DNA of 64,000 nt from Takakia lepidozioides. Lineage: Eukaryota > Plantae > Bryophyta. Below the pieces are notes generated by a model. That model searched no databases and was not told the origin of the DNA. It was given only the letters and a program-made list of their open reading frames with translations. The DNA lies in NCBI GenBank assembly GCA_030704615.1, contig CM060732.1:28582001-28646000 (forward strand). The letters run 5' to 3'. Below, piece by piece: positions 1-64,000 of the stretch. Position 1 is the first letter of the stretch; every line of letters begins with the position of its first letter. The position numbers were made by a program, and so were the translations under genes.

Positions 1-430
1 TATATATATATATATATATATAACGAACGCGACGCTTGTTTTTATATATTTATAGATTTAAGCGACCGCCATATGACAGTCGTTTGTTTTTTTAATATTT
101 TCAAAATTAAGGCGTTCATATATATACGGTCGCTTGTCTATATATATATATATATATAACGACCGCCTTATGGCGGGGCCGCTTGTTTTTTTTATATTTT
201 TAAAATTATTCGACCTCCAATACGACGGTCGTTTTTTAAAAATAAAAAATAAAAAATAAAAAATTAGGTGACCGCCAATTTTTTTTAAAAAAAAATTAAG
301 CAACCGCCAATATAGCGGTCGCTTTTATTTTTTAAATTTCGAAATATAAAGCACCGCCAGAATTGGCGGTCGTTTTTATTTTATTATTTTTCAAAATATA
401 TTTGCCACCGCCACCGTGTGGGCGATGTGG
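1..430. repeat. AT-rich array of GCGACCGCC/GGCGGTCGC-type motifs in both orientations, probably the subterminal region of a DNA transposon (CACTA-like) extending off the window
   Basis: Motif variants (gcgaccgcc, acggtcgct, aacgaccgcc, gcggtcgct, ggcggtcgtt) recur between (TA)n and A/T tracts. No clear TIR was found. Confidence 0.4.
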
Positions 431-487
431 CTGCTTAAGTGACAACATTTTATCTAGTACTCTTTTTACGAGAACATTCTTGGAATC

Positions 488-3166
488 TGACGTGATGGAG
501 GTCCTGTCAGCGTCAGGTCTAACATGACCTGACTCTGACTGATGGATATGACGCTGATAACCGGGGTGACGAGCCCCTAGAGAGAAAAGATGAGGTAGGA
601 AAGCAACAATCCCCACAAGAGAGGTGAGCTTCTATCCCTTTCTCTAGGTTTTGGTAGTCCTCTTAGCCAAGTGAAGGCACCCTAGGATGGAGAGAGGGTT
701 TCTTGGTCTCTGTTCAAAGTTTTGCTTTGTTCTTTTGTGTTTTGTTGTTGAAAGTTCTTTGTACTAACCCTAGCTTGGTCCTACTAACAAGAGAGTAGTA
801 TGAGCTTGGGAAGGTGAGAAAACTTACTCTCCTTAGTGGCCAAGAGGCCCAAGGAGTTGTCATATTGTTCTTTGTTTTGCTTTTTGTCTTAAGAGTGGAA
901 AGATAATCCTACAGTGTTATCCATGCAGTGGAGTAGCTCTAAAATGGGTGGGGATTCTTGGCCACTGGGCCTTTTGTGTTGTTGAAGTTGATGAACCACT
1001 AACCCTTGACTTCCAAGACTAACCATGCAAGGGTTAACTTAGTTCAAGCTTGGAGTCAATATGAATGTTAGTTTTGTCATTTGAAGTTGAGAGGAGTGAA
1101 GCCTAGAGCAACTATGTCTAAACCTCATTTGTCCTCTCCACTAGACTTCATTTTCCTTCATGAAAGAGAGGGAAAACAAAGAAGGTTAGGGAGAATGATT
1201 TTTTTTTTGGCAAGTGTAATTTTTCTTTGTTCCAGGTCGCTGGAATTTTAAACACCTTCCCAACACAATTTTTCAGAGCTTGATTCTATTAAGTTTGGGC
1301 CCCCAATAGCCCATATAAAGCTTGGGGGACCTTATTCTTGAAGAAGCTAGTATATTTTTTGACTAACCCCAAAGGTTTTGGCATGTTATGGGGGATGGGT
1401 TGTTCTTTTTCAGGCATGATGGATTTAAGTGGGACATGGTGATGGGCCTTTATACCTAGGTCAATAGCCAGCTTTGGCTATTTGTGTGTAACTAAGCACG
1501 AACCACGAGAAGGTGGGGTGGGGTGGGGTGGGGTGGGGGGGGGGGGTGACTGGCGTCAGGCCTGCACGGCTGTAGGGCTGTGCAGCAAGCTTAAGAAGCG
1601 TGGGGGATTTCCAAATCCCGTTCGGATCCCCTGATTCCAGCTTTTACCTGTCGGTTTGGACAGCTGGAGTTGGTGCGGGACCCGCGCCAGCGCCAATAGC
1701 GCCGCGCCACCAGTGTGTGGCAGGCCCAACGTCCGCCGAAAAAAAAAACATCTTCATATTAACCACTGCTGGTCCCTGGTACGGGTATTTTAAGGGGGGT
1801 TTTCTCCCTATGCCTTTGATTTCTTGTGCACTACTCTTGGTGTTCTTCTTACATGGGAATGAATGCGTGTTTTAACAAAAGATAAGAAATGGTTGGTACC
1901 ATTGGATAGGCCCGCTTGAAGCCATCAGTTTGATATGTATCCCGGGGCTTGTGAAAGCACGACTCGCGGATGGATGCCATAGGCAGAGAGAGAGAGCCCA
2001 GAGACAGGGAGGAGAGAATCCTGGTAGGGGTTCCAGAAGGTAGAAGATGACATGTTCCAAATTTGTTCTAGGCTGGTTACTTGCATAAATTAATCAGATT
2101 ATATTGGGAGTAGGTGGAAGAGGCGCAGAGAATGGACCTTGGGACCCATTGAATGTTTAATCATTGTTTAGACACCAGGGTGGCAATCGGATGAAAAACT
2201 GATAGGAGGCGGATTTCATTCATCTTGGCCCGGTGATTGCTAAAGTTGTTTAATTGGGTTGGTATAGGAATTTAGGGGTGCTCCCAAGGTAGAGAGCGGT
2301 TCCCCAATGCTCCCAAAACAAGGGGCGTTCCCCAGGGCATTCCCATGGTGTCGTGAAGATAATTCGGGTAGTTCCAGGATCCTACGAGGGTTCTCTATTT
2401 CTACGGATTTCATGCATTTGTAGGAAGGTTTTAATTATTTGTTCTTTATTATTCAGCAGGGTAAATTCACCCTTAATAAAGGATTTTATCCGGGACCCCT
2501 TAACTTAAAAATGGAAGTCTTCTACCGATGATATTTGAAGGCAAATACTCGGCCGTTGGGAGGGGCCTTGGGCCAAGGAACGACCTTTGGTTTTATTAGA
2601 TCTCGGGAATTACCTAGAGGTTTGAATTGCTATCATTCACCTGATGGACTGACCATTGAGGTTGAAACTTTGGATCGCTCCAAGCAGGGGAGACTGACTT
2701 GGGAAAGCGAATCCCGTCCCTTCCTCAGAGGTAGGAAACTAATCCACCTCGAGATTTGGAGGGGGGGCAATTGGGCGGGAGATAGATGATCCCCATTTCC
2801 TTGGGCTAGGGATTCACTTTGTGAAGGAATTTGAAGGTTCGTCCCGGCTATAAGTGTGTTGGGAGTCCAGGCACGTAAGAAGTAGTAATAAACAAATACT
2901 TGGAAGGCAATTACGATTAAAGACGTAGAAAACCATAAACAAAACGTAGGACTAGGAAACGCAAATCGCCCTATGCAGTGGAGTTGTCAAGCTTTGCTTT
3001 GCCAGTAGGAAGTTAGAATGTGTTAGATCCATCCATAGCTGCCACGGACCCCTGCACTTACCACAGTCGGGTAGGCGGTTCGTTGAGCCCAACCTACACC
3101 GCAACTTACCACGACCCCCTAGGCTAGTATGCCTTCACCCTGGCCACTCACGACCAGGGCTCGTCA
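488..3166. mobile_element. Probable solo LTR (~2.7 kb)
   Basis: Inverted termini TGACG...CGTCA. Flanks GAATC (483-487) and GTATC (3167-3171) match at 4 of 5 positions. No credible ORF. Shares short motifs with the 25469-28256 segment, mostly in reverse orientation. Confidence 0.45.
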
Positions 3167-3186
3167 GTATCCGTCAATCAAACGAA

Positions 3187-4345
3187 CACTACAAGAAAAA
3201 GTGGGGGAGGGGAGTCGGGGGGGGGGGGGGGGGGGGGGGGGGGGGTGTGGGGGTGTTTAGCAACGCCTTTCCCGTGCGACGCCCCCGCCGCGTCCCCATC
3301 TTGCGACGCCCTGGGTGTCACAGACATACTGCCAAAATCCACGTTTTTGTGGATTTTGGCCGAGTCCTCCATTGCGACGCCTGCGGCGTCGCAATGGACA
3401 AAAATAAAAATAAAAACATCGCAACTAGGTCGGCCCCTAGTGCGACGCCCAGGGCGTTGGTTGCGAGGTTGCGACGCCTTTGCGATGCCCAGGACATCGC
3501 ATCAAGCACCCCAAGGGGGTACCAAAAAAAAAAAATCAAAAAAAAACAACGTCGCATTTGTAATGCGACGCCTTGGCCGTTGCATTTGAGTTTTTTTTTT
3601 GACAAGTCATTTTTAGCGACACTCTCGACATCGCTTTTGAATTTTTATTTATTTTTGGATAAGTCATTTGCAGCGACGCCCGAGGCGTCTCTAGAAATGA
3701 CTTGATCATTTTTTGGTTTTTGCAGTAGAGGGTGCAGGAAAAGCGACAGCTCTGGCGTCGCTTACATTCTAGCGACGCAAGGAGTATCGCTTTGAGGTCG
3801 CGACGAGCAACGCTCGCATGAACTACCTTATGTACAATTAAATCATGAGTTTGTGTGTAAGTTCGTTAACTGATATGTTAGTTAGTGTGAAGTGTCTTAC
3901 TATATGTATAATCTAGAGGTCTTGAGTTCAAATTTGTCCAACAATACGTTGAATGAACTAGGAACTCGATATATGTCGGCTACTTGCAAAAACATGTTCA
4001 AGGGTTAGGTTTGACACTACGTGGCAAGTGTGCGTCCTGCCATTTTTTGAATCATGTGCAATCCTGCATTTTTTTTAACCTTGTGGATCCCGCCATTTTT
4101 GAAAACTCAAAATTCAAAAAAACTTCAAGGCGTCGCTCCCAAATAGCAACCCCAAAGCGTTGCCTTTCAAAAGCGACGGGTTTTTTTTTTTTTGTTTTTT
4201 TTTTACCCTCCTGTATGGCTATAGCGACGCCTAGGGCGTCGCAAGTGGGAATTTTCAGGTGGGTTGGATCTGCGCCCCCCCCTGGCGTCGCCTTAAGTCC
4301 GAAATTTGCGACGCCCCCACATCGACGCATCTGCGACGCCTGATT
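3187..4345 (+). mobile_element. CACTA/En-Spm-type element end with subterminal repeats; right TIR not found
   Basis: Starts CACTACAAGAAAA, the canonical En/Spm 13-bp TIR. Many GCGACGCC/GGCGTCGC repeats follow in both orientations (about 3277-3790 and 4129-4341). Confidence 0.65.
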
Positions 4346-5429
4346 TGCGATTTCCGCAGGACCGGTAATACGCGATTATCGGGCGTGGATAACCCCTCCC
4401 CCAAAAAAAAGAAAACGGTGTAATGGAATGGAGTAGTGAATAGCAGTAAAATAGTTAAATTAATACCTTTGCAGGTTTAACCATCCGCTTCATAGAGGAG
4501 TTGACAATGGAGGCATGGGAATGTTGAAGGGACAAAAGCACCCCGGATGCAGTTCATTCATCGTCGCAGACCAACACCACCTGACTTCTCTGAATTTGGG
4601 GTGTCCAGCCTTCGTGATTCGGCGACATGCTTGGAATAACACCATGATGAGGAGGTAAGTCCGCGACCGTGTCGTATTTTGGAACTTGAAATGAGGAAGG
4701 GACATGAAGTGGCCCCATGTTGACAGTTGCGGGGAGGGAGCAGTTCGATTCCAAAGATGAATACTGATGAATGTGGGAGTCAGTATCTTCATCATTACCC
4801 TCAACGTTCCTGACCCTGAGAATTCATCATCCTTACTAATGGTGGAGGTAGCAATTGACGTGTGGAAATACTCTCGGAGACCATCACAGGCCGAGGCTCA
4901 ATAACTAGAATTGAGGTTTGACATGACAAGTTGTTGTCAGCACTGTTGGAACCATGTGGCCTGATCGTGTCCAAATAATCAACAATAACAGACGAACATG
5001 TTACTACGACAGGAGCTGCATTGCTGACGAGGGCATCAAATGGACATGTGAAAACCTGCAAGTAACATTTTCGTTATCAATGTGACGACATACATTTGCA
5101 ACGTTGCATGACCACTCGAGGTTCCGAATAGCAATTCGACAGACATAGACGACACAGCCCAATGGAGCATATTGGAAATCGGCCTTCGGGGCCAGAAAAT
5201 AGTGTTTCAATCAATGCAATAAATGATTGAAGAAACGACAGTAAGTCCAATGAAGTGATTGTAATTATTAAATAGTAAACTGAGACAATTGTCAGTGACG
5301 ATTATTTACTTATCATTTACTCGCAAATCACGATATTCTGAATTGTCAATGTAGTCAGGAATAGGCCCATATTTTGGATCCTGAACATTGTACGGTGCAT
5401 AGCCTATCCTCTTTGAACTAAAAAAGATG

Positions 5430-5990
5430 GACACGTCTGGAAACTTCATGAAGCCAAGCAAAAAGGTCTTAAGTTTCAGAAGGAAGAAATCGTCGTTGTC
5501 AATGTTGTCAAAAGTCTTGATCTAAGCAGACATGATTTAGGAGGGTTCAACAAGACTTCAATGGCGTATCATCAATCAGCAGAGTATTACTTTAATTGTA
5601 CTTCCCGTCAAAACCCTGCCAAACTTTTAAACGACTTCAGGAACAAAGGAGGTTGTTCATGCCCCGGTTGGAAATTCGGGTGTAGATTGCTTGGGCAAGA
5701 GATACAATCTTCTTGCGACATGATGAACTCTGGCCGTGGAAGACCACGAAGGAGAAAATCCAAAACGGGCACTAAGTTCTTAGTCATCATGCACCTCCAG
5801 ATAGCTAGAGTGAAATGCTTGTGTAAAACTTGCCAAAGTTCCCGGTACATCTCCCATCTATATATTAGCCGATACCCAACCAAAGCTGGAATTCTGTAAT
5901 CAGATTCTGAGAATTGTGGAACAACACCTGTTTTTTGGCGCTTCACGATTTTGCAGAACACTCCATATTTCACGTCAAAAATTATCAAGC
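5430..5990 (-). pseudogene. Degenerate FCP1/NIF-homology (HAD-like) domain, copy 1
   Basis: ORF 5608-5988 reads IIFDVKYG...FTLAIWRC...FIMSQEDC...PLFLK. It continues past frameshifts and stops into SNTLLIDDTPLK..LNPP..DDFFL, the FCP1-family C-terminal motif. Confidence 0.6.
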
Positions 5991-6137
5991 GGGGTCCATT
6001 TGCGGGTGGAGATCCAGGCTGTCAGATCTGTGAAGGAGTGGTAAAGACAATTAAGTAAATAGGAAACAAAATAAAGATGACACGAGAAACACCCATTTAC
6101 ACATAAGTAACTCAAAGACCTCCCATGCTCGCATCTT

Positions 6138-6362
6138 TCAGTTATTTTGTCTCTGAATTCCAAGTTCAACGGCATGGGCTAGCAAGACCTTGAGATATTC
6201 TTCATTTTCATCTCGGTTTCTCGGCCGCGGATAGTCATGGCGTCTAAAGAATTTAACTGCAGGATCTTGGTAGAAGGTATCTTTTGGACTACCAACAGGA
6301 TTTAGTTCATTGAATAGCCATGTATCAATCTTTGATCGCCTCAACATCTCAAGGTGAGGCTT
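6138..6362 (-). pseudogene. C-terminal part of FCP1-like domain copy 2, split by the Gypsy insertion
   Basis: Removing 6363-22735 restores an in-frame DDFLMGHLKPHLEMLRRS across the GGCTT target site. Confidence 0.6.
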
Positions 6363-7235
6363 TGTCGAGCGGCTTTTACTCACCCATCCCTTCGCTATCC
6401 GAGGTGGAAAATCCAAGATAGAAGAGTTGGATATCTCTAAGCATTGAACAATCAGTCGTGACCTGCAGCTAGTGAATCATGGTTGTGCTTCCTATTTGTA
6501 TTCCTTCTTGCCTTCATGTTATCAATTTACCTTACCGTGTATACTGAAGCATCAGATTGCTTCAGTATCTATTAAGTTCCAGTTAATCATGCATTCATTC
6601 CACAGCTTCACTCATGTCACTCTACACAGTGTGTTTGTATCGAATAAGTATCAGATTATGATTTATCAGGTATCAGGCCAATGCCATGGTGACTCTAATC
6701 TGCCCTACCGTATCACTACAACTCTGCAGGTAATCAGCATCTACTGTTCATCTTTCCTCCTTCTTGCTCCCCGCCTGATCTCCTCTTCTGCATGACCCAG
6801 AAGCGCTCCCCGTGAAGTGTGTCCCCTTCTTTCCGTTGCCGCTCTCCTTATCTGCCTGCAAGCTGTTCTAACCACCTAACTAATTAACCGTCATCCCTGA
6901 AGTAACACGTTTCTTCTGCAGATGTCGTTCCCTCACAGTCGTTCTCTGTCAATGATAACTGTTCTTCATGTACTGTGACAGGCTGTGTCAAGCTGTGCCG
7001 AGCTATGACTGGCTGTGTAAGGCTATGTCGGCTGTGACTGGCTGTGACGGACTGTGCGAAGCTGTGGCGGCTGTGACTGGCTGTGACGGGCTGTGCGAAG
7101 CTGTGGCGGGTTGTGTAACCCCCCTAAAGCCTGCTGCTGCCACCCCTAAGGCTCCTGTTGGTCTCAGTCTGCGCAAAAATTAAGGGTACCCCACAGAACC
7201 CGTAAAAGCGTCTAAGTCCAAGCAGCCCTCTAACA
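6363..7235 (-). repeat. 3' LTR (873 bp)
   Basis: TGTCGAGC...CTCTAACA, matching 18387-18768 plus 22152-22730. Confidence 0.95.
6972..7117. repeat. ~10-bp GCTGTGnnnn tandem array in the 3' LTR
   Basis: About 15 units, with a 39-bp higher-order unit gctgtgactg-gctgtgacgg-gctgtgcgaa-gctgtggcg. Confidence 0.9.
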
Positions 7236-7253
7236 TTTACCCCTCCCCCTCTC
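7236..7253 (-). other. Polypurine tract (PPT)
   Basis: Minus strand GAGAGGGGGAGGGGTAAA lies immediately before the 3' LTR. Confidence 0.85.
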
Positions 7254-7274
7254 AAAAAGCCGTGTCCTCACGGT

Positions 7275-10200
7275 TTACTGTTTGGGATTAGCAAACCTTT
7301 GTGAGCGAGCATCCTTCCGACGGTGAGAGTCTCGTGAAGGACTCCGTGTGCGAGCCCGAATCCTGTCACTGGTTGACGGAGATGATTGAGCACTACCTGG
7401 AAATGTCTGACCCTCCTTTGGCTGATAACGAGGTAACCTCTCAGGCATAGGAGATCCCCGTCGTTTCTTCTCTGCCATCTGAAGTGCATAGTCCTCTGCC
7501 ATGTCAAAAGAGTCCGCTGAAGAAACAGTAGTATCAGAATCCTCGTCGCCCCTCAAGGTGTTTTAACGGCCGAACTTTAAGTGGAATCCTGTGTGGCATA
7601 CAATGTTGTCCAACCATATCTGGAAGTTTAAATTGTACAACTTGTTGTAAGCGCTGGCATGCAAAATTAGTGAACGTTCTGAACTCCTTATCTGTATAGG
7701 TAAGAGGTGTGCCAATGACTTGGGAACAGTGCAAGTATTTCCATGCCTCATGTCCCTTAAAGAAAATATCCTCAGGGCCGAATTTCTGTGTTGTCAAATT
7801 GTTCCAAGCCGAATGAAACCATGAACGAAGTTGGGAATCCTTCTGCATCATAACTTTTGCATCATATAGGTACATATGAGGTGGCACTGAAGGTAAGACC
7901 CAATGATCCCCACTGGAATAACTCAGAAATCGCGATTGCATCTTCTGCTGCTCAATGTGATAACGTGCCAGAAAACAAGCAGCATAGTATAATCCACAGC
8001 CCATGACAATACTTGATACCTCCTTGGTTTTGGTATAAATGTACCCATGTACAACTTGGAAGGCAATTAATTCCTTCAACATGGTACCTGCTTCAGACCA
8101 GTACCTCGCAAAGTGATGATCCTCAATGGGTCGATTGTTCGGAAGAACCTTAGTCCTAGTCGCCACTGGCAGCCAAATGCGCATGATCTGGTAGTAATGA
8201 GCCAACGACTGTGGCGGACTAAATTCCTTCCAAGCCAAATCCAACACAATGGGAATTTGGTTGAAGGGCATAATCATAGCCCGACTGTACTCTCGTGCAG
8301 CAGGAGTCTTAGGTGGGTTAAAAGCAGCATCCCCCCATACCTCAGGCTGTGGTGTGGCTGTAGTAACAACAGGGTCAGCTACCTGCACAGTCACTTGCTG
8401 TGGTATTGGTACCACTGGCCCTTCTACCACTGGCATCTCCTGCACCCCTTGCGAAGAAGACTGAAAAATTAGAGTTCTGGCATGTAAATAAGTAGCCATC
8501 AGCTGCTCCTCAGGTACAAAGACTCTCTTGTCAATATTTGAACTCAGGTCATCCACCTGAGTCTGCAGGCCTTCTACATCCTCCTGTAGCTCCGCTATTC
8601 TACTATAGACATTGTCTATAGTAGTTGTGGCAATGTTTGCACCTGCAGTCTGAGCTCATTCATCTCGCCCTGGGTGAGCTTCCGTGGTGCTTTGCTTTCC
8701 ACCGGCCCTTGTGCTAACCAGACCTGCATAAGGTGGTTATCCACCAAGTCGTGTGTGGCACCCCTGAGAGTCTGCTCCTCTGTGAGCCTGTACACATCTA
8801 ACTGCTGCTGTAAAGCCTCCATGCGCTTCGCATGAGGTTCAACCAAACTCGCATAGGCAGCAGCCAGATTATTGGCTTCCTTCCAAGCCTTGTTAGCCAC
8901 AGAGAGTTCATTTCTATTTACCATGACTGTTTGTTGCAACTCCAGGATGTACCTCTCTTGGTCAGCCTCAACCTGTCTGTATTGCTTGAAAGTATTCTCA
9001 TTGCGACAGATTGTATTCTTCATATCAACAATGAGTTTCGTCTGCTCGATTATCTCTGCCTCTGCCTTCATACATCTCTCCCCTTGTCTGTTAACTTCTA
9101 ATGCAGTTTGCTCAAGAGTAGTTGTGAGTGTAGCACATTGTATGGTCATCCTCTCATGTACTGCCTGCAACTCTGTATGTAGTGCATTCACTTCTTGCAA
9201 CTTGCCCTCATGCTTCACCTGCATTTGGTATAACTGTTGTTTATGTGCTTCGTGCAACTGGTCCTGCGCGAGGCCTGCTTCAATCAAATGTCCCTTGGCC
9301 AACTGCAAAGCAGCCTTTGTGTCCTCTAACTCTTGCTGTAACTTGAGATTGACCTCCTCATCGACCTTGTTTGCACACTCAGTGGCAAGTCGAGCCTCAA
9401 ACTCCTTCCTGAGTTCCTCCCTCAAAGCTGCCAATTGGGTAGATGGAACATGGGATTTCACATAAGTGCCCAACAAATTAAGTGTTCTGCTTATGGAACT
9501 CATAAGCATGGCCTGCTGAGGGTCATCATGGTGAGCTTGCTGCTGTTCTCCCTGATCCTCAACAGTGTGATGCCTCACCAACCATTCAGGCCATTGCCCC
9601 ACCAGATTTTCTTCCTGAACCACCTCATCCGCCACAGGTGCTGCAGTGTCCTGATATTCTACCCTGGTACCTCCATCACAGGTGTGGGTATTACATGCAC
9701 AGCAGGGTTTTCCCTGGACAACCGCTGCACCTCTGGAACACTGATTCCCTTACCAAGCCAGAGTTTTCATAGAGAAGGTCACCCTTCTCAATTTCGGCCA
9801 CGACCTGCTCTGTAGTGGGAATGTCCAACCTTTCTCCTTCCAGAGCAATTGGGGGTGATGTCACAGCATGTACTAACTGTGGAACCTCTAAAACAACTGA
9901 GTCAATTGGTTGTGGTGGCTGTGGTATCGAAGTGACTTCCTCTTCCCTCTCCGAAGGCCGTGCTTCCAATAATAACAGCTCTCTGTGCTGCTGTGCCCCA
10001 TCCTGCACAAGAGCTTGGGAAACATCATCGTGCGGTTTCCGTGAAGCCAGTGGATCCGCCACTACAGTCATACCCCGCCTCTGTCTCTTAGACTGGTGTT
10101 GCCCTGCCAGTCCACCCTCACTATGTGAAGAGCCCTGCTCTTCAATTGCAGTGGTTTCTGCCTCAAACACTCCCATCTCCTTACGTTCCCGAGTATCAAG

Positions 10201-10821
10201 TATGCAAGAATCAAGAATTATTTGGGCAATGACTGGACCAGACACAATGATCGGAGACTTAGCAGCAGTGCCCTGTAACCTCTTCATCTCGTCCACCAGT
10301 CCATTGTACATTAACTCCGCCCAAGCGACATCCTCTCCCCTCAAAGCTTTCAGGATCTCCTCTGTGAATGACCTGCTCAAATACTGTTGGTTCTGTTTCA
10401 TGGCAAACAGAACGTTCAATATTTGGCCAACTTCCCTAAGCCCTGGGTACTCGGCTTTGGTACAAGCGTAACCTTGAGTTTTAAAGAAACTCCCTTCTTG
10501 GAACAAATTCCCTATCTGCAATCTTGCCCTGTGCTCATCCACATCCACATGTCCTGATGGCAAATCAAACAATTGCTGCAGGTACTGGGGAGTAATTTCT
10601 ATATCTACTCCCCTCACCTGAGTAACTCCCGTCCGAGGCTCAAAGTTCTGAAGAAATTGTATCATGAACTGCCGATGATGCAAGGACCAGTCCTTGCGTA
10701 GCAGCCCCTCCAATCGCAACTCCCTTAGCAGCTGTACTGCCTGCGGTGCTGCAATTGTTTGCTTCTGCAGTATCGTGGTGCTCTTCACCCTGATATCCTC
10801 CATTCCCCTCACTCTCTTCAT
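7275..10821 (-). pseudogene. Large extra 3' ORF of the retrotransposon (about 1,180 codons if frameshifts are repaired): plant-transposon-protein-like N-terminus, coiled-coil middle, RS-rich tail
   Basis: Consecutive frames 9691-10821 (QFLQNF...VRGVDIEITPQYLQQLFDLP), 8616-9635 (heptad-rich), 7534-8556 and 7275-7556 abut or overlap with single frameshifts. No obvious transmembrane segment. Confidence 0.65.
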
Positions 10822-11590
10822 TCTAGACAAACAAAAAGGCTTTGTTTGAAACAGCTGAAGGAAAGCTTGCAGGGCACAGAGCATGAAGGTATGGTTGGCA
10901 CAGAATGGAACAGGTAAGTGCGTGTAAGCCTGTGGGGCTTGCAAGTAACGAGTGAGAGAAAATATACTCTCAATGCGTCCGTCCTTGCGCCACTGCGTGA
11001 GAAGTAAAGCGAGTGTGTAATTGGTTACATCTGCCATAGCTACCAGGCTAGTGCTTTGATTGCCCCTTTCGTCGAGAGCTTGGCTATTCAGAGCCACTCC
11101 GACTCTTCCGCTCATAACACTTCCTATTTCTTGTTCTTGTTTCTTGGAGGGAACCACCTGCATGTAATTCTCACTCCTGATTGGCTGTGGACTGCTTAGA
11201 TAATTCCTTAATTCCACCCCCCTCCATGGACATTTCCACCTGGAATGTCCAGTAGGACAGCACATGTGGCATAGGTTTCCCTTTTCTGAACTCGAAAAGG
11301 GTTCCGTTACCCTGGCACTGAATGCATTAATGGGCCCACAATTAGTATTAGTTGCTGTACGGGGTAGGTACTTTGACGGCCCGATTTGTCTTCTTGCATG
11401 ATGAAACTCACTTTTGCAATCGATGCAGCGTGGTGTGCTTCGCCTTAGCGGCCACGTGTCCATTTCTAAACATGCCCCCGACTTCCCCTCTCCGCGTGAC
11501 ACATTTTCCAAGTTTGACTTCCAAACTTTTTCTTCACTTGATGGCCACTTTTCTAATGTTAATTCGCGTCCACAGGTCACGGACCCTATG

Positions 11591-11701
11591 GACTGTGTAA
11601 TCTGTATGGGCTGTGTTGGGCTGTGACAGGTTGTGTGGCACTGTGGTGGACTGTGATAGGCTGTGTCACGTTGTGATGGGCTGTGATAGGCTGTGTCACG
11701 C
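11591..11701. repeat. Internal copy of the 10-bp CTGTG array just downstream of integrase
   Basis: ctgtgttggg ctgtgacagg ttgtgtggca ctgtggtgga ctgtgatagg ctgtgtcacg, the same periodicity as the LTR array. Confidence 0.8.
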
Positions 11702-11827
11702 TTGTACTGCCCGCCCTGGTCATATACGCTCGGCTTAGCGACAAGTGCTCCATACTCCGTTGGTATCACTGGCGCAGCCCGTGACTGTTTTTGCGTTTCA
11801 ACATGCAAATCGTGCTGCAATGGTTTG

Positions 11828-13495
11828 TCATGGATACCACTGTACCCCCTTCAACTTATTGGCATTGACTCTTCCCAGCATCTCTTTGTTAATGGTTTGT
11901 AACATGGCGGTGTTGTTATCATACATCTTCTGTATGACATAAGGTCCCTTCCATGGTGATTTAAGCTTAGAAGCTTTAATCTTCCCCTTCTTCTGCAACC
12001 AGAGAACCAAATCTCCCGTCTTAAAAGTCTTTAATTTGCCTTCATCAAACTGTTCCTTCCTCTTCATCTGAATTCTGGTCATGTTATCAGCTGCATCAGC
12101 ACGTACTTCTTCCACATGGTATAATTCATGTTTCCTGACCTTAATTGAATCTTCCAATTCCATTCTCTTTCCCCATTCAGTTCTCATGGTAGGTAACAAG
12201 AATTCCACTGGAAGTAAAGCTTCCATACCATAAACTAATTGGAATGGTGTATACTTAGTGGTGACTTTATATGAAGTCCTGTATGACCACAAAGCTGTCA
12301 GCAGCTTTGTATCCCAATCCGTTCTGTTTGCATTGACTATCTTAGCCAAGATAGTACATAGTATTTTGTTGGTAGCCTCTGCCTGCCCATTACCCTGTGG
12401 GTAATACGTTGTACTCTTCCTATGCACAATCATGAACTCTTTAGTCAATAGTTCAATGGTCTCATTAATGAAGTGACTTCCCTGGTCACTGATAAATTCC
12501 AAGGGACAGCCAAATCGTGTAAGTATGTTCTCATACAGGAACCTTGCTGTGGACTTGGCTGTGTTGTCCCTCAGAGCTTTAGCTTCCACCCACTTCGTAG
12601 TATAATCAGTGGCTGTAATTATGTACTTGTTCTGTGTATTCTTGGCCGGTGGGTTAATTGGTCCAACAAAGTCTAGTCCCCATTTCTGAAATGGTTCAGT
12701 AGGCATCGTAGGATGCAAAGCCATCTTCCCAGATCTCTGCAAAGGTCCTAGCCTCTGACATTCATCACAACTCTGACAATACTTGTGTACATCTTTGAAC
12801 AAAGTAGGCCACCAGTAACCTGCAAGTAGTATCTTCCTACTGGTAGTCTCTTCTCCAAAATGACCTCCAGCCACTCCTTTATGAACTTCCTCCAAAACTT
12901 TATTTACTTCATGGTGGTACAAGCATCGTTTAAGTACTCCATCAGGTCCTAGCTTATACATTCTGCCCCCTACCATAGTATAAGGTAAAGCCTTGATAGC
13001 GATTCTCTTCCTCTGCTCCTTACCATAACTAGGTGGGCACTGACCATGAGTAAGGTAGTATCTGATTGGCCACTGCCAATCTAACCATTCATCTGCACTT
13101 CCTTGCACCTCCATTGCAAATAAACTCGCATCAGGTAATTGGTCGTCTACTCCTGTGGCGGGCTCTCCTGTTGTTAGGCGTGACAAATGATCTGCCACAA
13201 GATGCAAACGGCCAGGCTTGTAAACAACTTCGAACTCAAACTCGTGCAAGATTATTAACCACCTTGCTATCCTTCCACTTATCAAAGGTTTGTTCACCAG
13301 ATATATCAGAGCCTGGTGATCCACATAAAACATAAACTTTCTTCCCAATAGGTAATGCCTGAATTTCTTGACTGCATAAATCATTGCCAGTGCTTCTCTT
13401 TCAGTTGTGCTATAGTTCCTTTCAGCACTGTTCATCAACCTGCTAGCATAGTACACAGGTGAATCTATATTTCCTGTAACATTTTGGGCTAACAT
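11828..13495 (-). CDS. Gypsy RNase H (N-terminally deleted) plus integrase
   Basis: YYASRLM..AERNYSTTEREALAM; zinc finger H..GH..C..CQ; KWGLDFVGP, ISDQGSHF, GQAEATNK (DDE); PWKGPY. Confidence 0.92.
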   Translation of the reverse strand: MLAQNVTGNIDSPVYYASRLMNSAERNYSTTEREALAMIYAVKKFRHYLLGRKFMFYVDHQALIYLVNKPLISGRIARWLIILHEFEFEVVYKPGRLHLVADHLSRLTTGEPATGVDDQLPDASLFAMEVQGSADEWLDWQWPIRYYLTHGQCPPSYGKEQRKRIAIKALPYTMVGGRMYKLGPDGVLKRCLYHHEVNKVLEEVHKGVAGGHFGEETTSRKILLAGYWWPTLFKDVHKYCQSCDECQRLGPLQRSGKMALHPTMPTEPFQKWGLDFVGPINPPAKNTQNKYIITATDYTTKWVEAKALRDNTAKSTARFLYENILTRFGCPLEFISDQGSHFINETIELLTKEFMIVHRKSTTYYPQGNGQAEATNKILCTILAKIVNANRTDWDTKLLTALWSYRTSYKVTTKYTPFQLVYGMEALLPVEFLLPTMRTEWGKRMELEDSIKVRKHELYHVEEVRADAADNMTRIQMKRKEQFDEGKLKTFKTGDLVLWLQKKGKIKASKLKSPWKGPYVIQKMYDNNTAMLQTINKEMLGRVNANKLKGVQWYP

Positions 13496-14351
13496 GCCAG
13501 TGAGGGTTAATCAGCACAGGTGTAGTTGTTACTGACAATGTAAGTTCCTCAAAAGCCTGTTGACATTCAGCTGTCCATGCAAACACTGCATCTTTCTTCA
13601 GAAGCTTGCTCAATGGTGCTGCTATCTGTGCATACCTTTTGACAAATCTTCTGTAATAACTGGTTTGTCCAAGGAATCTCCTTAGACTCTTAACATTTAC
13701 TGGTGGTGGAGAGGCTTTAATGGCCTCTGTCTTCCTGGGATCCACAAGAAGTCCCCTCTTACACACAATGTGTCCCAAAAGCACCCCTGAGTTCACACAG
13801 AAAGTACACTTCTCTGGATTCAGGCCCAGACCTCTCATCCTGCATCTGGCCAAACATAACTCCAATTTATGCAAGTGCTCATTCTTAGAGCTGTACACAC
13901 TGAAATCATCCAAGAACACCTGCATGAAATCATCCAGATACTCATGAAAAGATTCACTTATCACTCTCTGAAAGGTTGCTGGTGCATTACAAAGTCCAAA
14001 AGGCATGACTTTGTATGCATAAGCACCCCAGTCTGTGATGAAAGCTGTCTTTCCCTGGTCTTCTTCTGCCACTTGCACTTGATTATAACCACTGAAGCCA
14101 TCCATGAATGAGTACATCTCATGGCCTGCCACAGTGTCCAATACCGCTTCTGTGAATGGCAAAGGGAAATGATCTTTCTTCGTGCAAGCATTCAACTTCT
14201 TATAGTTCACACAAACTCTCAGTTTACCATTCTTCTTGGGAACTATCACAATGGGTGACAACCAAGTTGTATACTCTATCGGGTATATAAACTTAGCCTC
14301 AGCCAACTTCTTGATCTCTTCTCCAACCTTCTGTGCATAGTTGGGATTCAT
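13496..14351 (-). CDS. Gypsy reverse transcriptase
   Basis: WLSPIVIVPKKNGKLRVCV, MPFGLCNAPATFQR, FLDDF. Confidence 0.95.
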
Positions 14352-14430
14352 TCTGTACCTTGCCTGTTTGATTGGTACTGCCCTGGTTCCAGTTCAATCT
14401 TATGCTGACAGATCTCAGGTGGTATCCCTT

Positions 14431-15426
14431 TTAGATCCTCGTAGCTCCAAGCAAATACATCTCTGTATTTGATGAACAAACTCTTAGCTTCCTCAAAGAA
14501 TTTGGCTCCAAATCAGCCCCTACCTTCACCATCCTCGGTTCCTCTTCAGTTCCCACATTCACTTCTCTCACCTGCTCATCAGCTGTGATTGTCCAACCAG
14601 TCACCACTTCATCCTGTAAACTCACAGTGGCTGGTTCCTCTAGGATTTCCATTTCTCCTTCTCTTTCTTCATAGAAATGTGGTGGGTAACTGCTTGTTTC
14701 ACCTTCAATTGGTGTTGCTGTCACTACACCACAGCAGATACCTTTTAAACAACTTAGGCCTTCCAGCTGCATCTCTGCAACCTGCTCCCACTCTGGGTGT
14801 GCAGCGAACAGGGTAGCTTCCTGCTCCTCATTCAGTCCTCCCCTCCAGTCATACTCCCTGACCCCTCGAGGTCTTCTCGTAGCAGGTAATCTACTAGATT
14901 TCTTAGTGGTAATTTGTATCTTGTGCATCCCATTATGCACAGTTAGTAACTGGGAATTCCAGTCATGGAATACCCTGGCCTGTTTCAGCCACGGACGTCC
15001 CAACAATAAGGAGTAAGCTTCCATGACTTCATCCATTTTCAATACAGTTACTGTGATCATAAAGATCATCTTAATCTGTATCTTAACTCCTCTTATCAAT
15101 CCCAATGGCTGTACACTTCTTTGATCTGCCATTGTTACTGTAAACGGGGCTGGTTTCATGTTACTTAGACCAAGCTTCTGCCTTAATTGGTCTGTCATGA
15201 TATTCACTCTAGAGCCTCCATCTATCAGTACATCAGTTAGTTCTGTGCTTCCAATTCTCAATTGGATTACTGGCATAGAATCATCAAAGTCCATGACTGT
15301 TTCTCGCCCTTCCGGCTTCACATTATAACTGGTCACCTTGCTGTTCAGGTCTGTGTTCCCTGTCACATGGGCAATTCGATTGATTGCTTGATACAGCCTG
15401 TGTCTACAATAAGGTGCCACAGCCAA
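14431..15426 (-). CDS. Gypsy aspartic protease region
   Basis: VLIDGGSRVNIM active site and YSLLLGRPWL. Confidence 0.9.
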   Translation of the reverse strand: MAVAPYCRHRLYQAINRIAHVTGNTDLNSKVTSYNVKPEGRETVMDFDDSMPVIQLRIGSTELTDVLIDGGSRVNIMTDQLRQKLGLSNMKPAPFTVTMADQRSVQPLGLIRGVKIQIKMIFMITVTVLKMDEVMEAYSLLLGRPWLKQARVFHDWNSQLLTVHNGMHKIQITTKKSSRLPATRRPRGVREYDWRGGLNEEQEATLFAAHPEWEQVAEMQLEGLSCLKGICCGVVTATPIEGETSSYPPHFYEEREGEMEILEEPATVSLQDEVVTGWTITADEQVREVNVGTEEEPRMVKVGADLEPNSLRKLRVCSSNTEMYLLGATRI

Positions 15427-15429
15427 TAG

Positions 15430-17778
15430 CTATCCAATGGTAATCTCCGCTTTGGACTGGCATATTACTTCAGCCAAAGTCCCTTCATTACTCTGCATGT
15501 CTGCAGTTTCTTTCTTCCCTTCGTCCTCACTCACTTCCTCTTCTCTTTCAGAATCAGAGGAATCTGCCATAGGAATATCAGTACTCTTCTGCATTTCCCT
15601 TATGGTATCTGCCACTTCTTTGTGCAGTTCCTTCTCATCTCTCCAACCCTCATCATCTTCAGGCACATCACTGTCATCTTCATTATCATCATCTTCCTCA
15701 TCTACTGGAGGTATTAGTTTGGCTTTGCTTCTCGTTACTATCATTGTACTTACTTCTGGTACAACACATGGCCTAACCATGTGAGCTGCCACCACTGGCC
15801 CCTCATTCACAGGAGCTCTCATCTCATTCTGGTGTCTGATCCAGAATGGACAGGCTGCCTTGCGATGGCCTGCCTGATTACAATAGTAATACAGTTCTTC
15901 CCCATTAGGTCCTCGCCCTTGGTCTGTTCTGGAATTGTTTCTGTAATCTTGATTCCCTGGCTGGTAATTCCCCCTTGGATTACCCTGATAGTTGCCTCTG
16001 GAATTTCCTTGGTAATTCCCTCTTGAATTACCTTTCCCTTCCATGCCATTGTTATAACCACCAGGCCTACCATAGTGGTCCTGATCACTGTTTCTTCTTG
16101 GCTGGGGTTGCACTTGATGCACCCTTACTTGCCTAGGTTCTCTAGCTGCTGCCCTTCTGTTGTAGTAACAATTCTCAGTAGAATGGTTATCCATTTTACA
16201 GATAGTACGGTGTTTCTCCTTCATGTGGCATTCAGTGGTGGTATGGCCTTCATTCTGGCACTTTGCACACCAAACACCCTTCCTCCAATGTGTTGCAGCC
16301 TCTGTGGCATACTTCTTCAAGATTTCTTCTAATCTTTTCTCATAGCTATCCCTCTTCAACTTCTCCTTTCTCTTACTCTTCCTTTTCAGCTCTTGCTCTT
16401 CTTCCTCATCCTCAGAGTCCTCATCATCCCTTTTCTCTCTCCTGAGCATTCCCAATTGCTCAATTCTGTTCGCTGTTTCAAATGCCTCCTCCACTGTATT
16501 ATGGGGTAACATATCCACTTTCTTGTGCAACTCTGGTCTTAGTCCACTCACAAACCAAGTCTTCTGTAAACCTTGTGCTGGTACAACAGCCAACTTTTTC
16601 ATCATCAATTCCATTTTTTCCATATACTCCTCAACAGTTTCATGCTTCTTTTGCTTTAACTGTTGTAAACTTCCATACACTTCATCCTTACTTTTACTTG
16701 TCCTGAATCTATTTCGGAATGTTGTATTCAAGCCATTCCAGGTTAGGAAATGATTATCAGGGAATCTTGCATACCATTCACTTGCTTTCTTGATAAGTGA
16801 ACAAGGAAACAATCTCATCTTGGCATCATCGCCGTTCTCATTGTTCACAATACACATGTGCTCAAATTGGCTAATGTGTACATCATGATCCCCTTTTCCT
16901 GAATATATTGGAAAAGGTGGTTTTGCCCGTGTTGGTTGTAACGCCATCTGTGGCCCTACCTTCTGCTCACTGACAGATGTTGGCCCCCTTGTTGGTGCTG
17001 GTCCTTGAGGACCTGTTGTAGTTGTGGTGGATCTTCCACCCAGTGGTGGCCCCTGAGCACTCCCTGCTACTGGCCCCACGATATTCACAGTATTCCTAGC
17101 TCCAGTTGCACTACTTCCCACACTCCCTGTCCCCCCAGAGCCAGATCCAGGCTGCCCGCCTGATCCCCCTGAGCCGACACCTTCGTTGGCCTGTGATCCA
17201 AGTGCTCCACTTGATCCAGGTCCAACGGGTTGGGATGTCCTGGTTGTAGTCTCAACCTCAGCTGTTGGGTCTACTTCTTCATACTCTTCCTCTTCCAATT
17301 TCTTCTCTCTGTTTTCATCCTCCAAGTTCTGCCCTTGGGTTTCTTCTTCACTCTTGTAACTCAACTGTAATGGTGTTGGAGAGTCTCAACTCTCCGTTGG
17401 CTTTGCCACATCCTCTCCTCCTTCTTCACCTTCCGTTTCAGAAACTGGAGTTCTTGCTTTTGGTGTTCCATGCCAACTCTTATCAAAGATTTCTGTCAAA
17501 TCTTTTATCCAGGGATGTACCTCATATCTTTCACCTCGTGGTTGATCTTCTTCCCATACCAATTCCCTTAATATTTCTTGCAAAGAAAAAGAAGGAGTGG
17601 CATCCAACTCTAGTTCTTCCGGTATGGGTGATGTACTCTCTGATCTTAATGGTGTGAGAGGTCCAGATGATTCCCCTATGTCTATTCCTCTCTCCCAAAG
17701 ATATGGATAATTAGCTTTCAGATAACTTTATCTTTTTGCTGAATATCTCTGGAGTCTAGCTTCTCTTTTGTCACTCAT
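15430..17778 (-). CDS. Gypsy gag (main ORF 15430-17364; likely original ATG at 17778 with upstream lesions)
   Basis: Retrotransposon gag core (LFPCSL..ASEWY..W..L...F, LKQKKHETVEEY) and CCHC knuckles CAKCQNEGHTTTEC and (Y)YYCNQAGHRKAAC. An in-frame TAG separates it from the protease frame. Confidence 0.9.
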
Positions 17779-17798
17779 GTCCCATGTCTTTCATTTCT

Positions 17799-18386
17799 TT
17801 AATGTGGCAATAACCAAAAGTCTCTTCTGTAGTATCTCTCATATATGCCTGGGTTTCTTTCAAGCTTCAATGCACCCTTGGCTATACTAGAAGTCTCCGT
17901 TACCATATAACCATATGGCAAACAAGTCTGGAAAGCTGTTCTTGGTGTGAGTTTGATCCACAAAATATCCTTTGGAATCCAATTCTTTACCAGTACAAGC
18001 TCTTCATGCATATGAGTATAAACATTCACCTTCTTTTCCTCCCAGCCTTCAAACTCTACTCGCTTAATGGATAGCAATGCTATCACATAAACCAGTGTTG
18101 GTAACCAACGTGCTCTTCCTCTACAGGCCACCTGATAAATCTTTATCACCCATTTCTCCAGACCCCACTCAAGGTCAGTATCATGCACTCTCTTAAGAAT
18201 GTTTTCTTTACAACCGTCTGGCAATTCCAAGAACCTCTGAAAGAATTGTTTGGACAATCTTTCCTTCTCAGTTTCACAGGGAATTTGATTCACATCAAAT
18301 TCTTTAATTCTCCAACCACCATGATCCCACCAGATGCTTGTCACATCTGGTTGTTCATGACCCAGTTCCCTAATATGGTCGCCAAA
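17799..18386 (-). CDS. Extra 5' ORF between PBS and gag, unknown function
   Basis: About 195 open codons inside the element (ORF 17799-18494 begins in the LTR). Composition is globular-looking, but no recognised domain. Confidence 0.45.
   Translation of the reverse strand, partial: FGDHIRELGHEQPDVTSIWWDHGGWRIKEFDVNQIPCETEKERLSKQFFQRFLELPDGCKENILKRVHDTDLEWGLEKWVIKIYQVACRGRARWLPTLVYVIALLSIKRVEFEGWEEKKVNVYTHMHEELVLVKNWIPKDILWIKLTPRTAFQTCLPYGYMVTETSSIAKGALKLERNPGIYERYYRRDFWLLPH
18376..18384 (-). other. Primer-binding site (TGGCGACCA, possibly tRNA-Arg)
   Basis: Starts 2 nt after the 5' LTR with TGG. The tRNA assignment is tentative. Confidence 0.6.
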
Positions 18387-18768
18387 TGTCGAGCGGCTTT
18401 TACTCACCCATCCCTTCGCTATCCGAGGTGGAAACTCCAAGATAGAAGAGTTGGATATCTCTAAGCACTCAGCCCGCTCAGAACAATCAGTCATGACCTG
18501 CAGCTAGTGAATCATGGTTGTGCTTCTTATTTGTATTCCTTCTTGCCTTCATGTTATCAATTTACCTTACCGTGTATACTGAAGGATCAGATTGCTTCAG
18601 TATCTATTAAGTTCCAGTTAATCATGCATTCATTCCACAGCTTCACTCATGTCACTCTACACAGTGTGTTTGTATCGAATAAGTATCAGATTATGATTTA
18701 TCAAGTATCAGGCCAATGCCATGGTGACTCTAATCTGCCCTACCGTATCACTATAGCTCTGCAGGTAA

Positions 18769-21700
18769 CACTAGAAGCATTCGTGTCATTTACCACTGGG
18801 GTAACAACTCATTTTGAGTCGTAAAAGTCAAAAAACTGGGATCGACTGGAAGTTACAACAGACTAGTTACAACAGACGTGGTAGTTGGGTTGGACATCCA
18901 ATGATTGGAGTGGTAAAGGACGCAGACGTGCGAACAACTGCTCAGCGATTAATGCGATTAATGCTGAAGAACCACGTGGCGTAACCAGGCCGGCCGCCCG
19001 TGTGTCTGACCTTTTGGGCTGACTTTGACTTTTCCCTCCGGATGAGTGGACCGACTCACTGAAGCGTGGTGAAACATGGACGCGGACGTGGACGAGGATG
19101 TGGATGCCGACGTGGCGGCGCCACGACGAGCACCACTGCTGCCACGTGGCCACGGGCCCGGGGCGCCACGTGGTAGTGGACCACATAACTTGCAGTGCTA
19201 CATGCCCAGTGGCAATTGCGACTGCGGAAGTTGGCGCAACCACTGCCTTACTACTTTACATGAAGTGCTCGAAATTACTTGAACAATCAGTCATTCGAAA
19301 GCACCACGGGAGATGAAGGAAAAGACACCTGCAGGGACGTTGAAGCATAAAAGAGGAGAGCACTTCACTTGGGAAGAAAGTGAAGCATTGGAGAACGAGG
19401 CTGATGACTGGCAGTCTGAAAAGGAAAGGCGGTTGTGGGAAACCCTGCCAAGACCCAAGACAACCATATAGAGAGAATCAAGTAGGTGGGAACTGCCCTT
19501 CATTGGGGTGGTGCAAACAAGAGCAAGACCAGAAGCTGAACCACATGAGAAGATAGTGTGTCATCACAGATGGAGACCCTGGAAAATGCTCTGCCCAGGA
19601 GATGAAGAACATTAGGCAACTAGAAATGTGGGGGGCTGAATATGCTCTGCAGTCAACTTGGCTTGTTGAATGCTTGCATAAGAGATGAGGGGTTGTTGTC
19701 AGTACACGGCATTGAGTTCATCAAATCCTACAACAGCCCACCATCGCTGCCCACTGCTTACAAACTGCCACAAAAACAGTTCCACAGGACTTACAGATGA
19801 TTGGTGGAAGGCAAGGCCCCTCGCCATGGGCCAGATTAATTGTATGTTGCAGCCCAGAACAACAACGGGAAGTCATCTAGGGCAGCAAACCCCATGTTGG
19901 CAGCGTCTTTTGTGTGAGAGAAGTCAAGCTGAACCTGCTCATCATATCGAGTGGGATGGACCAGATGTAAAGCTGCCAAGCCAACCACACTCATATTCGC
20001 ACTCAAGCAACATAAGCTGGAGCCATTTTCAGATTATGAGTACCCGTGTTTTAAGAATACTCCTTCTTCAACTTGCGGTGAACGGGCAGAAAACTTCACA
20101 ATGTGCAGCAGATTAATGGACCAAGATGCGGAGCTGAATTGGGTATCCAGTTAGGCAATGCTGGTTTCAAAACCCCGTTCCATCCCTGCGTTTTGAAGAT
20201 CTGGCTTGAATGGGCACACTCCGGTAGTGGAAGGCTCACGGAGTAATGAGTTTGGGCTGATATGCATGCTGACATGCCATGCCGGTGCAAAGAACAACGT
20301 TCTGAGTGGCGATTGTGATCTCAAAATCTGCCCCTGCATTCAAGCTGATTTCTCTCTCGAGCAGAGCCGCCTTGTGGATGTTCCAGCCAATGTCCAAAAA
20401 CAGCTCAAGTGCAAGACAACAACATCAGCAAGGCATGGTTAGCTAAGCAAGGTAATGGTGGAGAGGCATTTGAACTCTCTGAACGTAATGTGGTCGGACT
20501 TCACCCCCTCCCACATCAACTGCTCAAGGTCTCCAAAACCTGCAATCCCCGCCCCTGTTGTGCATGTCCTGCGATCATCACTTTCCACGACACCACATTT
20601 CGCTCAGCCATATTGTTGAACACTCCCTATCTAGAAGGGTATTCATGTTCAGAATGACATCTACCACAATCCCAGCTTTGACAATGCAACCATGGACCTC
20701 TTTGCCCTTCTCCAACAGGCTCGCACATGCACTACAAACACAAACAAACGTAATGTGCTCGGGCTTCACCCCCTAGACCCACATCATTTGCTCATAGGTC
20801 TCCAAAACCCGCAATCCCCGCCCATGTTGTGCATGTCCTGCGATCATCACGTTCCACCGCACCACATTTCGCTCAGCCATATTGTTAAACACTCCTTGTC
20901 CACAAGGGAATGCTCCCACGTTTGGCATACATGTTGACAAGGTATTGTTACATCTGGTACAGTTCCAGCTTTGACAATGTCACGATGGACCTCTTTGCCC
21001 TTTACCAAGTCTCCAGGGCTGCCAGGTTTGCACATGCATTGCAAACACAAATGAACGTGACCCGGTCAGGCTGCACCTCTTCTCAACATTTGCTAATATG
21101 TCTCCAATGCCCTCATCCCGCACACATGCTGGCCATATCTTGCGAGATTCAGCGTGTTCCTTGAGACAACATCTTGTTCAGCCATGTTATCAAACTCTCC
21201 CTTCGCAACTTCATAGGTCTCCAAAGCCTCCATCCCACGTCCCTGCTGTGCATACCCTGCAAGCATCGCACTCCACGACACTACATCTCGGCAAAACAGG
21301 CTGAAATATCTCGAAGAAGAAGGTGCCCTCACCACATTGTCCTCTACCTTGTGTCATGACCCATTGCGGATTAGACTGACCATGAACCCAAGAAGACCTC
21401 TTGTGCGTGCTGCTTGTATCTCTAGTCAGGTAATGTGGGATTGGTTCGTAAGAACCACCACGGTGCAGCTGAGCGGGCAGAGATTAAAATATGGGTTGCC
21501 AAGACCAAGCTGATTCCCCCAAGAACCTTGTGATCATCAGGAAGAATACCAAATCATGGTACAAAGGGGAGCCAAGAGCCCACATTTGCACATAATGCGC
21601 CCTTGACGCCATAAACGCTTGCAACAACAAGACATGGGGCCTCGATTTGGTCTTCGTCCTTCTCGCATCACTTGTTCGTCTCTCTCTCAAGCCTCCATCC

Positions 21701-22148
21701 CTCTCCCAACACTTAGACAAATTCAGGCAAAGGACAAAGTTACTCTTCCACCCTTAGATCATTTTACATCCGACGATTAGAACAATCTCTACGAGCCACA
21801 CAAGCCCTAAAATACATTAAAATATTCCACGTCATGAGCCATGTGGAGCACTTATAAAAATTCCATTTTTGAATAGGGTGTGCAATGAATGCCTAGTTGT
21901 TAAGAGTCGTTCTCTAGTGCTTAAAACCACTTGTAATTGCTGTTTTAAAAAAAAAACAATTTACGTAATTGAATTAAATCGCCGCGAATATTGTGCCGAC
22001 TGCGGAGTCATTGATGCAACTTCTCTCCGCCATTAGAAATATGAATTTATCCGTTACGACTGTGCAGTAGTAACAAACATCTCAAAGTTGTTCCCTTAGT
22101 GGTTTTGGACATGCAGTCGATTCGGAAAAGACACGAATGCTTCTAGTG
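18769..22148. mobile_element. Non-autonomous Pack-CACTA element (3,380 bp) carrying gene fragments
   Basis: Perfect 19-bp TIR CACTAGAAGCATTCGTGTC / GACACGAATGCTTCTAGTG. 3-bp TSD TAA (18766-18768 and 22149-22151). The empty site is visible in the 3' LTR. No transposase. Confidence 0.95.
20430..21480 (-). pseudogene. Captured PLS-PPR fragments with a PDF-motif remnant inside the CACTA
   Basis: RDVVSWSAMLAGYAQQGRGMEALETYE and KPEHITFVCVCSACASLLEKGKEVHG. Upstream WVHGQSNPQWV at about 21360-21395. Many frameshifts. Confidence 0.85.
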
Positions 22149-22387
22149 TAATCAGCATCTAGTGTTCATCTTTCCTCCTTCTTGCTCCCCGCCATCTCCT
22201 CTCCTGCATGACCCAGAAGCGCTCCCCATGAAGTGTGTCCCCTTCTTTCCGTTGCCGCTCTCTTTATCTGCCCGCAAGTTGTTCTAACCACCTAACTAAT
22301 TAACCGTCATCCCTGAAGTAACACGTTCCTTCTGCAGATGTCGTTCCCTCACAGTCGTTCCCTGTCAATGATAACTGTTCCTCATGT

Positions 22388-22612
22388 ACTGTGACAGGCT
22401 GTGTCAAGCTATGCCGAGCTGTGACTGGCTGTGTAAGGCTGTGTCGGCTGTGTTGGGCTATGACTGGCTGTGTTGGGCTGTGTCGGGCTGTGTTGGCTGT
22501 GACGAGCTGTGCAAAACTGTGGCGGCTGTGACTGGCTGTGACGGGCTGTGCGAAGCTGTGGCGGCTGTGACTGGCTGTGACGGGCTGTGCGAAGCTGTGT
22601 CGGGTTGTGTAA
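22388..22612. repeat. 10-bp GCTGTG array in the 5' LTR (longer allele)
   Basis: 78 bp longer than the 3' LTR copy. Confidence 0.9.
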
Positions 22613-22735
22613 CCCCCCTAAAGCCTGTTGCTGCCACCCCTAAGGCTCCTGTTGGTCTCACTCTGCGCAAAAATTAAGGGTACCCCACAGAACCCGTAAA
22701 AGCGTCTAAGTTCCAAGCAGCCCTCTAACAGGCTT

Positions 22736-23260
22736 CAGATGACCCATTAAAAAATCATCCTTGTATGGATCTACGAGTGCTTCATATTTAGGGAGAAAGA
22801 TGACCAGAAGATTGAGATAAGACTTGTACATGTTGTTAACTCTGTCAATAAGCAGGGTATTAGACCTGTAGGCCCTCGAGCCCGGGTCCACGAACATGTC
22901 ATAAAGTCATTTAAGACATATGGTGGTCCTGGGAGCCTTAGGCCATGAGTCGTTGAATGTCAGTTCTCGCTACTTTTAGTTTGACCTTGTGGGCGTTCTT
23001 CCCGAACAAGGCTGATTTGAAATGTATGACAGTCTCTTCTGTTCCAGTGTTCCAAAGGATGATGATGAACTTCTTGACGACCCAATTGAGGAAGTCTTCC
23101 AGCCCATGCCGCATCGCTAGCTTTAATCTTACAGCGGGCTGTGGAGATACAAGGCTGCGTTGTAGGAGGTATTTTTGGCCCATTCTAGAGGTACACCTCA
23201 CATAGAAACCCGACGTCCAGAACCAAGACATAATAATTTGGCCGACATCCATTTGGATCC
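22736..23260 (-). pseudogene. N-terminal part of FCP1-like domain copy 2
   Basis: VLVLDVGFLC, MRHGLEDFLNWVVKKFIIILWNTG and NTLLID motifs across frameshifts. Confidence 0.6.
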
Positions 23261-23782
23261 ATTGGAAGAGCTAAGAAATCCTCAGGATTCACAGCTTGGG
23301 AAAAGTCGTGTGGTGGGTAAATCATATCATTCTGCCCATTAGAAAACAATTAATTATTATGAAGAATTTTCATAATCCAAAGCATGAAGGAGCGGAGGTG
23401 GGGGGAGAATGTTGTACCAGCTTTGGCGGCACTTGTTGCGTTGCTGATGAGTGTTGCCCGCCATCTGTTTTCCGCCGTCGGGCATCTATGGCTCCACACC
23501 TCCCCAAAGTAACCTCGAGTGATCACCCGAGATTCTTGATACTTCCATGGTGGGGGATGTAATCCTCATAGTCAAGTCAGATTATTTCTACAACGATAGA
23601 AGTTCTGTGTTTATTGTGCTTGAATGTGTCATTTCCTCCGCATTAGACTCATGTATCTACACAAAAATGTAATCTACTAGTCCTTCACGAATATATAGAT
23701 TCAGTAATGAGACTTTTAAAAGAAACACATATTCTTCAGTTGATGAATGAACAAATTGTGATGTGACATAGTTTGCAGAGGT

Positions 23783-25468
23783 CTACATTGCGAACTCTGA
23801 GAAGAAATCAGGGCCTCCTATACTCATGTCAACAGTAACTTTATCCCGGGTCATTGCCCTCATTGCCTGAGCTTCCACGATGTCTCTGGCACGTTTGCTT
23901 AAACTTCGATATGGTGACACCGGTAATGGCATGTCACCCTCGACCGATCTGAATCCCTCATGTGCCTGTACATCTGCCATCTCCTTTGCAAATACATCAC
24001 ATGAATCCGCGCCGTCATCCGGGACCTCGTTGCCGCTCACTTCTTCAGTGGACGAGGACAGTACAGTTGTCTCGGGATTCTTGCCCTCAATGTTATTATG
24101 TATGGCCTGTGTGTGGCAGGCCAGTTCTCCCCCTGCTTGTTCAGCTGGTGGCTCTCGACCTTGCTCTATTTGTTTGGTCTCCTGATCCATGATAGTGGTC
24201 TTGTTGTCGTCATCCTCATCGTCTTTCTCATCGTCATCCTCTTTCTCCCCTTCCTCATTATTTTCATTTCCGTCTCTCGTTTCATTAACGTCTTCATCTT
24301 CCTTTTCGCTTTCCTAGTCTTTCACTTTGTAACTGTCTGATCCATTATCATCGTCATCCTTGTCTACTTGATTCTCGAGCACATCTTCTGTGCTATCACC
24401 AAATTTGCGCCCACCTTCTTCCCACAATTTTTTTTTTTTTGAAATGATTAATGTCAAGGACTCGTACGTTCCTAGCCTACAAAACATAAGAAGAGCTGGG
24501 TTAGAATTAACCTCGAGTGATCGTGCGAGGTTCGACATATGTGTTGTGTATTAAAAGTGAATTTGCTTACGTGGAGTGTCAATGTCAGCATGACTCCTCT
24601 AAATAGATTTACCGCCGACATTTTTTCCCTGCAGAACAAAGACTCAATATAGTCGTACGACTTTGCCCGCAGTTCGTGTTTATAGGCGGCACATTCCTTC
24701 TCCTGTTCTGTGAGCTCCGTATCTAGACCCTCTATCACAGCTGGTGTAATAGGGCTGACCATGAAGACAGTCTGGATGTGTTCGTCGGCATTCTCCATCT
24801 GGGCAGCTGATGTCGGAAATACGTTATAGTCAGGGCATATCACTGGCCTGGCAAAGTTTTTTGTGCTGCTCTTATAATTAGTCTCAGACTCGCCAGGAAG
24901 ATACAACCCCTGAAGCAGAAGATATTTCTTCTGACCCTCCCCAAACCGTATGTAAGAGACAAGATTGGCAGAGGATATCTGTGTTGAGAAGAAGACAAAT
25001 GCATTACTGTTCAGTTGCTGGTCGAAGAATGCATCCAAAATCACCGGTAATTCCTTGCCTGGAATACGACGGTGTTGTTGTCACAGACTGTATTGACAAA
25101 CACCATTGCAATATTCTCGAAATCCTTCTTTCTCATAATCTTCCAACTGACTTTTTTGCGTCGCTGAACTTCGCCTTCCCTACTATTAATTGATAATGGG
25201 ACTTAAAGGTCTCATTGAGATTGTCTATTTTGTTCTTCCTATCCTCGACGCTTTTCTTGCATGAAAGCACGTACTTGATGAACGCATCACTCACAAGCTC
25301 GGTCTTCATGTTCATTTTTATTTTGCTCATCATGTAGGGCTTCCCGAGTTTCTAACGGTTCAAGGTGTCGAATTCCAATTTGTTGAACTTGTATCTCTTC
25401 TTCACTGCAAGCCATTCTGCTTTAGTATACGGCTATGGGTGTTGTTTGCTCCTGGGATTATAGCCCAA
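23783..25468 (-). pseudogene. Decayed long ORF of the older host element (acidic low-complexity tract plus a possible methyltransferase-like segment)
   Basis: Chain of minus-strand frames (25133-25333, 24472-25044, 24314-24538, 23783-24190) with TAG/TAA lesions. The function assignment is speculative. Confidence 0.4.
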
Positions 25469-28256
25469 TGATGAGCCTCGTCGCGCGCACAATCGCGAAA
25501 GGAAAAAAGACGACGTCGATCCGAGGCCTAGAGTCCGGTGACGAGGTGGGTTAGGCTCAAAAACCGCCCACCCGTGAGATGTGTCGCTAAGCTTGGCGGA
25601 GGGTCAACGGTCGATGGAGGGAATTCTTCTCGCTATTCTAAACTACCAGCCAACACAGGGTCCAACTCCCATGCTTGCGGGGCAAAATTCGTTCGTGTCT
25701 CCTACGGACTCTACTCCTAACTAATTGTCTTCCAAGACTTCTTTATTAGCATTAACACGGCTTCATCCCGGAGCTATCAATGTTCCCGGAAGGTCCTCTT
25801 CGTCTAGAGTGACTTCTTCCGAAAGCCTCTACACAGCGTTAAGGACAAGCCGCTTAGGTCGGGGTTGCTTCACAAACACGCTCTCTCGGATCGCACGTGT
25901 GTGCAAAGGGGCCGCCAGCGTTCCCGCTATCCGGAGGGGAGAGCATACCCTAGCCTAGAAGAAGAGTGCTTTATTGGACAATATCCCAATTTCCCGCTAA
26001 TTTTTAGGGCTCATGGCTCCTTTCTAGAAATAGAGTTCAATAAAGAAAATGGGAAACATATTATCCTAGGCAAGCTTTTATAATTAGGAAATAGAAATAA
26101 AAATCCTAGATTTAATTACCTCTATTCCTATTTTCTGGTAATTTTCTAAGCAGAAAACCCCTTTAAAGCTAATTACTTTAGGCTGGAAATTCGCATTAGG
26201 TAGGAGTTTATTTGAGCTTTCCAATGACCTATGGCTTGGCCTCTAGATAATTCACTAACCCCTTTTATCATTGCCCAAAATCCTTTATCATGGTGAGGGA
26301 ACCATAGGGGATCCGAATGGCCCTATAGGTCAAAACACCCCCCTAGGCCCTTAATAAACAACCCTAGCCCCTAGGTCTCAAGTTCAAATCTCCTTAGAGC
26401 TGGACTGGTTTCTCATCCAACGGATGAAAAAACTGATTTTTTCATCCACTGTTCGTCCATGCAATTGGATGAAAAATTGCATTCCTCATCCTCTCTTCAT
26501 CCACCGTTCATCCATCCCGCAGATGAAATATTGCTTATTTCATCCACCATCATCCATTCGTAAGAAAATCAACTCAAGGACACATGCCGGTCCCTCGGTC
26601 GTCTCTCTCGTTTGGAACCCCAATGATCCTTGGGTCAAATTCTATGGACTTTCTTTCCTCTTTCTTTCGCGGAGGTGTCTCATGTTGCCCCGCAAAGCCA
26701 TTTCGGCTCCAAATAATTTCCTATGACTCTAAACGACGGCACCGAGGTGACCTTAGCAGCCCTCTTAACTTCAAGATTAGCCAGTAAAAACTACCCCCAA
26801 TGCACCATCCCTGACCCTCATGCTCTATTAACCTCACTCAAAAGATTAAAGTGGTCACCCCAATATCTTAGGCCGTCGCGATATCCAGTGGTTAAAACCG
26901 ATACCCCACGGCTAGCGCCACGCGGCGCGGCGTTACTGGCCCGCCGCCGGCGCGGGTCCAGTGGGTAATAGCAGGCTCCCGTCGTCTCTGCCGCTCGTGT
27001 CGTACCTCTGCGGGCCCAGCTATGGCGCCTGATGCTACCACGTAATGTACTAGCAACCTGTACTTTGCTCCAGGGGTCAACTCCCCTCATGGGGGAAGGC
27101 CGCGCCACCCGTGTTAGATGCGCATTTCCATGGCGATTCTAGACAACCTCCTTGGTTGACCTCCAGCCTAGAGGCGCCGACACTTTAGTGCTGGGCTCTG
27201 CCTTTTTTGGCAGATCTCTACAAAATAGCTTAACCACTTATAAAGCTAGTTAGCACTGCCTCCCATGGTCATCCATGGCCATGGGGCTTATGAACATGTA
27301 AATGGACTTAATAATATGAAAATTTTGGCGATAGCTTCGCCGTCTCATGCAATATGGCCGTTGCCTTTAAGCTAGAAATGGAACTTTGACAAGAGTTTTG
27401 TTACTTCATGCAAGCTTGCCTTCTCCTTAAACTTAATAATGGACATCTACCATCACTTCCCTGACGTCATTGGGTTAGATTCCTAAAGGCCCTGTCTCTT
27501 TGGGCTTCACACCTATACTCATCACACATGTACATAAAGCTTCACACACATCATCTTTGAAAGAGGGTTAGTTTTTATAAATTTCTAGCAAACAATGCTA
27601 TAAAGTCCCTTCTTGGGAAAGTTTAAACAACACGGAACAATTGAATTCAGAGGTCAACATAATATGATAAGTCACCCTCTGAAACAAGTGAAGCTCGGGA
27701 TGCACTAAATCGTTCGGTAGAATGGTACTCAAATCTGGTCCTCCTCGTCCTTAAGTCTCCCACTTCATGGAGTGCTTTCTCTACTTCTTGCCTCACATGG
27801 CCACAAGGCCTTGAGCTAGGACTATCCCGCTCTCACTATGCTTGCTTTTACTACTAGAGAGCCACAAGCTCAACCCTCTAGGATCTAACTCCCTCAAGCT
27901 CAAAACTAACTACACAAGCAAGAGGCCAAAGCAAAGAAATGAGTCTAGATGAAGAACAAGAAGAACTTGCTCTTCTTTTATTGTGTTTTTGGGGCCTCTA
28001 AAACCAGTGAAGGATAGTCTTAAACTATTATTTCCTACATGAGTTTATAATTTTAAAATGATAGAACACGATAAACTAATAACATTGGATGGAAAACCTT
28101 GGAAATAATGATAAATGTGGTTTTTTCATCCATCCAGCTCTCAGGTCGAAATTCCCTTTTTCATCCATTGGATGAGCTAGAATTCCATTTAATCGCCCTT
28201 CGTAAATGCCTCCGACTTGATAATTTGATGTCGTCTTTCATCACCTTGATAAATCA
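25469..28256. mobile_element. Probable solo LTR (~2.8 kb)
   Basis: TGAT...ATCA termini with flanks CCCAA and CCGAA (4 of 5 match). Excision rejoins a degenerate minus-strand frame (FVTKFGYNPRSKQHP). Confidence 0.45.
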
Positions 28257-29079
28257 CCGAACTTGGTGACAAATTATAATTAGATGCCCCGTAGCTGCCC
28301 GTAAATTCTCAGGGGAATCGGGGAAGAAAAACCAATCATTTCGCTGGTTTCGCCATATAGGCAGTTTGCCGCTTCCTGGTAGTTAAAATACTGGTGGTTC
28401 CCCAGGGGGTCTTTGGCCCTGCCACTGGGTCACAGTTCATCTGGAGTTCCCTCCTACTTAATTTGCATCACTGAGGAGTTCAAAACTTCACCGGGAAGCT
28501 CCTTCACCCGTCGTTTGTTCCGATGCAGCATTTGCTTTGTCGCGATATTTCATCGCTATACAGATTGTTTCCTCCAATTGCCAAGACTCCTTGCCGTGTG
28601 CTCCTACTGGACTTGAAAGGCGGGAGAATAGAGAGATCGCAATCCGGGACTGGAATAGTCGTCATGTATTGTTTCGAACATGTGCATATTGTCGTTACTG
28701 GTACCGAATTGACAGCCTAGTTCGCTGTCGATGCAGCGTCCTAGGGTCATTTTGACGTCAGAGCTTTTCTTCATGGTCGTCACAGATATGATCTAAGTTC
28801 ATACGTGCTTTACCAGCGATTCCCAGATAACTCGCAAATTGCCCTACTTTGGCAGTACAATGCCTAAACTGTCTGCCTTAAGATAAAAAATGATCTGAAA
28901 AGAAATTTGTATCAATATATGCATCTACAGATATATGCACCGTTCATTATGGAAGAAAAGACACAGTTGAAGCTCGCGTGGTCACAAGTGGTTCCAAGAG
29001 TTGGGGGTCACCTGACAGAGACTAATGCGGTCTTTCTCGATGGTGCAACAACATTGCCTCCAAACCCACATGTGGTCTC

Positions 29080-29701
29080 CGAGAGCAGAAACGGATGTTG
29101 CTGGTCTTAAGTGTCAATGGTCTTCTGTGCTACCGGCCACCTCCTACGGGAGGTGAGGTTCCACCTGAGGAAAATTATTATTCGTGTGCCTGCAAGACCT
29201 TTTGTGGTGCCAAGACCTGTTTCTAAGACTTGTATTGACTCATTTTCATGTTGCGATTTGATCATGCATCAAGAGAGATACTCTTTTCAAAATGTTGGAG
29301 TGTTTCATTCCCCCGGAGATTATGAAAAAAAATCCTTAATTTGGTCTGCGAAGCATTGCAAAGATATAACTGAACATATTAAGCCTAGAATGAAATATCA
29401 TATTAAAAATATTAAGAGTATTCTAGTCAAGTTTCCTGGGAGAGATATTGCTAAGCATGGGCAAATTCTCCTGGTGGATGATGACCCATCCAAGGCTCTA
29501 AGAAACCCAGTGAATACAAGATTCTTCCCAATCACATTCAAGGAATCAAATACTGACGATGATTTGGTTGACATCACTAAAGCAATGTGGCATTCTATCT
29601 CTGGCATGGTTGGTGCCCCGTCCGTTGTTCATTATGTCAGCGAGAACTCCTCCACATCCTCCAGCCCACCTATTGATCGACATCAAGTCTACTGGTCCTA
29701 G
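29080..29701 (+). pseudogene. Degenerate FCP1/NIF-like domain, copy 3
   Basis: QKRMLLVLSVNGLLCY (motif I with Ser in place of Asp) and QILLVDDDPSKALRNPVNTRFFP...DDDL. Confidence 0.6.
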
Positions 29702-30952
29702 TTTGGAAAATACATTGATCATTCTCTTTGGCACCCACCACAAAAGGAACCCGATTATCTCGGTATGTATTTAACATTGCCGAATATATTGACATTGTGT
29801 ATTGCACGTAATTGTTGTTTACTTTTTACGAATTTTATGCGCAAAACCTCCATTTGATCTTTGACGTATATTGACTTGACATGACATTTCCTGAAATTCA
29901 ATGTTATCTGTGGATTTACTCTAACAATTCTTGGCTGAGCTGCTTTCGCACAGTATTATTCAAGTGTCAAGTGAGGAATAAAATTTGACAGGAGAAAAAA
30001 GAAGATCGAGAGCGGAAGACGGAGCAGAAGGCCCACGAGCTTCAAGGGCATCAAGGTCATCAAGTACAGCTACAAGTCATATTTCTGATGATATGTTCGA
30101 TCAACCTCCGAATGTATCTATTTCCTCGGGTGCTTGGAGTGCATCAAGCAGTGTTAACCAACAGCGACTTCGCACATATGCCTTGAGTCTGAGCCGTTTG
30201 GGAGGAAACTCTATACTTTTGATGAATTAGACTATCGGATATGTGTCTTGAAACGATCACAGATTTTAGTCCTCAAGATCATGAACCTCCACTGGCCAGC
30301 GACCGGTCCGTTCTTTCTCTCACTATTGCGCGAACAATGGGGCATGTGATAATCGCAACCACTTCAACAAATTGCTTCAGTGCGAGCCGTTTAGGAGGAG
30401 GTTATACGTTATGAATGACTTAGAGTGCTATATTCAATACTAGTCGCATATGAGTTTCAAACTCGTGACACATTATTTTCCATTACAGATGAACCTCCAC
30501 TGGTCACCCTTATTTGATTGAGTATTTCGCGGCATTGCGCTGCGAGACTTATTTAAATTGACGTCCTTATGAAATAAAACATGAATGTTTGTCATGAATG
30601 TCTCCGCATACTCTTTCTTTTCATGTCATGGTATTTTGTCATTGTGCCATGTTTGGTTCACGTATGTGATTGGTATTTGTGGCTACCTTTAATAAAATAT
30701 TTTGGTTCATCCTCAAAACATGGCGTGGTTCAATACATCATCTAATTTCTCTCATTCAACTCTTCCGAAACGTCGAGTGGACAGTGGAAGTTGCTTTACG
30801 AACCGAATATATATTGGTTTTTCTTCCAAAGTTTGTAAATAATATTGTTTTTAATTCCCCATATTATATATTAATAGATAAAGAGTTATCTATATTCGTA
30901 CATTTATGTTTAAAATGATTTAAATTAATGATTTATTATTTAAAAAACATAT

Positions 30953-31495
30953 TCATATTTTTCTCGTTATTTCTTGACCAAATTTAAGTGCAGAATTACT
31001 TAAAATTGTGTTTAAACCATCACGGACATGGATACACGCATCATACTGAACATTTATTTGCCTATTTGAGCTTCGATCTTCAGTGGAGCATCTTCCTGCC
31101 TCCGAATGCAGAATGATAAGCTCCTCATGACCAGCATCAATTGGCGTGGATTCAAGCAAAGAGCGTCGGCGACAATTGTTCCAAGCCAAACTCCCGTCAT
31201 TGTTTGCGACATTGTTTTGTATGTCGTAGGAGGTATCCTCATTGGTGCCATCTACCTTCTTGCAACGAGCATAAACAAAGAATCCCGATCCACGTATCAG
31301 GTTAGTTCCTTCTGAGGTGCATGACGCCAAGAAATCGGATCCCTGCACCGAGTTCCCATTGTTGTTGCCTAGAAAGGGATTGAGATCTAAAAAAGAAATC
31401 ACGCTATGTCCATTTCTATTTGTGCAAGAGGCTGAGAGGACGTTTCCCGAGATATATATAGATGTTATGTCGCAAGATGCAGTAAATTCACCACA
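30953..31495 (-). CDS. Cyanovirin-N homologue (CVNH) lectin, exon 2
   Basis: Two CVNH half-repeats: CGEFTASC..LSASC..LDLNPFLGNNNG and FLASC..YARC..YDIQNNVANNDGSL. Acceptor acag|TGT at 31495. Confidence 0.85.
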   Translation of the reverse strand, partial: CGEFTASCDITSIYISGNVLSASCTNRNGHSVISFLDLNPFLGNNNGNSVQGSDFLASCTSEGTNLIRGSGFFVYARCKKVDGTNEDTSYDIQNNVANNDGSLAWNNCRRRSLLESTPIDAGHEELIILHSEAGRCSTEDRSSNRQINVQYDACIHVRDGLNTILSNSALKFGQEITRKI

Positions 31496-32064
31496 CTGTG
31501 TTGAACGCCACCACATACACACATCCTTGAATTAATCATTTGTATCTTCGTCCGTTGGACAGTGGAACAGTAAATGCACAAATCAAAATTACGATGCATA
31601 TTGGGGGAAATTTGTCATTCCAACAGCACAAATCCAAATGCTCAAGTGATGTAGGCGGTATGAGTTCGTCAAAGTTGATCGAAAAGTGCCATAGGTATAT
31701 CACCTACAGCACCATACCGAGACCCTACCCTATATAAATTGATGACACCGAACTCCAAAAACACCCACAATAATGGATAGGGTGATTATCGAGGATCCAC
31801 TACAAGATATGAAGATGAGTGCAAACCATGAGCATGCCGAGGAAACAGCTAGCTCATGTGGAACAGTGAAAGAATCAAGAGCACTGGGCAATCACGGAAT
31901 CACGGGTTCCTAGAGCAGATTAGAACTCCACAACGTACGATAAGCAATGACAACAATTCCTAGTTCATCAACTAGCTGCACTGATACGTCTGGTCGAATA
32001 ATATCAACAACAACAAAACACATAAGGGAGGACGTGACAATTTCCACTTGTTGCAGACACTTAC

Positions 32065-32151
32065 TATTGCTTGAGCTCTGTTGAGCATTGCCAGTATACA
32101 AAGAAGCCCCGACGTAGCTAGAACCGCCATCTTTTGCGATGAATTAGCCAT
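32065..32151 (-). CDS. CVNH lectin exon 1 (signal peptide)
   Basis: MANSSQKMAVLATSGLLCILAMLNRAQAI followed by a GTAAGT donor. Phase 0 matches exon 2. AQA is a plausible signal-peptidase site. Confidence 0.8.
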
Positions 32152-33317
32152 GATATTGATCTTTGCTAGGAGCTTACGTCGATCACTGGAGACCGATGCT
32201 TGCGACGGTAGTATAATATCCCACTCGCGAAGATGGCCTTACATCATACTCATGTGGTGTCTCGATGGTGCCTGCAAAGAAAGTTGCTAGTGCTGAATCC
32301 TCGGCAGTGTTGAGATGGGTAGTCCTGCAACACTGAGTATCGTGATTGATGATGCAGCGTCCTTTCTCTCCCGTCTTATTCTATACTAGGGTGTCCCTTC
32401 ACTGGAAGTTAAAGAAATTTTATCTTTATCTCCCGTCTTGCTCGGGCCTCGCGGGAGTAGGTTACTTTCTTACCCCCAAACTGGTCTGTCCTGACGTCAT
32501 TACTCGGGACCAGCCATTAATCGTTAATCGCCAGATTTCGACCTCGCCTGGGTGCCTGCCGACACAAGTAACGGAAATGAGGTTGAAAAAGCAATTAAAA
32601 AAAATCAGGGATTTTGCCAAAAGCTGATTTGATGGGCCCACCATTCGCCAGAGGGGCCGGAGGAGGGAGGCACATGTCACCATATTGAAGAGAGGCATTT
32701 TATAACGGAGGAGCCAGATCCCACCGACCACCTGTAGGACATCGCCCAATTGCGAGTAGGTGGCGTGGAGCGAGCTATGCTGTCCATTTTCCTACATATA
32801 TATATATGTAAATATACTATGTATAGACATTTACAATGTTTATTGTTGGCTTGGGGATAGAGAGTAGAGAATTCCAGAACAACAATAGAGGAAAATGCCC
32901 CTCGACTCAATGAGTAGCATCACCGCCAGGCTACGGCAATGCGTGCAGCGCCGCCTGCAAGATGGTGGAAGTGTTGGCGCTGGCAACATGAGCGACAGCA
33001 GTTCGGCCAAGGGAGGCCTACACACGACTCATATACAACCAGGCGTTTTGCAACATTGGGCCCCACACTAGTCATGAGACCTCGTTCAGCTCGTCTGTGA
33101 AGCTAAACTCCCGTCCCCATGATATTCTCCTTTCCTCTAGGGTTCGGTACTGACACAAGGATATAAGCTCACCAGAACGTGCTTTGCCGTTATCAATTCG
33201 AGAGGACACAAGGCTAGTACCAATCATAAACCGCTATAGAGCATCAAGAGAAGTTCATCCAAACACATGAGCATATCCAAGTACACTGGCAAGTTTAGCA
33301 CACAAAACATCCTTGCT

Positions 33318-35945
33318 TATGGTAGGGAGGCTCTGGAGATCTATGAGCAAATGATACTGGAAGGGGTGATACCCGACAGGGTCACGTTTACTCTGCTAAT
33401 GAAGGCACCTTCTTCAACACATTTCACCCTGTTTGGAGTGAGTTTGACATGATACTGCCAATGTGACAACAGGAAGTATGCAGAAACATGTAACAGAGAC
33501 GAGGAGAAGTTGTGGAATGAATACTTTTCTGACCTATCATTGTGGAGACAACTTGTATGCTAAATGTAAGTGTTTGACAATGTAACTCAACGAGATGTGG
33601 TCTCTTGGAAGCCATGATCACGGGATATGCTCAGCATGGGTATGGTAGGGAGGCTCTGGAGATCTATGAGCAAATGATACTGGAAGGGGTGGTACCCGAA
33701 AGGGTCACGTTTACTCTGTTAATGAAGGCACCTTCTTCAACACATTTCACCCTGTTTGGAGTGAGTTTGACATGATACTGCCAATGTGACAACAGGGAAG
33801 TATGCAGAAACAGGTAACAAAGACGAGGAGAAGCTGTGGAATGAATACTTTTATGACCCCAGTCAATGGTGGGACAATCGAGGCAAGAAGATGAATGCGT
33901 GTTCGATTACAGAGAGTAGTAGATGCAATTGAGCATAGGAACTAGTGTGATAAGTTGAGTTGGGTGTTTCCTAGCACAAATCTAGGCTGTCATTGTCAGC
34001 TGATAGTAGCAAGACAAGGGTGTATGTATGATTTGTGCAGAGGCATGGATAGCTGAAGGAGCAGGGATAGTGTGTGGGTGGACAGATTCATCCAAGAGGG
34101 CCGGACTTCAAGCTCCAGATGACCTATGATTCCATGTGGATCAATAGCTACAATAAACCTGCATGGGTAGATGGTCAACTAAAGGCAGCATTTGCAGCGG
34201 CACAGTTGATAGAATCAGGCACCTCAACCATGACCACAACTTCTGAAAGAGGATCAAGAGAGGGAGTCCACAATGCCTCTTCTGGCACTTCTGGGCATGT
34301 TTGTGTGGAAGGCAGACTGACAGATCAGGCACTGCTAGTCCAGGCATTCTTCAACACATTTCAACATGTTTTTTTCCTCTTATCAGAGTAGCAGATGCAA
34401 TTGAGCATAGAAACTAGTGTGATAAGTTGAGTTGGGTGTTTCATGGTCGGTCAATCCATGGGTCATGACACAAGGTCAAGGACAATGTGGTGAGGGCACC
34501 TTCTTCTTCGACCTATTTCACCCTGTTTTTCCATCTCATCAAGCACCTCAACCATGACCACAGCTTCTGGAAGAGGATCAAGAGAGGGAGTCCAGGGAGG
34601 CTTTGGAGACCTATGAGCAAATGATGGGGGAAGGGGTGAAGCCCAACCACATCACGTTCCTTTGCATTTGCAATGCGTGTGCAAGCCGGGGAGCCCTGGA
34701 AAAGGGCAAAGAGGTCCATGATGACATCGTCAAAGCTGGAATTGTACCAGATGTCATTGTGAACACTACCCTGGTGGACATGTATGCCAAATGTGGGTGC
34801 ATTAAGGATGCAAAGGCAGTTTTGAAAGTTCAACAATATGCAGGCTGAACGAGATGTGGTGTCCTGGAGCGCGATGCTTGCAGGGTATGCACAGCAGGGA
34901 GGGGGGGGTGGAGGCTTTGGAGACCTATGAGTAAATGATGGGGGAAGGGGTGAAGCCCAACCACATCACGTTTGTGTGCGTTTGCAATGCATGCGCAAGC
35001 CTGGCAGCTCTGGAAAGGCAAAGAGGCCCATGGCGACATGGTCAGGGCTGGAATTGTACCCGATGTCATTCTGAACAATGCCCTCATGGACATATATGCC
35101 AAATGTGGGAGCATTGAGGATGTGAAGGCAGTGTTCAACAATATGGCTGAATGAAATGTGGTGTCGTGGACCGCGATGCTTGCAGGGTATGCACAGCAGG
35201 AGTGCGGGACGGAGGCTTTGGAGACCTATGAGCAAATGATGGAAAAAGGGGTGAAGCCCGACCACATCACATCTGTGGGTTTGCAAGCCTGGCAGCCCTG
35301 GAGAAGGGCAAAGAGGTGCAAGGTGACATCGTCAAAGCTGGAATTGTACCAGATGTCATTGTGAACACTACCCTGGTGGACATGTATGCCAAATGTGGGT
35401 GCATTAAGGATGCAAAGGGAGTTTTCAACACTAGGCTGAACGAAATGTGGTGTCATTGAAGACGATGCTTGCAGGGTATCCACAGCAGGGACGCGGTATG
35501 GGGGCTTTGGAGACCTATGATCAGATGATGGGGGAAGGGGTGAAGCCCAACCACATCACGTTTCCATGCATTAGCAATGCGTGTGCAAGCCTGGCAGCTC
35601 TGGAAAAAGGCAAAGAGGTCCATGGCGACATGGTCAGAGCTGCAGTTGTACCAAATGTCATTCTGAACAATACCCTCGTGGACATGTATGAAGGGAGTGT
35701 TCGACAGTATGGCTGAATGAGATGTGGTGTCGTGGAATGCGATGATTGCAGGATATGCACAGCAAGGGTGCGGGATGGAGGCTTTGGAGACCTATGAGCA
35801 AATGATGTGCGAAGGGGGTGAAGCCGGGGTGAAGCCCCACTACATGACGTTTGTTTGCATGCAATGCGCGTGCAAGCCTGGCAGCCTTTGAAAACAGCCT
35901 TTGAAAAAGTGCAAAGAGGTCCATGGTGACATTATCAAATCTGGA
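33318..35945 (+). pseudogene. Scrambled mosaic of PLS-PPR repeats and OSB-type PDF-motif exons
   Basis: EKLWNEYFYDPSQWWDNRGKK (33828-33890) and IHPRGPDFKLQMTYDSMWINSYNKPAWV (from 34086). About four degenerate PLS triplets at 34590-35945. Internal duplications. Confidence 0.85.
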
Positions 35946-36265
35946 ATATCTCTTGATGGTTGGCACCCCCACTTTTTTGCCTTGTTTTCATCCCAAGGAT
36001 ATAATAATGTACTGTACCACTGCAAGAGAGACTTTGAGGGATCTTTGAAAGCCTAAACACTTTTTCAAATCATACATCAATAAGTTCTACCATGGCCTCT
36101 ATCCCAGCTTTATGAAGAAATAAATAAATATTTTTTTCTGTTATGCAAAACATGTTTAAAATGTAGTTTAAATATGTGATTATTTTATTTTAATATAACA
36201 TTTTAAGGAATTTTTGCACTTAAGAGTTTTAGGGTGGAGCGATTACGCGACTAGCCACTTGTTTA

Positions 36266-37166
36266 GAGAGAGATGACTCTGGCCGAGGCCGGCGTAACTA
36301 AGAGCCACTTCGTCTTGCGGCTACTGCCCCCTTTCGGGGGTGGGCGTTTTATTTAGAATCTAATTCGCCTCTTTTTTATTACTACATTAACCCTCAAGGC
36401 CCCGTGAGACCCGTTTAGGGTTTTGATGAAGCAGATTTTTCCATGTACTTTTTGCAGATTTCAATATGTTTTAATTGTTCCAATCGCATTTACATTTGTG
36501 ACAGCATGGTCCACCTTCTCAGATTGAAACTAGTAAATTTAACAAATTTTCTAACCTGTAGAGTTTTTAGAAAACGCAGGGGTCATGAAATTGGAGCATG
36601 CAGGAAGGGCCATGTAGAGTTGGCTGTCCACATGGCGAGACATAATTGGTCCACAGTTGGGCTCATTCAAGTGGTAATTTTTGTAAGGTTTATCCTTGAA
36701 TCTAAATATTGTTTGGACCAGGCTCACAATTGTAGTGCATTCCACACCCTCACCAGAAGGATTAAGTAAAACATCTCATTATCAATGGGTCAATATTTGG
36801 AATGGGCTCATCTTGAATTGCCGAGCTATGGAAGTCATTTTGACGCCTCCTCAAACACATACAAAGGACCCTAATGAGAACAAATATTGTTTGGCTTGAA
36901 ATTTCACAATAGTTAGCTAGGATACCATATCACATTTCTATGTGAGAGGCAAAATCAAGAAAATAAACCCGTCACTCAAATAGCTTGGTCAAAACTCAAG
37001 TTTTTTACTTTACAAAATCCAAAAACAAAAAAACCTCGTAATGAAATATTCAAATCTCTCTTGTCGCATGGTGAATTTCGCATAGGGCCCACCCCTGAAA
37101 AGGGGCAGTAGCCACAAGGCGAAGTGGCTCTTAGTTACGACTGCTTCGGCCGGAGTCTTCTCTCTC
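36266..37166. mobile_element. Non-autonomous DNA transposon with ~80-bp TIRs and GAG termini
   Basis: GAGAGAGATGACTCTGGCCGAGG...CGTAACTAAGAGCCACTTCG is mirrored at 37085-37166. Flanks TTTA and TTTG. A related TIR remnant lies near 46745-46780. Confidence 0.75.
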
Positions 37167-39367
37167 TTTGGTGAAGTTCTCCACAATTTGTTGGGTTGAT
37201 ATACACTGATGTACACGATAGCCAAGGTGAATCTAGTAAGGTTCACTTCTCTCAATGTAACAACGTAGGTGTTAACTCGTCAGATGTCACTTTTTGGGGG
37301 GTGAAAATTTGTCCAATAGCAGCCCCAAAGGGTTAAATGCTACATATGATTTCAGGGTTTGCCAAGTCTATCCCCTTTCTTTCAAAAATTAAAAATTAAA
37401 TAAAAACTAATATTTGGTAATGCCAAACAATTATACATAACAACATAAGGCTGCTGCTAATATATTTTCAGGGCCTCCGTCCCCTTTTAATAAATTCAAA
37501 AGAAAAAGATGCATTAGATGTGGGTTTAACGTCAATGGTAGTCCTTCCTGTAGAAAATTGCCCATAGAATTCTTCCGGTCCTCGTCTGGTCTGGGCAATG
37601 GTCTTCCTACTTTACTCAAACTGGCAAACCCTACCTTCTTCTCCGCCCCCTCTCTCCCTCTTCTGAACTACCTTGCGGATGCCGCCTTCATTAAGTGCCA
37701 TGTATGGTCTTTGCTTAAGAGTTCACACTCTTTGGAATTTGTGGAAAGCTAGATGTTCATGGGTTCACTCTGAGGGCAGACCCCCCAATATCAGATATGT
37801 GTTATTTAACAATATATATATATATGACGCCTCCCCCAGGGAGCGTAACTTATGGTTCACTTCACTACTGCCTTTCAGCTGAAAGGTGGACACCTTGTGT
37901 TATTTAACATATTTTTCGATCTGATGACTGAGGGGAGGAAGGCATGGGCCGCCTTATGTGCAGCTCTGCCCGAGCTTCAGATCAGCACAGGAGGTACCTG
38001 CTCAAGGAATTCGACATCACCTGGGTAAGAGCAGCTTGCTCAGCACCCGTATGTCCAACTCATATGTTCAATGGAAATCAATGGAAAGACACCGTCCCCC
38101 CGCAATGGAAAATCCCCAATGGAAGGAAAGAGGGTGATTTCAACTGGCGCCACAAAAGGGCTAGACATCAGAAACTCAAATCGCAGCTCAAGTTTTAAGA
38201 CTTTTCAGTGGCATAGAAGCTTTTGAGACTTCTCCATCTTTCAAGCTTAATTCTTCTGCAGTAAGCAATCTCCCTCTCTGGCCTTTTTTCCACTTCTTCT
38301 CTTCCACCAGTTGCTTTCTCCCAGCCCCCCAATCCCCCCCCTCCACAATCCCCTCTTATCGTCTCCACTTTCGCGGGGTGGTTTCCCATTGTAAGGCTCC
38401 ACGGCCTGTTCGGTGGTTTTTTTCCCAACCTGAGACTATTCCTCTCGGACTTCCTTATCTATAGAGTTTTTGAGGCCACCGTCCTTCTCTAAAATTTAAA
38501 AAAATAAAAAATAAAAACAATAGTAGTACACAAGTTGGCTTTTACTTTGAAACCTAAACCGCAATCCTTTCACAATCATCAAAATATCCGCTGTCTGATT
38601 CCAGCACTGTGAAAGATTGAAACTCTGCTCCTCTCGATAAAAAATCTCATGAAGTGAAAAGCCTGGCAGAAACAAACAATCACACACACACACACACACA
38701 CATTCCCAGCAAACCTGAAGTCCAAGTGATGCCCTGCTGAGACATCGGTTCAAAAGAGTTACATGTATACGCGAGAAGATGGAGGTGCACAGCTCCAGAA
38801 TCAATAGAAGGTGGTTTGCTCACTCTTTAGATAGTAGCTGAAAACTGAGCAGTACAATACATAACTATACCGATGTGATTACAAGGAAGTTTTGACTCCA
38901 AAAGCAGAGCATACTACAGCCGGGACATTGAGAACGTGACTAAAGTCTTCCAACATGTTTATGAGATTTCGACAAATGACAGGGTGTATTTATGTTCCCA
39001 ACTGCTTTGCTCTGGAGTGGGGACCCCGACAAAGACTCGGCAGACTTTCTATATCTTACACTTGGCCAAGCATATTTGTCGAGGCTCTCCAGACAAGAAC
39101 TGACTGAACCTTCCCCCATGCTTGCAGTAAATGACAGAATCTCTAGAGGGAAGGCCCTTCATAACCTCGCTTTCCCAGCTATAGAACAGGTGTCGAGTAA
39201 AATGGGGCCCTTAATTTACATTCAATTTCCAACTGTGAACTGCAAAGGGTTGAAATTGAACTGCAAGGGAGGGTTTACATGCTGTGCCCAGTCTGTGCAA
39301 TGCGCACAAACGCTTGACCTCCCACCTGCAGACATATGGTCTTTGAGTGGATGAACCATTGTAACCT

Positions 39368-40239
39368 CTATGCCTGAGCTGTTGCTGTTTGGGTCCCCAG
39401 AGGGAATGGCCCCACTACAATTGCCTTTTCAGGATTTGAGAGATCCCCACAACCAGCATGCTGAACAAACTCTGCAGGTGACATGTGGCAGCCATGGCAT
39501 GCACATACGATTCTGACCTGGCCTTTGTCAACCCTGTAAAGAACACCACATATAGTCTTCCCGTTGGGTCCCACACCAGTACAAGTAACCCATGGCAGAT
39601 CTGGTAATGAGCCCGTGCCGCCAAAAGTTTGTCCAGCAGCAACTCCTGGCCGCAAGCTGGAAGCTTCTTGACCAGCGAGGCCTTCAAAATTTGGCAGGGA
39701 CCCCTGCCGCCAGACACCACCATGATAGCCCTTGGATTCCTCATCCAATGAGGAAAAACTTCGAACTCCTGTGAGATCTGATTGAGCTGAATCAGCAGGA
39801 GTGCCTGGTTGGCCAGATCCACCAACACCCATCTCATCTGGTGTACTTGGAGAAACCCGAGAAGCAGACCGTTCCACCTGAGACACCACCACCCCTGCTC
39901 CCTGAGATGCAGGGCCCTTCACAGGACCGTTTGTGACCATTGGACTAGCCAGTGTATAGGCCCCCCCTGGTGGAGTATCGACCAGGCTTGCAAAGGCACT
40001 CCCATTCGAGCCCTCTCTTCTCAGAAGCCGTTCCCCTGCATCTGACTTAGTGCGGGAGGGCCCGAACTGTGGGGCAGGGGGTACTGCATGCGGGGCATTT
40101 GAGGTTGACGAGGGTTGTAGTCTTGCAAATGCACCGCTACCCATAGAACCAGCCCTTAGCAGTGGGTGCATACCAGAGGTGGACGAATCACGGGCTGGAG
40201 ATGTACTCCGGCTATGGGTATGCTCATTGCCTTTAGCAC
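39368..40239 (-). CDS. NINJA/AFP-family co-repressor, exon 2 (C-terminal TIFY/ABI5-binding domain)
   Basis: LPWVTCTGVGPNGKTICGVLY...VRIVCACHGCHMSPAEFVQHAG. Acceptor cag|GT, phase 1. Confidence 0.88.
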
Positions 40240-41339
40240 CTGCCATCCCCAAATGATACTTCGATAAGCAGTTGTAAAGACTCAGGTGATCCCTACCTCT
40301 GCTTGAAGCTTTGAGCAGCTCATCACATTCATGCAAAGAAGAGAAGGGATATCCCCATGAAGGCAAAGAGGCAAAAGCTGGGCAGACAGTGGCTTAGGAG
40401 GATCTTGATAATGCAGATCGTACCACCATCAGAAATTTGTCCACCAGTGTGTACTCCACAGTGGAGGACAGAGATAAATTGATCAAATTGAGATCAATAG
40501 ACCTAAAGGAGAAACTCCGGAATCTCACCAAACTGTCTTGGAGACCACCCAATCCGTCCCCATAGGTAGGCTTCCCAGATCTAGTTGCAGTTATTCTAAT
40601 GCCCACATAGAAGCTTTCAGAACTAGACATCAACAATGTCCCAGGTGGATCAATCCTCCTGCATGAAACCAGGTTAGGTTTGAGGTGGGATATCATGTCC
40701 CCTTGAACCTCACAACTCATATATCTCGACTATGTGCAACAACTTGACACCGACTTCACAGATCCCCAGTAGGTCGAGTGTCTCTATGACGAAGATCAGA
40801 CACATTCAGTTCTGGCCCCCTCTATGTGTGATGTGCTCTCTCAAGTTATCTACAAAAAAAATACATTCACTAAGATTTCAGAGTTCTATATTTTTAATAG
40901 AACAGCTTCACCTCTAAGCAAGAGACCCCTAGTCCACATGTACCCTGCAGCACAGCTGTTCATCTGGTCTACCTCCTCAGGTCCTTTTCCATTCTAACAG
41001 ACATTTGGGTTAGTCAACGCTCTGCATATTCAGTGTGAACCGCGATAGAGAATCACAGAAAACCAAAGAGGTTCCATGCTTTCTCTCCATATGCTACAGT
41101 GCACTGGATTGCAGTCCATAAAGGATATGGAGGGAGAAGGAAAGGTTTGTTGTGGAAGCCTTGCAAACAGAGAGGAGACAATAAACTCACAGGTAAAAGA
41201 GGGTAATGTACAGACTAACAAGGGCAGTTCCTGTAAGATAGACAAGTAGGAGAGAAGCCATCCTAATAAGCAAAGCAAAGTGTCAAAGACAAAATGCCAA
41301 CTGCCAAGTTCAATTGGTAATTCTGGACGGTCCACGTAC

Positions 41340-43878
41340 CTTGAGAATTGCGGTTGTCATCATCATGAGTCATCCCTGACTGAGTTCTCTTCAGCCCAGA
41401 AGATCCATTCCGAGGAGGTGAATGAGGGGGTGTAGGTTGGGGCCGCAAGACTGCCGGCGCCCATGCTGCAGGCCCTTCGTGGGTCTGGAGTTGGAAGGGA
41501 GAATAACCTGCAGGTACAGAGATTTGGAAAGGATTTGGCATGTTAGGGGTCGGCCGCTGTTCTTGATTCCCCTCTCCCCCAGGGGCTGGGGCAGGTGCAA
41601 ACTGCATTAAATATGGGAATGGAAATGGGACACTGAACGGTACCCCCCCTGCAGCAGCTGCTGCTGGGACAGATATAGGGAAAGGGTAAGGAACATGCAT
41701 GAGAGGAAATGCAGGATTGGGAGGGTATGTCATGCCCCCAATTGCACTACTGGCAGGTGGGACTGGGCCACTTGTCAGGCTACAGTTACTAGTCCGGTTG
41801 CATCCCTCCGCACCACCACCACTGTTCATTGGTCTGCTGGACGGAGTCTCCCCTTCTCTGACTTCAAACCTTGTACCATTGTTACTGTGTTTTTCATCCT
41901 TTTGATCAGAATTTTCACTACCAACTGAGTCACTTTGACTTGGAGGCTTTGTTCTCTCACCCCCTCTCTCTGGCTCCAGCCTGGACGATGGTTTCTCTGT
42001 CCCAGCATCCCCACCCCTCCGCTGTTGCCCATTGTTCGAATTGGGTTGTCCTTTCACCACACCCTCTCTACTACTCTCCATAAGAGCAGCTGCAACTTGA
42101 TACGCAGTTGCATTATTCATTTGCATCTCAAATACCTTCTGGATCCATGCTGGGTCCATTTGAGTGCGGGAAAAATCCATATGATTGACACCTGGAGGAC
42201 CCAGCCCCTCATTTCTATTTTGAAGATATGCCAGCTCAGGAACACCGCCTCTACAAGAATCGTCCCCTGATGAATCCACACCGGCAGCACCATCTGACTC
42301 CCGACCTCTGTCCTTGGTAGCCCTATCTCTCTCTCGCTGCAAAGCCCGACGGATTTCAAGCAACTGCTCACCCTCCTCATTATTTTGGTCAACCCCCACA
42401 GCCATGGGCTTGTCTCCTTTCTCATCCAAAGAAGCTGGAGCAGGCCCAGATGCCTGGGGGATTGCATCCCAATTGTGTGCCCATGTGCTGCTGCCAGGCC
42501 TCCGAAAGGCTGCAAGACTCATGGCGCCACCTGCCTCTTGGCTATCAGGTGGGGAAGAGACTGAAGAGATGGACCCCTCCTTTGCCTGAAGTGGGGGAGA
42601 GGGGGGTAGAGATGAATTTGTTCGTCTCAACTGGTTTGGTGGGGTGCCTGGGCGGGTCTTTCCAGTGGTCACTCCCGGAGGACCGGATGGCCCTGGCTTA
42701 TCATCTTCTTTCTTTGACTTTTTCAATTGTTTTTGTCCTTCCAGAAGCAACTTCCTCTTCTTTCGTGCCTCCTGCCGTTTCTGAGTTTGCATCTCCCTCT
42801 TTCTCTGCTGCTCCATCATATCCTGCTGCTGGATTATGATTTGCCGCTGCTGCTGGTCAACTGCCGAACCCTTCCCTGCATCAGGGTCATTTCGCAGATC
42901 CACCCCATGAGGCATATCGGCACTGGCTGGCGTCACACCTTGCTGAGCAGGAGCAGGTGCGGCCTCAGTATGTTTCCCAGCTGAAAGAGAGTTCATGGAT
43001 TGGGCAGTCTGCAAAACTACCCCCCGCGCCATCGGATCCATGCCATCCTTAAAAGCCTCCAACAACTGCAAGGGTATGGCACCTTGCGCAGCAATGCGTG
43101 CCCATGCAGCAGCAGTTGCCACAGCCTGTGGAGGAAGCCCCTGAAGTTCCTTGATCAAACTGGCCTCATCTTGCACACTCAAAGGCAATCTTTGATGTTC
43201 TGGCTGAGCTGCCTTTTCTTGCAATGCCTGCCAGATACTCTGCGCAAAAATCTTGGAGTCCTCTGCTACTGAATTTTCAGCTGGGCGCCAAGGGCCCTCG
43301 GATAAGGATCCTGGGTGGGGTGGGGCTGCGCTGCGGGAAGGGAAGGGCCCTGACAAACCCTTCTCCCTCCCTTCAGGTGCAGTCCTCCCAAACTCTTGCC
43401 AAAAAGCTTGAACTCTGCCACCCTTCTGTTCACCATTGATGGACACACCAGCATCAAGGAAAGCGCCCTTGGCAGAGGTCTCCATTGACCCACCACCCTC
43501 CCTATTCTTCTCGGTGTTCTTGTCTGCATGTTGGTCCCGGAAGCTGTCTTTGATCCTGAAACCATCTCTGTCCGTGTATGCCTCCTTCTCCTTATCCTTG
43601 GCTTTTGGTTTGCTGCTTTTTGTCCCTCCTAATGAAAGCCCCAGACTAAGCTCTAGCCCACTGTCGTCCTCTGCATCGAAATCTGGAGTCTGTCTGTGCT
43701 CTTTGGTGTCACTACTCTCTGAACATATCTGGGATTGCCCCTCTTGGGCGTCGTCGGTATTGCCAGGTTGATCAGCTTTCAGGCACCAGCGATGTAAGGT
43801 GGGTGGCGGACCCCATCCTCCCTCGGACTTGGGCTCAGCGTGGGAAGCCCCGAAGTGGTCTTCCTGGTTGCCCCCCAT
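41340..43878 (-). CDS. NINJA/AFP-family co-repressor, exon 1
   Basis: EAR motif LELSLGLSLGG and domain B RKREMQTQKRQEARKKRK. Donor CAAG|GTACGT. Joined CDS is 3,411 nt (1,136 aa). Confidence 0.88.
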
Positions 43879-44062
43879 CTCCGGCTGGCACCTGTTGTCA
43901 GGAGTTTTCGAGATGCGGCCCTTCTCTCCAGAGTTACAGCAGTGCTATAGATGCGGGTGCCAGCATAAGCATCTGCGAGTTACAAAACCACATGTGTCAG
44001 ATGAATCTCTCCTGTTCTCGCTTCTCAAAACTGGGTGCTCAGTGACAAGAGTCCCGCAGAGC

Positions 44063-44095
<33 letters not shown>

Positions 44096-45380
44096 GCACG
44101 CACACGTCCAGCAGCATACTCCACGATATAGTAACCCAAACCTCGTCTATAGTCATGCATGCATCGTCTTTCACCTGGTACCAAAGAATCTCAAGCCTGC
44201 CGCACAGGAAATGATGTTCCCGCGCAGATTTCCTGGAGTGTTTTGGTCTGAAACTGCGATCCTTCCATCATATATTTCGCCAGCCTACTGTTTGGGGCTC
44301 GGATCTGGCCAGATACACAGTGACAGCACAATTCGATCTTACATAACACGACGTTACCCTCAAACACTCTGGCCTCTTTTCTAAAGCCGAGATCTAGTCC
44401 GGAAACTTGCGCGGACTCAGTTTCAGGATCTGGTTGGAGTTCAGATTCTGACTGCCATTGACCAGATCACTTTGGAAAATGTACCAAGAGACTCTTGAAG
44501 AGTTCAAGAGACTCTATCCAGGGGAGTGCCTGAGGAGCGAATCTAGAACCATAGGACCGCCAGCACTTTTACAAGACAACATTTGTCGTCTCCGTCAGGT
44601 CCAAACTGGCTTTACCTTACCATGCATGCGCACGACTCTCTCTCCCACGCTCTCTGACAGAAGGCAAGAAGAATGAAACAGAATCTTGCTAATTTATCTT
44701 TTTCACAGCCATCCATCACTTAGCACCTCTCGCCTTTCTCTTCATCTCTCTCCCTCCACTTCATGAATTCTCCACAAATCACAGAACCAACTCACCAGGT
44801 GCATGTTGACCCCGCCTGTGCTTTCATCCATACAGAATAGGGCGTGCCTTTCTTTTCCTTCCCGGAAGACTGCGCCCTGCAGGTTGCACCAGATGCTAAC
44901 AACAACAGAAAGAAGAAAGGAAGGCGCAAGTAAGAAAGATGTTTGCTCGAGAGAAGAAACCGGCGAAAACAGACTAGAGGTTTACAATCTGCATTTCGAC
45001 GACATGAAGCAGCGACTAGAATTTCCGACAACGGAACAACACGCTTCCTGCCTTATGAGAAACTATTGTTAACGAAGATTTGTCTTGGCACACGCGAGAG
45101 ACAGAGGAGCAAGCAGAAAAGCAAGTCCATAACGATCTGACGAGCGAGGAGATGTGTCCGTGAGACACGAGCAGCAAGCAAGCAAGCACCGTACTCTCGG
45201 CCTAGGTACGGCCTCTATCGCCCTCCATTATTTTATTTTTATTAATAACTAAAGATACATCCCAGGTATCTTACCGGCCCCACAGACCAGCGATGAATGA
45301 AGAGCTAGAACTCATCCATCTCCGTACACAATAATAGAGTTTTTATTTCATTAAATGAGAAAACTTATATTAGTTTTTAA

Positions 45381-46190
45381 CCCTTAACTTCCTACAGATA
45401 GAGTTTTTTTGCCCTTAAATTTTCTGACCCCTGGACACTATAACCAAGTTATCCACCTATCATAGTACATCACAAAATATGAACCTTACAAATCAGTGGT
45501 CACCTATCACATACATCCATCTACCAAATTGCAAAAAAATTCACCACAAAAATTTCAAGATTATAGTATTTTGGTGCGGGTTTTTTTTTTTTTTGAGAAT
45601 TTGAGAAACCTGCAATGTCAGGTTTGACCAAGCAATTGCAGTATGGGTTGATTTTTGCTGGGCCCACCTCACCCACAGCCATATCCTATTCCAAGATATC
45701 CAAGTATGCACAAAATTTCATGCTACACGCTCCTTTGTATGTATTCTTTTGGGGGGGGTTCAGATACGTTCTAAAACATGGAATTTCTAACATTGTAAAA
45801 AATTGCGCTGAAATCCAAGATTTTTTTCTATCGGAGCGGTGAGAGAACGAGTTCATATGATCCTCATCATAATGTTCAATTTTTTTGAGAATCCAACGGT
45901 TAATTTTCTTAAAGTTAAGGGCCAAGTCTTTTGGAGTTGCACTAATAGAAAGTTGCCACGTACGTAGTCAACCCTGCCTGGCCCCTCTCCTCACCTAACC
46001 CCACCGTTTTTGCAAGAATCTGCAGATCAGGGTTTCATTCCAAATGCATTCATTTTCACTTGTGGGGGGGACTATCTTGTCAGCAAATTTATTGCTTCAG
46101 GAATAGTTTAATTTCAATAAAATCTCAGCAAGATATGGGCATTTTTCTTACAGGTCAAGACCCGATTCAGGTCGCGTAGGAAGGTAAGGG
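45381..46190. mobile_element. piggyBac-like non-autonomous element (810 bp)
   Basis: TTAA|CCCTTAACTTCCTAC ... GTAGGAAGGTAAGGG|TTAA. TIR matches at 14 of 15 positions, with a TTAA TSD. Confidence 0.75.
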
Positions 46191-47569
46191 TTAAGAAAGA
46201 ACTGCTAAGGAACTCTAACCAAAATCAACAACAAACTGTAGGCAGCCCAAATTGCTGGAAACAAAGCCAAATAAACCAAAATCACTTTAAAAAGAAAAAC
46301 AAACAAAACAGATAATTAATACGCCTATCTCATATTTTACATCATCAATATATTATGAAACCGTAATTTGTTGTTTTGGTTTGTTTTAGTTGAGATCTCC
46401 CAAACCGCAAGGCCTCCGCCCGGGGTCGTAATACCGTTAGAAAGACCCGGACAAGTAGAGTGCATGGAGGCGATTTCATGATTTTCAGACCTACAAAGTG
46501 GGGGATATTGGTTTTCAAGTATTTTTCGTCACTGAAAATTCACAAAAAAGAGAAAATAGCGTTTTTTTAAAATATTGGCCCTTCATTTGTCTTTTGGTAC
46601 AGGTGGTCATGAATGCAAATACATTTGTACTAAGTAAAATGACTGGACAATATGTCCTCAACACTAATAAGTAGGGTCAACTGTAAATGAACATAACAAC
46701 AAGGGCTCAAACAACGCTGAGTAGGCTAGCGGCGCTGCCCGCAAGCTCTTAGTTACACCGGCTTCTTTGGCTCTTCCTCTACCAATAAGGGCCTGTTGGA
46801 CGGTAGCAGCCCTTCCAAAACAAATAAAACAATTCGGAAAAAACAAATGTAATCGTCAGATGAATGAAGATGTCGTCAACGAGAAGCGAAGCGAGACTCG
46901 TTTTCTGTCGAGCAGCCACGGTAGTTTTGGGCGTGTGAAAAAGAAACAAGGATGAATATAGAAATGGGGGCACTCAGGCGCGGCGCACGAGGCGGGCACG
47001 GCGGGACTGGCGACGCGGCCCCACGCGGGCCCGGGCCCTGCCATGTGGCGCTCCCTTGCCGCTCTACCGTACGTTGCCACTTGCGCTCCGATGGCTCGCA
47101 TGACTCCGCTCGCCTCATCCGCCACACGCATCTCGCGCATTTGCGCTGCCTATTCTCTCTTGTTTTTGTTATATTCGGCCCCACCGAGACACACTGCTAG
47201 CCTTCCATGTGGCCCCCTCGCACGCCCCCGCTTTGACCTGCCCCTCTCTTAACATCCCTCCCCTCGCCTTTTGCCCCCAAGCGGTCACATCCAAGCGGCC
47301 ATTCAACCTCCTCGTACCCCTGCTGACGTCCACCCGGCTGCTCCACGGAAGCGGCGCGACCTAAACGCGCCGTGCGAGTGGGATTTGTGAAGCAAAGTGA
47401 GCAGCAGAAGTGGAAGAAACTCCACCCGCGTACCAGCACCTACCTACCTGCCTGACTACGTAGCCTACCTACCTGCCTCCACACACTCTTTACTCCACAG
47501 ATATTCTCACGCACGGATGAGGCCCACCTATCACCTTATCACCATGAAACTACAGCTCCAGCCTTCGCC

Positions 47570-48380
47570 GTGCCTCCACGTAACCTAACCAACGGGGCCA
47601 TCACTGCTCGCCCTTCACCCAGTCTCGCACACCGCAGCCACTGAAAAGTCAAGGCCCCGCACCAAATCAATGCCATCTCCGACCTTCTACGCCCACGTGG
47701 CGTGCAAGGGGATCCTTCCATAGCGGTCGCCACGTGCTGCCAGCCCGCCGGAACCAGCGGACGGGCAGACGGAGACCGCGCGGGCGCTGCGCGTGTGGGC
47801 CACGCCCACCAACCCGCGCGATGCCATGCGCCGCGTGGCACTTACACTGGGCCCACGTCGCGGTAAGGACAGGGGGGTAGGTCGGGCAAGGCAGCGGTAA
47901 GAGGGCGGTAAGCGGATGGCTAGATTTTGGCACGCGAGCATTGGCGCTTATCCGCGTTTGCTGCCTGCGCGCGCTCTCCGTCGCACAAACGGTGCCAAAG
48001 TATCGGCAGCCAATGGCGGGGCGCGTACATGTGCGATAGGGCCGAGGCCCAATGGGTGCGTGGCGTACGCGCAGGGGTCTGACAGGGATGGCAGGAGCGC
48101 GCGGCGAGTGAGAGTGGGGGTGCGCGCGCCCACGTGGCGGCGACACGCACAAGGCGCGCGCCTCCCATGCGGGAGGAGAGCAACACGTGAGAAGAGAGAG
48201 AAAAAGAGCGCGCAGACGAGAGCGGCGCAAAAGTGGAAGGGAGGCGACGCGCCGCCTGCTTGCGCCACGCGGCCGCCATCGCGAGGGCGGCAGGCAGCAC
48301 CGCCCGTGGCTCAAGTAACGGTGGTTGGGGGCCCAGGCCGCAGGGTGGCGCTAGTTCGCTCACGCGACTTGGCACGTGTC
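47570..48380. promoter_or_regulatory. GC-rich island with a G-box/ABRE cluster upstream of the NINJA/AFP gene
   Basis: CACGTG at 47694, 47731, 48131, 48184 and 48373, plus coupling-element-like CCGCGTGGC motifs. Confidence 0.55.
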
Positions 48381-51364
48381 AAATTCGGCACTGCGGCGTC
48401 CCGACGGGCGGGGTGACGAGGGGCTGGTGCGGTGATTGGATGCATTTCGTTGGAGGGTGCGGGAATCTGTTCGGTCCACGAGGGAGGGAGGAAGGAAGGC
48501 AGTGGATGAAAAGTTTGGGGTGGAGAGTGACAGGAGATAAGTTGCCGGTCAAACCACGGCAGGGGTGGTGGGGCCGACGATCCGTTGGCGGGTTGCCTGC
48601 TGGTTTCTCTCCGACACATGTTGGCAGCGCGGGGGGACCCACCGCGCAAGTTGCAGCGCCTTTAATGGAGGCAATGAATGACGTGGGTGGGAGCTCGAGT
48701 CATATTTCAGGAACGTTGGGTGGACGTTCGTTGCGGAAGCGGGACAGTGTGGACAGTGGGGGTTTGAACCCGGAGTGGTGAGCAGGATCGCGGTGCCCTA
48801 ACAACCCGCAAAGGTGCCTTCTTTATATCCGCGGTAGGGCCGCGGATCTGTTTGGATTTGATGGGTGGGGCCAGCGACAAGTTGCCAAAAGCGAGGTTGC
48901 CAGAATATGATGGTGCTACCGAGCCCCAGTTGTAAGTATTGCAGAAGGAAAATTGTTGGAATCTCTTGATGGACCCATTTCAAATCAATCCAATTGTCGG
49001 CCTGCAGTTCTATCTCCTAGTCAAGCTGATTGAGACAAATATAAACTGCAGTAGCCTTTAAAATAGCTCATTTAAAAAATAAAAAATTAGAGATAGGGGT
49101 GGTAGACCCTTTAGAAATTTATTAAATATTATTGAAGGGAAAAAATCGTGCATAATTTCAATTGAATTGTCAATTTGCAATTCCATTGAAGTTTTGTGGA
49201 TCAATTAAAGTGCCCTTGCAATTTCGTTGAATTAATGCACTTGTAGTGGGTGATCAACTGAATTGTGATGCATTTCACATCAAAGCTTTTTTGGAATTCC
49301 CTAGGTGGGACCTTCATAGCAGGACCCTGAGGGTGGTATTAAATGGACACACCAATCCTATTAAAAATTGGGCATACCAGTCCAGCACGCGTCCAACGCT
49401 GGTGAGCACCCTCAGGATGAAGAGACACGGTAAGTTACGCTTCCTTCCAAAGCCCTCATCGATTTTTTTTTCCTTCACTATAATGAAATAAAAATCTACC
49501 AAGTTTGTCTCTAAGACGTTGCCAGTTTCAAGTTAACAAACCTTCAACTTGCCACGACAGTGATGATATCCTGAGCGAGTTGCATGGCACACAAGCCGGT
49601 GGTAACCTTTTACCTCTTTGCTTCCAAGCGATCCTAGCATGTCAAGGCATTCTTGCCTAGCAGTGTGGTTAAAAGGCAAGTGTGACTCGTGGCAGCGGTG
49701 ACATCATTCAACACGCACCAGTAAGCATGTAAAGTGGCTCTTACATCACGTTGATAGGGTAAATCTAAGACAGGCCACCTTGGGCAAGCTCTAACAAGAC
49801 TTTTTTTTTCAGTACAGTACTCATGTAAGACTTAGAAGTAGCAATATATTGATAAAATTAATGTCATGTCAATATATGTCCGAGCCTTCCAATTGGCCGT
49901 TCCTTGATTTGCAACTACAACCACATAATTTATTGTATGATTATGTGTGTGTGTATATATATGTATATATGAGGTCTCCCAAAGGAAGCGTATATTAGGG
50001 TGTCTCTTGACCCTGGAAGGACTCGGGTAAGTTGGCCTATGACCGAACAGGCGTCTATGACCGAACACCCCATTAACGCTTCTGTCAGTACCTATGACCA
50101 TGCAGTGCTCGTCCCAAGACAGTCCATTTTTGTCACTTGGCAAACAATCATTGATATAACCCCCCAAACGTGTGATCGGTCATAGGGCTCTTGGTGTATA
50201 CAAGCATTCTGATTGGTTCGACTTTGAAACCATACAACTGTGTGTAGGATTCATGAAATCTAATAGTTCCAAGTTTGTAGGTTGCCCCATATGTGGGACA
50301 CCTTATACACCTTATGAAAATTACCTGAGGAAAAATTGACCGAAATTCACCGTTAGATTTTTCACCATCCTTATTTGAACGGTCATAGGCCAACATACCC
50401 TAAGAGAAAACAGATTGCAAGCCTCATGGTCAAAGAAACTAGCATCAGCAACCAGATCTGCAGATAAAGACATAATACATGTGTTAAAAAATGAAGAATA
50501 GTGGCGGCCCTTGGGGCTGGACATGCCCTGACCCATATGTGCACTCACCAATTTCATATCTATACCATGTGTATAGGCCTTGTTTTTGCCCATAATACGC
50601 TTGGTATTGGACGGGTATTGCCGGTTCGGTTATAACCCTAGTATTGGAATTGCCAATACCAACCGGTTCGGTTATCAACCCTAGTATTACAATAGCCAAT
50701 ACCAGCCGGTTGGTTATTCAATACCCTGGTTGATACTCGTCCGGACCCTATATACCAGTCCAACACCTTCAGAATTACCAGGACCTGGCTGGTATTAGAA
50801 AAGTGATACCGCCCAACACTGGTGAGGATCAGTGTTGTTCTGGTATCAGGTTCCAGACACACCAGACTGGTGCTGGTACTAGTTGTATCACAAAAGTTTT
50901 ATACCAGTCTAGTCTATATAATGGTGGGTGTATTTTTTTCTAGATATTGGTACGAGTATGAGTATCATGACCACAACACCACTCATACGAGATATGAGTT
51001 ATGGTATCATTCCAAATCCATCTTGAATTGCAAGTTTATCAAATAGCAAGTATCAAGTGAAAACAAATACAATACAAATTAGAAAAATACATAAAAACAA
51101 GTATATAGCATATTTATAAATAAATTAGAATAGTACACATACCAGAGTAAATGAGGAAGACGGTGGGGGAGTACTGGTATTGTGGTTGGTATAAAAAAAT
51201 TGATACCAACATGGTCTAGTACATGACCAAATATTCTCCCAAATGATACCAGACTGGTCGGGTATCTGATACCAAAAAAGAAAAAGGGGGAACTTATGGT
51301 GTCACTTGACCCCATAGGGCTACTGCCTTCCGGTGGGAAGGTGGACACGTGGACACCGTAATGA

Positions 51365-51460
51365 CTTCAAACATGGTGGATTGAACCCACAACCACTAGT
51401 GAGAGGGTGAGAGGGTGTGTGCCCTTACCACTGGGCTAACATGTTGGTTGTCTATACCAC
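51365..51460 (-). mobile_element. tRNA-derived SINE-like head
   Basis: Minus-strand A box TAGCCCAGTGGT and B box GGTTCAATCC. No full cloverleaf. Confidence 0.45.
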
Positions 51461-51472
51461 TGCATATATTAA

Positions 51473-52235
51473 GGGCCGGTTTACACGAGCGGGCCCAAGA
51501 CCAAGCTAGAAACAAGAAATCCTATTGGCCAAGAGCCTCAAATCGGGCTCAAGCGGTTTACACGAGGGTCCGGGCCAAGACCAAGAAAATTACATGGCTG
51601 CCTAGATGGCATGATTTATGGCGCCAAATTCTTGGGCCCAGCCCAACAAAAGGAACGCTCCTCGGATGGAGACCCAACTCTTTCCTGAGCCCCAAGAAAC
51701 CTAGCATTAAAATATATTTGTTTAAGCCTATCACAGCTGTAGGATGGAAAGAGGTCACATATGGGGTTGTGCGCAGGTAGAGACTAGAGACTAGAGACTC
51801 TCGACGGCCGCCACGCGACGCAGGTGCTGCCATGTAGAATCATCGTACCTCTCTATCTCTTGGACCTTCTCTTTCCATGATGAAGTCATCAACAATCTAG
51901 CATATTGCAATCGTTTATACTAAGTTGTTGCAATGCCAAAATGGTTGTAATCATGTGCTTAAGGCCATGAAGAGGACCAAGGCCATAGGAATATTATTAC
52001 TTCTTGCTTCCATGGTTTAGGGATTCAAAGATTTGATGGGAGACATTGCGAAGCAAAGAAGAGAGAGAGTGGAGGGGGAGAGAGGCTGATATAGTGTAGG
52101 TTGGGCCTTAGGCTTGGGCCCAATAGGTTTAGACGGAGAGGGCCCAATTCCTTAAAAATTATATTTTAATCAGTTCAATCAGCCCAATTGTGGGCCCATG
52201 ATTTCTTGGGCCCGAGCCCTTGTGTAAACCGGCCT
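51473..52235. mobile_element. PIF/Harbinger (Tourist-like) MITE
   Basis: TAA|GGGCCGGTTTACAC ... GTGTAAACCGGCCT|TAA. Confidence 0.85.
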
Positions 52236-52238
52236 TAA

Positions 52239-54295
52239 GGGTTACCTTCCATGTGACCGTTCTCCTGTTGTGATGATGTCACACGAATGGAGAACGGGTC
52301 CATGCACCCTTTTCCATGCACTTCCATGGATGTCGAGACCCGTGCAGGGCCTGGCCGGGTCCCGTGGAGTGGAGGCCTCACTTTTGAGGAGTTGGGCGTA
52401 GGGTGGAGTGGAGGCCTCACTTTTGAGGAGTTGGGCGTAGGGTCCCGTTCTCCATGGTTGACCTATACTAGCGAGTCTTTTTCTTCCCATGACTTGCTAA
52501 ATAGGTCACCTTCCTAGGAAGCAGATTTTCTTTTTGTCACACATGTGCAAAAATGCCGGTGGAACCCACCGAACGGGTTTAGAGCGTCCTTCCATGTGGG
52601 AGGAGCTCGGCCCGCAGAAAATGAAATTTGCTGGGTGCTAAAAAAAGATGGCTGGGTTCATTCAAGAATTTCCAATGTCATGTGGAGCTCGGCGGCCGAG
52701 TAATAGATTTGGACTTTAGCATGACGTGGTAAAGGGTACTGCAGGTAAGAGTGACCTTAGCAAGGACGTGGTAGGCAAATACATGCTGCAATCAATTCGC
52801 GGTACTCGGCGACGAGCTCCCTTCCCATTTTATGGGGCTGGGCTACCGACACGGGAACTCGTCCGCCGGGCCCCACCGCCCCATGCATGGAAGCGAAAAT
52901 CGTACCCGGCCATTTTTATCCGTTTCCTCCCTGAAACGGTGGGCTGGGTACATGGAAGGCTCCTCTTCGTTCTACGGTGGTGCATGGAAATGGGTGTGAC
53001 CCCTGGTCAATGGATATGACCAGTGTTGTGCGGGTAAATAGATTTTTGGTTACCCTCCGGGTAAGGGTAAATAAAAATCAGAGGTTTACTTATCCTCCGG
53101 GTAAGGATAAATTATCTATATGTCCATTTATTTATCCTACGAGTAAGGGTAAATTATTTATTTGTCATTTATTTATCCTACGGGTAAAGGGTAAAGGCCA
53201 ATATTTTTGACCGGGTAAGGATAAATTCCGGGTAAACATAAATGATTTATCCTTTTTATACCCGCTGGATTAATAAAGGATATATTGAAGGATATATATA
53301 TTTTTTAGTTTGTTATGCTCAACTCAAAAAATATAAATAACTAATTAAGGTAATCAAGTTATGGTCTATTTTTTGGTTTAGTATAAGGCTCATCGTATCA
53401 TATGTTGTGAATAATATGAGGGCGAAGAAATATATATATATGAGGATGATCAGAGCGGGTGTCTTCACACCAAAGATAAAAATAAAATAAAGCCAAATAA
53501 AACCATGTACTTGTCCACGAAACTAGTGCCTCCAAGAAATCCGGATAAAGATAATAATGAAACAAAGGGAAGAATTGATTCAATTGTGATGGCATTTTCC
53601 ATTTGTAAGGTAATGAAGTGAGGCAAAATCCTTAGGCTATGGTTGGTAGCTTAAAATAAGATAAATAATTACCACTGTAACAAAAATGCCAGGACGAAAT
53701 AGAACAATTTGTTCTGGATGAGATGGTCCATAATGGAGCCTGCCCTGGGAGTGTCATTCCCTGTCAAGGTCAGTAGAGTTTCCAGTAAAACTGTAGCTGA
53801 ATCGCTTGCTGTCGTTGGCAAATGGGCAGGCCTTATCAGCTCTGATTTCAGGGTTACACACACATAGAGATCACGCACAAGAGTGGGACACACAGAGTAT
53901 CACTTGGATTTCTCAAGAAGCTTTAAGATTTAAGTCTCAACATTTATATGGCAACATGGTCTTCATAGACCAATAAGGGTGCAACTCCTATCTTTAGTTT
54001 TTCATTTACCTTTTGCTATTTACCCTCCAAAATATTTATTTACCCGTGGGTAAAGGGTATATGGAAACTATTTACGCTTCAGATGGGTAAGGGTATCTCA
54101 TATTATTTACCTGTCTGAAGGGTAAGGGTAAATGAAATGGGCCAATCCGGGTAATTCATTTACCCTTACCCTGATTTACCCGTCGGGTAAATCCGAGTAA
54201 ATGATTTACCCGCACAATACTAGATATGACCCGTGGTCAAACCCATTTTTGGATGACATCATGTAACCGGAATGGGTTTACATGGAAGATAACCC
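52239..54295. mobile_element. Second PIF/Harbinger-like non-autonomous element, abutting the first
   Basis: TAA|GGGTTACCTTCCATGT ... ACATGGAAGATAACCC|TAA. Confidence 0.8.
53021..54222. mobile_element. hAT-type non-autonomous element nested in the Harbinger-like element
   Basis: TIR CAGTGTTGTGCGGGTAAAT / ATTTACCCGCACAATACTA. 8-bp TSD GATATGAC. CGGGTAA subterminal repeats. Confidence 0.9.
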
Positions 54296-55737
54296 TAATA
54301 TTTTATACCAATCCTTCACCTATATACCATAACAATACTAGTGAGCACCTCCTTATATAGCCTTGGGAGGTGGCGGGCCTTCCCCAGCCAGGCGGTGGTG
54401 GAGCCCTCCAGAAGACCCCACATGTGTCCTACCACACACTATTTGACACGTGTCTAGTAATTGCTCCCCCCAAAAACTCTAATGTGAGCCCACCATTGGC
54501 TGTTCCAATGGTGCGCCTATTATTTAACCTTTCATAAATAAAACATTGTGTCCCCCCTCGTTCTAGGTGTCCCCCCGGCCCAGACCCACCGGTCCATTCA
54601 TGAAGCCCCACTCATCTGCCTGTCCTTCCCCTCCTTTTCCACCCGCCCCTCCACTTGGTCATGCCATCTTCTTACTGGCTGAATTTTCTTGAAATGAAAC
54701 TTGGGCTACATATTACATATTAAATTGAATTAATACAATAAAAGATTGAAGGGGTGGACAGGGTTGTGATTTGTGACCACTTTGCAGTGCCCTTTTACTG
54801 GGATCTCTGATTTTGAGCCTTGTTGTGTTATTTACGCATTCTCTGCTCCCTTGTTTGGGGTGCTTGTTTGGTTTCCATTTATGAGGTTTCTGCAACACTG
54901 TGGATGCCTTATGGTTTCACCTAAGGTTTTAGTTTTTCCTTCCTAATAATCCCAAATAAAGTTCACTGTCAGGGCAACGCGGGCCCTTCCTTCCAACCAA
55001 AAAAGAAAGTAAAATTTGCATCCAATAGCCAATTACTAATTTTTTTCTCTCAATGTACCCGAGCATATCTGACATATATTTCCCAAATGTTTCAATACTT
55101 GTTTTAATTGACCGTGGCAAAGGATCCCAATGAAGTGGGGATGGAAGTCATCAAACTTCTTAAAATCTTAGTCTCATTTAACTTTGGCAAGGTCTCATTG
55201 CACCCACAAGCCACTCTCTCTTCAATGGCATCCATCAGGACTTCCATTTGTGGGAACTGGCCAAAAAGTTTGGAACCATCAAGGAAACGTTTGTAATTGT
55301 GGGTACTGGGTCCAGCCTGCATACCCACAGTAGCTCTACGTGTTTTGGGAGTTTGAGAAGGGCACAATGGCGCAGGAGCTTTGTTTGCAGCATCAGTTCA
55401 AATCTAATCGGCCCAAGGCTTCTATCCATAGCTGAGAGTCAACTTGCTTCTTCAACGACTTTGTTCTCTCTTTTACTTTTCTCCTCTCACAAGACCTCGA
55501 TGTGCAAATTTAAGTGGGATCTATCCAAGTGTCTTGCAGTGAGACAAGGAGAAACTATGTGGGGGTTGAGGCAAGTCCTGACAATGGATGAAAATCAGAC
55601 ATGACAACACCTTCGCACAATTTGTCGCGCACTTTCCTTTTTCACATGCATCATGCTTTCCTTGTCCCATAAGCTCTTTGAGCTTCCAGTGTTCATTATA
55701 AAGTTTCTTTCTCCCCTTCTTTCACCTGTGTTTCTTT

Positions 55738-58278
55738 TCACCAGTAATCCCCACAAGAACAAAGCCCATCTTGGAAGTGATGAAACCGGTTGGCATCTCG
55801 TAAAACAATTGCTCGCCCAACAATCTTTGAGATGAACTTGGTCGCCGTGTGACAATCACCACAAACCCGAAGGTTCTTGATGACCTGGAGAGGCATCCCA
55901 GAGTGTGTGCTAATGAGGCCAAAAGCAATGGCCAGTTTCTCACTGTGGTGGCAAAGAGAAATTTCCTTTTGGTCTTCCTCCACATCATGCAATACAAAGC
56001 TCGTATCAGGCACATATCCAGCCTCCTTCATCTGTCCAGACAATCTCCTCAGCTCAACATGGATTTCCTCAATTCGTGGATGCCATTTGTCTTCTACGAC
56101 AAATGTATGCACCTGGTTGTTCACCTCAATGCAGCTGCGCCCTGGCTCCTTTCTGACACCTCTGCCTTCCATCATCTGCCTCACCTTTGCTTGGTCATCC
56201 CACCTGCCAGCAGCAGCATAGATGTTGGAAAGCAGCACATAAGTTGGAGCGTCTTTTTTATCCCACTTGAGAATGCACGTTGCTGCACGTTCTGCTAGCT
56301 CTACATTACAATGGATTCTGCAGGCACCAAGCAAGGCCTTCCACACTCCAGCACCTGGTTCAATTGGAATTTTGTAAATGAAGGCCTCTGCCTCATAGAC
56401 TAGTCCTGCACGACCAAGAAGGTCCACCATGCAGCCAAAATGCTCCAGAGTAGGAGTGAGGGCATGTTCTTGACTCATAGAATTGAAGTAATGAAAGCCT
56501 TCATCCACTAGACCCACATGGCGACATGCGCTGAGAACTGATACAAATGTGATACCATTTGGCTTCAAGCCTTCCTGCTGCATTTTTTCAAACAGTTGCA
56601 GAGCCTCCCTACCTAACCCATGCTGAGCATATCCTGTGATCATGGCACTCCATGAGACAACATTTTGGTGTGCCATATTGTCGAACACTCTACATGCATC
56701 CTTCATGCTCCCACATTTGGCATACATGTCCACCAGAGCAGTCTCCAGAATGACATCTTGTGCAAGTCCGGCGTTGAAGATGTCCGCATGGACCTCTTTG
56801 CCCTTTTCCAGGGCTGCCAGGTCAGCACACGCATGTAGAACACAAATGAATGTGACCTTGTTTGGCATCACCCCTTCTGGTAACATTTGCTTATAAATCT
56901 CAAAAGCCTCCCTACCAAACCCATGCTGAGCATATCCTGCCACGATCGCACTCCAGGAGACTACGTTTCGCTGTTCCATACTGTCAAATATTTGACGGGC
57001 ATCCTTCAAGCTCCCGCATTTGGCATACATGTCAACAAGGGCCGTCTCCAAAATAACATCTTGCTCAATCCCAGCTTTCATCAGATCTGCATGGACCTCT
57101 TTGCCTTTTTCCAGGCTTGCCAGGCTGGCACATGCATTGAGAACGGAAATGAATGTGACTTTGTCAGGGGTCACCCCCTCCACTATCATTTGCTCATAGA
57201 CCTTGAAAGCCTCCCTACCACCCCCATGCTGGGCATACCCCACAATCATCACATTCCATGAGACCACATTTCTTTTAGTCATATCGTCGAATACCAGACG
57301 GGCATCCTCCATGCTCCCACATTTCGCGTACATGTCAGCAAGGGCAGTCTCCAGAATAAAATCAGGTGCAATTCCAGCATTCATGATGTCAGCATGGACC
57401 TGTTGGCCCTTTCCCAGGGCTGCCGTGCTAGCACACGCATCGAGAATGCAAACATATGTAACTTGATTGGGCATCACCCCTTCTTGCATCATTTGCTTAT
57501 AGGCCTCAAAAGCTTCCCTAACACACCCATGCTGAGCATATCCTGCAATCATCACACTCCATGAGACCACATCTCGATTAGCCATATTGTCAAACAGTTG
57601 GCGTGCATCCCTTATGCTTCCGCATTTGGCATACATGTCGACAAGGGTATTCTCCAGAATGATATCTGACACAATTCCAGCTTTGATAATGTCAGTATGA
57701 ACCTTTACGCCCTTCTCCAGGGCTGCCTGGCTGACACATGCCTTGAGAACACATATGAATGTAACCCTGTCCGGTGTCACCCCTTCCCCAATCATTTGCC
57801 CGTACATCTCCAAGGCCTCCTTACCATACCCATGCTTGGCATACCCTGCTATCATTATATTCCACGAGAACCTATCTCGCTTAGGAATCCCGTCAAACAC
57901 TTGGCGGGCATCTACCACACTCCCGCACTTGGCATACATATTGACAAGGGCATTGAGTAGGAAGATGGTTGGCTTGCATCCAGTTTGGATTATGTGTGCA
58001 TGCACCTTCTTTCCCTCTATTAGGCTTCGTATGTTGATGCACTCCTGCAAGAGACAGACATACGTTTTGGAGTCTGCTGAAATGCCTTGCTGGTTTAAAA
58101 CGTGCAGGGCTTCTGTCAACTGTCCTGCCATACATAGAGTGCTGATATTACCACATTCTGCTTGAGCTTGTCTCGTGGAAGCTAGCTTATCTTTCACCCA
58201 AGGAGGGTTTGACCAACCTTCGATCCAAAGGGCATCCTTTGTCCACTTATGTCGGAAGTCTGGTAATCTTGGACTTCT
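55738..58278 (-). CDS. PLS-class PPR protein with E1/E2/DYW deaminase domain (C-to-U organellar RNA editing factor type); exon begins with the second half of a PDF motif
   Basis: Uninterrupted frame RSPRLPDFRHK...WVKDKL, about five PLS triplets, E domains, PG box KEPGRSCIEV, HSEKLA...CGDCH and terminal DYW. Acceptor cacag|AGA at 58278. Confidence 0.92.
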   Translation of the reverse strand, partial: RSPRLPDFRHKWTKDALWIEGWSNPPWVKDKLASTRQAQAECGNISTLCMAGQLTEALHVLNQQGISADSKTYVCLLQECINIRSLIEGKKVHAHIIQTGCKPTIFLLNALVNMYAKCGSVVDARQVFDGIPKRDRFSWNIMIAGYAKHGYGKEALEMYGQMIGEGVTPDRVTFICVLKACVSQAALEKGVKVHTDIIKAGIVSDIILENTLVDMYAKCGSIRDARQLFDNMANRDVVSWSVMIAGYAQHGCVREAFEAYKQMMQEGVMPNQVTYVCILDACASTAALGKGQQVHADIMNAGIAPDFILETALADMYAKCGSMEDARLVFDDMTKRNVVSWNVMIVGYAQHGGGREAFKVYEQMIVEGVTPDKVTFISVLNACASLASLEKGKEVHADLMKAGIEQDVILETALVDMYAKCGSLKDARQIFDSMEQRNVVSWSAIVAGYAQHGFGREAFEIYKQMLPEGVMPNKVTFICVLHACADLAALEKGKEVHADIFNAGLAQDVILETALVDMYAKCGSMKDACRVFDNMAHQNVVSWSAMITGYAQHGLGREALQLFEKMQQEGLKPNGITFVSVLSACRHVGLVDEGFHYFNSMSQEHALTPTLEHFGCMVDLLGRAGLVYEAEAFIYKIPIEPGAGVWKALLGACRIHCNVELAERAATCILKWDKKDAPTYVLLSNIYAAAGRWDDQAKVRQMMEGRGVRKEPGRSCIEVNNQVHTFVVEDKWHPRIEEIHVELRRLSGQMKEAGYVPDTSFVLHDVEEDQKEISLCHHSEKLAIAFGLISTHSGMPLQVIKNLRVCGDCHTATKFISKIVGRAIVLRDANRFHHFQDGLCSCGDYW

Positions 58279-58571
58279 CTGTGAAACCCACTACTGGGCA
58301 GCTGAGCTCAATTGCTTGAATGACGGACTCACATAACCAAGCTACAACCACCTAAGCTCCAATCATTTTTAAAATACCTGCGACTAACCTTGAGGAACTT
58401 GTATGCCCTGCTAACAAGGAAAAACAAACTACTGATTGTAAAGTATTACCACTATTTGCTATTTTTTCCAGTCACTACTGTAAGCTTCTGGAGATAGAAG
58501 CCACTCAATATCATTCTGTCACAAGCCCTACTTGGCAAACTCTGTCAGGCCCTAAACCAAAGTAGCCTCAC

Positions 58572-58630
58572 CTTATCAACTTATCCCACCAAAGCTAAGG
58601 ATCTGAGAAGAATTCCTGCCAGAGCTGATC
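58572..58630 (-). pseudogene. Upstream exon remnant with the first half of the PDF motif, disabled
   Basis: DQLWQEFFSDP*LWWD followed by a GTGAGG donor. TAG at 58595-58597 and an apparent small deletion. Confidence 0.7.
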
Positions 58631-59744
58631 TTGGCACAATGTTTGGCCTGCATGCTAAGACCACTTAAACATAGAGGTGATGTCAGGGTTGGTGAAGACG
58701 TTTTGGGACTGAAATTTTCCAAACTGGGGGTACTTCAAGTTCACAGCTCATTGGTTCTCTTAACTCCAAATAAAAATCACAGGCAATCATGAAATTTGCA
58801 GCGACTAAGAGAAAAATGTAAAGATTTACATCTATTACTTGGGAATGCATATTTTACTATCACATACATAATGGGCTACATATGCTCAGTTGCAGTTAAG
58901 GAAGAATATCAGAAATTTCCACTGGGTATTATTATTCACATGCTTGCTGGCTGCAAGGAGAGCTGTAATCCTGAGAGAGAGAGGGAGAGAGAGCGAGAGA
59001 GAGATAACCAGACTTCAGCTTTTCTGTCTGCTGTCCGGCTATGGTGTGCTTCGTATATGTGGATGTTTATCAGTTATTTTAATCCTGTGCTACATGACAC
59101 AGTGAGCAACATTTGATGCGACCTTTCTCTCACACCCAGTACAATCTTCAGTGCCCTGGTCGTGGGCTCTCAAACCCTTAAAAGGTCAGAGGTCAAGTTC
59201 CTGCAAAATGAAGTACAGAGAGAACCGCTGGTTGCCACGTGAAACCAGAGAAACCTTAAGATCATTCCAGGATTGGCCAATTTTCTCTGTTCTTCGGGAT
59301 GTTTTAACGAGATCAGCCTGATAGTAGGGCCCGCGGAAGAGGGTCGTATCTACACGAGAATACCGATAGGAAGGTGAAGCACCTGAGCGTGGCCATTGGT
59401 GGGGCTAACATCAACCTCGTGTTTCGTCTTAGCCCCAAACAGCAGGTCCAGCCCACCTCTACACACAAACAAGTACCCACAATTTTGTCAGATTGAGAGA
59501 CACCAGTACCAGCGCCAGAACAAGAGCGCCAGAAGACAGAAAACTTCACTTGGACTTAGCTCAAACAATCACTCGAGGAGGGTAAAAGAGAGTAAAGAGA
59601 CAAACCGAAATTCCAAAGTCAGCTGCATCTCTTCCAGCTCCCCCTTCTCCCTCCTCTGCCGGCTCTTGTGAGGACTGCGCCTGGAATCGTCAGAAGACGA
59701 TGCCTTCCCTCTACCAATCTCCACTGACAACCCACAAAATCCGC

Positions 59745-59975
59745 AGCTGAGCATATCCCGTGATCATGGCGTTCCAAGAGACCACATCTTGTTGAGTTAC
59801 ATTGTCAAACACTTTGCGCGCTTCTACATTTAGCATGCGAGCTGTCTCCAGAATGATATCTGACCCAATTCTAGCTTTGATGATGTTAGCATGTACCTCT
59901 GTGCCCTTCTCAAGAGCTTGGAGGCTCTCACACGCACGAAGAACGCAGAAAAATACCCTCTTGTTTGAGGTGAGC
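59745..59975 (-). pseudogene. Isolated degenerate PPR (L-S-P) fragment
   Basis: CVLRACESLQALEKGTEVHANIIKARIGSDIILETA..RKVFDNVTQQDVVSWNAMITGYAQ. Confidence 0.8.
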
Positions 59976-60569
59976 CCTTGGTGTGCTGAATCACCTCCTT
60001 GGTTCACAATGCGCAGCGCCCCTTCAGGCCATTCAAGAAAGCTTCGGGTCAAGAAAGGTTCTGGGTTTTCGGGCAGGTCCGACGAAAATTGATGACGACG
60101 AAACGTGGCGACGATGACGTGGCACTATGGCACCCTATTCCTGCTCTACGCTAAACTAGCTTCCGACCTTCGGTCATCGCTAGAATCTGGTACAGTAGAT
60201 AGAGCAAGTTCATGCAGGGAGGCACCGCCGAATTACTTAAAATCTCTTCGTTGCAGTGTCGTAAAATCTAGAAATTTCCTTAAGTTGCGCCGAAGTATTT
60301 TGTTGTAAAGAAAATAAATATTCGGCACTTCACTGCCGGATCAGCCTTCCCACTACCGTAAACTCAAATAGAGATTTTTTGAATGTTGTGGTGGACTGGA
60401 TGAAAAAGTTCCTTATAAATGAAAAAAGTGGCAGCAGAGGAGGACGAAAAGGTGGTTGCGGAGAGGGATGAAACAACAAAAAAGTGGCATAAGTACTAAA
60501 TATTGGATGTTTTATGCATAGTTTCATTTATTTTTGGACAGAGACACGTGTCGCAATGGATGATGAAAT

Positions 60570-61925
60570 GTACCCGATGTCATTCTGAACACTGCCCTGG
60601 TGGACATGTATGTCAAATGTGGGTGCATCGAGGATGCAAATGGAGTGTTTGACAGTATAGCTGAACGAGATGTGGTGTCGTGGAGTGTGATGATTGCAAG
60701 ATATGCACAGCAAGGGTGCGGGATGGAGGCTTTGGAGACCTATGAGCAAATGATGTGCGAAGGGGTGAAAACCAACCACATCACATTTGTTTGTGCTTGC
60801 AATGCGTGTGCAAGCCTGGGAGCTCTGGAAAAGGGGAAAGAGGTCTATGGTGACATCGTCAAAGCTAGAATTGTACCTGATGTCATCCTGAACACTGCCC
60901 TGGTGGATATGTATGCCAAATGTGGGTGCATTAAGGATGCAAAGGGAGTTAATTTCAACACCATGGCTGAACGAGATGTGGTGTCATGGAACACGACGCT
61001 TGTAGGGGTATGCACAGTAGGGGCGTGGGATGGAGGCTTTGGAGACCTATGAGCAAATGATGGGGGAAGGGGTGGAGCCACATCACGTTTGTGTGCGTTT
61101 GCAGTTCGTGTGCAAGCCTGGTAGCCCTGGAAAAGGGCAAAGAGGTGCATGGTTGCATCACCAAAGCTGGAATTGTACCAGATGTAATTCTGAACAATAC
61201 CCTCGTGGACATGTGTGCCAAATGTGGGTGCATCAAGGATGCGGAGGGAGTGTTCAACAATATGGCTGAACGAGATTTGGTATCATGGAATGTCATGCTT
61301 GTAGGATATGCACAGCAGGGGCGCGGGATGGAGGCCGTGGAGACCTATGAGCAAATGATGGGTAAGGGGTGAAGTCCGACCACATCACGTTTGTGTGCGT
61401 TTGCAATGCTTGTGCAAGCCTGGCAGCCTTGGAAAAGGGCAAAGGGTGCATGGTGACATCATCAAAGCTGAAATTGTACCAAATGTCATTCTGGACACTG
61501 CCCTGGTGGACATGTATGTGAAATGTGGGTGCATTGAGGATGCAAAGGGAGTATTTGACAATGTGGCTGAATGAAATGTGGTGTCGTGGAATCCGATGAT
61601 CGCAGGATATGCCCAGCATGGTTGTCATGCATGCAGCCACACTGGCCTACTGAATGAAGGAAGACGCTACTTCAATTCCCTGAGTCAACATCATGGTGTC
61701 ACCCTGCTAGTAAAGCACTTTGGCTGCATGGTAGCCTTCTGGACGTGCGGGACAACTACATGAGGCAGGGTACCTGATTAATAAAATGCGAATCAGTCCA
61801 GATGTTGTGGTGTGGAAGCCTTGCTTGGTGCCTGCAGAATCCATGGCAATGTGGAGATGGCTGAATGTGTGGCAACATCTATCCTCAAGTGGGATGAACA
61901 GGATGCCGCGACTTATGTGTTGCTA
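60570..61925 (+). pseudogene. PLS-E PPR pseudogene, truncated in E2
   Basis: Three to four frameshifted PLS triplets, then ACSHTGLLNEG, HFGCMV, LLGACRIHGNVEMAE and ATYVLL. The sequence breaks off there with no DYW. Confidence 0.88.
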
Positions 61926-62407
61926 TAATTCTGGGTTTGGGTGGTGGAGCTTCTCCAAAGCTTGAAGATAGAAGTGAATACGAATTTTAATGAGCTTGAT
62001 GAGAGGGGCAGTCCTATGCACAAGTTTGTTCAGCATCTTAAATTTGGACATGTTTGTTTGTTTCTCATGGTGAGGCTTTGGATGGAGCCCTTGACGAATT
62101 TGCATGAATATTGTCAAAAGCTAGCCTTAATTCACCAAGATCCAATCCCACGGTGGATGCTTGAAAGTTCATATAGTGAATGTAAGGGTATTTGGGTATG
62201 TTGTTACTGATTGATAGGCTTGCGAAAATTGAACATTGAAATGCAGATCCGCCATTTTTCTTCCAGAAAAAACAAAACACGGGATCTCTCCATGTAACAA
62301 CGTGGGGATGACCAACCCCTTTTTTTGTGAAAAATTGAACTTAGTTCGCAGAATTCGTCGCTAGTATTGCGAAGCAACGCGAAGCCCTAGTGTGATAAAA
62401 GAATTAT

Positions 62408-62650
62408 ATACCAACAATCAGTAGCTCAGATGGTTAAGTGCATTGAGTGCCACCCAGATGATTCTAGGGTCAAATCTTGCTACTGACGGGTGGGGTATGG
62501 TTCCTGGGCAGTGTCCCACTCATTCGCCTCCATGGTGCATAAATGAAAGAGGTTATTTTCTTCTCTCACTACTAAGGGGACTGACTTGTGAGCTGTCGCT
62601 CCCAGGTGTTTCCCCTTTTTCAAAAACAAAAAACAAAAAAAAAAACAAAT
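62408..62650 (+). mobile_element. tRNA-derived SINE-like element with A-rich tail
   Basis: A box TAGCTCAGATGG, B-box-like GGTCAAATC, and an (A/C)-rich tail at 62621-62649. Confidence 0.45.
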
Positions 62651-64000
62651 TATGTGGGGAGCCATGAGAGCATCTGGTCAATCATCAAATGCAGTGATTG
62701 TTCAGCCAACTATTCTAGGATTTCTCAGAGCTAAGGAAAATATTTTCCTAGAGCTTTATGCCTTGAAACATGCATTTGGAAATTTGATATTTGGAGTTTG
62801 TTTGAGATTTTAGGCTTTTTTTTTAAAAGTTTCTGGAATTTCGGCAGTTTTTCCTAAATTTTCACTTTAATTATTAGGCAGATTCATTTCTAATTATTTA
62901 GTGCCGGATCAGCCTTCCCACTACGGTACTCGAAGGTTTGACCCTTCCACTTCTACGACCTGCCACAACCATCATACCACCAAGCTATAACCTGTTCTTC
63001 CATTTATTGATTTTTATATTTGTTTTGTAAACATATGAAAATGATCTTGGCATGTACATGTGAATGATCTTGACTGCTATTAATGTGCTATTAATGTGCA
63101 GTTCCTTTTTTCATCCTAGTTGTTTACATGTTCAAAAAGTTCTTTTAGAAGGATTCCAACTCCTCACCTTTTCCTCTTCACTGCATTTAATGTGGTACAC
63201 ACCTCATTAAGTGAACGTTTATGGAACTCCTCCATATTAATATTTCTTACTCACTAGGGCAGGTATATCTACAACATAGGGCTTATCCGAGGGTGCTATA
63301 TCCTCGTTGTAGGTAATGGTGTAGGTATATCAGGGTTACCCCCCTTTTTCAACATTGATGCGTGGTCTCTTCTTGAGGGAGGAGCCAATAAAACAAGGCG
63401 TGAGATACATGTTGTTGACTAATTTGGTATATAATACCAGTGCATATATTGTGCACTTATGAGTCTTTCACCTATATAGCAATACAACACTAGTCTCTAT
63501 CATTTTTACTATAATGTATGTACTATTGTTTTTTTGTACTATTTATTATAGCATATTACATATATATCTTCATATGATATCATTCATAACTTATCACTTA
63601 CCTTTTTGGCAATGAGGGGAAAATGAAAATGGCATTGTGGGCTTGAGTAGAACACATAAAGAACATGAGGAACCTCTGATCACTTGGGATATAAACACAT
63701 TTTATCATTTGATCTATGAATAGATGAATATACATAGACAATCAGCCGTGAATAGAACACATTAAAAACATGAGGAGCATGTGCCCAGCTGGACCCACTC
63801 GAGGTATAAGGTACCTACTTCATGTTGCATATGCATGCATACTAATGTAGTCACTGATCAAGGCCAACCAAAAAATGAAAAAAATGAGTGTAACATGTGC
63901 CTAATTGGGAACTAAAAACTTTCATGTTCCCATTAAGTGAACAACCCATGATATAAGGTTAAGGGCACTTTGGCCAACTTGATGCGTAGTCCCTACCCTG

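Follow-up and report, generated by a model that had tools for sequence, protein, structure and literature searches.

In our opinion, the 64,000-nucleotide stretch of the Takakia lepidozioides genome analysed here (contig CM060732.1; hereafter the window) probably contains a decayed member of a large protein family, that of organellar PPR proteins of the PLS class in seedless land plants. Many members of this family would be PPR-E-DYW editing factors, and they carry one to three N-terminal copies of a PDF motif derived from OSB proteins, which would act in them as a clamp on nucleic acid. In plant organelles, PPR-DYW proteins edit RNA at specific sites, and programmable editing tools are built on them; the PDF domains of OSB proteins guard organellar DNA from illegitimate recombination. 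A preliminary description of this DNA had proposed a PDF-PLS-E-DYW fusion at the focal locus. Such an architecture does exist in homologues, but the focal copy is not intact, as its first PDF exon has decayed.

A family of PDF-PPR proteins in seedless plants

Among the 120 closest PPR homologues of the focal protein, 30 carry one to three intact PDF motifs, which score 61-87 bits each. These 30 proteins come from Diphasiastrum, Sphagnum and ferns, and 11 of them end in DYW. The motif is found in none of the 52 seed-plant proteins within the same 120, and it is also missing from nine of the 32 Diphasiastrum homologues there. Judged by these comparisons, the combination of PDF and PPR is old and widespread in seedless plants. 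The suggestion that it represents a family trait, originally made from the window, is thereby borne out: intact PDF-PLS-(E-DYW) proteins are present in other seedless plants. The identity between the focal frame and its nearest PPR homologues is just 50-57%. The layout of the family, with PDF N-terminal to the PLS array and with an OSB-type phase-0 intron, is also that of the focal gene, as it is of the Sphagnum protein P0054 and of a second copy in the window (copy B); the focal gene fits as a decayed member.

The preliminary description did not recognise the fusion as a characterised family, and indeed neither a description of it nor an experiment on any protein with PDF and PPR was found in the literature searched, whose reach did not extend to Zaegel et al. 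2006 (reportedly on Arabidopsis OSB1-4) and Gutmann et al. 2020. PPR is nowhere named in a survey of 182 OSB genes from 2026. Pfam has no PDF model, and even proteins of up to 13 PDF motifs give no Pfam family; it is probably because of this lack of a model that the fusion has been missed so far. A word-index search with the first 60 residues of the focal frame returned no match, which is uninformative, since too few exact 5-mers are common to this piece and annotated proteins.

The focal gene and its copies in the window

The focal open reading frame lies on the minus strand and runs for 850 codons (58290-55741) as an intact PLS-E-E+-DYW frame according to the list of open reading frames, with the stop codon at 55738-55740. 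In exon 2 (55738..58278) the frame runs without interruption through the second PDF half, the PLS-type PPR array and the E, E+ and DYW domains. Past the acceptor it reads RSPRLPDFRHK...ALW...NPPWV from 58278, and this C-terminal half of the PDF motif (58180..58278, with the PDF triplet, HK, LW and NPPWV), which the OSB profile described below recognises, is in frame with the PPR array (56311..58131; Pfam PPR_2 1.4e-91, PPR 1.7e-81). At least ten PPR repeats are found by Pfam, with the PPR families ranging from 1e-49 to 1e-91. They are followed at 55741..56313 by the E motif (7.4e-20), the E+ motif (Eplus, 1.1e-3) and the cytidine deaminase domain (DYW_deaminase, 6.8e-44, profile positions 1-93 of 93). 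The focal frame therefore has the whole succession of PLS array, E, E+ and DYW with zinc-binding signatures; HSE, CGDCH and the terminal DYW can be read in its translation. The SSB-like OB fold PF00436 is absent from the frame in the Pfam search. Hence the locus carries an OSB motif, yet it is no OSB gene. Weak Pfam matches to zf-Paramyx-P (1.1e-3) and HphA_C (0.035) fall on pieces of the motif, below threshold, and are noise.

The identification of the motif with that of OSB proteins, made in the preliminary description, is upheld by a profile HMM built from OSB-type proteins only (56 PDF motifs from 45 proteins) and run against 3666 six-frame fragments of the window. The focal frame was matched with E=1.5e-11 (positions 22-54, 41.9-45 bits), which, by the statistics of the profile, is far beyond chance. 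The fragments 33771-33929 (2.6e-9, positions 2-24) and 34071-34388 (2.3e-7, positions 24-54) were matched as well, as were, much more weakly, the exon-1 piece of the focal gene (0.039) and a relic at 21.4 kb (0.17); the following match had E>1.

The fragments near 34 kb belong to copy B on the plus strand. Its first PDF half is at 33828..33896, where the donor is AT in place of GT, and its second half is at 34089..34184; the PPR repeats that follow are interrupted by stop codons and frameshifts as far as about 36 kb (list of open reading frames). A duplicate of the first half, further decayed, aligns at 33504..33545 on the same strand (E=0.004 with a PPR-derived HMM, 1.4 with the OSB-only HMM). 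Copy C, on the minus strand at 21349..21396, is a weak relic of the end of the motif (W...NPQWV; E=0.17 with the OSB-only HMM and 0.022 with the PPR-derived one), and it lies upstream of PPR repeats at 20.4-21.3 kb that are fragmented in the same list. Copies B and C are plainly dead. The motif had been said to precede PPR repeats at three loci of the window; this is right for the focal gene and copy B, but the third locus has just this weak relic.

The disabled first exon

The decayed first half of the motif occupies 58572..58624 on the minus strand, as seen in the sequence, in the HMM match (positions 2-12) and in a DNA alignment. Both PDF strings that had been reported are indeed present on the minus strand (sequence and list of open reading frames), with LWQEFFSDP*LWWD at 58624-58583. 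The reading WWDNR, however, has to be corrected, since the focal copy has WWDKLI. The exon contains an in-frame TAG (58597-58595), and the DNA alignment places a 4-nt deletion next to 58581/58580; the sole nearby ATG (58653-58651) lies in a different frame. A GT..AG intron of 293 nt (58279..58571, minus strand), recognised from the sequence and from the intron position in relatives, splits the motif, with the donor AAG/GTGAG at 58572/58571 and the acceptor cag at 58281-58279. The phases at the junction differ, with phase 2 at the end of exon 1 against phase 0 at the start of exon 2. Both halves are recognisable, but because of the 4-nt deletion they cannot be read in one frame, in contrast to the preliminary description. 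The exon pieces were searched singly, as stop-to-stop fragments, and the out-of-frame junction was obtained from reading the codons.

Signature residues of the second half (PDF, HK, LW and PPW) are all kept in the focal copy. Of the first half it keeps W, WW and D, while R and K after WWD have gone with the 4-nt deletion and the preceding residue is replaced by the TAG. A complete motif of about 50 residues in one frame is found in homologues from other species and not in the focal copy. Given the TAG, the 4-nt deletion and the lack of an in-frame ATG in exon 1, the focal copy cannot encode a whole PDF domain.

Data on expression consist of contigs, not reads, from two public runs of two studies, and their origin from RNA is presumed. 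Exact contig matches cover the focal 3' UTR and the open reading frame. One contig is exact over 58036-58278, departs from the genome at the acceptor and continues for 85 further letters, possibly those of the decayed exon. In the bin made up wholly of intron, contig depth is about 5 or 0, versus about 100 or 3.5 in the exon-1 bins. These data suggest that the focal gene is transcribed and that the ancestral acceptor 58278 is used in its splicing. As the PPR-E-DYW frame of the gene is also still intact, we take it for a member of the PDF-PPR family that was disabled recently, or remodelled at its 5' end.

It is possible, though not likely in our opinion, that the focal gene is instead a working editing factor that dropped its PDF domain. 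Translation would then start at the ATG at 58131, or else further upstream in an exon so far unseen that is joined to 58278, and the PDF remnant would be a leader or an N-terminal relic. The intact frame of 850 codons with complete E, E+ and DYW argues that another start may serve; the acceptor at 58278 is apparently in use, and the nine Diphasiastrum homologues mentioned above do without the motif. However, neither a presequence nor an in-frame ATG precedes the PPR array within exon 2, where the first in-frame ATG is at 58131-58129, and the decayed exon 1 has no in-frame ATG either. A protein started at 58131 would have no organelle-targeting peptide, and several ATGs lie upstream of that position. 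Further, the two other PDF-PPR copies in the window are dead.

Predicted structure and proposed role of the PDF module

Structures were modelled for an intact Diphasiastrum member and not for the focal copy. With AlphaFold2 the PDF region alone gives a compact module (pLDDT 92); when it is modelled together with the PPR region, linker residues 59-79 have pLDDT <50, and the flanks on both sides are confident. PDF is accordingly predicted to form a compact helix-strand-strand-helix module, which a disordered linker of about 20 residues is predicted to join to the front of the PPR solenoid. Three PPR/DYW clusters and one SSB cluster of the ESM Atlas have the same fold (TM 0.87-0.91). A feature search of the Atlas with residues 1-60 of the Diphasiastrum protein P0102 yielded nothing usable. 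Foldseek and VIA-align searches of the PDB with the PDF model found no credible fold relative (E >5, Z <=2.5).

The PDF motif of OSBs suffices for binding of ssDNA, an activity known for AtOSB1 and AtOSB2 only, and OSBs favour ssDNA over RNA (PMC6963530, PMC4166229). By analogy, PDF in PPR proteins would most likely be a sequence-independent clamp on single-stranded nucleic acid. Held by such a clamp to ssDNA of the nucleoid or to nascent RNA, the editor might find its site through the PPR array and deaminate the cytidine through the DYW domain. That the module could tether the deaminase to nucleoid ssDNA or R-loops, or else alter its substrate, had been suggested in the preliminary description. 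The preference of OSBs for ssDNA does not obviously fit an RNA editor, and it counts against this role.

A further idea, which we put forward tentatively and hold to be rather doubtful, is that PDF-PPR-DYW proteins are editors coupled to the organellar nucleoid. PDF would bind the ssDNA displaced in transcription bubbles and R-loops, or nascent RNA, so that editing would be co-transcriptional, and it would represent in seedless plants a counterpart in cis of the MORF- and ORRM-type trans helpers of seed plants. In a bolder version, the tether might expose ssDNA to the DYW deaminase.

Alternatively, PDF in PPR proteins may not bind nucleic acid at all, and may rather serve oligomerisation, the binding of partners (e.g. 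contact with OSBs or with further proteins of the nucleoid) or sorting within the organelle. In favour of this, AtOSB2 forms a tetramer (PMC6963530), the flexible tether of the models would hold the module away from the RNA-binding surface, and no solved structural relative hints at a binding mode. We nevertheless consider this unlikely: the residues that are invariant in OSBs are equally invariant in the PPR copies, which would argue for the same biochemical activity.

Reliability of the sequence and common origin with OSB proteins

Since the remainder of the focal gene is intact, the TAG and the 4-nt deletion might be taken for assembly errors or a strain polymorphism in a gene that encodes an intact PDF-PPR-DYW protein. 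In our opinion this is very improbable. Contigs of the two runs lie over the exon-1 bins, and no differing letters or indels are reported against them for 57925-59101; moreover, three separate defects (TAG, deletion and no ATG) within 80 nt are unlikely as errors.

As far as sequence comparison can tell, true homology links the motif of the PPR proteins to that of OSBs. A search with the PDF region of one Diphasiastrum PPR protein matches named OSB1/2/3 proteins with PF00436 at E 1e-17 to 1e-24, reciprocal searches between OSB and PPR motifs score 60-89 bits per motif, and 12 invariant columns are common to 13 PPR and 12 OSB motifs. The intron splits the PDF motif at the same phase-0 position in an OSB gene of Marchantia, an OSB gene of Trema, a PDF-PPR gene of Sphagnum and window copies A (focal) and B. 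That the PDF unit consists of two exons, with a phase-0 intron between them that sits at the OSB codon boundary, therefore points to acquisition of the motif as genomic DNA from an OSB-type gene, not to convergence. In a tree of PDF motifs the PPR-linked ones cluster, with 6 label changes versus a shuffled mean of 40, and a single origin, with the PPR motifs as one clade, is not rejected (AU p=0.19, tree on 56 columns). Although the motif is short (about 55 residues) and split in two at the focal locus, the match of the OSB-only profile, the reciprocal scores and the identical intron position and phase refute a likeness by chance or convergence, to which we give practically no credence. With the OSB profile match and the intact homologues at hand, neither of the objections that the preliminary description had foreseen, the lack of a significant PDF match or of any paralogue with an intact, spliced motif in frame with PPR repeats, holds.

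Relation to known systems and significance

With OSB proteins (Arabidopsis OSB1-4) the family has in common the PDF domain with its 12 invariant columns, the phase-0 intron that interrupts the motif and the fold predicted for it (TM 0.91); in either case nuclear genes encode organelle proteins. However, OSBs carry PDF on the C-terminal side of an SSB-like OB fold (PF00436), and these proteins act in organellar DNA recombination (PMC6963530, PMC4166229, PMC13393729), whereas at the focal locus it is N-terminal to a PLS array with a DYW deaminase, in a frame that lacks an OB fold.

PLS repeats, E1/E2 (E, E+) and a DYW deaminase that shows the HxE and CxxC signatures are common to the family and to the PLS-E-DYW editors PPR56 and PPR65 of Physcomitrium, and in moss editing a single protein suffices (PMC10482289, PMC6397227, PMC9459714). 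The PDF-PPR family differs from such editors in having one to three PDF modules ahead of the array. An overview of Physcomitrium PPR proteins gives RRM, LAGLIDADG, SMR, NYN, CBS and SAP as additional domains, and PDF is not listed. To pair a PPR reader of high specificity with an accessory binding module of lower specificity is also the logic of PPR-RRM (PpPPR_3/AtPPR4) and PPR-SMR proteins and of the trans helpers MORF/RIP and ORRM in the editosomes of seed plants. PDF is a different module, plant-specific and known for ssDNA and not RNA; it is attached in cis and, among the 120 homologues, occurs in seedless plants only.

Because its PDF is broken, the focal locus adds less than an intact copy would, but it documents a gene structure with an intron and, for the PDF-PPR family, a birth-and-death turnover. 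PDF would be a ready-made accessory binding module for engineered editors. Further, an ancient, conserved and expanded fusion of this kind would help in a concrete way to find out at which place and time seedless plants edit their RNA.

Identity of the motif

The minus-strand gene at 55738-58630 (the focal copy, or copy A) has a frame open from 58290 to a stop at 55740-55738. In this ORF Pfam detects the DYW deaminase domain over its full length (6.8e-44, profile positions 1-93 of 93), preceded by at least 10 PPR repeats (PPR_2, 1.4e-91), an E motif (7.4e-20) and an E+ motif, and HSE, CGDCH and the terminal DYW can all be seen in its translation. Exon 2 starts with RSPRLPDFRHK..ALW..NPPWV, right behind a cag acceptor at 58281-58279; upstream and in a different frame, exon 1 reads LWQEFFSDP*LWWD (58624-58583) before its donor AAG/GTGAG (58572/58571). 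The preliminary description had taken these strings for the halves of an OSB PDF motif fused to the N-terminus of a PLS-DYW PPR protein, and its strings and coordinates are correct, both peptides being located at these minus-strand positions.

In OSB proteins the OB fold is followed, on its C-terminal side, by the PDF motif, which has about 50 residues and owes its name to a conserved Pro-Asp-Phe; that of AtOSB1 alone suffices for ssDNA binding (PMC6963530, PMC4166229). Because Pfam has no PDF model, we built our own HMM from OSB-type proteins only (55 positions; 56 motifs of 45 proteins), as had been proposed, and searched it against 3666 stop-to-stop fragments from all six frames of the window, piece by piece, exon 1 and exon 2 never being joined in any search. 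It is significant in the focal ORF (E=1.5e-11, HMM positions 22-54), and copy B, a second locus on the plus strand, is matched at 33771-33929 (2.6e-9, positions 2-24) and 34071-34388 (2.3e-7, positions 24-54). The focal exon-1 piece gives 0.039 (positions 2-12) and copy C, a minus-strand relic at 21.4 kb, 0.17 (positions 38-52). Further, a three-motif region of a Diphasiastrum PPR protein (P0062:125-375), searched against 5.8 billion sequences, matches proteins named OSB1, OSB2 or OSB3 with E of 1e-17 to 1e-24, the majority of the OSB-named matches carrying PF00436, and 12 columns are invariant when 13 PPR-linked motifs are aligned with 12 from OSBs. On these three lines the claimed OSB identity holds.

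Decay in the window

We aligned the focal exon 1 DNA with copy B and with the OSB genes of Marchantia and Trema. A TAG at 58597-58595 stands where all three have a sense codon, and 4 nt are missing between GATAA and GTTGATAAG/GT, with which the conserved N-R is gone. After this deletion exon 1 ends in phase 2 and exon 2 begins in phase 0; the sole ATG nearby (58653-58651) is in a different frame; and the exon-1 frame, its codons read by hand across the canonical junction, is out of frame in exon 2 and soon meets a stop. Because of the TAG, the deletion, the phase mismatch and the off-frame ATG, no complete PDF domain can be made from the focal copy, and the fusion claimed for this very locus is not intact.

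It had also been said that the motif precedes PPR repeats at three loci of the window. Three were indeed found, but all are damaged: the donor of copy B is mutated to AT and stops run throughout its PPR array, while copy C is a faint relic. Only the focal locus keeps its long frame, and the main alternative there is that it is functional without the PDF, through another start. We rate it as a decayed member of the PDF-PPR architecture.

Within copy B, about 340 bp are also duplicated in tandem (33267-33775, plus strand), so that a PPR fragment and an intron-like tail occur twice (ORFs 33267-33452 and 33605-33775), with a copy of the first PDF half after each. Head-to-head with the focal gene, 59700-62000 holds, on both strands, fragments of further PLS PPR repeats together with part of a broken E motif, and no PDF remnant was detected there. 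Elsewhere, long minus-strand ORFs at 7534-17364 resemble, by eye in translation, gag, protease, reverse transcriptase and integrase of a Ty3/gypsy-type LTR retrotransposon, and 39368-43878 (minus strand) looks like an ordinary nuclear gene, with two long Pro/Ser/Gly-rich low-complexity ORFs (332 and 871 aa) that terminate in a Cys/His-rich C-terminal block.

Expression

Expression was judged from contigs of two small public runs (X1 and X2) of one organism and two studies, which may be RNA, DNA being possible. Exact contigs cover the 3' UTR (55400-55762) and parts of the ORF; one of them is mismatch-free over 58036-58278 and continues with 85 letters that diverge from the intron. Depth in the all-intron bin is about 5 in X1 and 0 in X2, against about 100 and 3.5 in the exon 1 bins, and no differing letters or indels are listed for 57925-59101 in the contigs of both runs. 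All this fits a transcribed gene that uses the ancestral acceptor, with a genuine stop and deletion, short of proof, since the 85 letters need not come from exon 1 and the runs may contain DNA. Thousands of contigs at 90-95% identity indicate that the PPR family is very large in Takakia lepidozioides.

Distribution and origin

The best homologues of the focal ORF are PPR proteins of at most 50-57% identity, those of the lycophyte Diphasiastrum complanatum on top. The OSB-only HMM finds the PDF in 30 of the 120 nearest, a full motif scoring 61-87 bits, and a clean N-terminal LWQEFFSDPSQWWDNR..K..PDFKHK..LW..NPPWV, present once to three times, is seen in 28 of the 120. The positives are 23 of the 32 proteins from Diphasiastrum, two named ones from Sphagnum, two JGI entries that are unnamed, two of Adiantum and one of Ceratopteris (two of these three weak and partial, 11-16 bits), and none of the 52 from Cryptomeria, Ginkgo and Pinus; 11 of the 30 end in DYW. 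The PDF-PPR architecture is thus old and, as had been suspected, a family trait. The literature searched (Zaegel et al. 2006 and Gutmann et al. 2020 lay outside it) has no relevant link of "PDF motif" with PPR: a Physcomitrium PPR overview names six accessory domains, the PDF not among them, and PPR is absent from a 2026 survey of 182 OSB genes.

When 1.84 billion cluster representatives were searched with the profile, 1367 proteins came up at E<=1e-3 (666 at E<=1e-10), ranked by summed score and so biased toward those with many motifs; the best 150 comprise 79 SSB-type proteins, 65 PDF-only proteins or fragments and 6 PPR proteins confirmed with Pfam. Two proteins of this search, P0240 (1160 aa, 13 motifs) and P0241 (908 aa, 11 motifs), are nearly all PDF, well above the maximum of five in the 2026 survey, and Pfam returns no family for either. 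P0272 (1526 aa) joins an SSB-like region and three PDF motifs to a kinesin motor domain, and is probably two adjacent genes fused by the gene model.

A phase-0 intron splits the PDF five codons after WWD and five before PDF in the OSB genes of Marchantia polymorpha and Trema orientale, in a Sphagnum jensenii PDF-PPR gene and in copies A and B, and the Marchantia gene and the focal copy even have the AAG/GTGAG donor in common. In our opinion this gene structure is the strongest argument that the OSB and PPR motifs share a common descent. The PDF-PPR gene P0105 of Adiantum capillus-veneris differs from the moss gene and from copies A and B in having no intron (3009 nt encode 1002 residues), which would be consistent with retroposition having spread such genes in ferns. 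The PPR-linked motifs in a 156-motif tree require 6 label changes, compared with a shuffled mean of 40 (2 against SSB-linked motifs alone), and the AU test does not reject their grouping as a single clade (p=0.19). The tree allows one ancient PDF-PPR fusion, falling short of proof since it rests on only 56 columns. Homology, position, conservation and shared gene structure of the module, and the decay of the focal copy, are established by these comparisons.

Predicted structure

The fold and the tether are predictions. AlphaFold2 (140-sequence alignment) models the PDF with a mean pLDDT of 92 as helix 2-10, strands 15-17 and 30-32 and helix 48-56; it has no counterpart among solved structures (Foldseek E>5, VIA-align Z<=2.5). 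In the ESM Atlas it superposes on one SSB and three PPR/DYW clusters of Streptophyta (TM 0.87-0.91). Hypothetical proteins of phages (Uroviricota), about 190 aa long and in two clusters, reach TM 0.65-0.73 over 56 residues, which could be distant structural relatives or chance, given so tiny a fold. When an intact PDF-PPR-DYW protein of Diphasiastrum is modelled over its first 400 residues, residues 59-79 fall below pLDDT 50 between a confident PDF module (85-90) and PPR array (>90), and the module hence appears to be a separate domain held by a flexible linker.

Implications of the hypothesis

The PDF of OSBs binds ssDNA in preference to dsDNA or RNA, and moss editing factors are largely self-sufficient (PMC9459714). 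For the family, the main alternative is that the PDF serves protein contacts. We favour for the intact members a PDF that would act as a sequence-independent clamp on single-stranded nucleic acid, and such a clamp would hold the editor at the nucleoid or the nascent RNA during target recognition by the PPR array.
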